DNA of 64,000 nucleotides from Blautia sp. (GTDB lineage Bacteria; Bacillota; Clostridia; Lachnospirales; Lachnospiraceae), in the NCBI GenBank assembly GCA_023667395.1, contig JAMPAC010000003.1, forward strand, positions 14,972 through 78,971, read 5' to 3'. Shown one piece after another: positions 1-64,000 of the stretch; positions within the stretch are counted from its first letter, which is position 1, and each line of letters opens with the position of its first letter. Made by a program: the position numbers and the translations under genes. Under the pieces are notes generated by a model. It did not search any database and had not been told where the DNA came from. It worked only from the letters and a program-made list of their open reading frames with translations.

Positions 1-81
1 GCATATGCCGCTACGGAATGGGTTTCCTTTGAAAATAAATACATGCGTCATGACATCGGAAAGGCGATCGATGAGGCATGA
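1..81 (+). CDS. 3' end of an upstream CDS, product unknown (partial at window edge)
   Basis: Frame 1 is open from the window edge and ends at TGA 79-81 (...AYAATEWVSFENKYMRHDIGKAIDEA*). No start codon in window and no recognisable motif. Confidence 0.3.
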   Translation, partial: AYAATEWVSFENKYMRHDIGKAIDEA

Positions 82-122
82 AGGCGTTTTGGCAGATGCT
101 GTAGTGGGAGGATGGTGCTGAT

Positions 123-581
123 ATGGAAGATTTTGGTATGTTGGAGCAATACCATATACCCAAGGTCTGCAAGGAGTGCGGCGGGGTAATGATATTTAAG
201 GGCGTAGGGGAATACCGCTGTGAAATATGCGGGGCGGTGGAATATGATGATTATGGAAAAGTCAGGTTGTACATAGAAAAGCATCCCGGCGCCAACGCGG
301 CACAGGTGGAGGAAAAGACGGGGGTGTCGCAGAAGATAATCCGGCGTCTGCTGAAAGACGGCAGGATAGAAGTGGCGGAGGGATCCAAGTCTTTTCTCCG
401 CTGCGAAGTGTGCGGGAAAAGCATCCGGTCAGGGCAGTTCTGTCCGGAGTGTGAGAAAAAGGTACATAACAGGATTGAGGAACAGCAGCGCGCCCTTAAC
501 CAGAAGCGCGATAAATTTGTGGCTATGGGGCAGAAGGGCGATGAGGGGCAGCGTCGTTTCATGAGAAAGGACGGTTTCTGA
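123..581 (+). CDS. Small zinc-ribbon/HTH protein with YvyF-like architecture
   Basis: 152-aa ORF with GGGAGG SD at 106-111. Two Cys4 ribbons (CKECGG..CEICG and CEVCGK..CPEC) flank an HTH-like core, as in Firmicute YvyF/TIGR03826-type proteins. Confidence 0.6.
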   Translation: MEDFGMLEQYHIPKVCKECGGVMIFKGVGEYRCEICGAVEYDDYGKVRLYIEKHPGANAAQVEEKTGVSQKIIRRLLKDGRIEVAEGSKSFLRCEVCGKSIRSGQFCPECEKKVHNRIEEQQRALNQKRDKFVAMGQKGDEGQRRFMRKDGF

Positions 582-641
582 TAAGATTGCCATGAATCTG
601 TCATGGGACAGCAGAGATAAAGGGAATAGAGAGGAAAACTT

Positions 642-2138
642 ATGAGAAGAACAAAAGAATTGCAATGGAGATGGTATCTCCTGGCAGGCGCAGTGACGAT
701 AGGGATGATATTGCTGCTGGCATTATCGTCAGACAGATTTGCTATGGTCAGCCATGCGGAGAGTGCGGCAAAAGTAACCGCCACCAGCGCGAATATCAGG
801 AAAGAGCCCAGTTCGTCCAGTGCAACCATCGGCAGCACGGAAAAGGACAAAGTAATATCCATTAAGAGCCAGGTGCAGGGGGCTGACGGCTATACCTGGT
901 ACGAGGTATATGTAAATGCGGACACATTAGGCTACATCCGTTCCGACCTGGTACAGATCACGGACGGCACAACGCCTCCCACCGGCACGGCGCCTGCAGC
1001 TTCCACACCGGCGCCGGCTTCTGCAGCTACCCCCATACCGGATGAGCCTTTGGTGGATGTGACCGCAGTGAATCCTGCCAGCGCGTCTGTGACTGGCGGC
1101 GATTCCGTGCGGGTTCGTCAGAATGCTTCCACCACCAGCCGGATCCTGGACCAGGTAAAGAGCGGCATGGCGTTGACGATTACCGGCACGGCCGATGGCA
1201 AGGACGGAAAGGTATGGTATCAGGTGACATATTCTTCTAACGGCACGGAGACGACTGGTTTTATCCGTTCTGATTATACCACGGTGAAACCGGAAGACCT
1301 GACTCCTTATACGGAAGAGCCGTCCGCGGATGAGCCCACGGATACGGAAGAGCCGCCTGCGGATACGGAGGAACCGGCTCCTGCGGGAACAGAGGGATAT
1401 GGCGCTGTGTTTCAGAACGATAAGTGGTGGCTGGTCGATTATGAAGGGAAACATGCGGATGCTCCCGGCCAGGGATTTGAGATTGAGGAAATGTTTAACG
1501 CCGTAAGCCAGAATAAGACGCTGCTGGAAGAGAGCGAGAAGACTGTGAAGACGCAGAAGATCATCCTTGTCCTTATGGTGATTTTGCTGGTAGGCGCAGC
1601 GGCAGCTATTACATTGCTTATCTTTAAAGTAAAAGATATGACGGATGCACAGTATTTTAATGAAGTGGAAAGAGATACCATGAAACGCCGCAGTACCAGG
1701 CCTCAGGGCAGCGGACAGAAAACAGCGCAGACAGCGGGCGGCAGCAGACCGGCGGGAACACGTTCCGCAGGAGCCCAGGGACAGAGACCTCAGGGAAGCA
1801 GACCGGCAGGGGCATCACAGGGACAGAAGCCCCAGGGAAGCAGACCAGCAGGGGCGTCACAGGGGCAGAGACCTCAGGGAAGCAGACCGGCAGGGGCATC
1901 ACAGGGGACGAGACCGGCAGGGACCCAGGGACAGCAGCCGCATCCAGCGTCACAGGGAACAAGACCCTCCGGCACAGCCCAGGGACAGCAGCGTCCCGCG
2001 TCACAGGGGCAGAGACCCCAGGGCAACAGACCGGCCCAGGGACAGCAGTCGCCCGGGTGGCAGTCCAAGAATTTTATGGCGGATGAGGATGAGTTTGAGT
2101 TTGAATTCCTGAATTATGACGGGGACGAGCAGAAATAG
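642..2138 (+). CDS. Membrane protein with two SH3b-like domains and a Q/G/P/R-rich repeat tail
   Basis: 498 aa. N-terminal hydrophobic anchor and two SH3_3-like segments (ATSANIRKEPS...GYIRSDLV; VRVRQNAST...GFIRSDY). Second TM helix (IILVLMVILLVGAAAAITLLIF), then a low-complexity GSRPAGASQGQ tail. Confidence 0.75.
   Translation: MRRTKELQWRWYLLAGAVTIGMILLLALSSDRFAMVSHAESAAKVTATSANIRKEPSSSSATIGSTEKDKVISIKSQVQGADGYTWYEVYVNADTLGYIRSDLVQITDGTTPPTGTAPAASTPAPASAATPIPDEPLVDVTAVNPASASVTGGDSVRVRQNASTTSRILDQVKSGMALTITGTADGKDGKVWYQVTYSSNGTETTGFIRSDYTTVKPEDLTPYTEEPSADEPTDTEEPPADTEEPAPAGTEGYGAVFQNDKWWLVDYEGKHADAPGQGFEIEEMFNAVSQNKTLLEESEKTVKTQKIILVLMVILLVGAAAAITLLIFKVKDMTDAQYFNEVERDTMKRRSTRPQGSGQKTAQTAGGSRPAGTRSAGAQGQRPQGSRPAGASQGQKPQGSRPAGASQGQRPQGSRPAGASQGTRPAGTQGQQPHPASQGTRPSGTAQGQQRPASQGQRPQGNRPAQGQQSPGWQSKNFMADEDEFEFEFLNYDGDEQK
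1791..1912 (+). repeat. 42-bp in-frame tandem repeat, about 2.9 copies, inside the SH3b protein gene
   Basis: Units start at 1791, 1833 and 1875 (cagggaagcagacc[g/a]gcagggg...), encoding QGSRPAGASQGQ(K/R)P. Confidence 0.8.
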
Positions 2139-2157
2139 TTTTATGATGATCAGAGGA

Positions 2158-2195
2158 ACCGGAGACGCTGGCATGCAGGCGTCTCCGGTTTTCTG
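2158..2195 (+). terminator. Rho-independent terminator
   Basis: An 11-bp stem (accggagacgc / gcgtctccggt) with a 10-nt loop, followed by tttctgtggtttt. Confidence 0.7.
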
Positions 2196-2356
2196 TGGTT
2201 TTGGAACAGTTTCTGTTTCCCGTTCGCGCATATGGCGGGGACTTTGAGGCTAAACTGTTATATGTTGATTCCGGAAACAAAGGTTGACAGAAGTGATATC
2301 TGTGCTATGATAAGTATATCAAATGATCAGGGTACGATGGTTGAAAGGGGACCGGT

Positions 2357-2725
2357 ATGATAATAGAAGTGGATTTCAACAGTGATGAAGCGTTATATAT
2401 GCAGCTGTACAATCAGATCATCATGGGGATTGCCACCTCTCAGTTCCAGGAGGGCGATTCCCTGCCCAGCGTCCGGCAGATGGCGGATACCATCGGCATT
2501 AATATGCATACGGTGAACAAGGCCTATACGGTATTGAAGGAAGAGGGTTATGTCAAAGTGGACAGACGCAGGGGCGCCGTGATCGCCATTGATTCGGATC
2601 GTATGCGGACGCTTGCGGAACTGAAAAAGGAACTTCAGGTCATTCTGGCAAAGAGCACCTGCAAAAATATTTCCAAAGAAGAAATACATGAACTGATTGA
2701 AGAGATTTATCAGGACTATACTTAA
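2357..2725 (+). CDS. GntR-family (YhcF-like, short) transcriptional regulator
   Basis: 122 aa with a winged-HTH signature (LPSVRQMADTIGINMHTVNKAYTVLKEEGYV). Confidence 0.8.
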   Translation: MIIEVDFNSDEALYMQLYNQIIMGIATSQFQEGDSLPSVRQMADTIGINMHTVNKAYTVLKEEGYVKVDRRRGAVIAIDSDRMRTLAELKKELQVILAKSTCKNISKEEIHELIEEIYQDYT

Positions 2726-2743
2726 CAGACGGAGGTTTGATAT

Positions 2744-5182
2744 ATGCAGTCACGGTTTACAGACAAGGCACAGGAAGCGCTGTCCTACGCTTCCAAATGC
2801 GCGAGGAGCCTGAAACAGGGGTATGTGGGCACGGAACACATCCTGGTGGGGCTCCTGAAAGAGGAGTCCGGCGTGGCCTACAGAGTGTTGACGGATAACG
2901 GGGTAGAAGTGTCCGGCGTACTGGATATGATCCAGGAACTGATCGCCTTTGACAACGGTACTCCCGTAAAGGAAAGGGAGGGATATTCCCCCAGGGCCCG
3001 CAAGATCATAGAGGAGGCTCACAGACAGGCGGCCAGGTTCGGCCACAGGGAAACGGGCACGGAGCACCTTTTGATGGCGATCATCAAGGAGGGCGAAAAC
3101 GTGGCGGTGCGTCTCCTGAATACCCTTGGCGCCAATATCCAGAAAATCTATTCCGACACCCTGATCGCCATAGGGCAGGACGGGAATCTCTATAAGGAGG
3201 ATCTGGTAAGGAGGCCATCCGGAAAGGGAAAAGCTTCCGCCCTGAATCAGTTCAGCCGGGATCTTACTGCCATGGCGCGGGAGGGAAAGCTGGATCCGGT
3301 GATCGGAAGGGAAGACGAGATCCGCAGGCTGATCCAGATTTTAAGCCGCCGCACCAAGAACAATCCCTGTCTCATCGGGGAGCCCGGCGTGGGAAAGACC
3401 GCCGTGGTGGAGGGGCTGGCGCTTCGTATCGTGGAGGGGAAAGTTCCCGCCACGGTTAAGAATAAGCGGGTGATGACGCTGGATCTCTCCGGTATGGTGG
3501 CAGGCAGCAAATACCGGGGCGAGTTTGAGGAGAGGATCAAAAAGCTGATCCGGGAAGTCATAGAGGATGGCAATGTGATCCTGTTTCTGGATGAACTGCA
3601 TACCCTTATCGGGGCAGGCGGCGCGGAGGGGGCCATCGACGCTTCCAATATTTTAAAACCCTCCCTGGCCAGGGGGGAACTGCAGCTGATCGGGGCCACC
3701 ACCATTGTGGAATACCGCAAATATATCGAGAAAGACGCGGCGCTGGAGCGTCGTTTCCAGCCGGTGAACGTGGAGGAGCCCACGGAGGAGGAGGCCATCC
3801 GGATCCTGGAGGGTGTGAAAGGAAGATACGAGGAGCACCATCAGGTCAGCATCACCTCGGAGGCGGTGGAAGCGGCCGTCAGGCTGTCCGCCCGCTATAT
3901 CAATGACAGAAACCTGCCCGACAAGGCCATAGACCTGATCGACGAGGCGGCTGCCAGCGCAAGGCTTAAGGTCATGGATATGCCGGATAAGCAGAAAGAA
4001 CTGCTGGAGCAGATCAAGAAGATGGATCTCCAGATCGAACGTTCCATCCGCATGGAGGCATTCACCCAGGCGGCGGAGATCAAGCATAACCAGGATGAAC
4101 TGGTCAAAAAATACGAGCGCATGAAAAAGCGCAATGAAAATAAAGAGACCCTGCGGCAGTATTCCATCGGCGAGAACGAGATCGCCGAGGCCGTGGCGAT
4201 GTGGACGAAGATTCCTGTGCAGAAGCTGGCGCAGAAAGAGAGCGAGCGGCTGTTAAAGCTGGAAAGCGTGCTGCATAAGCGTGTGATCGGACAGGAGGAG
4301 GCCGTGACGGCGGTGGCAAAGGCCATGCGCCGGGGCAGGGTGGGGCTGAAAGATCCGAAACGCCCCATTGGTTCGTTTTTATTCCTGGGGCCTACCGGCG
4401 TGGGCAAGACGGAACTTTCCAAGGCTCTGGCGGAAGCCATGTTCGGCTCTGAGGAAGCCATCATCAGGGTGGATATGTCGGAGTATATGGAAGGCCATTC
4501 GGTGTCCAAGATGATCGGTTCGCCGCCTGGATACGTGGGTTTTGAAGAAGGGGGACAGCTTAGCGAGAAAGTGCGCAGGAACCCTTATTCCGTGGTGCTC
4601 TTTGACGAGATCGAGAAAGCCCATCCCGATGTGTTCAATATCCTGCTCCAGGTGCTGGACGACGGACATATCACGGATTCCAAGGGCAGGAAGGTAAGCT
4701 TTAAGAATACCATCCTGATCATGACCTCCAACGCGGGGGCGCAGCGGATCGTGGATCCGAAGAATCTGGGTTTTGCCTCCGTCAGTGACGCGAAGAAGGA
4801 CTATGAGAAGATGAAATCAGGCGTCATGGAAGAGGTCAAGCGCAGCTTTAAGCCGGAGTTTATCAACAGGATCGATGAGATCATCGTATTCCACCAGCTG
4901 AGCGGCGAGGATATGAAATCCATTGTGAATCTGCTGGCGGTCAACCTGACGAAACGCTGCGAGGCGCAGATGGATATTCATTTAAGCTTGACTTCTTCCC
5001 TGAAAGAGCATCTGGTGGAGAAGTACGCGGACAACAAGATGGGGGCGCGGCCTTTGAAGAGGGCCATCCAGTCGGTGGTGGAGGACGCCCTGGCGGAGGA
5101 GATCCTGATGAAGAAAGTCCAGCCGGGTGATGCGGTGTCCGCAGGCTTTAAGAACGGGAAAGTGTGCTTTACTGTTAAGTAA
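2744..5182 (+). CDS. clpC: ATP-dependent Clp protease ATP-binding subunit ClpC
   Basis: 812 aa. Clp_N repeats and two AAA+ modules with Walker A GEPGVGKT and GPTGVGKT. Located upstream of radA, as in Firmicutes. Confidence 0.95.
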
Positions 5183-5279
5183 AAATTTACAAAAATTTTG
5201 TGGATTAATGCCGCACTTTATATTATACTGTAGATATAGCCGGAGTGTTTCGGCTACTAAATAACAGGAGGATATACAC

Positions 5280-5693
5280 ATGGCAGTTGTGGAAGAATTG
5301 CTCCGCAGTGAGGGGAGCGGCGCAATCAGTTTTGGCAATCACAAATTACCCCGGAAAGCGAAGGTGGAGGATTACAAGCATGCAGGAGACCTGCTGAAGG
5401 TCAAGACTTACAATGAGATCACCAAGCTTGAGAAGAACGGGATGTTCCTTTACGAGTCGGTGCCCGGCACCAGCGTGCAGGACTTTATGGAGAAGGAAGA
5501 CGGCGTGGAGTTTGTGGTGGAGGGCGACGAGGACGCACAGATCACCATCGGACTGGACGACGATACCGAGTACGAGGTGTTCGTAGGGGGCAAGAGCACC
5601 GGGACCATGAAGACGGGTCTGGGCGGCAAGCTTTCTCTCAGCGTGGAATTGGGAGCCGTGGGTGAGATACCCGTAAGGATTGTGCGTGTGTAA
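5280..5693 (+). CDS. Hypothetical protein
   Basis: 137-aa ORF with AGGAGG SD and coding-like composition. No motif recognised. Confidence 0.6.
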   Translation: MAVVEELLRSEGSGAISFGNHKLPRKAKVEDYKHAGDLLKVKTYNEITKLEKNGMFLYESVPGTSVQDFMEKEDGVEFVVEGDEDAQITIGLDDDTEYEVFVGGKSTGTMKTGLGGKLSLSVELGAVGEIPVRIVRV

Positions 5694-5718
5694 AAATAGA
5701 CATACCGGAATCGAAATA

Positions 5719-5762
5719 GACTGTGCGGGGCGGGCAGCGGCTTACCCCGCACAGTCAATTTA
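5719..5762 (+). terminator. Rho-independent terminator
   Basis: A 12-bp stem (gactgtgcgggg / ccccgcacagtc) followed by aatttat. Confidence 0.6.
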
Positions 5763-5764
5763 TG

Positions 5765-5887
5765 TTGGAATAGAAAAACAGTCTCGAAACGGAAGCACCC
5801 GAAAGAAATTTTCAGCTGCGTTCTTTGCAGATGAAATTTCTTTCAGAGCAGGGGGGCTGAAGTGCAGAGACGGAACTGGAATAGGAG
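5765..5887 (+). repeat. Dispersed repeat family A, copy 1
   Basis: Shares aaaaacagtctcgaaa, the gaaagaaattt...aaatttctttc hairpin and ctgaagtg.agaga.gg.actggaataggag with the copies at 48890, 53384 and 62293. Its 3' GGAG is the radA SD. Confidence 0.85.
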
Positions 5888-5893
5888 ATTTTT

Positions 5894-7270
5894 ATGGCAA
5901 AAAAACCATCATCCGTATTTTTCTGTCAGAACTGCGGCTATGAGTCATCCAAGTGGATGGGGCAGTGCCCGGGGTGCAGGGAATGGAATTCTTTCGTGGA
6001 GGAAACGGTGGCGAAGACGCCCCACATGGGGGTGGCAGCGGCCCCGTCGATGAGGCGGGCGCAGAAGAACGCCCCCAGTATCTTGTCGGAGATCAAAATA
6101 AAGGAGGAGGATAAATTGTCCACCGGCATGGGGGAACTGGACCGGGTTCTGGGCGGGGGGATCGTGCGTGGCTCGCTGACCCTGGTGGGCGGCGATCCCG
6201 GCATCGGCAAATCCACGCTGCTGCTGCAGGTGTGCAGGAACCTTTCTTCCGACGGGCATAAGATCTTATACATATCCGGGGAGGAATCCCTGGCCCAGAT
6301 CAAGATGCGGGCGGACAGGATCGGGGAATTTACCGACAATATGCTGCTTTTGTGCGAGACAAACCTGGACGAGATCGCGGAGGTGATCCGCCAGAGGCAG
6401 CCGGAGGCGGTGGTCATCGACTCCATCCAGACCATGTATAACGAAGCGGTTTCGGCGGCTCCCGGCAGCGTGTCCCAGGTCAGGGAATCCACCGGCATCC
6501 TGCTGCAGCTGGCAAAGGGGTTGGGGGTTTCCGTGATGATAGTGGGGCATGTGACGAAAGAGGGGACCGTGGCGGGTCCCAGGGTGCTGGAGCATATGGT
6601 GGACACCGTGCTCTATTTTGAAGGGGACCGACACGCCTCCTACCGTATCCTGCGGGGGGTGAAGAATCGTTTCGGCTCCACCAATGAGATTGGGGTCTTT
6701 GAGATGCAGGAGCAGGGGCTTGTGGAAGTGCAGAATGCCTCCGAATATATGCTCAACGGCCGGCCCGAGGGAGCCAGCGGGTCGGTGGTGGTATGTACCA
6801 TGGAAGGGACAAGGCCGCTCCTGATCGAGATCCAGGCGCTGGTATGCCACAGTAATTTTGGGATCCCCAGACGGCAGACCACCGGAACGGATTTCAACAG
6901 GGTGAACCTGCTGATGGCTGTGCTGGAAAAGCGTTCCGGCGTGCAGCTGGGAAGCTGCGACGCCTATGTGAACATCACGGGGGGTATGAAAGTGGCGGAA
7001 CCGGCCATCGACCTGGGAATCATCCTGGCCATTCTTTCCAGCTTTAAGAATCAGCCCTTGAATCCGAGACTGATCGCTTTCGGAGAGGTGGGGCTGAGCG
7101 GCGAGGTGCGCGCCGTCAGTCAGGCGGCGCAACGTGTGGCTGAGGCGGAGAAGCTGGGTTTTGATACCTGCATCCTGCCCGCTGTGTGCGCGGAGGACTG
7201 CAGGAAACGCAGTAAGATCAGGATTATCGGGGTGAGAACGGTGCAGGACGCCATGAGCCGGATCTTTTGA
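5894..7270 (+). CDS. radA: DNA repair protein RadA/Sms
   Basis: 458 aa. C4 zinc finger (CQNCGYESSKWMGQCPGC), Walker A GDPGIGKST, KNRFG motif and a Lon-like C-terminal domain. Confidence 0.95.
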   Translation: MAKKPSSVFFCQNCGYESSKWMGQCPGCREWNSFVEETVAKTPHMGVAAAPSMRRAQKNAPSILSEIKIKEEDKLSTGMGELDRVLGGGIVRGSLTLVGGDPGIGKSTLLLQVCRNLSSDGHKILYISGEESLAQIKMRADRIGEFTDNMLLLCETNLDEIAEVIRQRQPEAVVIDSIQTMYNEAVSAAPGSVSQVRESTGILLQLAKGLGVSVMIVGHVTKEGTVAGPRVLEHMVDTVLYFEGDRHASYRILRGVKNRFGSTNEIGVFEMQEQGLVEVQNASEYMLNGRPEGASGSVVVCTMEGTRPLLIEIQALVCHSNFGIPRRQTTGTDFNRVNLLMAVLEKRSGVQLGSCDAYVNITGGMKVAEPAIDLGIILAILSSFKNQPLNPRLIAFGEVGLSGEVRAVSQAAQRVAEAEKLGFDTCILPAVCAEDCRKRSKIRIIGVRTVQDAMSRIF

Positions 7271-7362
7271 CCTGATGTGTTGAATGGCAAATATACAGTG
7301 TTTTGTTCAAAATATCTTGATTCTTAAGTAGAAAAAACTTTTATTTAGTGGTAAATTTTTTA

Positions 7363-7382
7363 CAGTGTTTTGCAAAACACTG
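7363..7382. promoter_or_regulatory. Perfect 20-bp palindrome, candidate operator upstream of the MATE gene
   Basis: cagtgttttgcaaaacactg is its own reverse complement. The half-site acagtgttttg recurs at 7295-7305. Confidence 0.4.
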
Positions 7383-7438
7383 ATAAAGCGAAGGAAAGAA
7401 ACTGTCCATTGGGACAGTAAGAGGCGAAGAAATATCTT

Positions 7439-8902
7439 ATGGCGAAAACAGGAAGCGCATCTCTTTCTGAGAAAGACAGGAAATTCAGGGAATTTGCATT
7501 GACGGGAAATTTGTGGCGGGTCATTTTTTATGTCTGCGTGCCGCTGGCTTTTTTTCAATTTATCAATCATCTCTTTAATATCCTGGATACCATGATGGCT
7601 TCCCATGTCAGCGCGCTGGCAGTGTCGGCGGTGGCATATCTGTCCCAGCTGCAGAACATGATCTCGGCGGTGGGGGGCGGCCTGGCGGCGGGCAGCACCC
7701 TGAAGATCAGCGAGGCATACGGGGCGGGGGATTACAGGATGGTGAAGAAGCGGCTGAGCACCCTGCTTGCGATCTGCGGCGGCATTTCGCTGGCTGTCCT
7801 CTGCCTGATTCCTTTTTCCTCCGGGCTGCTCCGGCTGTTTGGGACGCCGGAGGACTTTATCGCGGTAGGGGCCAGGTACTTTTCCGTCACACTGTTTTCC
7901 ACGGTGTTGAGTTTTTTTAATAATGTCTATATCGCCATTGAACGTTCCAGGGGCAATTCCAGGCGGATCCTGAAACTGAACATGTTCGTGGTTACGTTAA
8001 AGCTGGTTCTGACGGCAATCTTTATCTACGGGCTGAACGGGGACATCACCATGATAGCGGTGGCTACGGTGATTTCCCAGGTATTCCTGTTCGTGATGGC
8101 CATAAAGAACCTGTGCGCCGGGGACGACGCCTTTACCTTTGACCGCACGAGCATTGCCTTTAAGCGGCAGGTGGTGGCTCCCATGCTGAATCTGTCGTTT
8201 CCGGTGATCGTGGAGAAAGTGGCGTTTTCCTTTGGCAAGACGGTGGTGAATTCCATGAGCAAGAATTATGGTTCTACCACGGTGGGCGCGTTGGGGATCT
8301 CCAACAATATCAACGGTATGGTGACCGGCATCCACAACGGTTTCCAGGACGGCGGATCCTCCATCATCAGCCAGAATCTGGGGGCGGGGAATACGAAGCG
8401 CGCGCTGGGAACATTCTGGCGCCTGGCAGCCATCAACGCTGCCATCGGCGCGGTGGGACTGATTATATTGAACGTGTTCCTTGGGCCGATCACATGGCTT
8501 TTTGCAAACAGCACCGAGGGCTTTAACGAGGAGTTCCAGCAGCTGATCATGCATGTGTTCCGCTATGAGGCGCTGGGAGGCTGCATCCCCTTGGGAATCA
8601 ACGCCGCCTGTATGGCGCTGCTGTTCGGCTTTGGCAAGACGAAGCTGACGCTGGTATGTAATTTCAGCCGGGTATTTGTCTTCCGCATTCCCATCCTCTG
8701 GGCGCTGCAGAACTTTACGCGCCTGGGCAGCGAGAGCGTGGGTATTGTCATGGCGGCCAGCAACATCCTGACGGCAATGTTATCCTTTACGATCGTTATG
8801 CTGGTGATCCATAGGGTGAAAAAGGCGGAAAACGTGGAAAGGACGGAAAGCGTGGAGAGGACAGAGGGCGCTGAGCCGGAGGAGCAGGTTACTTCGGAGT
8901 GA
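7439..8902 (+). CDS. MATE-family efflux transporter
   Basis: 487 aa, about 12 predicted TM helices, typical MATE N-terminus (L..P....Q.......D..M), acidic C-terminal tail. Confidence 0.8.
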   Translation: MAKTGSASLSEKDRKFREFALTGNLWRVIFYVCVPLAFFQFINHLFNILDTMMASHVSALAVSAVAYLSQLQNMISAVGGGLAAGSTLKISEAYGAGDYRMVKKRLSTLLAICGGISLAVLCLIPFSSGLLRLFGTPEDFIAVGARYFSVTLFSTVLSFFNNVYIAIERSRGNSRRILKLNMFVVTLKLVLTAIFIYGLNGDITMIAVATVISQVFLFVMAIKNLCAGDDAFTFDRTSIAFKRQVVAPMLNLSFPVIVEKVAFSFGKTVVNSMSKNYGSTTVGALGISNNINGMVTGIHNGFQDGGSSIISQNLGAGNTKRALGTFWRLAAINAAIGAVGLIILNVFLGPITWLFANSTEGFNEEFQQLIMHVFRYEALGGCIPLGINAACMALLFGFGKTKLTLVCNFSRVFVFRIPILWALQNFTRLGSESVGIVMAASNILTAMLSFTIVMLVIHRVKKAENVERTESVERTEGAEPEEQVTSE

Positions 8903-9467
8903 GCCTGTCATACTGAACCTGGGAGATGCCTGTTGACAGGTATGTTTTTTCCTTGTAGAGCATTGTGTGGACAGCCTGTCCCCTGGTGTAATCTATTTGC
9001 TCTTTTGGGAAAAAGGAACGACAGAAATATTGTCCGGTATCGTCCTGCCTTGCGAGAAATATGTAAATGTCGTTTTCGGCAAAGGGGGTGGATAGCAGAT
9101 AGTCCGCTTCGATAAGGGAAAAGTGATTCAGTTTTTTGTTATAACGGAAAATCAACCGATTCTGGTCCAGAAGTGATTCTATTCGTGCGAGAGGCTGGAA
9201 TCGCTTTTCAATCAGGTGTAAATAGCGGCTTTTGGAAATCGTTTCGTAAGTAGTTTTTCCTGCAAGGATTTCATCAAAAGCGGCGCTTCGGCTTTGGGTG
9301 GCAATTCGTAAATCCTTTAGTTTTCCCAGCCCCATCAGGTGGTGAAAGTCAAGTTTTGAAAAGCGAATGCAAAGATCTGCGGTTTTTCCCTTCCGTCCAA
9401 TGACAATGCGATATTGTACGTCCAGCAATTTTTCATATGCACAGGCGCAAGTTTTAAGTCGATCCAT
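8889..9467 (-). CDS. PBECR4-like (Barnase/EndoU/RelE-fold) predicted nuclease-domain protein
   Basis: 192 aa from ATG 9467 (SD AGGAAGG 8 nt upstream). The longer ORF start at 9548 has no SD. The FSKLDFHHLMGLGKLKDL block resembles PBECR4-family proteins. The 3' end overlaps the MATE gene by 14 nt, convergently. Confidence 0.55.
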   Translation of the reverse strand: MDRLKTCACAYEKLLDVQYRIVIGRKGKTADLCIRFSKLDFHHLMGLGKLKDLRIATQSRSAAFDEILAGKTTYETISKSRYLHLIEKRFQPLARIESLLDQNRLIFRYNKKLNHFSLIEADYLLSTPFAENDIYIFLARQDDTGQYFCRSFFPKEQIDYTRGQAVHTMLYKEKTYLSTGISQVQYDRLTPK

Positions 9468-9680
9468 AATATGATCCTTCCTGTTATGTAAAAGACCGCC
9501 TTGCGAACACAAAGCGGCCTTGGGCATTTTCTTTCGACAGAAACCCATGGATAATCTGCCTACTCCGGTTTGAGGTTATTGCGCAACCCCTACTGAAAAC
9601 TCCGCATGGCAAGGCTTTCCGGTACGCTGCCACGTTTCAACGTTTTGACAGACACACGCCGTTGCCTGTCTGATAATATT

Positions 9681-9709
9681 ATTATATGTATATAATAAAA
9701 TTATGTCAA
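9681..9709 (-). promoter_or_regulatory. Consensus sigma-A promoter for the PBECR4-like gene
   Basis: The minus strand reads TTGACA, a 17-nt spacer, then TATAAT (plus-strand tgtcaa 9704-9709 and attata 9681-9686). This implies a leader of about 200 nt. Confidence 0.65.
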
Positions 9710-9779
9710 CATTTTTTTTGCTGAACTGTTACGGAAATGTTGATATAGTGGTGAATTATGTGGAATTATGCGGTTTCAT

Positions 9780-9941
9780 GTGATATAATGTCCGCAAAGG
9801 GCAGAGTCAAGTGCCCGAAAAACAGATGCCGTGCTGGCACGAGCAGATGTTTTTTTCAGGGATTTGACGAGCGAAGCGAACCCGAAAAATCCCTGATTTT
9901 TCGGGTCTCTGCCCTGTGACTTGCGGAAGTGTGATATAATG
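9780..9941. repeat. Compound-hairpin element of about 150 bp, flanked by direct repeats gtgatataatg
   Basis: Direct repeats at 9780-9790 and 9931-9941, each reading TGaTATAAT (extended -10). Nested inverted repeats: tccgcaa-agggcagag / ctctgccct..ttgcgga, cccgaaaaa / tttttcggg and cagggattt / aaatccctg. Confidence 0.75.
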
Positions 9942-10087
9942 AGCGTTAGCGAGAAGAACATGCTTGCATGTCCGGCGAGCGGCGAATGGCGATCATGAAT
10001 CGAGGATTCATGATCTACTGTATTTGGAATCGTAGTTTATCCAGATGAAAAAGATGTCACCATTGAAAAGAAAGCGGAAAATCTGTC

Positions 10088-10792
10088 ATGAATGCAAATA
10101 TTTTGATCGTTGATGATGAAAAGGAGATAGCGGACCTGTTGGAGGTCTATCTGAAAAATGACGGTTATTCGGTACGCAAATGCTACAACGGCGTGGAAGC
10201 TTTGAAATGCGTTGAAGTTGAGAAGTTCGATCTGGCGATCCTGGATCTGATGCTTCCTGACGTGGACGGTTTCCGTATCTGTCAGAAGATCAGGGAGCGG
10301 TATTTTTTCCCTATTATTATGCTGACGGCGAAGACGGAGGATACCGACAAGATCATGGGACTTACCATGGGGGCGGACGATTATATCACGAAGCCTTTTA
10401 ATCCTTTGGAGGTGACGGCCAGGGTGAAGACGCAGCTGCGCCGGTACGTCCATTATAATAAAGCGGCGGTCATGGAGGGGAAAGGTGAGCCGGTGGCGGA
10501 GCATGATATCCGCGGCCTGATCATCAACAGGGATACCCATAAATGCACCCTGTACGGAAAGGAAGTCGCGCTGACGCCCCGGGAGTTCTCCATACTCTGG
10601 TATCTGTGCGAGCACAGGGGAAAGGTGATCCCCTCGGAGGAATTGTTTGAAAATGTCTGGGGAGAGAAGTTCCTGGACAACAATAACACCGTGATGGCGC
10701 ATATCGGCAAGTTGAGGGAGAAGCTGGGAGAGCCCGCGAAGAACCCGAAATTCATCAAAACCGTGTGGGGAGTGGGGTATACCGTTGAGTAG
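10088..10792 (+). CDS. vanR: VanR-type OmpR-family response regulator
   Basis: 234 aa. ILIVDDEKEIADLLEVYLKN...LAILDLMLPDVDG...ICQKIR...PIIMLTAK...GADDYITKPFNPLE..ARVKTQLRRY closely follows VanR. Winged-helix C-terminus. Confidence 0.8.
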   Translation: MNANILIVDDEKEIADLLEVYLKNDGYSVRKCYNGVEALKCVEVEKFDLAILDLMLPDVDGFRICQKIRERYFFPIIMLTAKTEDTDKIMGLTMGADDYITKPFNPLEVTARVKTQLRRYVHYNKAAVMEGKGEPVAEHDIRGLIINRDTHKCTLYGKEVALTPREFSILWYLCEHRGKVIPSEELFENVWGEKFLDNNNTVMAHIGKLREKLGEPAKNPKFIKTVWGVGYTVE

Positions 10793-11963
10793 GCGAAAAT
10801 CGGGAACAGAAGTTCAAAATAAGGCAGGTCAGAATGCGCTGCTCCAAGGGCAAAGGAACCGCAGGGATGCATACCGCCCGCTTCAGACGAAATTATTTCT
10901 GAAAACCATGCTTTTGATGTTCGCAGCCGTGATGGGAATATGGGGGATATATGTTTTTTTGCTACGGGGACATTTTGCCAATGCGGTGGTGGATGTTCTG
11001 GACACATTCATATACCATGATTATGACCGTGCCGTGAATGTGTACCGGAACGTATTCCGGGATAATATCAGCCTGTATTTCCTGCTGGGCGCGCTGTTTC
11101 TGTTTTTTGTCGTCATGCGGATCTATTTAAAGAACTTTACAAAATATTTCAATGAGATCAACGGGGCCATCGATGCCCTGATGCAGGAAAATGCGGAGGA
11201 CGTCATCCTGTCGGCGGAACTGGCCGCCACGGAGAAGAAGATCAACCATATCATACATACCCTGGAGCAGCGCAGGCTGGCTGCGGAACTGGCGGAGCAG
11301 CGGAAAAACGACCTTGTGGTATATCTTGCCCATGACCTGAAGACGCCGCTGACCTCCGTGATCGGCTATCTGACCCTGCTGCGCGACGAAGCGCAGATAC
11401 CTGAGGAACTGCGGGAGAAATACTTGTCCATCTCCCTGGAGAAAGCGGAACGTCTGGAGGACCTGATCAATGAATTCTTTGAGATCACGCGGTTTAATCT
11501 GACCAATATTACGCTGGATTGCAGCAGGGTCAACCTGACGCGCCTGCTGGAACAGCTTGCTTATGAGTTCAAACCCATGCTTGCGGAGAAAAATCTGGTC
11601 TGTACGCTGGAGGCTGCGCCCGACGTCATGATCAAGTGTGATGTGGATAAGATGCAGCGTGTGTTTGACAACCTGTTGCGGAATGCGGTCAATTACAGTT
11701 TTGAAAACGGGGAGATCACGATCAGGGTGACGCAGGAGGAGAGGGATGTGCATATTGTTTTCTCCAATCATGGGAATACCATTCCCCCGGACAGGCTGGA
11801 GCGCATCTTTGAGCAGTTTTACCGCCTGGACGGCGCCAGGAGTTCCGGAAGCGGCGGCGCGGGGCTGGGGCTTGCCATAGCGAAGAAGATCGTGGAATCC
11901 CACGGCGGCGTCATAACGGCCAGAAGCGGGAATGAGATCATTGAATTTGAAGTGGTCATATAA
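10785..11963 (+). CDS. vanS: VanS-type sensor histidine kinase
   Basis: H-box LAHDLKTPLTSVIGYLTLL, FFEITRFNL, and the G-boxes FYRLDGARSSGSGGAGLGLAIAK, as in VanS. Two N-terminal TM helices. The TTG start overlaps the vanR stop, and the exact start is uncertain. Confidence 0.8.
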   Translation: MSRRKSGTEVQNKAGQNALLQGQRNRRDAYRPLQTKLFLKTMLLMFAAVMGIWGIYVFLLRGHFANAVVDVLDTFIYHDYDRAVNVYRNVFRDNISLYFLLGALFLFFVVMRIYLKNFTKYFNEINGAIDALMQENAEDVILSAELAATEKKINHIIHTLEQRRLAAELAEQRKNDLVVYLAHDLKTPLTSVIGYLTLLRDEAQIPEELREKYLSISLEKAERLEDLINEFFEITRFNLTNITLDCSRVNLTRLLEQLAYEFKPMLAEKNLVCTLEAAPDVMIKCDVDKMQRVFDNLLRNAVNYSFENGEITIRVTQEERDVHIVFSNHGNTIPPDRLERIFEQFYRLDGARSSGSGGAGLGLAIAKKIVESHGGVITARSGNEIIEFEVVI

Positions 11964-12103
11964 GATGGCTGCGCACAGAGTGTTTTGCGCGGTTAGGATT
12001 TCGTATGATTTTAAATATAAAAGATTAGGAAAATATTTATAGGAAATGAAAGAATAGAATTTCCGGCTCTGATACAGTAAGGGTATCTCAGCCGGGATTT
12101 TTT

Positions 12104-12350
12104 GCGCGAATGAGCAGAGCCAGAAGTTCACTCGAACAGATGCCATGCTTGCATGGGCAGAAGGGAGAGGGGACTCCTGGCGAGCAACGCGAGTGAGAAA
12201 GGCAGAGCCTTTCGAACCTGCTCATTTGCGCGAATGAGCAGAGCCAGAAGTTCACTCGGACAGATGCCATGCTTGCATGGGCAGAAGGGAGAGGGGACTC
12301 CTGGCGAGCAACGCGAGTGAGAAAGGCAGAGCCTTTCGAACCTGCTCATT
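12104..12350. repeat. 124-bp tandem repeat, 2 near-identical copies, between vanS and the ligase gene
   Basis: Units begin at 12104 and 12228 and differ at 1-2 positions. Each has terminal inverted repeats (aatgagcag...ctgctcatt) and an internal near-palindrome catgcttgcatg. Confidence 0.9.
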
Positions 12351-12393
12351 CGTGTGAATGTGTTGTGAATATTGTATACTGTGGAGGTTTGCC

Positions 12394-13431
12394 ATGCATA
12401 AGAAGACAATAGCGGTTATCTTTGGGGGAAAATCGGCGGAATATGAGGTGTCGTTACAGTCGGCATTCTCGGTGCTGGAGAATCTGAATACAGAAAAATA
12501 TGATGTTGTCATGGTTGGTATCACCAGGGAGGGCGACTGGTACCGCTACAGGGGAAAGTTTGAGAATATTCCGAACAATACATGGTGTGAGGACAGGGGT
12601 AACATGACTCCGGTGACAGTATCCGTAAGCCCTTCGTCTAAAGGGCTTCTGGAACTTTCCACATATGTATTGACAGAGGTGGACATGGTATTTCCCGTAT
12701 TGCATGGCAAGAACGGGGAGGATGGTACGGTGCAGGGAATGTTTGAACTGGCCGGGATTCCCGTGGTGGGCTGCGGTCTGCTTTCCTCTGCCCTGTGTAT
12801 GGACAAGGGCAGGGCTCATGCGCTGGTGCGCACGACCGGGGTGGCAGTGCCGAAAGCGGTGACATTTAAGCGGTATGGGATGGAGGCTGCCCTGCGGGAG
12901 ATATCCCGGAGGCTTTCCTATCCCCTTTTCGTAAAGCCTGTGCGGGCGGGGTCTTCCTTTGGGATCACGAAAGTGCTCAGGGAGGCCGAACTGGATCGTG
13001 CCATAGAAGCAGCCTTTGACCATGACGACGAGGTGACGGTGGAGGAAGCCGTGGAGGGCTTTGAGGTGGGGTGCGCCGTTTTGGGCAGCGAAACGCTGAC
13101 TGTGGGCAGGGTGGATGAGATCGAACTGTCGGCGGGCTTTTTTGATTACACGGAGAAATATACGTTGAAAACATCCAGGATCCATATGCCCGCCCGTATC
13201 GACGCGCAGACGGAGAGGCGGATTCAGGAGACTGCGGCGGTCATATACAGGACTCTGGGCTGCTCCGGATTTGCCCGGGTGGATATGTTCCTGAAGCCTG
13301 ACGGGGAGATCGTGTTTAATGAGGTGAACACGATCCCGGGATTCACCTCCCACAGCCGCTACCCCAATATGATGAAGGGGATCGGACTGTCCTTTGGGGA
13401 GATGCTGGACCGGCTGATCGGGGGGATATAA
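12394..13431 (+). CDS. vanG: VanG-type D-alanine--D-serine ligase
   Basis: 345 aa from ATG 12394 (GGAGG SD 12384-12388). Long identical stretches to VanG as I recall it: IAVIFGG.S.EYEVSLQSA, VFPVLHGKNGEDGT.QG.FELAGIPVVGC, PLF.KPVRAGSSFGITKV, GFEVGCAVLG, GFFDYTEKYTLK, FNEVNTIPGFTSHSRYPNMMKGIGLSF. Confidence 0.8.
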   Translation: MHKKTIAVIFGGKSAEYEVSLQSAFSVLENLNTEKYDVVMVGITREGDWYRYRGKFENIPNNTWCEDRGNMTPVTVSVSPSSKGLLELSTYVLTEVDMVFPVLHGKNGEDGTVQGMFELAGIPVVGCGLLSSALCMDKGRAHALVRTTGVAVPKAVTFKRYGMEAALREISRRLSYPLFVKPVRAGSSFGITKVLREAELDRAIEAAFDHDDEVTVEEAVEGFEVGCAVLGSETLTVGRVDEIELSAGFFDYTEKYTLKTSRIHMPARIDAQTERRIQETAAVIYRTLGCSGFARVDMFLKPDGEIVFNEVNTIPGFTSHSRYPNMMKGIGLSFGEMLDRLIGGI

Positions 13432-13603
13432 GGGGATCGTCTGCCCGTTGCCCGGTAGCTGCTTTTATGAATGCGAGGGCTGAACTGTTACGGAATTTGT
13501 ATTATCTTATACTTTATGGTAGAAAAAAAGATATTCATATGGTAATATATAAAGGTAATGCTAAAAGAATATCTATGATATCTTATGGGGATGGAGAATA
13601 CAG

Positions 13604-16291
13604 ATGAAATGTCCATATTGTCACGAGGAGCAGGAGGGTTCTGTAAACTTTTGCATGTATTGCGGCAGCGTGCTGCCCAAAGAGGATAGTGAACCGAAAA
13701 AAAGCAGGAAGCCTCTCATCATTATCGCATCAGCCGTGGCAGCTGTTGCGGTAGTGGTGTTTTTTGTGGTTGCGCTCAGTGTTTTTGGAAGGACGGATGA
13801 GGAAAGGCTGCAGCGGCAGTTGGAACTGGGTGAGAGATACCTGAGTGAGATGAACTACGAAAGGGCGTTGGCGGCATATACGGCGGCGATCGAGATCGAA
13901 CCCCAGAACATAGAGGCGACCTGCGGTATGGCGCGCGCATATGCGGGTCTGGACGATTATGAGCAGGCGGAAAATGTGCTGCTCTCCCTGATCGAGACGC
14001 TGGAACAGGATGACTACAGGAAAAAACAGGAAGAACTTTATGCGACGCTGGCTGATATCTATCTGGAAAGCGGTGATTCAGACAGCGCCTGGTCTGCGAT
14101 ACAGCGGGGGACGGACCGTGCCGCCCGGGAAGATATCCTTTTGAACAGTCTGGATCCCATGAAGCGGGATACGGATGGAGACGGGCTCTTTGACGGTACG
14201 GAACTGCAGAACGGTTTTGATCCCAATCTGCGGGATACGGACGGCGACGGCGTACCGGACGGCAGGGAAGAATTTGGGCGTGTTGTGTCCATGCCCTCCG
14301 CAATACCGCAGGAAGACCAGATCTATCCCGTTGTCTGGGCGGAAGGACAGGGCGAGGCATATGGGGATTTTGATGCGGTATATCTGCGGAATAATGTTAC
14401 GCTCAGGGGAATCGGCAGCGTCAGGGGCATTCCCTGTGAATTCAGCGGGCAGAGCGATATGGAACAGGTCAGGATCGGTTTCTGTGTCCCGGAGGCATTG
14501 GCATCGGATACTTCCGGAAATCTCCAGGTTGCAGGTTATGATTATGAACAGAACAGGCTGGTTCTCCATGATACGTCCATAGAGAGCGCTGATGACGGTT
14601 CCGTCCTGGTTTTATCGGATACGGCGGAAGCGGGGACATACATGCTGGTAGACTGGGAACGCCTGAAAAGGGATACGGATGCGACGGAATTTTCCAGTAT
14701 CGTTGAATCAGGCAAGGCGGATGTGGTCTTCGTGATCGATACCACCGGCTCCATGAGTGGGCCGATCAGCAATGTGGAAGAAAACATTGTGGACTTTTCC
14801 CAATATCTGGCTGACCTGGGTGTGGATGTCCGCGTGGGCATTGTGGAGTACAAGGATATTTACGAGGATGGCAGCGGCAGTACGGTTGACCATGGATTTT
14901 ACTATGATCTGGATGAATTTAGAAGGGTGCTTGGAAATTTCAGGATCGATGGCGGCGGGGATGAGTATGAGACGGCAGTGGATGCGCTGGATGTCATGGC
15001 GGATATGGATTTTAGGAGCGGCGTGAATAAATTTGCCATTCTGGTGTCGGATACTGCTTATAAGGAAGGGACACAAAGCAATGCCGGTTATACCATGGAA
15101 CAGATGATCGGAACATTGGAATCCCAGAATATTTGTACAAGTGTTGTGACGAATTATTATCATTTTGATGAGTACAGAAAGCTTACATCCCGCACGAACG
15201 GAGAACTGTGTGATATTGATACGGATTTTGCTACATCGCTTCGCGGATTGATGGACAAGATGGGGACTATGGTGAACGAGGGAACTTGGGTGCGTCTGAC
15301 CAATGGCTCCGTGGTATGTCTGAACGAGGATCCTACGCTCAACAATACTTCCATAGACACAGACGGGGACGGTATCCCGGATCTGATGGAATTGGGGGAA
15401 ACGATCACGGTAAGTTATCGGAGCAGCCTGTCAGGGGAGGAGGTTGCCTTTGAGGCATACACATTCCAGTCCAACCCTGCCCTTGCTGATTCTGATGGGG
15501 ATGGCCTTGCGGATGACGTGGACGCGCGTCCGGTGCAGTGTGATATGGAAGCGTCCGCACTGGGCGTTCCCGGAACCTATTTAATGGTCGATACTGCGGA
15601 TGGAGGAAGCTCATATGGCGTGACAGGGGAGACGGCCATGAATTCCGGAATGGCTGCGATGGAGAATATGCTGTTATACCTGCAAAAGTATACGGGAAAT
15701 TTCTGGCTGACGGGATTTGATCCGACGAGGGAGAGTTATGCGCTGTCGGAGGTCCGGGATATGGCGGATGATCTGGAAAATATCCTTGCGTCACAGGATT
15801 TGCTGGTCATGGAAACGGAACCGGATCTGGAAAGTACGTTCCAGAAATCCAAAAAGCTGCTGAAGATCATAAAGCAATTGTATCGTGAAGCCGGGGTGGA
15901 AGAAAACGGATGTATCCGCGGCGGGAATATGGAACAATGCCTGTCTTTCTGTCTGGGTGGCATCATGACCTCTTATTACATGCCCTTTGGGGAATATTCG
16001 GAGGGAGAGATTTATCAGAGGATCTGCCAGGATATTGAACGGGGTTACCCCGTCATGCTGCAGACGGGTCTGGCCGGCAATGTGGAGTTGTTTGACAGTT
16101 CCGACCTGTCCGGTTCCTCAGTCCCGCTGGGAAGCATGGAGTGGCTGACCATCACAGGCTATGAACGCAATGGCATTGAGGGGACGATCGTGCTGGAAGT
16201 CCTCTATGACGGTGGGATGTATTACCTTGATTTCCGGCGGCTTATGGATGTGGATGCCCTGCTGGGCGGTATCGTGGGGATTGATTCGTAA
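13604..16291 (+). CDS. Membrane protein with zinc ribbon, TM helix, TPR, thrombospondin-type-3-like Ca-binding repeats and a vWA domain
   Basis: 895 aa. CPYC..CMYCG ribbon, TM helix (IIIASAVAAVAVVVFFVVALSVF), TPR-like segment, DTDGDG(L/V) repeats, and a vWA MIDAS motif (VVFVIDTTGSMSG). Confidence 0.75.
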   Translation: MKCPYCHEEQEGSVNFCMYCGSVLPKEDSEPKKSRKPLIIIASAVAAVAVVVFFVVALSVFGRTDEERLQRQLELGERYLSEMNYERALAAYTAAIEIEPQNIEATCGMARAYAGLDDYEQAENVLLSLIETLEQDDYRKKQEELYATLADIYLESGDSDSAWSAIQRGTDRAAREDILLNSLDPMKRDTDGDGLFDGTELQNGFDPNLRDTDGDGVPDGREEFGRVVSMPSAIPQEDQIYPVVWAEGQGEAYGDFDAVYLRNNVTLRGIGSVRGIPCEFSGQSDMEQVRIGFCVPEALASDTSGNLQVAGYDYEQNRLVLHDTSIESADDGSVLVLSDTAEAGTYMLVDWERLKRDTDATEFSSIVESGKADVVFVIDTTGSMSGPISNVEENIVDFSQYLADLGVDVRVGIVEYKDIYEDGSGSTVDHGFYYDLDEFRRVLGNFRIDGGGDEYETAVDALDVMADMDFRSGVNKFAILVSDTAYKEGTQSNAGYTMEQMIGTLESQNICTSVVTNYYHFDEYRKLTSRTNGELCDIDTDFATSLRGLMDKMGTMVNEGTWVRLTNGSVVCLNEDPTLNNTSIDTDGDGIPDLMELGETITVSYRSSLSGEEVAFEAYTFQSNPALADSDGDGLADDVDARPVQCDMEASALGVPGTYLMVDTADGGSSYGVTGETAMNSGMAAMENMLLYLQKYTGNFWLTGFDPTRESYALSEVRDMADDLENILASQDLLVMETEPDLESTFQKSKKLLKIIKQLYREAGVEENGCIRGGNMEQCLSFCLGGIMTSYYMPFGEYSEGEIYQRICQDIERGYPVMLQTGLAGNVELFDSSDLSGSSVPLGSMEWLTITGYERNGIEGTIVLEVLYDGGMYYLDFRRLMDVDALLGGIVGIDS

Positions 16292-16368
16292 ATCATCGGC
16301 ATGATTTCGTGTTTTGCCAAAGAAGTGATGATGGCGGCAAAATGGTCTGCCATGGAAGGAAATACACT

Positions 16369-18651
16369 ATGAATTTGCAGGGAACATATACGGATATTGT
16401 GGAGATCGGTTCGGGCGGCGGCGGTACCGTCTTCCGGGCATTCCATGTGCGCATGGAGAAATATGTGGTTCTCAAGAAGATCCATGACAATATCAAAGAT
16501 AATGTGGATATCCAGGGGGAACTGAATATCCTGAAAAATCTGCGTCACGAATATCTGCCGACGGTGTTGGATTTTATCCAGGACGAGGGTTCTGTTTATA
16601 CGGTAATGGACTATATTCCCGGGGAATCGTTTGAGAATCTCCTGAACCGGGGAATACGTTTTACCCAGGCGCAGGTGAAAAAATATGCCGAACAGCTGGG
16701 GAAGGTGCTTGCTTATCTGCATGGCAAGACCCCGTCCATTGTACATGGCGATATCAAACCGGCGAATCTCATGCTGACGCCGGAAGACAATATCTGCCTG
16801 ATCGATTTCAATATTTCCCAGCTGCAGAATGGTGTCCTGAATCGAAATATGGGGTATACGCCCGGATATGCCTCCCCGGAGCAGGTGCGTATCGTATTGA
16901 TGCTGCAGCAGTATTATGCGGGGATGGCATCTTCGCAGAATGTAAACGCCGGGAGTGGTACTGTGCTGTTGGGGGCGGACGGAGCGCCGGTGCAGAACGC
17001 AGCCGCCGGGAGTGGTACGGTGCTGCTGGGGGCGGACGGAGTGCCTGTGCAGAACGTGAGTGCCGGGAGTGGTACTGTGTTGCTGGGGGCGGACGGAGCG
17101 CCTGTGCAGAACGCAGCTGCCGGGAGCGGGACGGTGCTGCTGGGGGCGGAAAGTGTGCCCGTGCAGCCCGGACAGCAGTGGGTGATGCCTGCCCTTTCGG
17201 AGAAGATGGATGTGCGTTCGGACATTTACAGTGCGGGAGCCACCCTGTATGCCATTTTCAGTGGAACGATCCCCAATGCGGATTTCTCCCAGATCATGCC
17301 AATTGAACGCCTGATGCCCAATTGTTCGGAGGGACTTGCCCGGCTGATCGATACCAGCATGCAGTATTACCTGGACGACCGGTTCCAGAGCGCTGCGGAA
17401 TTTCTTAAGGCAGTGGCGGATATCGACAAGGTTGATAAACGGTACAAACATCTGGTGCTGCGCCAGAACCTGACAGCCGTGGGATGCATTTTGGGGGCGG
17501 CGGTCTGTTCCATCATCGCCATCCTGGGATGGCAGCAGATGGGGATGGAACAGGCGGCTTCTTACAATGTGCTGATAGACCGGATGGAGGAACTGCGCGG
17601 GGAAGACGGGCAGGAGGAACAGTTGGAGGATCTTTACATGGAGGCAGTTGCCGCTTTCCCGGAACAGGCGGATGCCTATTACCAAAAGGCTGCCAGTCTC
17701 TATGAAAACCGTGATTACGAGGGACTGGAACGTTTTATCGAAAGGGAAGTCCTGGATCATACGGGAAGTTTCTCTGACGAGGAGACGGCAGCATTCTATT
17801 TTCTGCTGGCTAATGCCTGCCTGGAACTGGATGATCTGGATGACGCGCTGACCTACTACCGCACGGCAGTCAGATATAATGCCCATGACAGCACATACTA
17901 TTCCGATTATGCCATTGCACTGGCCAGGTCCGGCGATCTGGAGAAAGCCTGGGAGATCCTGGAATCCGCAGAAGAAAAGGGAGTGTCCAATGACAGGATA
18001 TTGCTTGCCCGGGGGGAGATTGCCTCCAGGCAGGGAAACCGGGAGGAGGCAGCGGAATGCTTTGCCCATTGTATTGCGGAAACGAAAGATACTTATGTAA
18101 TGCTCCGGGCTTATATCATGTGGGGCAGATTGTATGACGATACGGATGAAGCAGGACTGTTACAGAAAGCGGCAATCCTCACAGAGGGACTGGAGAAAGT
18201 AGAAGACACGGACCGCGCCATGGTTCTGGAGCAGCTGGCCCAGAGTTATATCGACCTGGGAACATTGACCATGAACAACGATTATAATATGCAGGCGATC
18301 TCCTGCCTGCAGGAAATTGCGGACAGGGGATGGGACAGCTATGTGACCCACAGTAACATCGGCGTCCTGTACCAGGCGGTTGGAAACTATGAACTGGCGC
18401 TGCAGGAATTTTCCGATATGCTGGAGTTTTATGGGGAAGATTATCGGACTTATAAGAGGTTGGCTTTCCTGGAGGCAAGGATCCAGATGGCACGGGAAAA
18501 ATCTGACAGGGACTACAGTCTGTTTGTGGATTACTATGATAAAGCGCGCCAGCTGTTTGCAGACAGCAACGTACAGGCGGATTCCGACATGGAAATGCAG
18601 ATGTTGGAAACGGCGTATGAGGAACTGGAAGCGGGCAATTGGCTGCCTTAG
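16369..18651 (+). CDS. Hanks-type Ser/Thr protein kinase with TM helix and C-terminal TPR domain
   Basis: ATG 16369 with GGAAGGA SD. G-loop GSGGGGTV, VLKK lysine, catalytic loop HGDIKPAN, DFN, SPE and DIYSAG. TM helix LTAVGCILGAAVCSIIAILGW, then about 380 aa of TPR-like repeats. Confidence 0.85.
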   Translation: MNLQGTYTDIVEIGSGGGGTVFRAFHVRMEKYVVLKKIHDNIKDNVDIQGELNILKNLRHEYLPTVLDFIQDEGSVYTVMDYIPGESFENLLNRGIRFTQAQVKKYAEQLGKVLAYLHGKTPSIVHGDIKPANLMLTPEDNICLIDFNISQLQNGVLNRNMGYTPGYASPEQVRIVLMLQQYYAGMASSQNVNAGSGTVLLGADGAPVQNAAAGSGTVLLGADGVPVQNVSAGSGTVLLGADGAPVQNAAAGSGTVLLGAESVPVQPGQQWVMPALSEKMDVRSDIYSAGATLYAIFSGTIPNADFSQIMPIERLMPNCSEGLARLIDTSMQYYLDDRFQSAAEFLKAVADIDKVDKRYKHLVLRQNLTAVGCILGAAVCSIIAILGWQQMGMEQAASYNVLIDRMEELRGEDGQEEQLEDLYMEAVAAFPEQADAYYQKAASLYENRDYEGLERFIEREVLDHTGSFSDEETAAFYFLLANACLELDDLDDALTYYRTAVRYNAHDSTYYSDYAIALARSGDLEKAWEILESAEEKGVSNDRILLARGEIASRQGNREEAAECFAHCIAETKDTYVMLRAYIMWGRLYDDTDEAGLLQKAAILTEGLEKVEDTDRAMVLEQLAQSYIDLGTLTMNNDYNMQAISCLQEIADRGWDSYVTHSNIGVLYQAVGNYELALQEFSDMLEFYGEDYRTYKRLAFLEARIQMAREKSDRDYSLFVDYYDKARQLFADSNVQADSDMEMQMLETAYEELEAGNWLP
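16948..17175 (+). repeat. 57-bp in-frame tandem repeat, 4 copies, inside the kinase domain
   Basis: Encodes AGSGTVLLGADG(A/V)PVQN(AA/VS) four times, between the SPE motif (subdomain VIII) and the DIYSAG motif (subdomain IX). Confidence 0.9.
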
Positions 18652-18665
18652 GAACGGAGGATGAA

Positions 18666-18806
18666 ATGACGGGCGGAACATTAATGTTTTATGGAGGCAT
18701 TGCGGGGTGTATCCTGTTTCTGCTGCTGCTGGTGATCGTGCTGGCAACGGCGGGAAAGAGCAGGCGCAGACTGCTGAACAGGATACAGAAGGAGGGCGAG
18801 TTATGA
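18666..18806 (+). CDS. Unlisted 46-aa single-pass membrane micro-protein, translationally coupled to essC
   Basis: MTGGTLMFYGGIAGCILFLLLLVIVLATAGKSRRRLLNRIQKEGEL. GGAGG SD at 18654-18658. Its TGA (18804-18806) overlaps the essC ATG (18803-18805) as ATGA. It is below the 60-aa cutoff of the ORF track. Confidence 0.6.
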   Translation: MTGGTLMFYGGIAGCILFLLLLVIVLATAGKSRRRLLNRIQKEGEL

Positions 18807-21800
18807 GTATTGTCATATCTGCCTATGCGCAGGCGGCATTTTGCGAGTTCCTGCTGCCCGCGGTAAACAACGCGGATGAGGAGATTGAATTACAGAAAGG
18901 AATCTTCGCCCTGCCTGAGGACGTGATCCTGCGCCTGGAAGTGGTGGAAAAGCAATGGTTCCTGCGGGAGACGGAACAATATACTTTTTCCAGGCAGAAA
19001 GGGGAGCAGGGCGGTCCGCTGAGGGATGGGGATATTTTCAACGTTTCTGAAAAGCGGGGCAACAGGATCTCCCTGATCGTGCGGGAAACGGAAGTGGCGT
19101 TTTCCGTATTCCGCAAGTATGATATTACGGCCTTGCAGGGTCTGACCATAGGAAACGAGCCGGACAATCAGATCATCTATCAGTCCCAGGGACTGGTTTC
19201 CGGCCACCATGCCGTCCTGCAGCGCACTCCCCAGGGATTCTGCGTGCAGGATAAAAGTTCCAACGGTACCTTTGTGAACGGCAGGAAAGTGAATGGCTCA
19301 CAGGAACTGCGGATTGGGGACTGCATCAATATTTTCGGGCTGAAGCTGGTATATCTGGGCAGCCTGATCGCCATATATGCCCCTGCGGAAAACGAGTGCG
19401 TGGTGTCGGCCGCTATCCCGGGATATGTGCAGCCCGCCATTCCGGTACAGAAAGAGGCGGGCAAACCCCAAAAGGACAGGAAATTTTTCCATCGCGCTCC
19501 CAGAAATTATTTAAACCTGGAGACGGAGACCATAGAGATCGAGGCGCCGCCTGCACCCAGGGAGGAGAATAAGCGTCCCCTCTGGATGGTGATCGGGCCT
19601 TCCTTCACCATGATGATCCCCATGCTGCTGGGCAGCATGATGGCGATCCTGAATGCGCGTTCTTCCGGCAGCAATTCAGGCCTGTATATGTATACCGGTA
19701 TCATTACGGCAGCGGGAAGCGCGCTGATCGGTATCTTCTGGGCGCTGACCAATCTCCGTTATAATAAGAAAGAGATCCAGCGGGGTGAGGAGACAAGGTT
19801 CCAGGCCTATGGGGACTATTTGATAAAGCGGGCGGATTTTATCAGGGAAAAGTATGAAAAGAGCCGTAATATTTTACATACCATGTATCCTGCGGCGAGT
19901 GTGGTGACAAATTACGGCGAGGGCAGCGCCGCATTATGGAACAGGAATCCCAAGCATGCTGATTTCATGCTGCAGAGGCTGGGGGTCGGCAATATCCCCT
20001 TTCAGATGGGGATCAATATACCGAAAGAGCGTTTTACCCTGAAAAGCGATGAACTTTCCGATAAGCCCCGGATGATTAAGGAGGAGTACAGTACCCTTTA
20101 CGATGTGCCCGTGGGTGTGGATCTGCTTTCCCATAAACTGATCGGCGTGGTGGGCGGCTCCAAGAAGCAGGGCGCTTTCGACATCGTGAGGCTGTTGACG
20201 GCGCAGATCGCGGCAAACAACTGTTACACGGATGTGAAACTGGTTTATATTTATGACAGGAATGAGGATGAGGAGGACTGGGAATATGCCCGCTGGCTGC
20301 CCCACGTGTGGAGCGAGGACAAGAAGACGCGTTTTGTGGCCAGCGACAAGTCAGAGGCCAGCGACGTGTTGTTTGAACTGACGGGCGTATTGCGTATGCG
20401 TTCCGAGGACGAGCAGCTGAAGAAATGCACGCTGCCCAAGCCCTATTATGTGCTGGTGGTTTCGGACGTGGCATTGCTGGAAGGCGAACTGATCACAAAA
20501 TATATCTACGGCGGGGAGGCGTGCTGCGGACTGACGACCCTGATCCTGGCCGAGAGCAGGGAACAGCTTCCCAATGAGTGTGAATACCTGCTGCAGAAAG
20601 ACGGGGAGTTCTGCGGTATCTATAACCTGACGGATGAGGAGCATCTGGAAGTCCGCTTTGATACCGTGTCCCCGGAGCAGATGGAATGTTTTGCCAGAAG
20701 GCTGCTTCCCATTGAAGTGCGGGAGATGGAAAAAGGGCGTGACATTCCCAACAGCCTTACTTTCTTCGAGATGCACAACGTACAGCGGCTCGAGGAACTG
20801 GATGTGGAGGAACGCTGGCGCAAGAACCGTACTTATGAGAACATGAGGGCGCTTTTGGGTGTAAAGGGGGGCGGGGCTCCCTGTTACCTGGACGTGCATG
20901 AGAAATATCACGGCCCCCACGGGCTGGTGGCGGGTACCACAGGTTCCGGAAAATCCGAGACCCTGCAGACTTATATGCTGTCCATGGCCATTAATTTCAG
21001 TCCTGACGATATCGGATATTTCATCATCGACTATAAGGGAGGCGGCATGGCGGGGCTGTTTGACGGGCTGCCCCATATGATCGGATCCATCTCCAACCTG
21101 TCCGGCAACCAGGTGCGCCGGGCGATGGTCTCCATTAAGAGCGAAAACCGCAGACGGCAGAGGATCTTCAATGAGAACAATGTAAATAACATCAACCTTT
21201 ACACGAAGCTTTATAAAAACGGGGAGGCGACCATACCCATTCCCCATATGTTCATTATCATAGACGAGTTTGCGGAATTGAAGCGGGAAGAGCCCGAGTT
21301 CATGAAAGAACTGATTTCCGTGGCGCAGGTGGGACGAAGCCTGGGCGTGCATCTGATCCTTGCCACCCAGAAACCCAGCGGCACGGTGGACGATAATATC
21401 TGGAGCAATGCAAAATTCCGTCTCTGCCTGCGGGTACAGGACAGACAGGACAGCAATGACATGCTGCACAAGCCGGATGCCGCTTATATCACGCAGGCAG
21501 GGCGCGGATATCTGCAGGTGGGCAATGACGAGGTTTATGAACTGTTCCAGTCCGGCTACAGCGGAGCCACATATGAGGAGAACGGGGCGAATGTGAAGAC
21601 GGAGATCGCTTCCATGATCTCCCTGCCCGGCAAGGCGGCATTGGTGGGCAACAGCCTGAAGAGCAGGCAGCAGAGCCAGAGGCGTAACGCCTGGGTGCAG
21701 AAACTGCTGCAGACAGTGAGGGCTGCAGCGGATGAAATGCAGCTTCCGGTTCCGGCTTATGCGGCGGCGCCGGATCGAATCGATCTGTTTTATGCGCAGG

Positions 21801-23779
21801 CGGAACAGCGGAAACTGGATTATCCGTATTCGGATTACAATGCCCGCAGGGTGGAGGATCTGATCCAACTCTATGCGGAGGAGTACGGACAACTGGAAGC
21901 CCGTCCCCTGGACGAACAGGCCCAGGCAGTCATAGACAGGGCGGACAGGCAGCACAGGAAACTTCCCGAGGCAAAGGGGAAGACCCAGCTGGATGCGGTT
22001 ATTGCCTACCTGGGGAAAGTGGCGGAGAAAGAGGGCTACGACCACCAGATGCAGCTGTGGATGCCCCTGCTGCCTAAGATGATGTATCTGAAAGAACTGA
22101 AAGGCTATGAGAAAGGCGTTTATGATGGGAAAAGCTGGCCGGATGCCGCAGGAAGCGGCAAATGGAACCTTGCGGTTCCCGTGGGATTATGCGATGATCC
22201 GGTGAACCAGGCACAGATGCCTTTGATCATCAATTTCACGGAAGGCGGAAATGTGGCTGTCTGCGGCATGATCGTAAGCGGCAAGAGCAGCTTCATGCAG
22301 ACGCTGCTGTTTTCCCTGATCAGCCGCTATCGACCGGACTGGCTGAATATTTATGCCATCGATTTCAGCAGCAGGATGCTTTCCTGTTTTGAACAGGCTC
22401 CCCATGTGGGCGGCGTGATGTATGAGGATGACGGGGAGAAGATTGACAAATTCTTCCATATCATGGAAGGCATCATTGAAGAGCGGAAGAAACTCTTCCG
22501 GGGAGGCAATTATGCCCAGTATGTGCAGGCCAACGGGGTGAAAGTTCCGGCAGTGGTGATAGCCATTGATAATGTGGGTGCTTTCCGGGAGAAGACGGAA
22601 AACAAGTATGACGACAGACTGCTGCGCCTGACAAAAGAAGGCGTAAGCTATGGGATTTACCTGGTATTGTCTGCAACAGGCTTTTCCTCCACGGAGATCA
22701 CCACGAAGATGGGGGACAATATCAAGACGGTCATCTGCCTGCAGATGAATGACAAATACGCCTATACGGACGCAATGCGCGTGAGCGGGCTGGAAGTGCT
22801 TCCGGAGAGCAATGTGAAAGGAAGGGGTCTTGCCCTGGTGGGCGAAAACGCATTGGAATTCCATACGGCGCTGGCTCTGGAGGCGGAGGATGACTTTAAG
22901 CGTATGGAAGCGGTAAGCGAGGTCTGTGCGCAGATGCGGGCAGGCTGGACAGGGGACTGCGCGAAGACCATCCCTGTCATTCCCGAGAAGCCTGTGTGGG
23001 CGGAATTCGAGCAGCTGCCGGATGTGCGCAGGCTGCAGGCGGAGAACCGTTATCTGCCCATCGGATATGACATGGGCAGCGCGGATATATACAGCATCGA
23101 CTTAGGCAGGACATTTACATATCTGATCTCCGGAAGATCGCGTACCGGCAAGACAAATCTCCTGAAGGCGGTGATCCGCTCCGCTGCTGCCAAAGAGGGC
23201 AGGCTCGTGATCATAGAGCATGAGGCTGCGGATCTGAAGTCTGCGGCCCAGGCCGCCAGCGCGGAATATATAGACAGCCAGAAGACCCAGGCGGATTTCT
23301 TCTCCGGACTGGTGGAACCTTTTAAACAGCGGAATCAGAAGAAACGTGCGCTGATAGAACAGGGAAAGGAGGAAGCCGAGATCTATCAGGCAATGCAGGG
23401 GGAGAAGCCATACTTTGTCGTGGTTTCAGACCTTGGCGCCTTTGTGCGGTCCGTTCAGAAGAAAGAAGAAGGGGTCCTGAACATTAAGGGATTCGTGGAA
23501 AATATTGCAGAAAAGGGCAAGCTTCATAATGTCTTTTTCTTCTTCGGAATCAATCCTGACGCCCTGGAAGGGGCATTGGGCACCAGACTTTATAATGCGT
23601 TTACCGGATACCATACCGGAATCCACCTGGGAGGTGCGGTCACCAATATCCGCTATTTTGATTTCAGCAATGTGACCTATATGGAGCAGAGCAAGACGCA
23701 GAAAGTGGGAATCGGCATGATTCCCCTGGGTAATGAGGATATGGCGGAAAAAGTGGTTATTCCGTTAGTCAGGGGGTAG
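18803..23779 (+). CDS. essC: T7SSb FtsK/SpoIIIE-family ATPase EssC
   Basis: 1658 aa from ATG 18803 (GGAGGG SD). FHA-like N-terminus (GHHAVLQ...SSNGTFVNG), two TM helices, D1 GLVAGTTGSGKSE...IIDYKGGGMA...FIIIDEFAELK, D2 VSGKSS, D3 RSRTGKTN. Confidence 0.92.
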   Translation: MSIVISAYAQAAFCEFLLPAVNNADEEIELQKGIFALPEDVILRLEVVEKQWFLRETEQYTFSRQKGEQGGPLRDGDIFNVSEKRGNRISLIVRETEVAFSVFRKYDITALQGLTIGNEPDNQIIYQSQGLVSGHHAVLQRTPQGFCVQDKSSNGTFVNGRKVNGSQELRIGDCINIFGLKLVYLGSLIAIYAPAENECVVSAAIPGYVQPAIPVQKEAGKPQKDRKFFHRAPRNYLNLETETIEIEAPPAPREENKRPLWMVIGPSFTMMIPMLLGSMMAILNARSSGSNSGLYMYTGIITAAGSALIGIFWALTNLRYNKKEIQRGEETRFQAYGDYLIKRADFIREKYEKSRNILHTMYPAASVVTNYGEGSAALWNRNPKHADFMLQRLGVGNIPFQMGINIPKERFTLKSDELSDKPRMIKEEYSTLYDVPVGVDLLSHKLIGVVGGSKKQGAFDIVRLLTAQIAANNCYTDVKLVYIYDRNEDEEDWEYARWLPHVWSEDKKTRFVASDKSEASDVLFELTGVLRMRSEDEQLKKCTLPKPYYVLVVSDVALLEGELITKYIYGGEACCGLTTLILAESREQLPNECEYLLQKDGEFCGIYNLTDEEHLEVRFDTVSPEQMECFARRLLPIEVREMEKGRDIPNSLTFFEMHNVQRLEELDVEERWRKNRTYENMRALLGVKGGGAPCYLDVHEKYHGPHGLVAGTTGSGKSETLQTYMLSMAINFSPDDIGYFIIDYKGGGMAGLFDGLPHMIGSISNLSGNQVRRAMVSIKSENRRRQRIFNENNVNNINLYTKLYKNGEATIPIPHMFIIIDEFAELKREEPEFMKELISVAQVGRSLGVHLILATQKPSGTVDDNIWSNAKFRLCLRVQDRQDSNDMLHKPDAAYITQAGRGYLQVGNDEVYELFQSGYSGATYEENGANVKTEIASMISLPGKAALVGNSLKSRQQSQRRNAWVQKLLQTVRAAADEMQLPVPAYAAAPDRIDLFYAQAEQRKLDYPYSDYNARRVEDLIQLYAEEYGQLEARPLDEQAQAVIDRADRQHRKLPEAKGKTQLDAVIAYLGKVAEKEGYDHQMQLWMPLLPKMMYLKELKGYEKGVYDGKSWPDAAGSGKWNLAVPVGLCDDPVNQAQMPLIINFTEGGNVAVCGMIVSGKSSFMQTLLFSLISRYRPDWLNIYAIDFSSRMLSCFEQAPHVGGVMYEDDGEKIDKFFHIMEGIIEERKKLFRGGNYAQYVQANGVKVPAVVIAIDNVGAFREKTENKYDDRLLRLTKEGVSYGIYLVLSATGFSSTEITTKMGDNIKTVICLQMNDKYAYTDAMRVSGLEVLPESNVKGRGLALVGENALEFHTALALEAEDDFKRMEAVSEVCAQMRAGWTGDCAKTIPVIPEKPVWAEFEQLPDVRRLQAENRYLPIGYDMGSADIYSIDLGRTFTYLISGRSRTGKTNLLKAVIRSAAAKEGRLVIIEHEAADLKSAAQAASAEYIDSQKTQADFFSGLVEPFKQRNQKKRALIEQGKEEAEIYQAMQGEKPYFVVVSDLGAFVRSVQKKEEGVLNIKGFVENIAEKGKLHNVFFFFGINPDALEGALGTRLYNAFTGYHTGIHLGGAVTNIRYFDFSNVTYMEQSKTQKVGIGMIPLGNEDMAEKVVIPLVRG

Positions 23780-23782
23780 GCC

Positions 23783-24517
23783 GTGATATCTATGCTTGTG
23801 TATGACAGCAGCAAGGCGGAACTGCAGGAAGTGAAACGACAGATTTATGACCTGGCGGCATGCCTGACAGATGAAAAGTGGGATGTGGCCTGTTTTTCCG
23901 ACTTAAGGGAGACGGAGGCTTTCTGCGCCGGGAATCCATTGCTTCACCTGGCCTGCTATGACGTGACGGAGGCTGGCAGTCTGGACTGCCTGAGCAGGAT
24001 CCGGAGCGGACAGGCTGATATGCTGCTGATGTTGGTCGCTGATGGGAAGATGTCTCCCATGGAGTATGTCAGGCCGGATATTTTTGCTTCCAGCCTGATC
24101 ATACGTCCCTTCGGGTCAGGATTGCTGCGGGACAAACTGCGCGATCTGATCCTGAAATATCTGGAGAGGCTGGAGCAGGATGATTCCGCAGAATGTTTCA
24201 TGCTGGATACGAAAGAGGGCGTGACCTCCATCCCTTACCGCAGGATCTATTACATGGAAGCCAGGGACAAGCGGATTTATCTGCGTCTGTGCGACAGGGA
24301 ATATGCATTTTACGGCACCATGGATGAACTGGAACGACGGCTTCCGGATAGCTTTTTGCGCTGCCACAGGAGTTTCCTGATAAACCGTCAGTACGTGGAG
24401 AAGATACTGCTTACACAGGGGGAGATTCATCTCTCCCATGGGATCACGGTACCGCTTTCGCGCAGTTATAAGCCGTGTTTCAAACAATTTTGGCAGGAGC
24501 GGTTATGGAAGAATTGA
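23783..24517 (+). CDS. LytTR-family DNA-binding regulator with a degenerate receiver-like N-terminus
   Basis: 244 aa. LytTR domain (IPYRRIYYMEARDKRIYLRL...FLRCHRSFLINRQYV). The N-terminal CheY-like fold has the conserved Lys-Pro replaced by Arg-Pro. GTG start lies 6 nt after AGGGGG. Confidence 0.8.
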   Translation: MISMLVYDSSKAELQEVKRQIYDLAACLTDEKWDVACFSDLRETEAFCAGNPLLHLACYDVTEAGSLDCLSRIRSGQADMLLMLVADGKMSPMEYVRPDIFASSLIIRPFGSGLLRDKLRDLILKYLERLEQDDSAECFMLDTKEGVTSIPYRRIYYMEARDKRIYLRLCDREYAFYGTMDELERRLPDSFLRCHRSFLINRQYVEKILLTQGEIHLSHGITVPLSRSYKPCFKQFWQERLWKN

Positions 24518-25161
24518 TCATTCTGCCGCAGCGGGAGTTCCAGGTGCTTGCAGCGGCATGGGGAATCGGGGAAATATTCGGGGTATGTCCCAGGGAAGAT
24601 ATGAGCGGTCTGGGACGGTCAGACCTACTGTATATTGTTCATGAAATGGCGCAGAAGAATATTTTGAAATTCGATGGCGCCAGATATGAGGTGCAGGAAC
24701 CCTATCGTTCCGTCCTGTGTTCCATCAGGGAAGCGGAACAGATCCTGGCGGTGGAGGATAGGGACGGATACGCATCAGTCTTTTATTTTGGCAGGGCGCT
24801 GGTCTGCCTGGAGGAAAGCGTGCAGGATGAGGACGCGGTACGCATCGGGATTTACGATCCGGGAAAATGCCGCAGTGTGCTGGAGGAGAAAGGGTTTCTG
24901 CCGCAGCCTTGCCCGGAGGGGAACCTGGCCGTCCTGCAGACCGAGGATGAGGCGGGGGAATGGCTGGAAAACGTTTCCGCAGGGGGCAGTGTGCCATATG
25001 TGTTCCGTTATCGGATCTTTGACAGCCTTAAGAGCCTGCAGGCGGAATATGATCTGGTGGAGGGCCCTTTTAACGATTGGATCGTGCATAAGAGCGGGGA
25101 AGAATTGCAGATTTCCCGCTATGACGGACAGCGTTTATATGAAAAACTTGTAATAAAATAG
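24505..25161 (+). CDS. Hypothetical soluble protein, T7SS-locus associated
   Basis: 218 aa from ATG 24505, overlapping the LytTR gene stop by 13 nt. No TM helix or motif recognised. Confidence 0.6.
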   Translation: MEELIILPQREFQVLAAAWGIGEIFGVCPREDMSGLGRSDLLYIVHEMAQKNILKFDGARYEVQEPYRSVLCSIREAEQILAVEDRDGYASVFYFGRALVCLEESVQDEDAVRIGIYDPGKCRSVLEEKGFLPQPCPEGNLAVLQTEDEAGEWLENVSAGGSVPYVFRYRIFDSLKSLQAEYDLVEGPFNDWIVHKSGEELQISRYDGQRLYEKLVIK

Positions 25162-25192
25162 CTTCTTAAGAAAGTGAAAAGACGGAAGCAGA

Positions 25193-25456
25193 ATGGAGGG
25201 GATGACTTTGATCCTGGTGGATGTGGTGGCGCCCAGTGTGGACAAAACATATGATTTTAAATTGGATGAAAATGCGCCGATCGCGCTGGTGGTGGAAGAG
25301 ATCACAGAAATGATCAGCCGCAGGGAACATTGCGAGATGATAGGCGATAAGGAGGATGTGCTGCTGTGCCGCTATGACGGGCAGGTAGTGCTGAACAGGC
25401 TTTCCTCCCTGAAAGACAGCGGAATAACGGACGGAACCCGTTTATTGCTGCTGTGA
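25193..25456 (+). CDS. esaB: YukD/EsaB-like ubiquitin-fold T7SS protein
   Basis: 87 aa. Beta-grasp-like pattern (LILVDV...KTYDFKLDENAPI...) with a C-terminal GITDGTRLLLL. Size and position are typical of EsaB/YukD. Confidence 0.6.
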   Translation: MEGMTLILVDVVAPSVDKTYDFKLDENAPIALVVEEITEMISRREHCEMIGDKEDVLLCRYDGQVVLNRLSSLKDSGITDGTRLLLL

Positions 25457-25511
25457 CCATGACAGGCCGGCTTCCTGCAGGTCCGATATTCGGAATGGAT
25501 GTGCAGCCCGT

Positions 25512-25541
25512 AAAAAGTGCAGTTCATCCATGAAAAAGTGC
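25512..25541 (+). promoter_or_regulatory. Candidate LytTR operator: two identical 9-bp direct repeats separated by 12 bp
   Basis: aaaaagtgc at 25512-25520 and again at 25533-25541, 21 bp centre to centre. It lies in the 152-bp gap before the WXG gene array and downstream of the LytTR gene. Confidence 0.45.
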
Positions 25542-25608
25542 CGTCTGTCAGATCAGTGGACAAAAAGCGGGAAAATATGGTAAAGTATGGACAGTGAAAG
25601 GAGCCGAT

Positions 25609-25968
25609 ATGTTTCATACGAATGTCAGGGCGATGGATGGCGCCGCAGATGGATTGGAGCGACAACTGAGAAAGCTGAAGCAGGCAACAGAGGCTGTCCG
25701 GGATGTACGGAGCAGGCTGAACGGGTTGTCCGGCATGGACAATGTTCGCCGGAACCTGGACAGCGAGCTTTCCGGCATGGAGCAGGAGCAAAGGAATCTT
25801 CTCTCGCTGCTTGCAGCGCTCAGAATGGCAGCGCGCTGTTATGCGGATTGTGAACGGCGGATCATCGATTATGCGGAGTGCGGAAGACGTCAGGCGGCCG
25901 TGTCTGCGTGGTACATGGTAAACCTGAGCGGCGAAGTGAGGAATCTGGCGGAACAAATAATCTTTTAG
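25609..25968 (+). CDS. Small helical protein, first gene of the WXG array
   Basis: 119 aa from ATG 25609 (AAAGGAG SD 25597-25603). Predicted coiled/helical with no WXG motif. Confidence 0.6.
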   Translation: MFHTNVRAMDGAADGLERQLRKLKQATEAVRDVRSRLNGLSGMDNVRRNLDSELSGMEQEQRNLLSLLAALRMAARCYADCERRIIDYAECGRRQAAVSAWYMVNLSGEVRNLAEQIIF

Positions 25969-25977
25969 CGGAAAGGT

Positions 25978-26292
25978 ATGGTTATTGGTATGGCGGATAA
26001 TATTGAGACAAATACAGGCATGATGGAGCGGGACGTAGACAGCCTGAAAGAGGCGTTGAACCGTGTGCGTCAGGATATGAAGGGGATGTTTGACGCAGTC
26101 ATGGAACTGAACGGCATGTGGAGCGGGCAGGCGAACGAAGCTTTCAACCGCCAGTTTCAGCTGGACAGTGAACTGTTTGCGTCCTTATGTGAAGAGGCGG
26201 AGGGCATTATTGAAAGCATGGATAACGCAAAGGATGCCTATAACAGGTGCGAGGCTGAGGTTAGCCAGGAGATCGGGCGGATCCGGCTTTAA
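25978..26292 (+). CDS. WXG100-family protein (WSG)
   Basis: About 100 aa. Central motif MWSGQANEAF in a helix-turn-helix hairpin. An alternative start is ATG 25990. Confidence 0.75.
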   Translation: MVIGMADNIETNTGMMERDVDSLKEALNRVRQDMKGMFDAVMELNGMWSGQANEAFNRQFQLDSELFASLCEEAEGIIESMDNAKDAYNRCEAEVSQEIGRIRL

Positions 26293-26335
26293 CAGGAAGG
26301 CCCTGGAGATGATTTGGATAGCAGGAGGTGTAAAG

Positions 26336-26689
26336 ATGGCAGAGTGGAACACGGATACCATGACGGGCTTTGGCGGTTCGGTCAGCTTTCACGTGGAGCC
26401 GGAAATGCTGAAAAGCAAGAGCGCGGAGGTGTCCCGCATTGTGAGCCGGATGCGGGAACATTTTGGGGAATTGAAGAATTTGATGGAGAAGACCGCCGGT
26501 TACTGGATCGGTGAAGCGGGTGATAAGCACCGGCAGATGTATAAGGATATTGAGGACAATGTGGAAGAGATGCTGAAGCGGCTGGGAGAATATCCGGTGG
26601 ATCTTCTGGCGATCGCTAAAAATTATACGGATGTGGAACTATCCATAGAAGAGGATATTGAGACATTGCCGGACGATATCATTGTGTAA
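26336..26689 (+). CDS. WXG100-family protein (WIG) with a C-terminal DDIIV tail
   Basis: 117 aa from ATG 26336 (AGGAGG SD). Motif YWIGEAGDKH. Ends ...EEDIETLPDDIIV. Confidence 0.75.
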   Translation: MAEWNTDTMTGFGGSVSFHVEPEMLKSKSAEVSRIVSRMREHFGELKNLMEKTAGYWIGEAGDKHRQMYKDIEDNVEEMLKRLGEYPVDLLAIAKNYTDVELSIEEDIETLPDDIIV

Positions 26690-26699
26690 GGAGGAAGCC

Positions 26700-27095
26700 A
26701 TGGCGACAAGATTTTCCATACAGATGGATTTTGACAAAGCAAAGAGGCAGGCGGATGAACTGGATGATATTGCCAACGGCTTAGACCGGGAGGCCAACCG
26801 GAGCCTGACGGATACCCTGAATGCGCTGGGGAATGACTGGCGGGGAGAAAATGCGGATCAGTATATCAGGAAAGGCTTTACCCTGAAAGAGGAGATAAAC
26901 GGGACGGCAAAGTCGCTGCACCAGGCTGCTTCCACCATCCGCACGATAGCGAAGCGGATATACGATGTGGAGATGGAAAACCTCAGGATCGCAGAGGAAC
27001 GTCAGCGTGCAGAGGAACAGCGTGCAGCAGAAGAGGCCCGTGCCAGAGCCTATTCCGGCGGCGGTGGAGGCGGCGGGGGCGGAAGAGGCTGGTGA
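26700..27095 (+). CDS. WXG100-like protein (WRG) with a charged helix and poly-Gly tail
   Basis: 131 aa from ATG 26700 (AGGAGGA SD). Motif DWRGENADQY. C-terminus is ...EERQRAEEQRAAEEARARAYSGGGGGGGGGRGW. Confidence 0.7.
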   Translation: MATRFSIQMDFDKAKRQADELDDIANGLDREANRSLTDTLNALGNDWRGENADQYIRKGFTLKEEINGTAKSLHQAASTIRTIAKRIYDVEMENLRIAEERQRAEEQRAAEEARARAYSGGGGGGGGGRGW

Positions 27096-27117
27096 CAGGA
27101 CGCCCGTATCTCATTAT

Positions 27118-27147
27118 TTAAGTGTATTATGAAAAATCACATATAAT
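27118..27147 (+). promoter_or_regulatory. Candidate sigma-A promoter for esxA
   Basis: TTAAGT (27118-27123), an 18-nt spacer, then TATAAT (27142-27147), followed by AGGAGG and ATG 27174. Confidence 0.5.
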
Positions 27148-27173
27148 ACAATTCATTTTAAGGAGGAAATATC

Positions 27174-27473
27174 ATGGCAGACATTAAAGTAACAAGTTCG
27201 GAGCTGCGTGCTGCAGCATCCAATCTTCAGGAGTACAATTCCAATTTCAAATCCCAGGTGGAGGCGCTGGTAAATTCGGAGGCTGTCCTCGGCGGGCAGT
27301 GGCAGGGTGATGCGAACACCGCATTCCACAAGGCTTTCATGAATGACAAGGCATTCATGGATAAGTTTGCCGCAGAGATCGAGAAGTATTGTGCGGCATT
27401 GGAGACCGCCGCTGCCAAGTATGATGCAAGAGAGGCGGCAAACGTGGAGATTGCAACCCAGAGAAAGTATTGA
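27174..27473 (+). CDS. esxA: EsxA-like WXG100 protein
   Basis: 99 aa. MADIKVTSSELRAAASNL...GQWQGDANTAFHKAF is the canonical Firmicute EsxA pattern. It has its own promoter and a strong SD. Confidence 0.85.
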   Translation: MADIKVTSSELRAAASNLQEYNSNFKSQVEALVNSEAVLGGQWQGDANTAFHKAFMNDKAFMDKFAAEIEKYCAALETAAAKYDAREAANVEIATQRKY

Positions 27474-27516
27474 TGATCGAAAAATCATGAAAAATAGGTA
27501 AAGGAGACATAAGGAT

Positions 27517-27831
27517 ATGGAAGGAACATTGAATGTGAGCAGCGAGAAGCTGGTCAGCACAGCGAACGAGTTTAACGGTATCATGAATCAGGTAAAGTCC
27601 ATCACCGGCTATATGTGTGATGTGGTAAACGGCCTCAGCGGCAAATGGGAGGGGGACGCATCCGCCAAATATTCCCAGAAGTTCAACATGCTGCAGGATG
27701 ATATCCAGAAGATGGCGAACATGATCAATGAGCATGTTACGGACCTGAATGAGATGGCGGCGAATTACGAGGCAGGCGAGCAGGAGATCATCAACGAAGA
27801 GGAGAGCCTGGCGGGCGACATTATCGTTTAG
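27517..27831 (+). CDS. WXG100-family protein (WEG) with a C-terminal GDIIV tail
   Basis: 104 aa. Motif GKWEGDASAKY. Ends ...NEEESLAGDIIV. Confidence 0.75.
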   Translation: MEGTLNVSSEKLVSTANEFNGIMNQVKSITGYMCDVVNGLSGKWEGDASAKYSQKFNMLQDDIQKMANMINEHVTDLNEMAANYEAGEQEIINEEESLAGDIIV

Positions 27832-27980
27832 GAATCGTTTTCCGGCATGCGCCCGGCGCTTATTTGCGCTGATACGAAAGAAATTGCTGCAATGACGCGC
27901 CGGGGCGCTGCTGGATACCCTGAAAGGGCGCCGCGAAAGCGCCCGGTGAAGAATGCGGGAGCGGACAGAGGGAGTGGGAT

Positions 27981-29294
27981 ATGTCTGAATTTAAAGTAAA
28001 GATTTCCGGAATGGATCAAAGAGCAGCGGAAGAACAGCGGATAGCGGGAACACTGAATTCTCTGGAATCCCAGATCCGCTCTGTAAAACGCGCGCTGTCC
28101 GGCAGCGTGGGCAACCGTGAAAGCCTGGGACACAGCCTGGGACTACTGGCGGATAGAGTGAACCGTCATGAGCAGGATCTGAAAACCATGCGCTCCGTGC
28201 TGGTCAATGTGAAAAATAATTATGAAAAGACGGAACGCCGCATCTGCGGTTACGCCAATGACCATCCGATTACGATCGACGATATATGGAACGCAGTCAC
28301 TACCGTAGGCAAAGGCCTGGCCATCAACGCGATGTTCCCGGGCGGCGGACTGGCGTGGCTGACGGGTACGATCCTGAAAGACGAGGAGTGGTCGGGAAAA
28401 AGTGAATGGTTGAAAATGGATTATAAGGATCGTGAACTGAAAAAGATTCTGGAAAAAAAGAAAAAGTCTTTGTCGGACGAAAAGTGGGAATATGACAAAG
28501 ACAAAGGTGAATGGGTAAAGAAAGAAGAGAAAAAGGACGAAAAGAAAAAGACCAAGGAAGAAGAAAAGAAACTGAATCGAAAAGCTTTGATGGAGAGCAT
28601 TAACATCTGGTCGGGAAGCCTGTCCAAGGAGGGAAGTCTCCTGCATCTGGGGAAAGACGGCGATGTGGAGACCGAATGGGGAAATTACACATACTCTGCA
28701 GATATCATGAAAGCGGAAGCAACGGCCTCCGGCCATGCAGACCTGGGAGGGTTTGGCGGCGAGGTGGGAGTTGCCCTGACTGCATTCACGGCGGGGGCAG
28801 GGGTTCAGCTGGGAAGCGACATGCTTGGCGCCCATGCGGAAGGCCAGGTGGATGTCCTCAAGGCAGAGGCTTCGGTTGGCGGAGAGTTTGGCGTTTGGGA
28901 TGAAAACGGGGATTTCAATCCCCAGGTGGGAGTTTCGGCGAAAATGGAGGCAATCGCGGCGGAGGTTTCCGGAAAGGTCGGGGTCGATATCGCGGGAACG
29001 GAAATCAATGCGAAAGGATCCCTGAATTTCGGAATCGGAGCCCATGCGGATATCGGTTTTAACGATGGCAAATTTAAATTTGACGTGGGAGCCAGCCTGG
29101 GTGTAGGCGGCAGCGTGTCCCTGGAAGTGGATGTGTCGGGAACCGTGGATAAAGTGGTAGAGCATGCCCAGGATATCGGAAATGCGGTAGTGGATGCATA
29201 TGACACCACCATGGGTTATCTGTCCGATGCAGCCAACGCGGTGGGCGAGGGATTCAAATCGGGCCTTTCCGCTTTTACGGGATTGTTTAAATAG
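27981..29294 (+). CDS. Candidate T7SS effector with helical N-terminus, Lys/Glu-rich linker and Gly-rich beta-repeat C-terminus
   Basis: 437 aa. The first ~100 aa are helical. KKILEKKKKSL...KKEEKKDEKKKTKEEEKK linker. The C-terminal ~200 aa carries alternating G/A/V repeats (GAHAEGQVDVLKAEASVGGEFGV..., GVDIAGTEINAKGSLNFGIGAHADIGF...). Confidence 0.55.
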   Translation: MSEFKVKISGMDQRAAEEQRIAGTLNSLESQIRSVKRALSGSVGNRESLGHSLGLLADRVNRHEQDLKTMRSVLVNVKNNYEKTERRICGYANDHPITIDDIWNAVTTVGKGLAINAMFPGGGLAWLTGTILKDEEWSGKSEWLKMDYKDRELKKILEKKKKSLSDEKWEYDKDKGEWVKKEEKKDEKKKTKEEEKKLNRKALMESINIWSGSLSKEGSLLHLGKDGDVETEWGNYTYSADIMKAEATASGHADLGGFGGEVGVALTAFTAGAGVQLGSDMLGAHAEGQVDVLKAEASVGGEFGVWDENGDFNPQVGVSAKMEAIAAEVSGKVGVDIAGTEINAKGSLNFGIGAHADIGFNDGKFKFDVGASLGVGGSVSLEVDVSGTVDKVVEHAQDIGNAVVDAYDTTMGYLSDAANAVGEGFKSGLSAFTGLFK

Positions 29295-29365
29295 TGTCTG
29301 CCTGTGGACATATGGCTCCAGGTGTGTTTAGATAGAATGGGAAACAGCAGAAACGGAGGTTTGTT

Positions 29366-29692
29366 ATGAGAAGAGAATTATTGCCGATCGGTTCGGTGGT
29401 CAGGCTGAAAGACGTGGACAGATCCATGATGATATGCGGCTTTGCTCCCACCGGACCGGCGAAACCGGGTTATGTATATGATTATTCAGGGTTCCTCTAT
29501 CCGGAAGGATATGGGGAGACCCTGGAAGTGTATCAGTTCGATAACGAGCAGATAGAGCTGGTACAGGCGATCGGCTATCAGGACAGGGAGACTTTCCGCT
29601 ATATGGAAGCGCTGCAGGAAACGATCATGGATGTGAAAGAAAAAACGGCGGCTCAATTTGCGGAAAACAATGGCGCCGGGTCGAAAGAATAG
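29366..29692 (+). CDS. DUF4176-family protein
   Basis: 108 aa. LPIGSVVRLKDVDRSMMICGF...YDYSGFLYPEG matches the DUF4176 signature that is common in T7SSb loci. Confidence 0.7.
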   Translation: MRRELLPIGSVVRLKDVDRSMMICGFAPTGPAKPGYVYDYSGFLYPEGYGETLEVYQFDNEQIELVQAIGYQDRETFRYMEALQETIMDVKEKTAAQFAENNGAGSKE

Positions 29693-29706
29693 AGGAGGGA
29701 TCTGTT

Positions 29707-29985
29707 ATGTTTGAGAGGACATTGCCCATAGGTTCGGTTGTCTTGTTAAAGGGCGCAAATAAGCGTCTGATGATCATAGGCTATTGCAAATACAAGGCCG
29801 GTGATGATGAGACGGTTTATGATTATGCCGGATGCGTTTATCCGGAGGGATTCATGAGTCCGGAAACGACGGCGCTGTTCAACCATGAACAGATTGATAA
29901 AATATTTGCGCTGGGGTATCAGAACCAGCAGCGGTTTGAGTTTGAGCCGAAACTCCGGGAAGCGATCGAACGCGTGAAAGGGTAA
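29707..29985 (+). CDS. DUF4176-family protein (paralogue)
   Basis: 92 aa. LPIGSVVLLKGANKRLMIIGY...YDYAGCVYPEG. Confidence 0.7.
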   Translation: MFERTLPIGSVVLLKGANKRLMIIGYCKYKAGDDETVYDYAGCVYPEGFMSPETTALFNHEQIDKIFALGYQNQQRFEFEPKLREAIERVKG

Positions 29986-29989
29986 GGAT

Positions 29990-31621
29990 ATGACAAAATA
30001 CATAAGAAAAATAATGACCGGCGTTGCCGGTCTGTTATTGTTGTGTTCGATGGCAGTGCAGGCGGCTGAAGGTCCTGTGGCGGTGGAACATTATACGGCC
30101 GGGGATGAGGCCGTACTGTATATCAGGGGGGTAGAGGGGGAAGCCGGGGCCGGTTCCTACCAGATCGGAACCACACCCTGCGAGATCACCAGCCTGACGC
30201 CCGTGAAAGAGACGGAGGAGGGGATTAAGACCCTGATCCTCTGGGACAATTCGCTGTCCGTGATGAACAGGTGCGGCGACAGGGTGAAAGCGATCCTGAC
30301 GGATGTGGTCGCAAACCGCGCCGCAGGGGAAGAGTTCTCCATTGCGACCATTGACAGGGAGATCACCTGCCTGTCCGATTATACGGATGATTATGCCGCG
30401 TTAAAGCAGGTCATCGAGAATGTCTCCGGTGAAAATAAGGATGCATATATTATTGAAAATCTATACCAGGCGATTGAAAGCCTGAATGCCATGGAGGATG
30501 TGAGTTATAAGCGGATCATTGTGATCTCCGACGGAATGGATGCCACAGAGATCGGTTATTCCAAAAGCGAACTGGATACGCTGATCTCCCAGACGCCTTA
30601 TCCGGTCTACACGATCGGTATCCTGGATGGGAAGCATCAGGAAGAACTGCAGAACATGTTTGCGATCTCCCGGACCACGGGCGTGGAATACTTTTATTTG
30701 AATGAGATCGAGGATGATATGACGGTGGTGCAGACCCTGAGCAGGGATTATTCCGTATGGCAGGTCAAGGCTGCCATACCTGCTGAAATACAGGATGGCA
30801 GCGTGCAGAATTCCCAGCTGGTCTTAAGCGTGGGGGGAAGCGACGTCACTGTCCAGAGCCAGGTGACGCTGCCTTTTGCCACAAAGACGGAGACGGAAGA
30901 AGTTCCCGAACCGACGGAGGAGCCCTCTGCGGAGGAACCCTCCCCAGAGCCGGATCTTCCGGTTGAGGAGCCGGAACCGGAGGAAGAAAACGCCGGGGTG
31001 GACAGGATGGTATTATGGCTGGCCGCGGGTGGCGCTGCGGTTCTCCTGGTGATCCTGCTGATCATTGTGATGGTGACACGAAGAAAGAAACAGAAGCCGC
31101 CTGCAGGAAATGACTATGCGAAGCTGGATTCCTCCATCAGGAATGAAAGGCGTGGCAGTGGCGCGTCTGTGCCCTCAGGAACCGGGGAGGGACCTGACAG
31201 GAATGGGGCGGTGATCGGCGCGGGGGCATTGACAGGGCAGCCGCCTGCGGCGGTTCCCACAGGACAGCATAAGACGCATATGTTGTTTGGGAATCAGGCT
31301 CCGGCAGGATCCGTTCCGGGAATGCACAGGATCCTGCTGGTAAATATAAGGGATGCCGTCCAGACGTATCAGTGCAGCATTGCGGATAAGGTGATCGTGG
31401 GCAGGAATTCCTTTTTCAGTAACTTGGTGCTGGAAGATGATGCCGTTTCCGAGAAACACTGTGAAATAGAACTGCTCAACGGTAAGGTCTATATAAAGGA
31501 TCTGGGATCTTCCAATGGCACATATGTGGATGGCATCCAGATCAGCGCCAACAATGTGGAAGTGCAGTCAGGCGCCATATTACGGCTGGGGAGGCATGAG
31601 TACAGGCTGACCATAGAGTAA
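29990..31621 (+). CDS. Signal peptide, extracellular vWA-like domain, TM helix and cytoplasmic FHA domain protein
   Basis: 543 aa. Signal-like N-terminus, vWA-like block (TLILWDNSLS...IIVISDG), acidic Pro/Glu linker, TM helix (MVLWLAAGGAAVLLVILLIIVMV), FHA (VIVGRN...VSEKHCEIELLNGKVYIKDLGSSNGTYVDG). Confidence 0.75.
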   Translation: MTKYIRKIMTGVAGLLLLCSMAVQAAEGPVAVEHYTAGDEAVLYIRGVEGEAGAGSYQIGTTPCEITSLTPVKETEEGIKTLILWDNSLSVMNRCGDRVKAILTDVVANRAAGEEFSIATIDREITCLSDYTDDYAALKQVIENVSGENKDAYIIENLYQAIESLNAMEDVSYKRIIVISDGMDATEIGYSKSELDTLISQTPYPVYTIGILDGKHQEELQNMFAISRTTGVEYFYLNEIEDDMTVVQTLSRDYSVWQVKAAIPAEIQDGSVQNSQLVLSVGGSDVTVQSQVTLPFATKTETEEVPEPTEEPSAEEPSPEPDLPVEEPEPEEENAGVDRMVLWLAAGGAAVLLVILLIIVMVTRRKKQKPPAGNDYAKLDSSIRNERRGSGASVPSGTGEGPDRNGAVIGAGALTGQPPAAVPTGQHKTHMLFGNQAPAGSVPGMHRILLVNIRDAVQTYQCSIADKVIVGRNSFFSNLVLEDDAVSEKHCEIELLNGKVYIKDLGSSNGTYVDGIQISANNVEVQSGAILRLGRHEYRLTIE

Positions 31622-31654
31622 ACGGGGCATTATGGGAAAAGGTCAGGAAGAAGG

Positions 31655-32404
31655 ATGGCTGGTAAAAGGGAAATTCTGTATTGTGCGAAAACGGACAGGG
31701 GACTGTGCCGTAATGTGAATCAGGACGCAGCGGCTGCGTTTGTACAGGGGGATCTGGGGCTCTTTGTGTTGTCTGACGGTATGGGAGGGCATAGCAGGGG
31801 AGAACTGGCAAGCGCGTGGATCGTCAAAGGATTTGAAGCGTATTGGAATAACCTGCTTATGGCGCCGTTGCCGGACTTTCAGGACTTGGTGACGCAGATC
31901 CGGCAGCAGATATGCCTGTTAAACGGTCAGATCCTGGAGTATTATAACCAGGGACAGGTATGCGGCGCCACGGCAGTGGTATTGCTGATATCGGGCGGCT
32001 GTTATGCGGTATTCTCCGTGGGCGACAGTCGGATATATACCTGCGCAGGCGGCAGGTGCAGTATCCTGACGGTGGATGATATCTGGGACACACTGCCCTC
32101 CACCATAAGCGCTTTTACTCCGGAACAGATACTTCTCCACGAGAATCACGGGAAGCTTGTGCAGGCGGTGGGGACGCAGCCCCAGGTCAATATCCATGTG
32201 AGAACGGATAAACAGAAGCGGGGGCAGGTCTTCCTGCTGTGCAGCGACGGGCTTTTCAAATTCTGCGATGAGGGATGGCTCAGAAAGAAACTGCGGGGCG
32301 TGAAAAGCGAGGCTTCCCTGCAGCAGGCGATGGAGACCTGTTTCCAGGAAGTATACCGCCATGGGGCGGGAGACAATGTGACCGCCATCCTGGTGAGGAC
32401 GTGA
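31655..32404 (+). CDS. PP2C-family Ser/Thr phosphatase
   Basis: 249 aa. RNVNQDA, SDGMGGH, LLCSDGL and GAGDNVTAILV motifs. Confidence 0.85.
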   Translation: MAGKREILYCAKTDRGLCRNVNQDAAAAFVQGDLGLFVLSDGMGGHSRGELASAWIVKGFEAYWNNLLMAPLPDFQDLVTQIRQQICLLNGQILEYYNQGQVCGATAVVLLISGGCYAVFSVGDSRIYTCAGGRCSILTVDDIWDTLPSTISAFTPEQILLHENHGKLVQAVGTQPQVNIHVRTDKQKRGQVFLLCSDGLFKFCDEGWLRKKLRGVKSEASLQQAMETCFQEVYRHGAGDNVTAILVRT

Positions 32405-32446
32405 CAGGGAACTGTTGCGAACTGCAGGCTGACCTGAAAAAAGTGC

Positions 32447-32476
32447 TTGCTAAAATACAGTGTCCTGTGTTATAAT
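32447..32476 (+). promoter_or_regulatory. Candidate promoter for tRNA-Trp
   Basis: TTGCTA (32447-32452), an 18-nt spacer, then TATAAT (32471-32476). Confidence 0.5.
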
Positions 32477-32503
32477 AGCTTTCGTCAGTGATGACGAAGC
32501 CAT

Positions 32504-32574
32504 AGGGGAATAGTACAATGGTAGTGCGGCGGTCTCCAAAACCGTTGATGGGAGTTCGATCCTCTCTTCCCCTG
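32504..32574 (+). tRNA. trnW: tRNA-Trp (anticodon CCA)
   Basis: Hand-folded cloverleaf. Acceptor stem aggggaa/ttcccct, D stem gtac/gtgc, anticodon stem gcggt/accgt with loop ctCCAaa, T arm gggag-ttcgatc-ctctc. No encoded CCA. Confidence 0.85.
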
Positions 32575-32578
32575 CTGT

Positions 32579-32610
32579 AAGCCTGAGAGCGTGTGCTTTC
32601 AGGCTTTTGT
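32579..32610 (+). terminator. Rho-independent terminator after tRNA-Trp
   Basis: A stem of about 12 bp (aagcctgagagc / gctttcaggctt) with a 4-nt loop, followed by a T run. Confidence 0.6.
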
Positions 32611-32626
32611 CATAGGAGGAAATCAT

Positions 32627-33019
32627 ATGGAAGAAAACACTCAATTGGAACAGGCGCTCGCCACCCTGCATCAGTTTGTGCTGGATCTGACGGAGCAGGC
32701 GGGAGAGAAGCCGGAATACGGGGAGAAATTATGGCAGGGGATCAGGGCCTCGCAGGGTCTGCTGCAGGAACTTGCCTATTACCATGATTACCGGAAATTC
32801 CTCTGCCAATACCGCGTGGCGGGCTATACGCTGGCGGATGTGCTGGTATGGCAGGTGGATCATTTCAAACTTTACATGGATCGTCCTGATGAGATGAACC
32901 GCTACAGGCAGCAGAGGTTACTTCTTGAATCCTTTGAGGCAATGGTGGAAATGGAACGGGATCCGACGCCTTTTGTGGAAAAAATGCGGGGGGAGACGGG
33001 GACGGACATCATAGCGTGA
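32627..33019 (+). CDS. Hypothetical protein
   Basis: 130 aa from ATG 32627 (AGGAGGA SD). No motif recognised. Confidence 0.55.
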   Translation: MEENTQLEQALATLHQFVLDLTEQAGEKPEYGEKLWQGIRASQGLLQELAYYHDYRKFLCQYRVAGYTLADVLVWQVDHFKLYMDRPDEMNRYRQQRLLLESFEAMVEMERDPTPFVEKMRGETGTDIIA

Positions 33020-33094
33020 TTTGCACAAAGAGAAAGCACAATACCGAGGGGGTATCGTGCTTTCTTTGGGTGCGCCCGGCGGCGCACGCCTGTA

Positions 33095-35386
33095 TCAGAT
33101 TTCGCCTTTTGTATAAGCCCGTTCCGCCTCCAGCGTCGGCGGGATGGCGGTATTGCAGCTGCGCAGCTTCTGCATGAACATATCGATGTGGTGCAGCCGC
33201 TGGTTCAGGAGTACGTTGCGGTGGGCGATGATTTCCGTAAACATGGGGTTCTGCTCCAGTTTCTTGCTCAGCGCGGCTGGGAAAGGACAGTAGGTGAGCA
33301 GGATCTTCCTTACTACCTTGTTCAGTCTGGGGGAACCGGTTCCCTCGAAAAATACCCAGACGATATAGTCCCGCACAAACATTTCCTTGAAGCTGTTCTT
33401 TGCCCTCTGCAGGCTGGTCTTGATCTTCTCCTTTGCCTCGTTGGTCAGTTCGTGGTTCTTGCGGTAGAACTGCACATAATCGAAATACTCGCTGGTCAGG
33501 GAACGCTCGGACAGATCGTTCCAGCGGCTGCCCTGTACGCGCTTGCACATTTCCCAGCGGAATTCACCGGTGAGACGCACCATGGTGGTATTGAGATCCT
33601 CCATATGGAAAATGGAGAAGAGCATCCGGGCGGGGGAGTTGCGCTTTTTGCCCTCGATTTCCTGCCACATCACGCCCCTGACGCCCACATTGGGCATCAG
33701 GATCACATCGGGCAGGAATTCCAGATGGATGGTTTCCTTGCCCATGACGGCGGAATTTTCCAGGTCCAGGCTTTCCCGGTAAAATGCGGAATAATCCACG
33801 CTCTTTATCATTTCCAGGGTCTTGCTGATCCCGCTTATGGTGACATAGGACTCTTTCAGGTCTTTCATCACATTGGCCGCCGCAAAGAGGGGGCAGAACG
33901 TGGTGATGCGCCCGGAAGTAATCTTGTTGGCGGAGGCAAACAGGTTTTCCAGTTCGAACCGGACTTTCAGCATGGCGTCGTTTTTCATGGCTGTCGCCTG
34001 TGCCTCGGTAATCTTTCCGGTGGCTTTCTGCTTGTTGATATTGTCAAAAAAGTCCTCGTCAAATTCATTACGGCTGGGGTTCTTGCGGCCGTCATGGATG
34101 GCCCGGATCCAGTCGTAAAAGGTATATACGCCCAACTCGGAATGATCTTCCATGTGGGTGGCCAGATCGTAGAGGATGGCACAGTTGGCCGCTCCCGTCA
34201 GTTCCTCGTCCACGTAGCCGAAGTACAGGAACATGCGTACCGGGACGGGGATGGCGTCAGTCTGCAGGGAACGCTCAAATATGGTGGCGTACAGCGAGTT
34301 GAATTCATTGGTAAGCTGTCTGCGGAGCCTGCTTGCCTCCTCCTCCGAGGAATTTTTATCCTCCAGCGCTTTGTAGGCGATGACATGTTTGCGGAAAGAA
34401 GGCCCGATCTCCAGTTCCAGCCCGGCAAATCCCAGGATCGTGGTCAGGGAGCCGGAAAGTTCCGCCATCATGGACGGATCGGCTGCGGACGGGTCTTTTT
34501 GTCCGTCCGCCTGTAAAGCGACTTCGTCTGCTGATGTGGAAACGTTGTCCAGGAAGCTTTTGATCCTGGGGGCAGCCGTTTTCTGGTCTACAGCAGGGTC
34601 TTTCTCAAATTTCTCGATGATCCGCAGAATCGTGTCATAGAGCGCGCCTGTATCTTCGCAATTTTTACCGAGCCGGAGATACAAAGAGGTCAGCATCTCG
34701 AACAGGTCGTCCCCGGATTCGTTAAAATAGAAAGAGGCGATCTGCTTCCGGTACTGGAACTGCTCTTCCAGACTGGCATAAACCTGTTGGAAATCCTGGC
34801 TTCCCCGGCGCAGGATGCCCATGGCAAGTCCAATATCCTGGCACAGATAGCGGCTGGCCTCCCCGGCATAGGCGTTCTGCAGTCCCAGGTAATAGTCGCC
34901 CAGCCATGTGTCCGGGGTTTCGGCGTTCAGGTAAGCGCTGACATCCCCCAGATTGAGGGCGCGCGGCTGGATGCGGTAACGGTTGCAGAGTGTGGTATAG
35001 TGCCCATAGTCGTTCATCAGTTCCTGATGAAGATTGTCGCAGACCGCTTCCGCCGGAATGATCTGTCCCATGACATTGTTCAGCTGCCGGAACAGCGACA
35101 GCAGGATCAGCTTTGCCATTGCGGCATGGGACCGCAGCACTTTTTCCAGAACGTCGATGTTGTTCAGGGGATATGTCATGATGGTAATGTTGTCCAGCGT
35201 GACATAATCCACAAAATGCACTTCGGAACAGATCTCGCAGATACCGATCACATCCCCTTCCCCCAGCGTATAAGTGCCGCCGGGGTATGTTGCCTGTACT
35301 TTCCCCTTGGTGATGATGTGCAGCGCGGTTACAGGCTGACCGGCTGAATAGATGATTTTCCCTTTTTCCAAAATACTACCCGCCAT
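33095..35386 (-). CDS. Cyclic-nucleotide-binding-domain protein (large, C-terminal region uncharacterised)
   Basis: 763 aa. The N-terminal cNMP-binding-like beta-roll (GKIIYSAGQPVTALHIITKGKV...LGEGDVIGICE) is followed by about 650 aa of unknown function. Confidence 0.7.
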   Translation of the reverse strand: MAGSILEKGKIIYSAGQPVTALHIITKGKVQATYPGGTYTLGEGDVIGICEICSEVHFVDYVTLDNITIMTYPLNNIDVLEKVLRSHAAMAKLILLSLFRQLNNVMGQIIPAEAVCDNLHQELMNDYGHYTTLCNRYRIQPRALNLGDVSAYLNAETPDTWLGDYYLGLQNAYAGEASRYLCQDIGLAMGILRRGSQDFQQVYASLEEQFQYRKQIASFYFNESGDDLFEMLTSLYLRLGKNCEDTGALYDTILRIIEKFEKDPAVDQKTAAPRIKSFLDNVSTSADEVALQADGQKDPSAADPSMMAELSGSLTTILGFAGLELEIGPSFRKHVIAYKALEDKNSSEEEASRLRRQLTNEFNSLYATIFERSLQTDAIPVPVRMFLYFGYVDEELTGAANCAILYDLATHMEDHSELGVYTFYDWIRAIHDGRKNPSRNEFDEDFFDNINKQKATGKITEAQATAMKNDAMLKVRFELENLFASANKITSGRITTFCPLFAAANVMKDLKESYVTISGISKTLEMIKSVDYSAFYRESLDLENSAVMGKETIHLEFLPDVILMPNVGVRGVMWQEIEGKKRNSPARMLFSIFHMEDLNTTMVRLTGEFRWEMCKRVQGSRWNDLSERSLTSEYFDYVQFYRKNHELTNEAKEKIKTSLQRAKNSFKEMFVRDYIVWVFFEGTGSPRLNKVVRKILLTYCPFPAALSKKLEQNPMFTEIIAHRNVLLNQRLHHIDMFMQKLRSCNTAIPPTLEAERAYTKGEI

Positions 35387-35551
35387 ATCTTTTATCTCTT
35401 TTCCGCCGCAATGCGGCTTTTTCTAAAGTTCGGTATTATTATACAACAAACAGGGTGCAATTTTCTACTGTACTTTTAATAAAAATGTGATAAAATAAAA
35501 ATACATCTGTGTCAGTTTTGACAATTACTAAGAAAGGTACGGTTTACATAA

Positions 35552-36022
35552 ATGGAAGAGAATCAGGAATATATGCAGCAGCTGATGGAAGATTACAAGG
35601 AGATGACGGCGCCCCTGCTGAAATACCTGCCATGGTTTGAGAGGAACGCGGGACAGGCAGGGAATTCTTATTATAAGGGATCCGAGTTCAATGAACGGAG
35701 CATGGCGATACCGGTGTATGACGCCAATCTCATGAGTTTCGTCAAAGAGGCATCTAACTCCAGGCTGATGGATCGCAACTACCCGTATGTCTATACCAGG
35801 AACCGCATCAAAACCCATGATGACGAAAGGAAAGTCATCAAGAACGCGGGCGTCAGGGAGTGGGACCTGTTAAGGGGGATCCTGTCCAAGTATGTGCTGG
35901 GCGGCAGGACCAAGAGTATGCTGTGGAGCCAGGCCGTGGAGGAGAATATCTTCTACCTGGTGCTGAAGAAGATGCAGGAGATCATCGAATACTGGGACAA
36001 ATCCAAAGACAACGGGCAGTAA
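35552..36022 (+). CDS. Hypothetical protein
   Basis: 156-aa ORF with coding-like composition. No motif recognised. Confidence 0.55.
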   Translation: MEENQEYMQQLMEDYKEMTAPLLKYLPWFERNAGQAGNSYYKGSEFNERSMAIPVYDANLMSFVKEASNSRLMDRNYPYVYTRNRIKTHDDERKVIKNAGVREWDLLRGILSKYVLGGRTKSMLWSQAVEENIFYLVLKKMQEIIEYWDKSKDNGQ

Positions 36023-36060
36023 CCCAAAAGCCGCCGCGCGGCGGCAGAATGTGAGGATGT

Positions 36061-36645
36061 ATGGGCGAAAAATCAGTACAGAAGAGACGATACATATTGG
36101 AGACTGCCAGAAGAGTGTTTGTGGAGAAGGGCTTTAAACGCGTCACCATGAAGGATATTGTGGAGGCCTGTGAGATCAGCCGGGGGGGCCTGTACCTCTA
36201 TTTTGAGAGCACAAGCCAGATCTTTCTTGAAGTATTGAAGATGGAGAGCGAGGAGACGGACGACGTGTTTTCCGACAGCATCACGGAGGATGCCACGGCG
36301 GCGGATATCCTGATCCTGTTCCTGCAGGAGCAGAAGAAAGAACTGCTGCGGAAGGAGGACACCCTGACCCAGGCGATCTACGAATATTACTTTGAAAACC
36401 AGCCGGGCAGGAAAGATAATATACTCCGGAAGCAGTTCGATTCCGCAGTGAAGATCATAGAGAAGCTGATCGAGACCGGGGTGGACAACGGGGAGTTCTA
36501 CTGTGAGGACTGCGAGGGGACGGCCCGCAACATCATGTTCGTGCTGGAGGGCCTGAAGATTTCCGCGCAGACCATCGGGATCACGGCGGACACCGTGGAC
36601 CGGGAGATTTCTTACATATTAAGATCGCTGGATGTAGAGATATAA
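36061..36645 (+). CDS. TetR/AcrR-family transcriptional regulator
   Basis: 194 aa. N-terminal HTH (RRYILETARRVFVEKGFKRVTMKDIVEACEISRGGLYLYF). Confidence 0.85.
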   Translation: MGEKSVQKRRYILETARRVFVEKGFKRVTMKDIVEACEISRGGLYLYFESTSQIFLEVLKMESEETDDVFSDSITEDATAADILILFLQEQKKELLRKEDTLTQAIYEYYFENQPGRKDNILRKQFDSAVKIIEKLIETGVDNGEFYCEDCEGTARNIMFVLEGLKISAQTIGITADTVDREISYILRSLDVEI

Positions 36646-36670
36646 ATAAATCAGTGCCTGGAGGAGCGGT

Positions 36671-39600
36671 ATGGGAAACGTAAGACGTATCTATGTGGAG
36701 AAGAAAGAGCCTTTTGCGGTAAAGGCAAAGGAACTGCATGAGGAGTTGAAGAATTACCTTGGGATCGATGTGAAAGGAGTGCGGGAGTTCATCCGCTATG
36801 ACGTGGAGAACATTTCGGATGATGTGTTTGAAAAGGCGTGCAGGACTGTTTTTTCCGAACCCCCGGTGGATGACCTGTATGAGGAGAGCATCGAGGTACC
36901 GATGGACGGGAAAGTGTTTTCCGTGGAATTCCTGCCCGGTCAGTTCGACCAGAGGGCGGATTCCGCCGTACAGTGCGTGCAGTTTTTGAAAGAATCGGAG
37001 GAGCCCGTGATCAGGACGGCGGTCACTTACATGATCCTGGGAGACGTCACCGAAGAAGAATTCGACCGGATCAAGGCGTACTGCATCAACCCCGTGGACT
37101 CCAGGGAGACGGGCATGGACAAGCCGGACACGCTGATCACGGCCTTTGAGGATCCCGCCGACGTGAAGATCCTGGAGGGCTTTGCGCAGATGGAGGAGAA
37201 AGACCTGCTTGCCCTTTACGATTCGCTGTCCCTTGCCATGACGTTTAAGGACTTTTTACATATTCAGAAGTATTTCAGGGAGGATGAGAAGCGCGACCCT
37301 TCCATGACGGAGATCCGTGTGCTGGATACCTATTGGTCCGACCATTGTCGTCACACCACTTTCTCCACGGAACTGACGGACGTGGAGTTCGGGGAGGGCT
37401 ATTACCGCACCCCCATGGAGACCACTTATCAGAGTTACCTGGACACCCGGGAGGAAATCTTTGCGGGCAGGGAAGATAAGTTTGTCTGCCTCATGGATCT
37501 GGCGCTGATGGCCATGCGGAAGCTGAAGAAAGACGGAAAGCTGGCGGATATGGAGGAATCCGACGAGATCAATGCCTGCTCCGTGGTGGTGCCCGTGGAA
37601 ATGGACTACGGCGACCACAGGGAGACGGAGGAATGGCTGGTATTTTTCAAGAATGAGACCCATAACCATCCCACGGAAATAGAGCCTTTCGGCGGTGCTG
37701 CCACCTGTCTGGGCGGCGCCATCCGGGATCCCCTTTCCGGCAGGGGCTATGTCTATCAGGCCATGCGTGTCACCGGGGCGGCGGATCCCACCGTGCCCGT
37801 GGCAGATACCTTAAAAGGAAAGCTTTCCCAGAAAAAGCTGGTTCGCGGCGCGGCAAGCGGCTATTCCTCCTATGGGAACCAGATCGGCCTTGCCACCGGC
37901 TTTGTAAAAGAGATCTATCATCCCGACTATGTGGCGAAGAGGATGGAGATTGGCGCGGTCATGGGCGTGGCTCCCAGGAAGAACGTGATTCGCGGGACTT
38001 CCGACCCCGGGGACATCATCATCCTGCTGGGGGGACGCACCGGGCGGGACGGCTGCGGCGGCGCTACCGGTTCCTCCAAGGTGCACACGGAGCAGTCCAT
38101 CGAAACCTGCGGCGCGGAGGTGCAGAAAGGCAATGCGCCCACGGAGCGGAAGATCCAGAGACTGTTCCGCCGTGAGGAAGTAAGCCGCATTATTAAAAAG
38201 TGCAACGATTTCGGCGCAGGCGGCGTGTCCGTGGCCATCGGCGAACTGGCGGACGGCCTTACCGTGGATCTGGACAAGGTTCCCAAGAAATACGCCGGCC
38301 TGGACGGCACGGAACTGGCCATCTCCGAATCCCAGGAGCGTATGGCTGTGGTGGTGGGTCCGAAAGATGTGGAGAAATTTTTAGGCTATGCCGCAGAGGA
38401 GAACCTGGAAGCGGTGGCGGTGGCAGTGGTCACGGAGGAACCCCGGCTGATCCTGAACTGGAGGGGCAGGACCATCGTTAATTTAAAGAGAGCCTTTCTG
38501 GACACCAACGGCGCCCACCAGGAGACCGCCGTAAGGGTGGACATTCCTGACGAGAAAGAGAACTATTTTGATCAATACGCGGCGCCTGCGGTGGGCGAGA
38601 AGCTGGAGGCAGGCGAGATAAAAGAGGCCTGGCTGGCTCTGCTGAACGACCTGAACGTATGTTCCCAGAAAGGGCTGGTGGAGATGTTCGATGCCTCCAT
38701 CGGCGCGGGAAGCGTATTCATGCCCTACGGCGGAAAGCACCAGCTGACGGAGACCCAGACCATGGTGGCGAAGCTGCCCGTGCTCCGCGGGAAGACGGAT
38801 ACCGTCACCATGATGAGCCATGGATTCGATCCTTATCTGTCCTCCTGGAGCCCTTACCACGGCGCGGTTTACGCAGTAACGGAGTCCATGGCGAAGATCG
38901 TGGCTTCCGGCGGGGATTTTGAGAAGATACGGTTTACATTCCAGGAATATTTCCGCAGGATGACCGGCGACCCTGGCCGCTGGAGCCAGCCTTTCGCGGC
39001 ACTGCTGGGCGCTTACGACGCCCAGATGGGTTTCGGATTGCCCTCCATCGGCGGCAAGGACAGTATGTCGGGAACCTTTAACGATATCGACGTGCCTCCC
39101 ACGCTGGTCTCCTTTGCGGTGGATATCGCGAAGCAGGGAGACATCATCACCCCGGAACTGAAAAAAGCGGGAAATAAGCTGGTGCGCTTTAAGATAGAGA
39201 AAGACGATTTTGACATCCCCATGTATGAGGATGTGGCGGAACTGTACCGCTTTATCAGCCACCTGATCCAGGAGAAAATAGTGGTTTCCGCCTATGCGCT
39301 GGATGCCAGGGGCACAGTGGCGGCGCTGTCCAAAATGGCTTTCGGCAACAAGCTGGGCGTGCAGGTGGAGGACGGCGTTTCCGTGGATACGCTCTTTGAA
39401 AATGCGCTGGGAGACATCCTGGCGGAGGTGGTTCCTGAGAAGCTTGATGTGCTGACGGCTTCGGAGCATAATGTGAAAGTGATCGGCACCGTGACGGAGG
39501 CGCCCGTATTTGTATACGGTGATGTGAAGATCACCATGGAAGAGGCGCTTGCTTCCTGGACTTCCAGGCTGGAGAAAGTATTCCCCACCAGGGCGGTCAG

Positions 39601-40468
39601 GGATACCGCGCCTGTGGAGAGCAGGCTCTATCAGGCCGACAGCATTTATATATGTAAACATAAGGTGGCCAGACCTACGGTATTCATCCCCGTCTTCCCG
39701 GGAACCAACTGCGAGTATGACAGTGCGAAAGCCTTTGAGCGCGCGGGAGCCAGCGTGGTGACAAAAGTATTCCGCAACCTCAGCGAGGCGGATATCAGGG
39801 CTTCCGTGGAGGAGTTTGAGAAAGCCATTGCCCAGGCGCAGATCATCATGTTCCCCGGCGGCTTTTCCGCAGGCGACGAGCCCGACGGCAGCGCCAAGTT
39901 CTTCGCCACCGCTTTCCAGAACGAGAAGCTGAAAGAAGCGGTCATGAAGCTGCTGAACGAGAGGGACGGCCTGGCGCTGGGGATCTGCAACGGCTTCCAG
40001 GCGCTGATCAAGCTGGGACTGGCGCCCTGCGGCGAGATTGCGGGACAGAAAGAGGATTCGCCCACGCTGACCTTTAACACCATCAACAGGCACATTTCCA
40101 AAATGGTGTATACAAAGGTGGTCTCCAATAAATCGCCCTGGCTGCAGCAGGCCGGGCTTGGAAAGGTGTACTGCAACCCCGCTTCCCACGGCGAGGGGCG
40201 TTTCGTGGCTCCGAAAGAGTGGCTGGATAAGCTGTTTGCCAACGGACAGGTGGCCACCCAGTACTGCGACCAGGAGGGAAATATCTCCATGGACGAGGAG
40301 TACAATATCAACGGTTCCTACTGTGCCATCGAGGGCATCACGTCCCCTGACGGGCGTTGTCTGGGCAAGATGGCCCACTCCGAGAGACGCGGCGACGCCG
40401 TGGCCATGAATATTTACGGAGAACAGGATATCAGGATATTTGAATCAGGGGTGGCGTACTTCAGATAG
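36671..40468 (+). CDS. purL: Phosphoribosylformylglycinamidine synthase, single-chain large form
   Basis: 1265 aa. HNHPTEIEPFGGAATCLGGAIRD, SESQERM, and a C-terminal GATase (LGICNGFQAL...HGEGRF). Confidence 0.95.
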   Translation: MGNVRRIYVEKKEPFAVKAKELHEELKNYLGIDVKGVREFIRYDVENISDDVFEKACRTVFSEPPVDDLYEESIEVPMDGKVFSVEFLPGQFDQRADSAVQCVQFLKESEEPVIRTAVTYMILGDVTEEEFDRIKAYCINPVDSRETGMDKPDTLITAFEDPADVKILEGFAQMEEKDLLALYDSLSLAMTFKDFLHIQKYFREDEKRDPSMTEIRVLDTYWSDHCRHTTFSTELTDVEFGEGYYRTPMETTYQSYLDTREEIFAGREDKFVCLMDLALMAMRKLKKDGKLADMEESDEINACSVVVPVEMDYGDHRETEEWLVFFKNETHNHPTEIEPFGGAATCLGGAIRDPLSGRGYVYQAMRVTGAADPTVPVADTLKGKLSQKKLVRGAASGYSSYGNQIGLATGFVKEIYHPDYVAKRMEIGAVMGVAPRKNVIRGTSDPGDIIILLGGRTGRDGCGGATGSSKVHTEQSIETCGAEVQKGNAPTERKIQRLFRREEVSRIIKKCNDFGAGGVSVAIGELADGLTVDLDKVPKKYAGLDGTELAISESQERMAVVVGPKDVEKFLGYAAEENLEAVAVAVVTEEPRLILNWRGRTIVNLKRAFLDTNGAHQETAVRVDIPDEKENYFDQYAAPAVGEKLEAGEIKEAWLALLNDLNVCSQKGLVEMFDASIGAGSVFMPYGGKHQLTETQTMVAKLPVLRGKTDTVTMMSHGFDPYLSSWSPYHGAVYAVTESMAKIVASGGDFEKIRFTFQEYFRRMTGDPGRWSQPFAALLGAYDAQMGFGLPSIGGKDSMSGTFNDIDVPPTLVSFAVDIAKQGDIITPELKKAGNKLVRFKIEKDDFDIPMYEDVAELYRFISHLIQEKIVVSAYALDARGTVAALSKMAFGNKLGVQVEDGVSVDTLFENALGDILAEVVPEKLDVLTASEHNVKVIGTVTEAPVFVYGDVKITMEEALASWTSRLEKVFPTRAVRDTAPVESRLYQADSIYICKHKVARPTVFIPVFPGTNCEYDSAKAFERAGASVVTKVFRNLSEADIRASVEEFEKAIAQAQIIMFPGGFSAGDEPDGSAKFFATAFQNEKLKEAVMKLLNERDGLALGICNGFQALIKLGLAPCGEIAGQKEDSPTLTFNTINRHISKMVYTKVVSNKSPWLQQAGLGKVYCNPASHGEGRFVAPKEWLDKLFANGQVATQYCDQEGNISMDEEYNINGSYCAIEGITSPDGRCLGKMAHSERRGDAVAMNIYGEQDIRIFESGVAYFR

Positions 40469-40514
40469 GGGGAACGTATGGACTGAAAAGTCAATTTAAT
40501 ACAGACAGGATAAA

Positions 40515-40549
40515 ATGACAGTTTCCGGTAGGGAAGCTGTCATTTTTTG
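40515..40549 (+). terminator. Rho-independent terminator of purL
   Basis: A 12-bp stem (atgacagtttcc / ggaagctgtcat) with loop ggtag, followed by tttttt. Confidence 0.8.
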
Positions 40550-40573
40550 CGCGCCCGTTCCCGGTGAAATTCC

Positions 40574-40604
40574 TTGACAAAATTTGTCGGGGGGGGGGTA
40601 CAAT
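40574..40604 (+). promoter_or_regulatory. Promoter with a G10 homopolymer in the spacer
   Basis: TTGACA (40574-40579), a 19-nt spacer containing G10 (40589-40598), then TACAAT (40599-40604). AAAGGAGG and ATG 40632 follow. Confidence 0.6.
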
Positions 40605-40631
40605 ATCAGGGGGCAAAGGAGGTAGGTTTTC

Positions 40632-41633
40632 ATGGACTCAACTCAATTATCAACGGAAGTTTTAAGCAGGGACGAATACAGGCAGTATTTGAGAGAAGTG
40701 TGCCATTATGAGAAGAACCTGCTTATGATCAACCTGTCCATAGATCGGTTAAAAGAACAAATGTCCGGTCTGGGCGTCTCCAACCATATCCGGAAACCTG
40801 TGAAAGGAATGCAGGATACCAGGAGCAAGGCGCCATTGGCCCTGCGTACCAGTGTCATCATGGGATTTATTCCTATCGTGATCATCTCGTTTGCCTTAAT
40901 GGTACTTACGCAAATCATAGCGGTGGGCGTGGCTGCCTTTTTTGTGTTACATGTGATATGGTATCTGATTACGTTTAAAATACTGGACTCGGAGAGAAAG
41001 ACAAAAAACAAGGAGATACAGAAGCGGGACGACAAAGAGCAGGCGGACTATGAGGAAGCCCTGCAGGGGGAGAAACGGCGTCTGGAGATCGAAAACCTCC
41101 AGAGACAGTCCCTTGCCTGCGATATCAGCAATTTTGAGATAGACAGGGGTATCTGTTCGCGCACCCTGAGTGATCTGTATGCGTGCAATATCCTGCACCC
41201 GAAGTATCGGAATTTTGCGGCGGCGGCTTCCTTTTACGATTACATTGACACGGGGAGATGCTCTTCCCTGGAGGGACCCAACGGGGCTTATGCCACCTAC
41301 GAGATGGAGAGCAGGATGGATAAGATCATCAGCAAACTGGATCAGGTTCTGGATAAACTGGAACAGATCCGGCAGAATCAGGAGATGCTGTATTCGGAGA
41401 TCAGGGATGCGTACTACCAGTCCAATCTCCTGGCTTCTGAGACCCTGGACGGGATTAACAGGATTGCCCAGAGGACGGATGAGCAGCTGTACCAGCTGGC
41501 GGAGAACCAGCGCCTGATCGAATACAATACGCGGATCTCGGCGGAGAGCGCGGAGACGATGAAGCATGTGATGTTGTACAAGGAGCGTGTGGGAGGCCCG
41601 CTTCCCGTCAGCTATCCAAATTTCGATCGATAA
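40632..41633 (+). CDS. Membrane protein with two TM helices and a long coiled-coil C-terminus
   Basis: 333 aa. TM pair (VIMGFIPIVIISFALMVL.. / ..VGVAAFFVLHVIWYLITFKIL). No family recognised. Confidence 0.6.
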   Translation: MDSTQLSTEVLSRDEYRQYLREVCHYEKNLLMINLSIDRLKEQMSGLGVSNHIRKPVKGMQDTRSKAPLALRTSVIMGFIPIVIISFALMVLTQIIAVGVAAFFVLHVIWYLITFKILDSERKTKNKEIQKRDDKEQADYEEALQGEKRRLEIENLQRQSLACDISNFEIDRGICSRTLSDLYACNILHPKYRNFAAAASFYDYIDTGRCSSLEGPNGAYATYEMESRMDKIISKLDQVLDKLEQIRQNQEMLYSEIRDAYYQSNLLASETLDGINRIAQRTDEQLYQLAENQRLIEYNTRISAESAETMKHVMLYKERVGGPLPVSYPNFDR

Positions 41634-41660
41634 AGACTGCTGCGGGAGGAAAAGTACGGG

Positions 41661-42407
41661 ATGTGCCCTACGGTTACTGTTTTTGGTTTGCCTATATACA
41701 TGTTTTCCCTTTGTTACATATTGGCGGGCGATACGGCGTTTATGGTCTATTATTTCTGTCCCAGATACCGTGATGATATTCTCAGGGATTTCGTGAAAGC
41801 GATCACTTATGGCCTGCTGGTATCCGTTGCAGGGGGAAAACTTTTGTTTGCAGTCACCCAGATACCCCAGGGCAGGAATTTCTGGGACGCCCTGCTGAGA
41901 GGCGGATTTGTGTTCTATGGAGGCCTCATGGGGGGCGCGGTGGGACTGGCGGTTTTCTGCGCGAGATACCGGCAGAATTTTCTGGACTGGGGCGATATTA
42001 TGTGCAGCCTGCTGCCCATGTGCCAGGCCATCGGCAGGATCGGCTGCTTCTGCAATGGATGCTGCTACGGAAAGCCCTATGACGGATTCGGCTCCGTCCT
42101 GTACCCGGTGAACGGGGTGAAGATCGGGGTCTATCCCACCTGGTTCATGGAGTCCCTTGGCTGTGCGGCGCTGTTTTGCTGGCTCTGGAACAGGCGGGGA
42201 CGGAGAATAAGGGGAAGCGTGGCCAGCGGTTACCTGACCGGATACGGCATCCTGCGGTTCTGCATCGAGTTTTTCAGGGGGGACGAACTCCGGGGAGTCT
42301 GGGGGCTTCTTTCCACTTCGCAGATCATCAGCATCATCATGGTGCTGGCGGGGGTGGGAACAGGGATATACGCATGGAAATATAAGGAGCAGAACAGACT
42401 TTGGTGA
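41661..42407 (+). CDS. lgt: Prolipoprotein diacylglyceryl transferase-like protein
   Basis: 248 aa, polytopic. GRIGCFCNGCCYGKP corresponds to the Lgt GR.GNF.N.E..G block and YPTWFMESL to HPTQLYES. Confidence 0.65.
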   Translation: MCPTVTVFGLPIYMFSLCYILAGDTAFMVYYFCPRYRDDILRDFVKAITYGLLVSVAGGKLLFAVTQIPQGRNFWDALLRGGFVFYGGLMGGAVGLAVFCARYRQNFLDWGDIMCSLLPMCQAIGRIGCFCNGCCYGKPYDGFGSVLYPVNGVKIGVYPTWFMESLGCAALFCWLWNRRGRRIRGSVASGYLTGYGILRFCIEFFRGDELRGVWGLLSTSQIISIIMVLAGVGTGIYAWKYKEQNRLW

Positions 42408-42451
42408 CTGCTCTTTATTATAAATAGGACAACGGAGGATGAGGAGGAACT

Positions 42452-43522
42452 ATGAGTAAATTTGAATGTAAGAATTGTGGCTTTATAGTGGAGCAGGCGA
42501 CACAGCCGGGAAGCTGTCCCCTCTGCGGCGGGACTGAATTTACGGCGAGTGGGAGCACGCAGGCCGATGCTGCGGCGAACAGATCCGCCAGGGCGTCTGT
42601 TCCTGTGGGCACTGTGACGGACAGGCCTGTCAGGGAAGCAAATCCTGCGCCCTCCGTCCCGAGAAACAGCTATGTGCAGTTTCGGGAGTTCCCGTCGGTG
42701 CAGAGGGATCGGGTGAAGAAAGAACTGGAAGAAAAGATAAATGCAATCCAGGAGGAGGCGGCAGCGTATATCGGGCGGCAGGAGGCAAAAAACAAGAAGA
42801 AAAACGATAGTGCTTCCGGGGGATTATTTGGATTGGTGTTTGGTCTTGTTGGATTTGTCGGAACTTGCAGCGGATCCTGTTATATTATTGATACACCAGG
42901 ATTTCAAGGTTTTCTCCAGGTACTTTATGCATCCTTGTTTGTTGGGATTGTGCTGGGTGTGGGGATGCTTTTTCTGGGAGACGCCCTTACAGGAGCAAAA
43001 AAGAAAGATTATGAGGTCATAGACATAAAGAATGATTCTGCGGAGGAGGAAAAGAAAAGCAGCCAGGAGGCAGCCCGCAGGAGTATCAGTGAGTATGTGC
43101 AGTCCTTTGACAGGGCGGTAAAGGAGTCCGTGCAGAGATTTATTTCCAGCAAAACCACGGAGGACATTGGAAACCGTATCCTGGAGGGGTTCCTGACCGC
43201 AATCGGGAATGCGCCCAGGGATGCGCGGCGAATGGATATTGTGGTGAAATGCCAGTACTCGGTATATGCCAATCAGGTGCAATATGGGGGTGGGATTTTC
43301 AGCTTTTCACAGAACCACTGTTCCAACCTGGCAGGCCCTGTGGAACAGGCGGCCCTGGGGCAGGCCATAGCCACATACCTGGAGGTACATGTGTTGGAGA
43401 AGTATGACAGGGATCCCTGCGGCTCTGTTCCCCAGATCCTGATCGACAATGAGGATGACGCGGCGTCACGCACCGTTACCGTGACATATAAGGCAGTGAA
43501 CGTATATTACAGGGGAGCATGA
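42452..43522 (+). CDS. Zinc-ribbon membrane protein, paralogue 1
   Basis: 356 aa. N-terminal CKNCG...CPLCGG ribbon, TM helices in the centre. The C-terminal domain is alignable with the 44289 gene (QYSVYANQV/SYSVYTDRI; ALGQAIATYLEVHVLEKY/ALSIAIAAAVKILVMQKY; TVTYKAVN/TMTYTAKN). Confidence 0.65.
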   Translation: MSKFECKNCGFIVEQATQPGSCPLCGGTEFTASGSTQADAAANRSARASVPVGTVTDRPVREANPAPSVPRNSYVQFREFPSVQRDRVKKELEEKINAIQEEAAAYIGRQEAKNKKKNDSASGGLFGLVFGLVGFVGTCSGSCYIIDTPGFQGFLQVLYASLFVGIVLGVGMLFLGDALTGAKKKDYEVIDIKNDSAEEEKKSSQEAARRSISEYVQSFDRAVKESVQRFISSKTTEDIGNRILEGFLTAIGNAPRDARRMDIVVKCQYSVYANQVQYGGGIFSFSQNHCSNLAGPVEQAALGQAIATYLEVHVLEKYDRDPCGSVPQILIDNEDDAASRTVTVTYKAVNVYYRGA

Positions 43523-43556
43523 AGGACGTTCCCTTAGGATGACAGGAGGAAGATAC

Positions 43557-44246
43557 ATGGCAGTGTACATATGTACTATTTGCGGGGAGAAGTATGAATG
43601 TGATGGGAAGCCCAGGGAATGCGCCGTATGCGGAAACACGGATTTCCGGGTGGAGGAGAAGACTGTGCCCACATTCCAGGGCGGGACATCCCGCGAACCG
43701 GACACAGGGGATATCGGGCATCCGCCCGTGAAGCAGGATATGACGCCCCCGCCGGTGCAGGAGAGCCGGGTGCAGACGGACTGGAGGCCTGAACCGGTGA
43801 AAGGGAGTCCGGTGCAGGAGAGCCAGGTGCAGGCGGACTGGAGGCCTGAACCAGTGAAAGAGAATCCGGTGCAGGTGGAATGGAGACCGGAACCGGTGCA
43901 GGAGAGCCAGGTGCAGGCGGAATGGAGTCCGGAACCGGTGAAAGAGAAACAGGTGCAGGCGGAGCGAAGTCCGGAATCGGTTCGTGAAGAACCGGGGGAC
44001 AAGGGCAGAGTGAAAATAGGGGGCGCCCTGTGGGCCGTGATCCTGATCGCGCTGGGCAGCCTGGTACTGTGTTTCAAACGCAGCCTTATCCCTTTTCTAT
44101 ACGGCACATTGGGCATAGGCCGTATTATCCGGGGGGTGTATCCGGAGACCGTTGTCGTATCCATGGGCGTTTTACTGACCGGGTGCGGGATGCTGCTGGC
44201 TGTGATATGGCTGGTCGGTTTGTTGAAGCGTCTGCGGAAAGCGTGA
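43557..44246 (+). CDS. Zinc-ribbon membrane protein, paralogue 2, with internal PVQESQVQA(D/E)W repeats
   Basis: 229 aa from ATG 43557 (AGGAGGA SD). MAVYICTICGEKYECDGKPRECAVCG ribbon, repeat region, C-terminal TM helices. Confidence 0.65.
   Translation: MAVYICTICGEKYECDGKPRECAVCGNTDFRVEEKTVPTFQGGTSREPDTGDIGHPPVKQDMTPPPVQESRVQTDWRPEPVKGSPVQESQVQADWRPEPVKENPVQVEWRPEPVQESQVQAEWSPEPVKEKQVQAERSPESVREEPGDKGRVKIGGALWAVILIALGSLVLCFKRSLIPFLYGTLGIGRIIRGVYPETVVVSMGVLLTGCGMLLAVIWLVGLLKRLRKA
43752..43975 (+). repeat. 57-bp in-frame tandem repeat, about 4 copies with one truncated
   Basis: Units start at 43752, 43809, 43866 (short) and 43893. They encode PVQES(R/Q)VQ(T/A)(D/E)W(R/S)PEPVK(G/E). Confidence 0.85.
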
Positions 44247-44288
44247 GTAGAAACGGCAGGGAATGGATTAAAAACAGGAGGAAGAAGT

Positions 44289-45281
44289 ATGGCAGCGTAC
44301 ATATGTAATATTTGCGGAGAGAAGCATGAATGTGACGAAAGACCTGGGGAATGCGCCGTGTGCGGAGGCGCGGATTTTCGGTTGGAGGGGGAGAGAGTGT
44401 CCCGCAGCGAAACATATCGCGAACCGGATATGGGGGATATTGATCATCTGTTTGCCAGGCATAACATGGCGTTCCCCCCGATGAAAGCGAAGCAGGACAG
44501 GAAAGACCAGCAGAAATTTGAGTCGGACGCGAGGAAGAAAGCTCAGGCAGATTCGGAGGCCATGAAGAAGAATATTCCCAGTTCGGCAGTGGATTTCAGG
44601 TATGCAGTGATCATGTATGTGGCTGGTGTGGTGGAATTGGCGGGCTGGGCATCTTGTGCTTTCACAGTAACGCCCATACCCTGGCTCGTCCTTGCCATAT
44701 CGGCGGGAATTGTATTGTGGGTTAACCAGAAAAGCTATGATAAATATATGAAAAAGGCAAAAGCGGCTGCAGAGCGTGTCCTGACAGACGCGGAAGACGA
44801 TATCGTCAGGTATAACAACGCGCAGGATGCACAGTACAGGGCATACTGTGATGAATTTTTGAGAGCCAGCCAGAAACTCAGCGAGGAGTATGTGGGAACG
44901 GAGTTTGTCATCCGGATCGCCGAGTGGATCTTCCAGCCCTTTGACAGGCAGATCAGCCAGACGAACAGGGAGGAGAGGATTGCGGAGATCAGGGAGGTTT
45001 ATTCCTACAGTGTCTACACGGACAGGATCATTTGCGGCAATGGTACTTACGATTTCAGGGGGCACGGCCTGAGGGATGTGGACGATCCCGTCTGCCAGAC
45101 GGCTCTTTCCATTGCCATCGCGGCGGCTGTGAAGATATTGGTCATGCAGAAATATCCCGTGGATATTTCCGGCACGCCCATAGCCGTTTCTACGGAGGTG
45201 GCCTACCGTGAAAATTATCTTGTGGAGACCATGACTTATACCGCGAAGAACGGAAATTATAATGCGATGAGCGTCTGGTAA
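44289..45281 (+). CDS. Zinc-ribbon membrane protein, paralogue 3
   Basis: 330 aa. MAAYICNICGEKHECDERPGECAVCG is nearly identical to the ribbon of paralogue 2. TM helices and a C-terminal domain shared with paralogue 1. Confidence 0.65.
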   Translation: MAAYICNICGEKHECDERPGECAVCGGADFRLEGERVSRSETYREPDMGDIDHLFARHNMAFPPMKAKQDRKDQQKFESDARKKAQADSEAMKKNIPSSAVDFRYAVIMYVAGVVELAGWASCAFTVTPIPWLVLAISAGIVLWVNQKSYDKYMKKAKAAAERVLTDAEDDIVRYNNAQDAQYRAYCDEFLRASQKLSEEYVGTEFVIRIAEWIFQPFDRQISQTNREERIAEIREVYSYSVYTDRIICGNGTYDFRGHGLRDVDDPVCQTALSIAIAAAVKILVMQKYPVDISGTPIAVSTEVAYRENYLVETMTYTAKNGNYNAMSVW

Positions 45282-45288
45282 CAGCGCG

Positions 45289-45400
45289 TAAAGATTTTCT
45301 AAGTCAGTAAAGTACACTGACTAAGAAAATCTACGGTTCCGCTTTGCGGAACCTATACGCGCGGAAGAATCGCAGGTTGTTTCGCAGGGAACCGGGTGTT
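45289..45400. repeat. Dispersed repeat family B, copy 1
   Basis: aaagattttctaag-(stem)-aaagtac-(stem)-ctaagaaaatcta, then acggttccgctttgcggaacctatacgcgcggaagaatcgc. It matches the copies at 49344 and 55176. Confidence 0.8.
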
Positions 45401-45430
45401 TGAACCATTAAAGATGGACAGGGAGTCAGT

Positions 45431-48400
45431 ATGAAGAAGATAGAAACGATTTACACGGAAATTTATGACAGGTTGAGAGAACTTGCGGAGGCAAGGGAGG
45501 AAGCGGAGAGGCAGCTGCAGGAGGTTTCGGTCAGGAACAGGCAGCTGTTCCAGGAACTGGATGAGAGGATAAACGCGGATCTGCAGGGCATTACCGAGAA
45601 GATGAGCCGGGTCAACGTATTCATCAATTTTGCCAGGGAGCATACTTCCGTCTGCGAGATGGCGTCAGGGGCCATTGCCTATGATACCACCGAACTGAAC
45701 CGTCTGATGGTCTTGGTGGAGCATTCGGCCACGGACGATATGAATGCCCGCAGGCTTTTCACGGTGGCGACCGGGCAGTTGAAGACCCTTGTGGCACAGA
45801 AAGCGTCGCTGCAGAATGCGGGGGATCAGGAGAAACAGAGCCTGCGTGCGCGCGTGATGCCTGACAGGCAGGCGGCGGTGGAGAGGAAAGACGCAGCCGT
45901 GGAGGCTTTCCGGGCTTATTTCCAGAGCCCCCAGTGCCAGGATTCCCTGAGCATGCTCAAGGAACAGACCGTACCGGAGCAGACGCTGAGCATGGGACTG
46001 CGCCGGGCGGATTTCCCCGTGCCCGAGGAACTGACGGAAGTGGCGGCGGAGACGCTGGGAGATTTATGGGACAGGAACACGCAGAGCATTTCCATACCGG
46101 TGACCATTGGCGTGGAGGAAGGAAATGTCTGTGTGGCGGAGTATACCAACCAGACGGAGAACGAGGTGCTGTCCGGTATCCGGGACATCCTGCTGAAAGG
46201 GATCGGCTTCACCGGGGGAGAGCCCCAGTACATCTGTGTGTTTGACCCCGTGCGTTATAATGATTCCGCGCTGGGGACGCTGGAGCCCCTGGCGCTGGGG
46301 GAGAGCCGCCTTATCGACAGGGTGCCCACATCCAAGGAGGAATTACAGCGGAAGCTGGACGATATCATCAATAAAGGCAACCTGGAGGATCAGCTGGCGG
46401 CCAGGAATGAAAAATATGAGCGGGCCGTGAAATTTTATGTATTCCACAATTTTCCCCAGGGCTACGACGCGTCCATGCAGACCAAGGTGCGCCAGCTGTG
46501 CGTTAATGCGCCCCATGGCAGGATGAACATTTTCCTGACCCACAACTGCTCGGAGGACGAGAACAGGTTCATGGCCCAGAACGAGACCTATAATTATCTG
46601 AGGGAATTTGGCAGGATCATCACTGTCGCAGGGAACGAATACAGCACGGACTGGGATAAGAACGGCAATCAGGCCCCGTTCTGGTGGAACCAGGCGCCCT
46701 CCAGGATGCCGGAGGATCTGCTGGAGAGGGCAAGACAGAAAAAGGAACAGAAGAACCAAGGCAAAAATGATTATGACGCCCAGGTAGGGATACAGGAAAT
46801 GCCCGCATACCGCAAGGGCGTTCGGCGGCTTACCGACATCCCCTACGGCGTGGACGAGAGCGGGCAGCTCCTGACGCTTGACTTTGAGAACAGTAATTTT
46901 GCCACATTCATATGCGGCGCGGCGCGTTCGGGAAAGTCAACGCTCCTGCATACCATTTTGACCGGCATTTTCCAGCAGAATCATCCTGACGACGTGGAGG
47001 TATGGCTGATCGATTTTAAGATGACGGAATTTTCCCGTTATATCGGACACCTGCCGCCCCATGTAAGGTATATCATCCTGGATGAGTCGCCGGAACTGGT
47101 GTATGACATTATCGACCGTCTGACGGAGATCCTACAGAAACGACAGAGTATTTTTAAGGGAATGTGGCAGAAGCTGTACGACGTCCCTGAAGAAAAGTAT
47201 ATGCCTGCCATGTTCATCGTCATCGACGAGTTTTCCATTATGAGCCAGATCATTGCGGATTCCGCCACAAGCGGGGAAAATTACAGCGAAAAGCTGCAGG
47301 CGCTCCTGGCCAAGGGCGCGGCGCTGGGGATGCACTTCATCTTTGCCAGCCAGGGCTTTACCAGCGGTACCAGGGGACTGAACGATTTCTCCAAGAAGCA
47401 GATCCAGCAGCGGATCGCCATGAAGACGGAACTGGCGGAGATCAAGGCCACCCTTGACCTGCTCAATGCAAGCGAACAGGATTACGCCATGATGGAACAG
47501 CTGCCCGTCCACAAGACGCTGACCCGCATGCCTGTGGATGAATACGGCAATCATCTGTGCTTGGCGGACGTCCTGTATATTTCCGATTATAAGAAGCAGG
47601 AACACCTGATCGATACGATCAATGCGAATATGCAGCAGAAGCCAAGGTACGACGTGGGGGATATTCCCGCGTACATATACAAGCAGCCCATGATCATTGA
47701 CGGCAACAGTTATCACCCTTTTTCCGATAAGAAAGATAAGATGATGGAGTATCTGGAGAAAAGGAAGCCCCTGCTCCGGTCGGAGGGGCTGTGGGACATT
47801 TTCTGGGGCGAGCCCAGACGCATGATGCACGTCTTCCCGGCGCAGATTGCGGACAGTTACGGGGAAAATGTTTTCATGCTTGCCCCCATCCATGAGAAAG
47901 AGGCGGCTTTGAGCGTCCTGCTTTCCATGAAACAGTCCCTTGACATGCAGGGCAGGTTCGTGCAGCTCTGGACCACCAGGAAGCACGGCATGTATCAGCA
48001 GCTGGTGGGCGACTGCGGCTGGTCTTCCGTGAAGCGTCTGGATCTGGAGCAGGTCTGCCAGGCCATCGCAGACTGCAGGAAGAAGATCGAGGACAAGAAG
48101 CCGGGCAATACCTTTTTCATTCTTCTGGGCTTTGAATCCCTGATGATGGATATGAGTTTCCAGGAGAGGAAAGCGGCTCCGGGACAGATGCAGACACAGA
48201 CGCAGGCACAGCCGCTGAAAGATTTCAGCAGTATGTTCCAGCCTGCGGGCGCACCACGGGCAGGCGGACTTGATCTTCTGAGCCAGATGAACATGAAAGG
48301 GCAGGGCGGAAGCGCCGCTGTCGCAGGAGGGCAGACAGACGTGACAGCCGGGGTACAGGACGAAAGCCGTTTTGCAGTCGCAGGGATGCAGCCGGGCGAA

Positions 48401-48892
48401 ACAGCTGGGGTACAGGGCGGAAATGTCTTTGCCGCAAATGTGCAGTCGGGCGGAATGACAGGAGCGCAGGCAGGCGCAGGTATGCCGTCGGGTGCAGGCG
48501 CGGCGAAACAGTCTGCCGATGAACCGGAATCACCCCTGTATGACGCGAGGGAGGATCTGAAATATATCCTGACCCAGGGTCCCAGGCTGGGCTACCATTT
48601 CCTGATGGTGTTCCACACCATGGGCGAGTTCAAGCAGATGAAGATTGCGGCCGGGCTGTTCAAGCATAAGGTCATGTTCCGTGCGCCCAAGGCGGACGTA
48701 TTCGAAATGGTGGGAGCCCAGGGGAAAGACGTGGCAGCCCTGGGAGACCATTCTTTCCGCTATACCAACGGGCTGGACAGCTTGAGTTTCCGGCCATTCC
48801 TCCATGCAGGCCTGTCCCTGGACGGATGGAAAGTCAATGAGGACGGATCCGTGGCGGAAGAAGTGCTGGAAGAGGAAAATTATTTATTATAA
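45431..48892 (+). CDS. TM-less FtsK/SpoIIIE-family ATPase with three EssC-like modules, only the middle one intact
   Basis: 1153 aa. N-terminal coiled coil. The middle module has Walker A GAARSGKST and Walker B MFIVIDEF. The flanking modules lack P-loops. A Q/G/A-rich insertion of about 130 aa lies in the last module. No TM helix. Confidence 0.8.
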   Translation: MKKIETIYTEIYDRLRELAEAREEAERQLQEVSVRNRQLFQELDERINADLQGITEKMSRVNVFINFAREHTSVCEMASGAIAYDTTELNRLMVLVEHSATDDMNARRLFTVATGQLKTLVAQKASLQNAGDQEKQSLRARVMPDRQAAVERKDAAVEAFRAYFQSPQCQDSLSMLKEQTVPEQTLSMGLRRADFPVPEELTEVAAETLGDLWDRNTQSISIPVTIGVEEGNVCVAEYTNQTENEVLSGIRDILLKGIGFTGGEPQYICVFDPVRYNDSALGTLEPLALGESRLIDRVPTSKEELQRKLDDIINKGNLEDQLAARNEKYERAVKFYVFHNFPQGYDASMQTKVRQLCVNAPHGRMNIFLTHNCSEDENRFMAQNETYNYLREFGRIITVAGNEYSTDWDKNGNQAPFWWNQAPSRMPEDLLERARQKKEQKNQGKNDYDAQVGIQEMPAYRKGVRRLTDIPYGVDESGQLLTLDFENSNFATFICGAARSGKSTLLHTILTGIFQQNHPDDVEVWLIDFKMTEFSRYIGHLPPHVRYIILDESPELVYDIIDRLTEILQKRQSIFKGMWQKLYDVPEEKYMPAMFIVIDEFSIMSQIIADSATSGENYSEKLQALLAKGAALGMHFIFASQGFTSGTRGLNDFSKKQIQQRIAMKTELAEIKATLDLLNASEQDYAMMEQLPVHKTLTRMPVDEYGNHLCLADVLYISDYKKQEHLIDTINANMQQKPRYDVGDIPAYIYKQPMIIDGNSYHPFSDKKDKMMEYLEKRKPLLRSEGLWDIFWGEPRRMMHVFPAQIADSYGENVFMLAPIHEKEAALSVLLSMKQSLDMQGRFVQLWTTRKHGMYQQLVGDCGWSSVKRLDLEQVCQAIADCRKKIEDKKPGNTFFILLGFESLMMDMSFQERKAAPGQMQTQTQAQPLKDFSSMFQPAGAPRAGGLDLLSQMNMKGQGGSAAVAGGQTDVTAGVQDESRFAVAGMQPGETAGVQGGNVFAANVQSGGMTGAQAGAGMPSGAGAAKQSADEPESPLYDAREDLKYILTQGPRLGYHFLMVFHTMGEFKQMKIAAGLFKHKVMFRAPKADVFEMVGAQGKDVAALGDHSFRYTNGLDSLSFRPFLHAGLSLDGWKVNEDGSVAEEVLEEENYLL

Positions 48893-49050
48893 AAACAGTC
48901 TCGGAACGGCAAATGCAATGTGCCCAAAGGCACATGAAAGAAATTTCCAGCTGCGGTGTGTGCAGATGAAAATTTCTTTCAGGACAAGGGCATTGAAGTG
49001 AAGAGAGCGGAATAAGTTCCTGCAAGCAGGAACTGGAATAGAAATAGGAG
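48890..49050 (+). repeat. Dispersed repeat family A, copy 2
   Basis: It starts on the ATPase stop codon and ends ...gttcctgcaagcaggaactggaatagaaataggag, which supplies the SD for ATG 49061. Confidence 0.85.
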
Positions 49051-49060
49051 GTATGATTGT

Positions 49061-49339
49061 ATGAGCGATGAAAACAGGTTTCTGGAAGTTGAATCCCTGC
49101 AGACTCTGATCAATGCGGTGAGTAACTATCTGGAGGAACTGGGGGTGAGTTACAATTTTCTGGCGGAGGCCGCCAATGTCTGCCAGATGGCCATGGGAAG
49201 CGACGAGATCGCCATGAAACAGATCAACCGGATGTATGAGGCGCTGGAAGGACTCCGCGTGGCGGCGCTCACGGCGCAGGAAGTAGCGCAGGATATGCAG
49301 ACAAGCCTTATGCAGGCGGAGGCAATCAGAAACATGTGA
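49061..49339 (+). CDS. Small helical-hairpin protein, WXG100-sized with no Trp in the turn
   Basis: 92 aa with two predicted helices. The turn MAMGSDE sits at the position where a WXG motif would be. Confidence 0.55.
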   Translation: MSDENRFLEVESLQTLINAVSNYLEELGVSYNFLAEAANVCQMAMGSDEIAMKQINRMYEALEGLRVAALTAQEVAQDMQTSLMQAEAIRNM

Positions 49340-49343
49340 CAAG

Positions 49344-49450
49344 TGTGCAAAGATTTTCTAAGCCCGCAAAGTACGCGGACTAAGAAAATCTAAGTTGCAC
49401 ACAGAAGAATGCCAAGAGCAGGCATTCTTCTCGGAACCGAATGGTTCCGT
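49344..49450. repeat. Dispersed repeat family B, copy 2
   Basis: tgtgcaaagattttctaagcccgcaaagtacgcggactaagaaaatctaagttgcaca, then hairpins agaagaatgcc/ggcattcttct and cggaacc/ggttccg. Confidence 0.8.
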
Positions 49451-49538
49451 GGGATTGGTTTGTGCCGCCGGAGGCGGCATGTTTGGAAGTGCGGGAGAAG
49501 TTCCCGTCCGGAGTTGGGATTACAGGAGGTAAAGAGGG

Positions 49539-49841
49539 ATGAAATTATCTTTGAATCAGGAATCCGCAGACGCATTGAGGGTTCTGGCGGATCAGATGCC
49601 CCGTGCCATCGAGCAGATCGAAGACGCCACGGAGAGGCTGATGGCTGTGTACGCCCAGGTGGAAGGAACCCTGGGGGTGCATGAACCACATTTCGCCGAT
49701 ATGCTGAACCGGCTGAGGAATGCACAGATGATGGCGCAGACCCCGGTGCTGGCGCTGCCAATGAAACTGAATGAGGTGGCAAATGCCATTGAGGATTATA
49801 TCAGGACCAACCCGGATTCGGGCAGTTATCTGGGAAACTGA
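49539..49841 (+). CDS. Small helical protein, zero-frame product of a possible frameshift gene
   Basis: 100 aa with AGGAGG SD. It ends ...L G N * with the heptamer G_GGA_AAC in phase, immediately before TGA. Confidence 0.6.
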   Translation: MKLSLNQESADALRVLADQMPRAIEQIEDATERLMAVYAQVEGTLGVHEPHFADMLNRLRNAQMMAQTPVLALPMKLNEVANAIEDYIRTNPDSGSYLGN

Positions 49842-49957
49842 CAGACCCGTCTTCCGGGTATTCCGGAAGCGCGCCGGGAGGCGGGGGCGGTACAGGCACA
49901 GAGGATGTCAAGAAGCTGGCGCCCAAGCGGGATATCAATTCCGCGAGGCAGTCAGCC

Positions 49958-50149
49958 ATGGAGAGCATCGAGGCTCGGATGGAAGTAAAAAGGGACGACC
50001 TGCGCGACAAGGGAATGGCGGACGGAGAGCAAATGGAGCGCATCATCGCCATGGAGAAGGAAGCGGCCATCGAGCGCATGGAACAGGACCTGAAAGGTGA
50101 GACTGAGCCGAATACATGGGATGACCGGCACTTTAAGGTGAAAAGATAG
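49958..50149 (+). CDS. 63-aa charged helical ORF, either independent or the -1-frame extension of the 49539 gene
   Basis: The -1 frame is open from 49793 to 50149. ATG 49958 has a weak GAGG 9 nt upstream. Confidence 0.4.
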   Translation: MESIEARMEVKRDDLRDKGMADGEQMERIIAMEKEAAIERMEQDLKGETEPNTWDDRHFKVKR

Positions 50150-50169
50150 GAAAAGGTGAAAAAAAAGAT

Positions 50170-50682
50170 ATGAAGAACGATATGAAGAAACTGATCATGG
50201 CAGTCATGACAATGGCAATGATGATAAGCCTGGCGGCATGCGGCGATGGTTCCATGGAGCTGTCTGACAAAAAATACCAGGAAGTCCTGAACATTATGGG
50301 AATCGACGGAGTAGAGGAGGCAGTGGATAACGTGGTGCTGGAGAGTATCCTGTATGACAGTATACCGTCCGAGGACTATCGTGATGCAGACGATAATGAC
50401 TCTGTGTGGAAAGCTGCATCGGAACTCTGCGGCGAACAGAAAGATAATTACTATTACAGCTGCTGCGGCCTGGGCACGAATCAGGAACAGGCGGAGGCAA
50501 TGCGGAAGGAATATAAGGATTATCTGCAGATGCAGGGCTATGAATACAGGGAAACGAACGCCAACTTTGGCGATATTTATGTAAAGGGCAATTGTGCGGT
50601 CATTCTCCAGGAAGTCAGGGGTCCCGTACACTGGAGCGATAAGACCGAGGGACAGTATGGGCTGGTCACCTGGTTCTATTGA
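50170..50682 (+). CDS. Lipoprotein
   Basis: 170 aa. Signal peptide with lipobox (MISLAAC-GDG). Confidence 0.75.
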   Translation: MKNDMKKLIMAVMTMAMMISLAACGDGSMELSDKKYQEVLNIMGIDGVEEAVDNVVLESILYDSIPSEDYRDADDNDSVWKAASELCGEQKDNYYYSCCGLGTNQEQAEAMRKEYKDYLQMQGYEYRETNANFGDIYVKGNCAVILQEVRGPVHWSDKTEGQYGLVTWFY

Positions 50683-50840
50683 CCGGCAATAACCGGCTGA
50701 TACCTGAACATTTTTAACGCAATCATTTCGCGAAACTTGCAAAAGGCGGACAGATACGTTATAATGAATGTGCAAGGTTTGAGGCCGGTTTGTTCATGAT
50801 GTGGGAGAGTAGGTCTCAAAGAAAGAAAGGGGAGGTTATT

Positions 50841-52073
50841 ATGTTATTGGCATTGATACCACTTTTTGACGAGAATATGGCCGTCCGGGCCTACTCGATC
50901 TTTGCCCAGAGGGACAATTTCTTCCTGGATCCCATGATGCAGGGAACCATGCAGAATGACGGGGCTGCCGCTGTTTACGGTCTGGAAATGATTGAAGAGA
51001 TGGGGATTGAGTCCATTTCCGATGACAGTGAGGTGTTTGTCTCAGTGAGCAATATCTCTATTTTTACGGATGTGGCGGAACAGTGCAGCGCGCCCCATGA
51101 GCGCATCGTGTTCCTGATCGATAATACGATCCCGCCTGTGGACGTGTACATAAACCGCCTGCGGGAACTGAAGAACATGGGGTATAAGCTGGCAATCCGC
51201 AAACTGGCGGTAGCGGATTTTGAGAATTACAGCGAAGTGTTCAAGCTGATGGATTATGTGCTGCTGAATAACCGCAAGATCGCCATTGACAAGGCGAAGA
51301 TTTATTTTGGTAAGCTTTATCCGAACATCAAGCTGGTTGCCGGCAATATCAGCGATATGGAGACGTTCGAGAAGCTGAAGGCGTCCGGCGGATATCAGCT
51401 GTATGAGGGGGAATTTTACCGTGTGCCCGTGACCAGGGGCAATACGGAGATCACGCCCCTGAAAGTGAACTATATCGCGTTGATGAACTCGGTCAACAGC
51501 GCGGATTTTGACTTGGAAGAGGCGGCGGATATCATCGGACGTGATCCCGCGCTGACCATCTCCCTGCTGCAGATGGTGAACCGTATGACCGTGAATTCCG
51601 GCATCACCACCATCCGTCATGCGGCGGCCATGTTGGGTCAGAAGGAACTGAGGCAGTGGATCAACACGGCGGTGGTAAAGGAAATGTACGCGGACAAACC
51701 CAGCGAGATCACCAGGCTTTCCCTGTTGCGCGCCAAGTTCGCCGAATGTCTGGCAGTGCCTTTTAACATGGCTGTCAGACAGGAGGAACTGTTCCTGATG
51801 GGACTTGTCTCCGTGCTGGATGTAATCCTGGAGACGTCCATGGAGGAGGCGCTTGAGAAAGTGAAGGTGACAGGGGATGTAAGCAGGGCGCTGACCAAGG
51901 GCGAGGGTCCCCTGGCAAACGTGATGGAACTGATCAGGCAGTATGAAAACGCCAACTGGCAGGAGGTCACGCGGCTTCTGCTGCTGGCAAACATGGATGT
52001 TTCCGTGGTCAACGACTGCTACATGAAATCCCTGCAGTGGTACAAGAAGCTGATGCTGGGCAAGGATGTATAA
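50841..52073 (+). CDS. EAL-like / HDOD domain signalling protein
   Basis: 410 aa from ATG 50841 (GGGGAGG SD). The N-terminal half resembles a degenerate EAL. HDOD block (IIGRDPALTISLLQMVN...IRHAAAMLGQKELRQWI). Confidence 0.7.
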   Translation: MLLALIPLFDENMAVRAYSIFAQRDNFFLDPMMQGTMQNDGAAAVYGLEMIEEMGIESISDDSEVFVSVSNISIFTDVAEQCSAPHERIVFLIDNTIPPVDVYINRLRELKNMGYKLAIRKLAVADFENYSEVFKLMDYVLLNNRKIAIDKAKIYFGKLYPNIKLVAGNISDMETFEKLKASGGYQLYEGEFYRVPVTRGNTEITPLKVNYIALMNSVNSADFDLEEAADIIGRDPALTISLLQMVNRMTVNSGITTIRHAAAMLGQKELRQWINTAVVKEMYADKPSEITRLSLLRAKFAECLAVPFNMAVRQEELFLMGLVSVLDVILETSMEEALEKVKVTGDVSRALTKGEGPLANVMELIRQYENANWQEVTRLLLLANMDVSVVNDCYMKSLQWYKKLMLGKDV

Positions 52074-52095
52074 AATAATATAGAAATGATGACGG

Positions 52096-52133
52096 AATAG
52101 ACGGGGTTCCATATTGCCCGTCTATTTCTTTTG
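52096..52133 (+). terminator. Rho-independent terminator
   Basis: A 10-bp stem (aatagacggg / cccgtctatt) followed by tcttttgt. Confidence 0.7.
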
Positions 52134-52174
52134 TGGTAAAATGGAGCGAAAAGTGTAAAACCAGGAGGGATAGG

Positions 52175-53410
52175 ATGAAGGCTTTTTTGATTTTGGAGGA
52201 CGGCACTGTGTTTGAGGGAACGCATATTGGCGCCCACAGGGAGATAATCAGTGAGATCGTGTTTAATACTTCCATGGCGGGATATCTTGAAGTGCTGACT
52301 GATCCTTCCTACGCGGGACAGGCAGTGTGTATGACTTACCCCCTGATCGGCAATTACGGTGTCTGCAGGGACGATATGGAATCTGAAAAGGCCTGGCCCG
52401 ATGGCTTCATTGTAAGGGAACTCTCCCGCATTTCCAGCAATTTCCGAAGCGATTGTACGCTCCAGCAGTTCCTGGAGGAAAACGACATACCCGGAATCGC
52501 GGGGATTGACACCAGGGCGCTGGTCAGGATCCTGCGTGAAAAGGGCACCATGAACGGCATGATCACCACTGACGAAAATTATGATTTTGACCGGATACAG
52601 CCCCGGCTGAAAGCCTATACCACCGGAAAGGTGGTGGAAAAGGTTTCCTGTAAGGAGAAATATACCTTGCAGGCAGTCACCGAACTTTCCCGGAACGGTT
52701 CCCTGTCCGGCTTCGTCCGTTTTGACAGGGAGGCCTATGAGAGAGGGGAGAGGGAGCAAAGGCCTGCGTTGGTGAGGGAACTGAACGGCGTGGGGCTGAG
52801 AGTGGCGCTGATGGATTTTGGCGCAAAGAGCAATATCGCCCGCTCCCTGACGTCAAGGGGCTGCGAGGTGACGGTTTACCCTGCCTGGACCCCTGCGGAG
52901 GAGATCATCGGCGCGGAACCTGACGGCATCATGCTCAGCAACGGGCCGGGAGATCCCAAGGAGTGCACATCCATCATAGAGGAACTGAAGAAGCTGTACC
53001 GCACGGACATCCCCATTTTCGCGATCTGCCTGGGGCATCAGCTGATGGCGCTTGCCAACGGCGCGGATACTTATAAGATGAAATACGGCCACAGGGGCGG
53101 GAACCATCCCGTGAAAGACCTGGGGACAGGGCGGGTCTATATTTCCTCCCAGAACCACGGCTATGTAGTGGATACGGACAGGCTGGATCCCGGGGTGGCG
53201 GTGCCTGCTTTTGTGAATGTGAACGACGGAACCAACGAGGGACTTTCCTACACCGGAAAGAAAATATTCACGGTGCAGTTCCATCCCGAGGCGTGCTGCG
53301 GCCCCCAGGATTCGGGGTATCTGTTCGACAGGTTCATAGAGATGATGAAGGAGAAAATACGCAGTAATGGAGAGATCAGAACCAGTTCCTGCAAGCAGGA
53401 ACTGGAATAA
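52175..53410 (+). CDS. carA: Carbamoyl-phosphate synthase small (glutaminase) subunit
   Basis: 411 aa from ATG 52175 (AGGAGG SD). LTDPSYAGQ..MTYPLIGNYG, GATase ICLGHQL...FHPEA. It has an internal extra segment of about 35 aa, and its last ~9 codons plus stop lie in repeat A copy 3. Confidence 0.93.
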   Translation: MKAFLILEDGTVFEGTHIGAHREIISEIVFNTSMAGYLEVLTDPSYAGQAVCMTYPLIGNYGVCRDDMESEKAWPDGFIVRELSRISSNFRSDCTLQQFLEENDIPGIAGIDTRALVRILREKGTMNGMITTDENYDFDRIQPRLKAYTTGKVVEKVSCKEKYTLQAVTELSRNGSLSGFVRFDREAYERGEREQRPALVRELNGVGLRVALMDFGAKSNIARSLTSRGCEVTVYPAWTPAEEIIGAEPDGIMLSNGPGDPKECTSIIEELKKLYRTDIPIFAICLGHQLMALANGADTYKMKYGHRGGNHPVKDLGTGRVYISSQNHGYVVDTDRLDPGVAVPAFVNVNDGTNEGLSYTGKKIFTVQFHPEACCGPQDSGYLFDRFIEMMKEKIRSNGEIRTSSCKQELE

Positions 53411-53523
53411 AAAACAGTCTCGAAATGAAAGCGCCCAGAAAGAATTTCAGACGCCTGGGCGGCTGAAGATTCTTTCGCTGATAAAGGGCGCTGGAATGGA
53501 GAGACGGGACTGGAATGGAGGAA
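53384..53523 (+). repeat. Dispersed repeat family A, copy 3
   Basis: agttcctgcaagcaggaactggaataaaaaacagtctcgaaa...gggactggaatggagg. It contains the carA stop codon and the carB SD. Confidence 0.85.
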
Positions 53524-53529
53524 GTGTAA

Positions 53530-56500
53530 ATGCCTAAGAATCCAAATGTAAAACGTGTTATGGTGATCGGTTCCGGCCCTATCGTCATCGGGCAGGCGGC
53601 GGAATTTGACTATGCGGGGACGCAGGCATGCCGCTCCCTGAAAGAGGAAGGCGTGGAGGTCATCCTAGTAAATTCCAACCCTGCCACCATCATGACGGAC
53701 AAGGACATTGCTGACAAAGTATATATCGAGCCCCTGACCGTAAAGGTCCTGGAGCAGATCATTGAGCAGGAGAAGCCGGACAGCATCCTGCCCACCCTGG
53801 GCGGACAGGCCGGCCTGAACCTGGGCATGGAACTGGAGGAATCGGGCTTCCTGGCGGCTCATGGGGTGACGCTTCTGGGGACCACGGCGGCCACCATCCG
53901 CAATGCGGAGGGACGCCAGGAGTTCAAGGATCTGATGGAGCGCATCGGGGAGCCCTGCGCGGCCTCCAAGGTGGTGGAGAGCGTGCAGGAGGGGATTGAG
54001 TTCACAGGTTCCATCGGCTATCCCGTGGTGCTGCGGCCTGCGTACACGCTGGGGGGCTCCGGCGGCGGTATCGCCCACAACCAGGTGGAACTGGAGGAGA
54101 TTTTGGAGAACGGCCTGCGTCTGTCCCGGGTGGGGCAGGTATTGGTGGAGCGCTGCATTGCAGGCTGGAAAGAGATCGAGTATGAGGTGATGCGCGACAG
54201 CGCGGGCAACTGTATCACCGTATGTAACATGGAAAATATCGACCCCGTGGGCGTGCATACCGGCGACAGCATTGTGGTCGCGCCCTCCCAGACACTGAGC
54301 GATAAAGAGTACCAGATGCTGCGCACCTCCGCCCTGAAGATCATCAGCGAACTGCGGATCACCGGCGGCTGCAACGTGCAGTTTGCGCTGCATCCCACCA
54401 GCTTTGAGTACTGCGTGATCGAGGTCAATCCCCGTGTCAGCCGTTCTTCCGCGCTGGCCTCCAAGGCAACCGGCTATCCCATTGCCAAGGTGGCGGCGAA
54501 GATCGCGCTGGGATACACCCTGGACGAGATCAGGAACGCCATCACGGAGAAGACTTACGCTTCTTTCGAGCCTGCGCTGGATTACTGCGTGGTAAAGATT
54601 CCCAGGCTTCCTTTCGATAAGTTTATCACGGCAAAACGGACACTGACCACCCAGATGAAAGCCACTGGCGAGGTCATGAGCATCTGTGATAATTTCGAGG
54701 GGGCGCTGATGAAAGCCATCCGTTCCCTGGAGCAGCATGTGGACTGCCTCTTAAGCTATGATTTCAGCGCCCTGTCGGTTGAGGAACTGAAGGAACGCCT
54801 GGAGGTGGTGGACGATCAGCGGATCTGGGTGATCGCGGAGGCGCTGAGAAAGGGGATCGATTACGATACCATCCATGAGATCACCATGATTGACACCTGG
54901 TTCATCGACAAGATCGCCGTTCTGACAGAGATGGAGCAGGCGCTGCAAAAGGGGCCGCTCACGTTGGAACTGTTAAAGGAGGCAAAGCGGATCGAGTTCC
55001 CTGACAATGTGATCGCAAGGCTTACAGGGAAGACGGAAGATGAGATAAAGAACATGCGTTATGAAAATGGCATCAGAGCCGTCTATAAGATGGTGGATAC
55101 CTGCGCGGCGGAATTTGCGGCATCAACGCCCTATTATTATTCCGTCTATGGGGGCGAGTGTGAAGCCAGCGCGGATAGAAATTCTAATGCTCACACCAGC
55201 GGGTGTTTCGCAAAGAATTTCTACGGTTCGCTGTGCGAACCTATCCGCACGGAAGAACGCGGGGACGGCGTTCTTCCCAACCCTGGGGAGAGTTGCCGCA
55301 AAAAGGTGCTGGTGCTGGGTTCCGGCCCCATCCGCATCGGGCAGGGTATCGAGTTCGACTATTGCTCCGTCCATGCCACATGGGCTTTTTCCAAAGCGGG
55401 CTTCGAGACCATCATCATCAACAATAACCCGGAGACTGTGAGCACGGACTTTGACATAGCGGACAAGCTGTATTTTGAACCCCTGACGGCGGAGGATGTG
55501 GAGGCCGTGGTCAGCATCGAGCATCCCGACGGGGCGGTGGTGCAGTTTGGCGGGCAGACCGCCATCAAGCTGACGGAGAGCCTGATGAAGATGGGTGTAC
55601 CCATCCTGGGGACGAAAGCGGAGGACGTGGACGCCGCGGAGGACAGGGAACTGTTCGACAGGATCCTGGAGGAGATGAAGATCCCCAGGGCCGCAGGCGG
55701 AACGGTATACACGGCGGAGGAAGCAAAGGCGGTGGCCAACCGTCTGGGCTATCCCGTGCTGGTGCGCCCCTCCTATGTGCTGGGCGGGCAGGGGATGCAG
55801 ATTGCCATTTCCGATGAGGAGATCGAGGAATTCATGGAGATCATCAACCGGATCGCCCAGGATCATCCGATCCTGGTGGACAAGTACCTGCAGGGCAAGG
55901 AGATAGAGGTGGATGCGGTCTGCGACGGCACGGATATCCTGATCCCCGGCATCATGGAGCATATCGAGCGGACGGGCGTCCATTCCGGGGACAGTATTTC
56001 CGTGTACCCTGCCCCCACCATCGGTAAGCTGATCAAGGATAAGATAGCGGAGTATACCAGAAGATTGGCAAAAGCGCTGCATGTAAAGGGGCTGATCAAT
56101 ATCCAGTTCATCGCCATCGGCGAGGATGTGTATGTGATCGAGGTCAATCCCCGGTCTTCCCGTACCGTGCCCTATATCAGCAAGGTGACCGGAATCCCCA
56201 TTGTGGATTTGGCCACGGAGGTGATCCTGGGAAAGACCATCCGGGAATTGGGGTATGAGCTGGGATTGCAGCCGGAGGCGGCTTATTACGCCATCAAGAT
56301 GCCGGTATTCTCCTTTGAGAAGATCCGGGGCGCGGAGGTCAGCCTGGGGCCGGAGATGAAGTCCACCGGGGAATGTCTCGGCATTGCGAAAGAATACCAC
56401 GAGGCGCTGTATAAGGCGTTTCTGGGCGCGGGCGTCAATCTGCCCAAATATAAGAACATGATCATTACGGTAAAAGATGCCGATAAGGGGGAAGCCATTG

Positions 56501-56838
56501 AGATCGGACGCCGCTTTGAGAAGCTGGGGTATACCATTTACGCCACCAGGAGCACGGCGGCTGCCCTGAACGAGGCGGGCGTGAAGGCGAGAAAGGTGAA
56601 CAAGATATCCCAGGAGTCGCCCACCGTCATGGACCTGATCCTGGGACACAAGATTGACCTTGTGATCGATACTCCTACCCAGGGACGTGACAAGAGCCGT
56701 GACGGCTTCCTGATCCGCCGTACCTCCATTGAGACGGGGATCAACTGCATCACGGCCATGGATACGGCCAGGGCGCTGGTGACCAGCCTGGAAAATGCCA
56801 GCAACCGGCTGACCCTGGTGGATATTGCAAAGCTGTAA
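53530..56838 (+). CDS. carB: Carbamoyl-phosphate synthase large subunit
   Basis: 1102 aa. Duplicated ATP-grasp halves (VMVIGSGPIVIGQAAEFDYAG / VLVLGSGPIRIGQGIEFDYC) and an MGS-like C-terminus. It has about 35 extra residues in the inter-half linker. Confidence 0.95.
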   Translation: MPKNPNVKRVMVIGSGPIVIGQAAEFDYAGTQACRSLKEEGVEVILVNSNPATIMTDKDIADKVYIEPLTVKVLEQIIEQEKPDSILPTLGGQAGLNLGMELEESGFLAAHGVTLLGTTAATIRNAEGRQEFKDLMERIGEPCAASKVVESVQEGIEFTGSIGYPVVLRPAYTLGGSGGGIAHNQVELEEILENGLRLSRVGQVLVERCIAGWKEIEYEVMRDSAGNCITVCNMENIDPVGVHTGDSIVVAPSQTLSDKEYQMLRTSALKIISELRITGGCNVQFALHPTSFEYCVIEVNPRVSRSSALASKATGYPIAKVAAKIALGYTLDEIRNAITEKTYASFEPALDYCVVKIPRLPFDKFITAKRTLTTQMKATGEVMSICDNFEGALMKAIRSLEQHVDCLLSYDFSALSVEELKERLEVVDDQRIWVIAEALRKGIDYDTIHEITMIDTWFIDKIAVLTEMEQALQKGPLTLELLKEAKRIEFPDNVIARLTGKTEDEIKNMRYENGIRAVYKMVDTCAAEFAASTPYYYSVYGGECEASADRNSNAHTSGCFAKNFYGSLCEPIRTEERGDGVLPNPGESCRKKVLVLGSGPIRIGQGIEFDYCSVHATWAFSKAGFETIIINNNPETVSTDFDIADKLYFEPLTAEDVEAVVSIEHPDGAVVQFGGQTAIKLTESLMKMGVPILGTKAEDVDAAEDRELFDRILEEMKIPRAAGGTVYTAEEAKAVANRLGYPVLVRPSYVLGGQGMQIAISDEEIEEFMEIINRIAQDHPILVDKYLQGKEIEVDAVCDGTDILIPGIMEHIERTGVHSGDSISVYPAPTIGKLIKDKIAEYTRRLAKALHVKGLINIQFIAIGEDVYVIEVNPRSSRTVPYISKVTGIPIVDLATEVILGKTIRELGYELGLQPEAAYYAIKMPVFSFEKIRGAEVSLGPEMKSTGECLGIAKEYHEALYKAFLGAGVNLPKYKNMIITVKDADKGEAIEIGRRFEKLGYTIYATRSTAAALNEAGVKARKVNKISQESPTVMDLILGHKIDLVIDTPTQGRDKSRDGFLIRRTSIETGINCITAMDTARALVTSLENASNRLTLVDIAKL
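55176..55278 (+). repeat. Dispersed repeat family B, copy 3, in frame inside carB
   Basis: agaaattct...agaatttctacggttcgctgtgcgaacctatccgcacggaagaacgcggggacggcgttcttcc aligns with 45325-45375 (atctacggttccgctttgcggaacctatacgcgcggaagaatcgc). It contains three hairpins. Confidence 0.75.
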
Positions 56839-56842
56839 GGAT

Positions 56843-57154
56843 TCAGCGGCATAAAAACAGTTCCAATACGAAAACCACCACGCAGCAGATGACGGATACG
56901 GGAAACAGGCCTGCTCCGCACCATGCGGCGATGATGCCGATGATCAGCGCCGTCGCCCCGGCAATGGGAGACTGGGTTGCGTCCAGGATGGCGGGGAAAG
57001 TCATTACCGCCAGCGTGACATAGGGTACATAATACAGGAAAGAGCGCAGGAAACGGTTTTTGATCTGTTTTCGGATCAGGGTCAGGGGCAGTACGCGGAT
57101 GGTGTAGGTGATTGCCGCCATGATCCCGATGTAAATGTAAATATTGTGTGTCAT
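56843..57154 (-). CDS. azlD: Branched-chain amino acid exporter small subunit AzlD
   Basis: 103 aa, hydrophobic. It overlaps the azlC stop by 4 nt. Confidence 0.7.
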   Translation of the reverse strand: MTHNIYIYIGIMAAITYTIRVLPLTLIRKQIKNRFLRSFLYYVPYVTLAVMTFPAILDATQSPIAGATALIIGIIAAWCGAGLFPVSVICCVVVFVLELFLCR

Positions 57155-57861
57155 GCCGCTGCCTCCTCATCTTCCCGCACAGGGAACAGCGCGGCGGCCA
57201 CAGCCGAAATGACCACCGTCAGGATGATCGTCCTTGTGCCGCTGGAAAGCTGTGAGATATGGGGCAGGCTGGCGGCGGCAAAGCTTAAGAGGAAGCTGAT
57301 CAGTACGAAGACCGCCACAATGCGGTTTTTTCTGGCGGGCGGGATGATCACTGCCAGGAACATCCCGAATAGCGCCACACTGAGGGCGCTGACTGCCCTT
57401 AAGGGCAACAGGTTGCCCGCAGTGACGCCCAGGGCGGTGCCGCAGGCCCAGCAGGGGGCGGCGATCGCGATAGCGCCATATGTATAATAAGGATCCAGGA
57501 TCCCGGGTCTGGCAATGGTAATCCCGAATATTTCATCCGTCACGTCATATCCCACCAGCAGACGGTGTCTTAAAGGCGTATCAGGGGAGAATTTCTGGCT
57601 CAGGGCGCAACTCATTAATAAATAACGTGCGTTTGCAACCAGTGTCATTAAAATCATTTCAAGATAGGAGGCATTGGCGGCGATCACGGTGAAACCGGCG
57701 TATTCGCCCGCGGACGCGTTGTTCAGCAGGCTGGCGATAAAGCCCTGAAAAGCGGTGAGGCCCGCGCTTCTGGCAGCCACGCCGAGGGAAAAAGACACGG
57801 CAAGGTATCCCAGTCCAATGGGAATGCCGTCCCGCATTCCCTCTTTCCATTCTTTTCTCAT
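57151..57861 (-). CDS. azlC: Branched-chain amino acid exporter AzlC
   Basis: 236 aa, polytopic. The AzlC-like N-terminus reads GIPIGLGYLAVSFSLGV. Confidence 0.75.
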   Translation of the reverse strand: MRKEWKEGMRDGIPIGLGYLAVSFSLGVAARSAGLTAFQGFIASLLNNASAGEYAGFTVIAANASYLEMILMTLVANARYLLMSCALSQKFSPDTPLRHRLLVGYDVTDEIFGITIARPGILDPYYTYGAIAIAAPCWACGTALGVTAGNLLPLRAVSALSVALFGMFLAVIIPPARKNRIVAVFVLISFLLSFAAASLPHISQLSSGTRTIILTVVISAVAAALFPVREDEEAAA

Positions 57862-57915
57862 TTGATCATTTCCACCTTAGTTTCATTATAAATGGAGTAT
57901 AATGGAGCCTTAGAA

Positions 57916-58203
57916 TTAAAGAAACTGGTTCTGTGTCCGGCGCATGAGGAATTTTACGGAGTATCCCTTTTCATCACAGATATTCCGCACAACTTCTTCC
58001 GCAATGTCTTTTACATTGTCGTTGACGCAGATGATGCAGATATTCTTTTTTCTGTTGAACAGAGAGGGCTTCTGCCAGCGGATGTAGTAGGAAATGCGGT
58101 CTTTCAAAAGTTCCCTCTCAATAAGCTGCTTGCATTCCATATCCGTGATCTCGCAAAGTTCGATCTCATTATTTACTTTCAGTGATGTGTATATCTGCTG
58201 CAT
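57916..58203 (-). CDS. Hypothetical small protein in a lower-GC patch
   Basis: 95 aa. GAGGTG SD 6 nt upstream on the minus strand. The overlapping plus-strand ORF lacks an SD. Confidence 0.5.
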   Translation of the reverse strand: MQQIYTSLKVNNEIELCEITDMECKQLIERELLKDRISYYIRWQKPSLFNRKKNICIICVNDNVKDIAEEVVRNICDEKGYSVKFLMRRTQNQFL

Positions 58204-58391
58204 AATCTCACCTCATTCATATGATACTAAAAGTTCCTTAAGTAGTATACCATATTTACGGGGTGATGTGCAATCCAATAGTTGACACAAACTCCATCCA
58301 TTTCCATTAACTTCATCTTTACTTGACTTTCATTTTGAGATATACTGTGAAAAAGGAAAGAGCCGTGGAGACGGCGGAATGCGAGGATGTT

Positions 58392-58670
58392 ATGGATATA
58401 CTGGAAAAGATCGGCGACACGATTTCGGCAAAGGGAAAAGAGGCTGCGGATAAGGCAAAGGAACTGGCCGAGATAGCGAACTTAAAGAGTCAGATCGCCA
58501 CCTGCGAGGAAGTGATCAAAAAGAATTACCTTGAGATCGGAAAAAAGTATTATGAACTTTATGGCGAGATGGCAGAGGAGACTTTCGCGAAGCAGTGCAG
58601 TGCCATTAAAAACGCCAGACACGGCGTGGAGGAACTGCAGCGGAAGATTGACGACATCAAGGGTCTGTGA
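58392..58670 (+). CDS. Hypothetical coiled-coil protein
   Basis: 92 aa from ATG 58392, helical and charged. Confidence 0.5.
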   Translation: MDILEKIGDTISAKGKEAADKAKELAEIANLKSQIATCEEVIKKNYLEIGKKYYELYGEMAEETFAKQCSAIKNARHGVEELQRKIDDIKGL

Positions 58671-58698
58671 CAAGGGTCTACGGCCCTGGCTGAAACAG

Positions 58699-58732
58699 AA
58701 ACGGTGACGCTTTTAGGGCGCCACCGTTTTCT
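58699..58732. terminator. Bidirectional terminator between convergent genes
   Basis: Stem aaacggtgacgc / gcgccaccgttt (one mismatch), flanked by A and T runs. Confidence 0.6.
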
Positions 58733-58740
58733 TATGTTGC

Positions 58741-61461
58741 TTATTCGTCGTTTTCCCAATCTTCTTCTTCATTCTGGGCTGCCCAGCCCCGTTGCTCCAG
58801 TTCCCACTGCTGTCCGGCGATGATCGACTCCCACTCGGGATTCGCGTAGAACGTGGCGTCATGCTGGCAGCGCTCGGAGGTACGGGAAGGAGTGTTGACA
58901 GTCTGCGTGCCGTCAGGGTTCTCTATGATGGTGGTGGAACCGCTGATCAGCGCGGGATCCTCCGCCAGGGGGAAAGTGGCTACGCCAGTATATTTGAAAG
59001 GACATTCCGGACTTGCGGGAATCCCCTGGTAAGCGCAGATATCACCCTGATAATGTATGGTACAGGTGGTGGTAGGTTCCGTGCCCTCCGCAAAAAGCTC
59101 CGACCGTATGCAGCCGTCGCACAGGCCGGGAACGGGCAGTTGGCCGGACTGCGTACAGATGTCCACCTGGATGATGCCCTCCGCCGGTCTGGCAAAAGAT
59201 TCAGGGGGCAGGTTCTCATGCACCCGCTGCATGATGGCCCGCCAGAGCGTTTTAGCCACGGCGGACTCATCGTTTGATTTGGAAGTGCTCATGCCAATAT
59301 TGTTGTCATAGCCTGCCCAGACGGAGGCGGTGTAATAAGGGGTGTAACCGCAGAACCATACGTCATGGGTATCCGTGGAGGTTCCGGTCTTTCCCGCGAT
59401 CGCCATACTCTGGCTGAAATTACATCTTGCCCCGGTACCGCCGTTCTTTACCACGTCCACCATGGCGTCGGTGAGCAGGAAAGCGGTGGTCTCCTTGATC
59501 ACCTGTCTGGTAGTGGGAGTGGTGTTGTCCAGGATCACATTGCCCTCGGAGTCGGTGACTTTCGTGTAAAGCTTCGGTTCCACATAGGTACCCATATTGG
59601 CGATGGTGGCATACCCGGCATTGATTTCATAAGGAGTGACGCCGATGGTCAGGCCGCCCAGGGCCAGGGACTGGTTGACATCCGACAGGATATCGCCGTT
59701 GCTGGCCACATAATGGTCTGTCACGGTCGTGAAGCCGAAGTTCAGCAGATAGTCATATCCCAGCTGGGGTGTGATCACGGTCAGGTTTTTCACCGCAATG
59801 ATATTCAGGGATTCCCTGGTGGCTTCCCGGATGGACTGGATGCCCCGGTAGCCTGTGGAGTACCAGTTGCTTACAGGCTTTCCGTCGTCATAGTTAAAGG
59901 GCGCGTCGTTATATACGGTGGCAAGGGTCTTGCCGGCGCTATCTAAGGCAGGGGCAAAGGAAGCCAGCACCTTGAAAGTGGAGCCGGGGGAACGCATGGC
60001 GGAAGTAGCCCGGTTCAGGGTACGCCTGCCCTCCTTGGTTCCGCGGCCGCCCACCAGGGCTACCACATAGCCGGTTTCCTGATCCTCGATGACAAAAGCG
60101 GCCTGGGGCTGCGCCGTCATGGAGATGGACTCGTCATAATTATCCTCATCATCCGCAACTCCCAGTTCCGCCAGCATGGCGGTACGATAGGCTTCGATGG
60201 CCTCATAGGCCTCGTCCTGGGAGGAGAAGATCAGGTTGAATTTCTTATCGATGTTTTCCTTGAACCAGGTCATCATGTTTTCCTTGCTGAAATTATGCGC
60301 GGTGTCGTCGGCGTCCCTGATGGTCAGCGCATAACTCAGGTACCACTTCGTATTGGGCGGGAAATTGTCGGGATTGGCGAATTCCTCGTCCGCAATGGCC
60401 TGGATCGTGGGATCCATGGTGGAATAGATCCTTAATCCCCCGGCGGTCAGGAGACGTTCCGTCATGCTTTCACTGTATCCCGCTATATTGATCAGATCCT
60501 CCTTGACCTGCTCGTAAACCGCATCGGAAAAATAGGATCCGGCGGTGGCGTTGCTGTTCAGGCGGTAGTCCGTGTCAAACAGGCCGATCCGCTCATAGAC
60601 GGCATCCGTGTCGGCGATGGCCTCGTCATATTCCGCCTGGGTGATAAATCCCAGATCTTTCATGTCATCCAGGCATTTCAGACGGCGGTCCCGGTTCCTG
60701 TCGGGATGGCTGATGGGATTATACCTGCTGGGATTCTGGGTGATGCTTGCGATGACGGCACACTCCGACAGGGTAAGTTCGCTGCAGGTTTTGCCGAAAT
60801 ACCGCTGGGAAGCGGATTCCACGCCCAGGGTATTCTGTCCCAGGTTGATGGCGTTCATATATTCCAGCAGGATCTGATCCTTGGAGTAGACCTTGCTGAT
60901 CTCTATGGCGAGGAACTGTTCCTGAAGCTTGCGCTTGATCTTCTTGATCATATTGTCGCCCTCTTCCATCCACTCCGTAAAGACCGTATTCTTCAGAAGC
61001 TGCTGGGTGATGGTGCTGGCGCCCTCCGCGCGGCTGCCGCCGGTCTGGAGGAAAGTATATCCGGCACGGAGCATACCTTTAAAGTCGATGCCGTTGTGCT
61101 GGTAGAAACGCCTGTCCTCAAGGGCGATAAAGGCCTGTCCCAGATGCTCCGGAATGGCGGCCATCTCCACGCGGATCCGGTTGGAGTCCGTGTTGACATA
61201 CTGGTCGATCTCGTTCCCTTCCATATCATATACGATGGTCGCCTGTCCGGAAGCCACGATGTCACTGAAATGGATGGAAGGAGTGGAGGACAGTATCCCC
61301 TTAAAAGCGCCGATTCCCGCCGCCACGCCGCAGATGCCCAGCCCCACCATGGCGATGAGCGCCAGTTCGAACAGCGACAGGATCAGTTTCCTTTCCCATT
61401 TTATTGTCTTGGAGTTCAGCGCTTTCTGCTTGGCGCGGACCCCTCTTCTTCCATAGTTCAT
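58741..61461 (-). CDS. Class A penicillin-binding protein (glycosyltransferase + transpeptidase)
   Basis: 906 aa. GT51 motifs EDRRFYQHNGID and GASTITQQL. Transpeptidase motifs STFK and GKTGTS. N-terminal TM anchor. Confidence 0.9.
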   Translation of the reverse strand: MNYGRRGVRAKQKALNSKTIKWERKLILSLFELALIAMVGLGICGVAAGIGAFKGILSSTPSIHFSDIVASGQATIVYDMEGNEIDQYVNTDSNRIRVEMAAIPEHLGQAFIALEDRRFYQHNGIDFKGMLRAGYTFLQTGGSRAEGASTITQQLLKNTVFTEWMEEGDNMIKKIKRKLQEQFLAIEISKVYSKDQILLEYMNAINLGQNTLGVESASQRYFGKTCSELTLSECAVIASITQNPSRYNPISHPDRNRDRRLKCLDDMKDLGFITQAEYDEAIADTDAVYERIGLFDTDYRLNSNATAGSYFSDAVYEQVKEDLINIAGYSESMTERLLTAGGLRIYSTMDPTIQAIADEEFANPDNFPPNTKWYLSYALTIRDADDTAHNFSKENMMTWFKENIDKKFNLIFSSQDEAYEAIEAYRTAMLAELGVADDEDNYDESISMTAQPQAAFVIEDQETGYVVALVGGRGTKEGRRTLNRATSAMRSPGSTFKVLASFAPALDSAGKTLATVYNDAPFNYDDGKPVSNWYSTGYRGIQSIREATRESLNIIAVKNLTVITPQLGYDYLLNFGFTTVTDHYVASNGDILSDVNQSLALGGLTIGVTPYEINAGYATIANMGTYVEPKLYTKVTDSEGNVILDNTTPTTRQVIKETTAFLLTDAMVDVVKNGGTGARCNFSQSMAIAGKTGTSTDTHDVWFCGYTPYYTASVWAGYDNNIGMSTSKSNDESAVAKTLWRAIMQRVHENLPPESFARPAEGIIQVDICTQSGQLPVPGLCDGCIRSELFAEGTEPTTTCTIHYQGDICAYQGIPASPECPFKYTGVATFPLAEDPALISGSTTIIENPDGTQTVNTPSRTSERCQHDATFYANPEWESIIAGQQWELEQRGWAAQNEEEDWENDE

Positions 61462-61625
61462 TGAAATATTCCTTTCTGTGAGAAAATCCTACACGGTTTA
61501 TTATAACAAAAAGTGGTATGTAATTAAAGTTTTTTTTCCAGACTTAAGAATTGTTTCACATTTTTAACAAATTATGCTATTCTTAAAGGGTAATTTGTAT
61601 AAAAAACACAAGGATAACAATTGTT

Positions 61626-62282
61626 ATGGATAGAAATATTACCGAATCCTACCGCGTGCTGCTGGAAGGGGGCGAGGGAGAGTATGTGGAGAAGAAGTCC
61701 CGTTTTATTGCCACCGTCCGCAAATGTGAGAGTGAAGGGGAGGCAGCGGCTTTTATTGAGGAGATGAAAAAGAAATACTGGGACGCCAGGCATAACTGTT
61801 CCGCCTTTGTGATCGGCGCCAGGGGGGAACTGACCCGCTGCAGCGACGACGGCGAGCCCGGCGGAACCGCAGGTAGGCCCATGCTGGAAGTGCTGCTGGG
61901 TGAGGAAATCCGCAATGTTGCCGTGGTGGTGACAAGGTATTTCGGCGGAGTGCTCCTGGGCACCGGAGGCCTGGTTCGCGCCTACACCCGGGCGGTCAAG
62001 GCAGGTCTCGCAAACTGCGCCCTGGGAAGAATGCGTTACGGCTGGGAGGTGGAGATCGGCACCGACTATAACGGTATCGGGAAAATACTGTATCTTCTGG
62101 GAAACGCCGGAATCGAGCCGCTGGAGAGCAGCTACACGGATGTGGTGAACCTGCGGATCCTGATCCCTGCGGAGGAAGGGGAGAGGATGCGGAAAGAGAT
62201 GGTGGAAGCCACAGGCGGCAGGGTTCGCTTTGAGAAATGCCGGGAATACTATTTTGTTGACAGGGAATTGCCGGGAAAGTAA
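61626..62282 (+). CDS. YigZ/IMPACT-family protein
   Basis: 218 aa. KKSRFIATV, ARHNCSAFV and DDGEPGGTAGRPML motifs. Confidence 0.8.
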   Translation: MDRNITESYRVLLEGGEGEYVEKKSRFIATVRKCESEGEAAAFIEEMKKKYWDARHNCSAFVIGARGELTRCSDDGEPGGTAGRPMLEVLLGEEIRNVAVVVTRYFGGVLLGTGGLVRAYTRAVKAGLANCALGRMRYGWEVEIGTDYNGIGKILYLLGNAGIEPLESSYTDVVNLRILIPAEEGERMRKEMVEATGGRVRFEKCREYYFVDRELPGK

Positions 62283-62292
62283 GATAGGACGG

Positions 62293-62357
62293 CAGGAAAT
62301 TTCTTCCCCGCGCCCCGCCAAGGGCGCTGAAGTGTAGAGATGGCACTGGAATAGGAG
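62293..62357 (+). repeat. Dispersed repeat family A, partial copy 4
   Basis: caggaaatttcttc...gggcgctgaagtgtagagatggcactggaataggag. Its 3' GGAG is the mgtE SD. Confidence 0.75.
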
Positions 62358-62363
62358 GGTACT

Positions 62364-63713
62364 ATGGAACAACTGAGGGAACTGGACAAATTAATGGAGC
62401 TCCTTGACACAAAACAGTATACGAAGCTGCGACAGTACCTTTCCGAATTGAACCACGCGGACGTGGCGGCATTGCTGGAAGAGATGGATGACGTCCCCAC
62501 GTTGAAGACATTCCGCATCCTGCCAAAGGATATGGCTGCGGACGTCTTTTCCTATCTGGATATCGATGATCAGCAGTATATCCTGAACTCCCTGTCCGAC
62601 AAGGAAGCGGCGGGCATCATAGACAATCTGATGGCCGATGATGTGGTGGACATGCTGGAGGAGATGCCTGCCAACGTGGTAAAGGGCATCCTTGCCATCG
62701 CCAGCCCGGAGACCAGGCGGGACATCAACCACCTGCTCCGTTATCCCGAGGATTCCGCAGGCAGCATCATGACCGTGGAGTATGTGGATCTGAAAGAGAC
62801 CCTGACCGTGGATGAGGCCATCGCCAGGATCCGCAGGGTGGGACTGGACAGCGAGACCATCAATATCTGCTATGTGTTGGACGAGCAGAGAAAGCTGGTG
62901 GGCACGGTGGCCCTGCGCTATCTGCTGCTCAGCGACGGGGACGAGATCATCGGCGACATCATGCATGAGAATGTAATCTCCATCCATACCCTGACGGACC
63001 AGGAGGAGGCAGCCAGACAGTTCAAGAAATATGACTTTACGGCCATGCCCGTGGTGGACAATGAGAACCGCCTTGTGGGAATCATCACCGTGGATGATAT
63101 CGTGGATATCATCGAGGAGGAGACCACGGAGGATATGGAGAAGATGGCGGCTATCGTGCCCAGCGACAAGCCTTATATGAGGACGACGATCTTCGAGACA
63201 TATAAAAAGAGGATCCCCTGGCTGCTGCTGCTCATGGTCTCCGCTACCTTTACAGGAGCCATCATCACTTCCTTTGAGGAGGCGCTGAGCGTATACGCGG
63301 CTTTGATCGCCTTTATCCCCATGCTCATGGACACCGGGGGAAACGCTGGCGGGCAGGCCAGCGTGACGGTGATCCGCGGACTTTCGCTGGGGGAGATCGA
63401 GTACCGGGACGCCTTCCGGGTGGTGTGGAAGGAAGTGCGTGTGGCGGTTCTGTGCGGACTGACGCTGGCGGCGGCCAATTTTGCCAAGCTGATGCTCTTT
63501 GACAGGGTGGGCGTCAGCGTGGCGGCGGTGGTGTGCCTGACCCTGGTGGCGGCGGTGCTGCTGGCCATGTTGGTGGGATGCCTCCTGCCCATCGGCGCGA
63601 AGAAGCTGGGCTTCGACCCGGCGGTGATGGCAAGCCCCTTTATCACCACCATTGTGGACGCGCTGTCGCTGATCGTGTACTTTAGGGTAGCAACTGTTAT
63701 CCTTGGGATATGA
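62364..63713 (+). CDS. mgtE: Magnesium transporter MgtE
   Basis: 449 aa. MgtE N-domain, tandem CBS domains, and a C-terminal 5-TM domain (PMLMDTGGNAGGQ...PFITTIVD). Confidence 0.92.
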   Translation: MEQLRELDKLMELLDTKQYTKLRQYLSELNHADVAALLEEMDDVPTLKTFRILPKDMAADVFSYLDIDDQQYILNSLSDKEAAGIIDNLMADDVVDMLEEMPANVVKGILAIASPETRRDINHLLRYPEDSAGSIMTVEYVDLKETLTVDEAIARIRRVGLDSETINICYVLDEQRKLVGTVALRYLLLSDGDEIIGDIMHENVISIHTLTDQEEAARQFKKYDFTAMPVVDNENRLVGIITVDDIVDIIEEETTEDMEKMAAIVPSDKPYMRTTIFETYKKRIPWLLLLMVSATFTGAIITSFEEALSVYAALIAFIPMLMDTGGNAGGQASVTVIRGLSLGEIEYRDAFRVVWKEVRVAVLCGLTLAAANFAKLMLFDRVGVSVAAVVCLTLVAAVLLAMLVGCLLPIGAKKLGFDPAVMASPFITTIVDALSLIVYFRVATVILGI

Positions 63714-63908
63714 TGCAACAGTTCAGCCAGACCATATAGATTACGAAAAATCGTGCTTGCACGAATTTTCAGCTGTTTGTATTGGCTGAGGGAGCGCAAA
63801 CTCAACAAGTTGAGTTCCTTATGAGTAAAGAGAGCTGCGGAGCAGCGGAAAGCGCCACAGGCGCGGCTTTACGAATGGCGCGTGCTGAACTGATGCAACA
63901 GTTCAGCC
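63711..63908. repeat. 180-bp segment bounded by an 18-bp direct repeat at the mgtE stop codon
   Basis: tgatgcaacagttcagcc occurs at 63711-63728 and at 63891-63908. The first copy contains the mgtE TGA. Confidence 0.8.
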
Positions 63909-64000
63909 AATAAAAACTTTACACTTCTGTGCAAATTGTTTATAATAAAGATAAAAGGCGGTGAAAGGATGGTACAGGACATTATGAGTTTGGATGAATT

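Follow-up and report, generated by a model that had tools for sequence, protein, structure and literature searches.

The conserved core of the cluster at positions 40,632 to 50,682 of the window (the whole 64,000-nt stretch of DNA analysed here) consists of g2, g3/g5, g6, g7 and g8. With a probability of roughly 0.55, this core is a self-contained T7SS-like export module for small WXG100-like hairpin proteins, which in related genomes would export polymorphic antibacterial toxins as well. The observations behind this reading are the domain architecture, the colinearity of the ATPase g6 with EssC, the conserved synteny, the WXG-like hairpin modelled for g8, and the fusions of its domain to toxins that are followed by immunity-like ORFs.

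The ten ORFs of the cluster, g1 to g10, are all on the + strand and, as the earlier note had claimed, lie behind a promoter-like sequence with a G tract. This element was read from the sequence at 40574..40604 (+ strand) and comprises TTGACA (40574–40579), a 19-nt spacer with a G10 tract (40589–40598) and TACAAT (40599–40604). A strong terminator hairpin of purL (about 40515–40548, fold z = −4.3) was found upstream of it. The 81% relative L010 carries G6 where the window has G10, with an equal total length; length variation was not observed. The intergenic gaps from g1 to g10 were 27, 44, 16, 42, 149, 168, 199, 116 and 20 nt. The ORF of g4 opens at 43539, and its likely start is the ATG at 43557 (MAVYICTICGEK), which is preceded by a Shine-Dalgarno sequence and matches the N-terminus of g5. 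With this start, the g3–g4 gap becomes 34 nt, and the statement that the first five genes are separated by 27–44 nt is therefore correct.

The g6 gene (45431..48892, + strand) encodes an EssC-like ATPase of 1153 aa in which no TM segment was detected by hydropathy and no FHA domain by domain search. In its AF2 model (pLDDT 79), a helical hairpin/coiled-coil stalk (residues 4–177) is followed by three alpha/beta domains, identified as a degenerate D0-like domain (185–445), an active FtsK domain (470–715) and a degenerate third domain (735–1145) interrupted by a disordered Q/G/A-rich insert (912–1032). Only one Walker A motif (GAARSGKS, residue 496) is present, and like the Walker B motif (FIVIDE, residue 595) it falls in the middle domain. 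The description in the earlier note of three EssC-like modules without FHA or TM parts, with Walker motifs kept only in the middle one and the last one split by an insert, was thus borne out, as was the tie to EssC and the T7SS. The best Foldseek matches of g6 were EccC and EssC (4nh0, E 7e-19; also 4n1a, 4lya and 5fv0), and comparison of the ATPase family (A1) with EssC sequences by hhalign gave a probability of 99.2 (E 7e-20). Residues 116–642 of g6 are colinear with residues 346–889 of the EssC encoded in the window, from just after TM2, which ends at about residue 350, through D0 and D1.

The ATPase family is sharply bounded, with 71 clusters at 33–100% identity, after which the matches fall from E 1e-142 to 1e-11. 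Its known members are all from metagenomic contigs or uncultured MAGs. Synteny was analysed in 20 independent loci in which the family ATPase is complete; 18 are from Clostridia (MAGs) and two from Eggerthellaceae. The order 2-TM protein (TM2C), ATPase, G7 (~90 aa) and G8 (~97 aa) was found in all 20, G7 and G8 being inverted in L020 alone, and four partial or frameshifted loci (L019, L022, L028 and L041) followed the same order as far as each extends. The view of the ten genes as one cluster holds family-wide only for g2, g3/g5, g6, g7 and g8, as g1 and g9 were found only in L010 and L012, and g4 and g10 only in the window. Some loci adjoin integrases, a resolvase or Mob/relaxase genes, which suggests that the module moves as a unit; the two Eggerthellaceae loci place it in Actinomycetota MAGs as well. 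No family members were found in phage, IMG/VR and plasmid (PLSDB) collections. A more distant cluster with a TM-less ATPase (L029) contains genes of kinase, VWA and PP2C type, together with a Gln_amidase toxin and a WXG100 match below threshold; by this gene content, the wider TM-less clade is linked to T7SS-type loci.

Immediately upstream of the ATPase gene lies g5 (44289..45281, + strand), a TM2C copy that holds this position in every related locus. Domain search, hydropathy and alignment confirmed that g3 (42452..43522, + strand), g4 (43557..44246, + strand) and g5 are mutually paralogous, each with an N-terminal CxxC...CxxC rubredoxin-like ribbon and two TM helices. The proteins g3 and g5 also carry a conserved C-terminal domain of ~180 aa, for which no Pfam or PDB sequence match was obtained. 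This domain is missing from g4, a truncated paralogue that shares 44% identity with g5 over its first ~100 aa and contains P/E/V/Q tandem repeats of a 14-aa unit (42-nt DNA repeats across 43752–43981); g4 is absent from the relatives L010 and L012. The idea that the zinc-ribbon proteins are the membrane partners of the ATPase stands in so far as the 2-TM family invariably adjoins it, whereas the ribbon itself is limited to the clade of the window, the conserved features being the two TM helices and the C-terminal domain. As no similarity was detected between the 2-TM protein and the membrane region of EssC, and the C-terminal domain is unmatched, a role as the membrane half of the motor is proposed purely from gene position.

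A second membrane protein of the core, g2 (41661..42407, + strand), is an Lgt-like 7-TM paralogue whose signature (GRIGCFCNGCCYG) is altered. It matches Pfam LGT end to end (E 1e-40), yet it scores below the NCBIfam Lgt equivalog cut-offs. Relative to E. coli Lgt (5azb/5azc), residues R143, G154, Y235, R239 and E243 are kept, whereas N146 and E151 are both replaced by Cys and H103 by Tyr. Across the six Lgt paralogues compared, the two Cys are invariant and the H103 position is occupied by Tyr or Trp. In contrast to the housekeeping lgt, the g2 gene is dedicated to the module. Twelve of the 20 complete loci, as well as L026, have an Lgt-like gene immediately upstream of the 2-TM gene.

The ATPase gene is always followed first by a g7 homologue; g7 itself (49061..49339, + strand) is a helical protein of 92 aa with an AMGSD turn motif at its centre. 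The 100-aa g8 (49539..49841, + strand) is a WXG100-like helix-turn-helix protein with a conserved LGxH turn, and its AF2 model is a hairpin (pLDDT 87.5) whose top 31 PDB fold matches by Foldseek are all Esx/WXG100 proteins, with the weak E-values (0.04–0.5) expected from a simple hairpin. Both proteins are devoid of Trp, and neither reached the Pfam WXG100 model by sequence. The two small WXG-like hairpins without Trp of the earlier note were thus recovered, the hairpin of g8 as a model and that of g7 as a probable fold.

The decisive functional clue, missed by that note, lies in polymorphic toxins that carry the g8 domain as their N-terminal prefix. A profile search with g8 among 1.84 billion representatives gave 499 matches. 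Among the best 150 of these, 45 are proteins of 160–619 aa with the g8 domain near the N-terminus, starting at residues 1–6 in 44 and at residue 20 in one. A toxin-type domain was recognised by Pfam in about 20 of the 45: ADPrib_exo_Tox (8), Endonuclea_NS_2 (3), Gln_amidase (2), LHH (2), and Ntox15, Colicin-DNase, WHH, ART and a C39-like peptidase (one each). Such toxins are encoded directly 3' of the ATPase, G7 and G8 genes in both cases examined separately and in seven of the loci compared. Small immunity-like ORFs follow most of the prefixed toxins examined (including those of L013, L022 and L041), and DUF7675 follows one toxin family in L002, L039 and L040. The protein g8 is this domain on its own, free of the toxin part that it precedes in related loci. 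The window cluster itself encodes no g8-prefixed toxin, so that the local cargo would be g7 and g8, possibly together with proteins encoded elsewhere.

The remaining genes appear to be accessory. The 333-aa g1 (40632..41633, + strand) has a hydrophobic stretch at 67–119, probably two TM helices, and a long C-terminal coiled coil, and it is clade-specific, its homologues being confined to L010 and L012, which are the closest of the relatives examined. These are also the only relatives that keep g9 (49958..50149, + strand), a highly charged protein of 63 aa. A resemblance was observed between g9 and the linker segment of a metallopeptidase-like effector in L016. The lipoprotein noted earlier is g10 (50170..50682, + strand; 170 aa), predicted from its lipobox LAAC; no homologue was found in any related locus, although the L010 contig ends about 480 nt past g9, and its membership of the system is doubtful for this reason.

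In the proposed export module, g6 would be an EssC-type motor minus the FHA and TM parts, what is left being the stalk that follows the membrane region, a degenerate D0, a single catalytic FtsK domain and a degenerate domain on the substrate side. We infer that g6 hexamerises and that its N-terminal coiled coil docks on the 2-TM proteins g3/g5 through their cytoplasmic C-terminal domain. These proteins would supply the two membrane helices per protomer that are normally EssC's own, giving a 'split EssC'. The proteins g7 and g8 would leave the cell as a hairpin pair, and in sister loci the g8-prefixed toxins would be exported paired with g7, in a process presumed to be autonomous from a canonical T7SS. 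The Lgt-like protein may be a frequent accessory membrane subunit or modifier.

A possible but rather doubtful alternative is an accessory module, in which the soluble ATPase acts with g7/g8 on a special class of substrates, recognising them, unfolding or escorting them, and handing them over to a canonical membrane EssC encoded elsewhere. The receiving machine in the window would be the FHA-EssC system at 18707–23779, 17 kb upstream, which belongs to a full T7SSe/j-like cluster (EssC with FHA and TM regions, WXG100, kinase, PP2C, VWA and FHA proteins). Its presence and the lack of a TM helix in g6 fit this alternative, as does the ESX precedent, in which the soluble EccCb partners the membrane EccCa; there the split falls after D1, with EccCa being TM-DUF-D1 and EccCb D2-D3. 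However, g6 matches the membrane-proximal part of EssC (stalk-D0-D1) and not the distal D2-D3 represented by EccCb. Moreover, no second FtsK/EssC gene was found within ±10 kb in any of the other loci; in the window, housekeeping genes and a terminator separate the cluster from EssC. Together with the invariable neighbourhood of a dedicated 2-TM protein, the apparent mobility and the presence in Actinomycetota, this favours an independent system with its own membrane partners, the second of the two options offered earlier; the 'surface remodelling' attached to that option was unsupported.

An intracellular conflict system (anti-phage or abortive infection), in which invading DNA is sensed by the FtsK-like ATPase and the linked toxins are then set free or activated within the cell, seems improbable. 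The PADLOC matches to FtsK-domain defence proteins (mad8, E 1e-15; SspH, E 2e-10), the mobile elements adjoining some loci, and the nuclease and ADP-ribosyltransferase toxin domains would agree with it. Nevertheless, those matches are limited to the generic P-loop domain, whereas the EssC colinearity runs through the stalk and D0, the membrane partner is conserved, and viral and plasmid collections contain no family members. In addition, secreted polymorphic toxins have the same layout of a WXG-like prefix, a variable toxin at the C-terminus and, downstream, a small immunity-like ORF (PMC3482391). Finally, a coupling ATPase of a mobile element, of TcpA or TraB type and serving DNA translocation or conjugation, is suggested by the FtsK/SpoIIIE domain of g6, its Foldseek matches to FtsK motors and pCW3 TcpA (E about 1e-8 to 1e-11) and the relaxase and Mob genes flanking the module in L005, but is very hard to sustain. 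EccC/EssC match far better, none of the genes conserved with the module encodes a relaxase or T4SS protein, the module is invariably accompanied by WXG-like hairpins and toxins, and it is not found in PLSDB plasmids.

The preferred export module shares with EccCa/EccCb the division of a T7SS motor between membrane and soluble polypeptides. In contrast to EccCb, the soluble g6 starts right after the TM region and holds the D0 and D1 equivalents, and the 2-TM protein is not detectably related to EccC. The gene combination, which the earlier note had not recognised, was likewise not found as a described system in the literature on T7SSa-j, where the ATPase of every published subtype is membrane-bound (for T7SSb-j of Bacillota, Garrett, Higginson & Palmer 2024, PMC11217815). 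The module resembles T7SSb-j (EssC/TsxC plus EsxA/TsxA) in its Gram-positive hosts, its FtsK/SpoIIIE-type motor colinear with the stalk, D0 and D1 of EssC, its putative substrates or co-substrates of ~100-aa helix-turn-helix type, and its polymorphic toxins with a WXG-like helical prefix beside small helical partners and immunity genes. It differs in that g6 has neither TM helices nor FHA, and three P-loop domains, one of them catalytic, instead of four; its presumed membrane element belongs to a 2-TM family of its own, whose C-terminal domain is novel. The module often includes an Lgt-like paralogue, YukD/EsaB-like, EssA, EssB and EsaA proteins were not found within g1–g10, and the hairpins lack WxG and any Pfam WXG100 or LXG match.

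The 'mobile versions of T7SS' of Zhang, de Souza, Anantharaman, Iyer & Aravind 2012 (PMC3482391, Table 1 footnote 6) follow the same ATPase domain logic as g6, whereas the hosts of the g6 family are Clostridia and Eggerthellaceae, and its loci combine polymorphic toxins with a 2-TM partner and an Lgt-like gene. The prefixed toxins recall the LXG toxins and their Lap1/Lap2 targeting factors (Whitney et al. 2017, PMC5555719) in their N-terminal helical targeting domain, variable C-terminal toxin, small helical partners and downstream immunity genes. In contrast to the LXG domain of about 200 aa, however, the g8 prefix is of about 95 aa, has an LGxH turn, does not match Pfam LXG, and is genetically tied to a TM-less ATPase instead of essC.

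The sixth gene (g6) of the ten-gene plus-strand cluster at 40632-50682 of the window (g1 to g10) encodes a motor that derives from EssC but lacks its membrane part, and this motor is accompanied by WXG-like hairpins and by an invariant neighbour with two TM helices. The ten ORFs are all present as the earlier note had described them, and the gaps between them measure, from g1 to g10, 27, 44, 16, 42, 149, 168, 199, 116 and 20 nt, the g3-g4 gap becoming 34 nt with a better-supported start of g4 at 43557. The cluster is flanked by housekeeping genes, purL on its 5′ side and an HDOD protein plus carAB on its 3′ side, and it opens a new transcription unit, as purL ends in a strong terminator hairpin that is followed by a TTGACA/TACAAT promoter with a 19-nt spacer. 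Within this spacer, the sequence has a homopolymer of ten G residues (40589-40598), through which the promoter may be phase-variable, since slippage to G8 would result in a spacer of 17 nt. At the promoter of L010, an 81% identical relative among the loci fetched for comparison, G6 plus other bases were found, with the total length unchanged; variants of the tract that differ in length were not seen. Several of the ten genes are outside the conserved system; homologues of g1 and g9 were detected only in L010 and L012, the closest relatives examined (ATPase identities of 81% and 61%), and g4 and g10 were found in the window only, among the loci compared.

The relationship of g6 (1153 aa) to the ATPases of type VII secretion systems (T7SS) was supported by sequence and by structure. 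In Pfam, a single FtsK_SpoIIIE domain was recognised (residues 470-579), and the NCBIfam matches to EccCa (E 7e-23), EccCb (E 3e-19) and EssC (E 2e-16) were partial and far under the full-length cut-offs. The protein matched EccC 4nh0 in PDB sequences (phmmer, E 1e-16), and in Foldseek the top ranks were occupied by EccC 4nh0 (E 7e-19), EccC ATPases 2-3 (4n1a) and EssC (4lya, 5fv0), FtsK motors, KaiC and TcpA being ranked far lower. An AF2 model obtained with 48 family members as input (mean pLDDT 79) contained soluble domains only: a long helical hairpin (4-177), an alpha/beta domain without Walker motifs (185-445), the catalytic domain (470-715, with GAARSGKS at 496 and FIVIDE at 595) and a further alpha/beta domain with a degenerate P-loop (735-1145), into which a Q/G/A-rich disordered segment is inserted (912-1032). 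The alpha/beta domains thus number three, with Walker A occurring once in the protein; no FHA domain was found in the Pfam scan, and no TM segment was detected by hydropathy in g6 or in the family ATPases of the related loci L001 and L009, the three proteins scanned. The previous description of g6 as three modules with only the middle one active, lacking FHA and TM regions, was confirmed.

When g6 was compared by profile-profile hhalign with seven EssC sequences, the window's own included, its residues 116-642 were colinear with EssC residues 346-889 (probability 99.2). As TM2 of the window's EssC is located at about 330-350, the alignment starts directly past this helix and, therefore, g6 corresponds to EssC from its first post-membrane residue onwards, comprising the stalk helix, D0 and D1. 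One extra degenerate domain follows the D1 equivalent. The likeness to FtsK is confined to the P-loop domain (NCBIfam FtsK, E 0.023; PDB FtsK, E 3e-3).

The g6 family is sharply bounded and consists of 71 clusters of 33-100% identity and about 1050-1150 aa, after which the E-values fall from 1e-142 to 1e-11; no name was attached to its members in any of the source databases. Related loci were drawn from metagenome assemblies and GTDB species representatives, and their ORFs were searched with HMMs of the window proteins and of the first homologues. Twenty independent loci encoded a complete family ATPase, and their hosts were Lachnospiraceae, Oscillospiraceae, Blautia, Faecalimonas, Ruminococcus, other Eubacteriales and two Eggerthellaceae MAGs. 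The same order was observed in all 20, namely one or two copies of a gene for a membrane protein of the g3/g5 type (TM2C), the ATPase, a g7-like gene and a g8-like gene, with the inverted g7 and g8 genes of L020 as the sole deviation, and it was maintained over the extent of the partial or frameshifted loci Porcincola L019, Faecalimonas L022, Christensenellaceae L028 and L041. Twelve of the 20 complete loci, and the partial L026 as well, have a gene for an Lgt-like protein, represented by g2 in the window, immediately 5′ of the TM2C gene, and an overlap of a few bases between both genes was common. Directly 5′ of the Lgt-like gene of L001, an agr-like/LytTR regulatory set was also present (4818-8251), formed by a response regulator, two LytTR proteins and an HATPase_c_5 kinase fragment.

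Several loci are adjoined by integrase, resolvase, Mob or relaxase genes. In L005 (600-23300) the module is enclosed between two integrase/Mob/relaxase/primase units, in L002 a phage-type integrase (7709-8740) directly precedes it, and in L041 a resolvase (3118-3729) is found before it. These flanks suggest that the module is horizontally mobile, which fits its occurrence in both Clostridia and Eggerthellaceae. No family members were found in PLSDB plasmids, GenBank phages or IMG/VR.

Each TM2C protein has a charged segment at its N-terminus, then two TM helices, a coiled-coil stretch and a C-terminal domain of about 180 aa with the conserved motifs ADR..H, FDF, EQxALAxAIA, DxSG and NGNY. No similarity to this domain was found among Pfam families, PDB sequences or EssC, and the matches of the TM2C profile in these sets were discarded as membrane-helix noise. 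The zinc ribbon proposed in the earlier note for these proteins is present, yet it is restricted to the window, L010 and L012. Based on this N-terminal ribbon and on the two TM helices, both termini are predicted to be cytoplasmic. The product of g4 is a window-specific partial duplicate that has the zinc ribbon and two TM helices and lacks the C-terminal domain; between ribbon and helices it carries about 4-5 copies of a P/E/V/Q-rich tandem repeat of 42 nt (14 aa) at 43752-43981.

The Lgt paralogue g2 covers the Pfam LGT family from end to end (E 1e-40) and scores under the NCBIfam equivalog cut-offs. Lgt enzymes have the signature GRxGNFxNxE and the catalytic residues R143 and R239. Compared to E. 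coli Lgt (5azb), R143, G154, Y235, R239 and E243 are kept, and N146, which is reported to be essential in the E. coli enzyme, is replaced by Cys, as is E151, with H103 replaced by Tyr. The motif GRxGC[FY]xNGCCYG was invariant in six paralogues (g2 and those of L001, L005, L007, L010 and L012), and Tyr or Trp occupies the H103 position across the paralogue family. In all 19 distinct TM2C proteins from loci that contain the Lgt-like gene, the outer end of TM1 carries a Cys, against only 4 of 11 from loci without this gene (Fisher p = 1.6e-4, for a post hoc comparison uncorrected for phylogeny); topologically, a lipobox Cys would occupy this position. The family is thus a dedicated Lgt paralogue with an altered active site, encoded in a putative secretion locus.

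Regarding the small proteins encoded 3′ of the ATPase gene, the model of g8 (pLDDT 87.5) consists of a helix (7-41), a turn, in which the conserved LGxH of its family is located, and a second helix (46-90). Its best 31 fold matches in the PDB were all Esx/WXG100 proteins, including B. anthracis EsxB, S. aureus EsxA, GBS1074 and G. thermodenitrificans EsxA, with TM-scores of 0.6-0.7 and weak E-values (0.04-0.5), as expected for a bare hairpin. Neither g7 nor g8 contains Trp or matched Pfam WXG100, and g8 had no LXG match by sequence either, its only Pfam match being a weak one to EspC (E 0.014). The LDXD prefix of Zhang et al. was considered for g8; the LGxH turn motif is no obvious fit to it. 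Proteins of the g7 family share an AMGSD motif at their centre, and most of those outside the clade of the window have a C-terminal Y-(E/N)-(D/E). We infer a hairpin fold for g7; the claim that g7 and g8 are paralogues was dropped, their hhalign comparison not being significant (probability 4%).

In the first related loci, a g8-like domain was found at the start of proteins of 276 and 469 aa. A search of 1.84 billion representatives with a profile built from 22 g8 homologues retrieved 499 proteins at E <= 1e-3, 165 of them at E <= 1e-10. Among the best 150 of the 499, 45 were long g8-prefixed proteins (160-619 aa), in which the domain starts at residues 1-6 in 44 cases and at residue 20 in one. 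Such fusions emerged only in this exhaustive search; when g8 alone or an alignment of 10 sequences served as the query of word-indexed searches, only short stand-alone copies were returned. A Pfam domain was recognised in about 20 of the 45, corresponding to ADP-ribosyltransferase exotoxin (8), Endonuclea_NS_2 (3), papain-fold glutamine deamidase (2), LHH (2) and single matches to Ntox15, Colicin-DNase, WHH, ART and a C39-like peptidase. With a conserved N-terminal domain joined to varying toxin-type domains, the g8 family has the architecture of polymorphic toxins, whose N-terminal module sets their export route (Zhang et al., 2012, PMC3482391). The hairpin domain prefixes polymorphic toxins of the same operons; two toxins that were looked up independently were encoded directly 3′ of ATPase-g7-g8, and prefixed toxins occupied this position also in L002, L007, L013, L022, L024, L025 and L027. 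In the window, g8 stands alone and the cluster encodes no prefixed toxin.

Small ORFs were located 3′ of most prefixed toxins, those of L013, L022 and L041 included, and often overlap the toxin stop codon. Pfam assigned those of L002 (15264-15467), L039 (2919-3128) and L040 (1832-2035) to DUF7675 (about 67 aa), and in the three loci the stop/start overlap is with a g8-prefixed protein of 463-469 aa from one toxin family with an unassigned toxin domain, for which DUF7675 is a candidate immunity family. Proteins with an HExxH motif and without a g8 prefix (264-332 aa) are encoded 0-18 nt 3′ of a stand-alone g8 in L001 (13827-14675), L016 (13912-14706), L018 (13904-14767) and L005 (13914-14912). 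From this close arrangement in L001, L016 and L018, g8 may also serve as a separate adaptor for putative HExxH effectors. The g9 protein of the window resembles residues 57-104 of the HExxH protein of L016. The g8 prefix is a new marker with which antibacterial toxins and immunity genes can be mined from uncultured Clostridia and Eggerthellaceae of the gut and rumen, its yield being 499 representative clusters with long fusions in about 30% of the best 150.

We assign a probability of roughly 0.55 to an autonomous toxin-export system based on a split EssC, with g6 as the soluble motor and a TM2C protein as the separate membrane half. In such a system, g6 would hexamerise and its N-terminal coiled coil would dock on the cytoplasmic domain of TM2C, and TM2C would contribute two TM helices to each protomer, the same number as in EssC. 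Hairpin pairs and prefixed toxins would then be exported for interbacterial antagonism, and the cargo of the window copy could be g7/g8 or proteins encoded elsewhere.

Alternatively, the substrates could be handed to a canonical T7SS encoded at another place in the genome, such as the one 17 kb upstream in the window; a second FtsK/EssC-like ORF was found within ±10 kb at none of the fetched loci except the window. An accessory apparatus of this kind is less likely than an autonomous one, because the part of EssC matched by g6 is the membrane-proximal half (stalk-D0-D1) and not the distal D2-D3 half represented by EccCb, and because g6 travels with its own membrane protein. An FtsK/SpoIIIE DNA translocase, with an N-terminal membrane domain and a C-terminal gamma winged-helix domain for DNA recognition, does not correspond to g6, which has no TM segment and ends in a degenerate P-loop domain, and assignment to a defence system was discarded, the PADLOC matches being limited to the generic FtsK domain. 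Of the interpretation in the earlier note, the link to T7SS, the dedicated membrane partners and the lack of a published description held, whereas the connection with toxins had been missed.

The canonical cluster upstream (13604-32404), of a non-T7SSb type, encodes an FHA-EssC of 1690 aa, a WXG100 protein of 173 aa, VWA/TPR/Zn-ribbon proteins, a Ser/Thr kinase with TPR repeats, LytTR, a VWA+FHA protein and PP2C. Its EssC has an FHA domain, two TM helices and three Walker A motifs, whereas g6 has neither FHA nor TM helices and a single Walker A motif. A LytTR protein (23783-24517) follows this EssC, and a 763-aa protein with only a weak N-terminal cNMP-binding match is encoded between the T7SS cluster and purL (33095-35386, minus strand). 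More distant TM-less FtsK-like ATPases from other Clostridia (L029-L038) also have helical proteins of about 90 aa encoded directly 3′; those of L029, L030, L032, L033, L037 and L038 have about 940-1210 aa and P-loop domains 25-37% identical. In L029 (4950-17045), the sole locus of these scanned with Pfam, genes were found for a kinase, for VWA and PP2C, for Sel1/TPR proteins and for a Gln_amidase toxin that has a helical prefix, in addition to a WXG100 match under the Pfam cut-off (E 6e-5). From these ~90-aa partners and from the T7SS-type genes of L029, TM-less EssC-like motors appear to form a wider, undescribed radiation. Zn-ribbon membrane proteins are encoded 3′ of the ATPase in L030, and in L038 an ORF similar by eye to DUF7675 (5826-6032) follows a 232-aa protein.

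No prior description was found in the literature on T7SS of Lachnospiraceae and Eggerthellaceae, on TM-less EssC or on novel secretion systems. The only precedent found for the logic of the g6 ATPase was a table footnote on three-domain ATPases (Zhang et al., 2012, PMC3482391), whose group, in contrast, belongs to Gram-negative lineages and has solo WXG domains. Besides T7SSa and T7SSb, T7SSc-j have been defined, all with a membrane-bound TsxC (Garrett, Higginson & Palmer, 2024); the upstream cluster of the window resembles T7SSe/j, and no Lgt-like or TM2C component is part of any of T7SSa-j (Garrett et al., 2024). We rate the cluster as a variant of type VII-like secretion. Like the generic T7SS ATPases, g6 is an FtsK/SpoIIIE-family protein homologous to EccC/EssC, but these are membrane-bound, with two TM helices that form the channel, and hydropathy detected none in the three g6-family ATPases scanned; T7SSb EssC has an N-terminal FHA and four domains (D0-D3), and g6 no FHA and three alpha/beta domains. 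None of the T7SSb partners EsaA, EssA, EssB and EsaB/YukD was found among g1-g10 with Pfam and NCBIfam, and TM2C and the Lgt-like gene are the conserved neighbours in place of these core partners. In current T7SS models, the transmembrane helices of EssC/EccC are central to the channel. A tentative reading of low probability is that the cluster is an eleventh, structurally divergent T7SS subtype, with an entirely cytosolic motor and a channel from an unrelated 2-TM protein, possibly lipidated by the Lgt paralogue. If true, neither the TM-helix channel of EssC/EccC nor a membrane-embedded ATPase would be universal to type VII-like export, and Lgt-type enzymes would be involved in the assembly of secretion machines. 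As a conserved relative that is linked to toxins and combines a cytosolic motor with an unrelated 2-TM protein, the module provides a natural test of which parts of a T7SS are essential.
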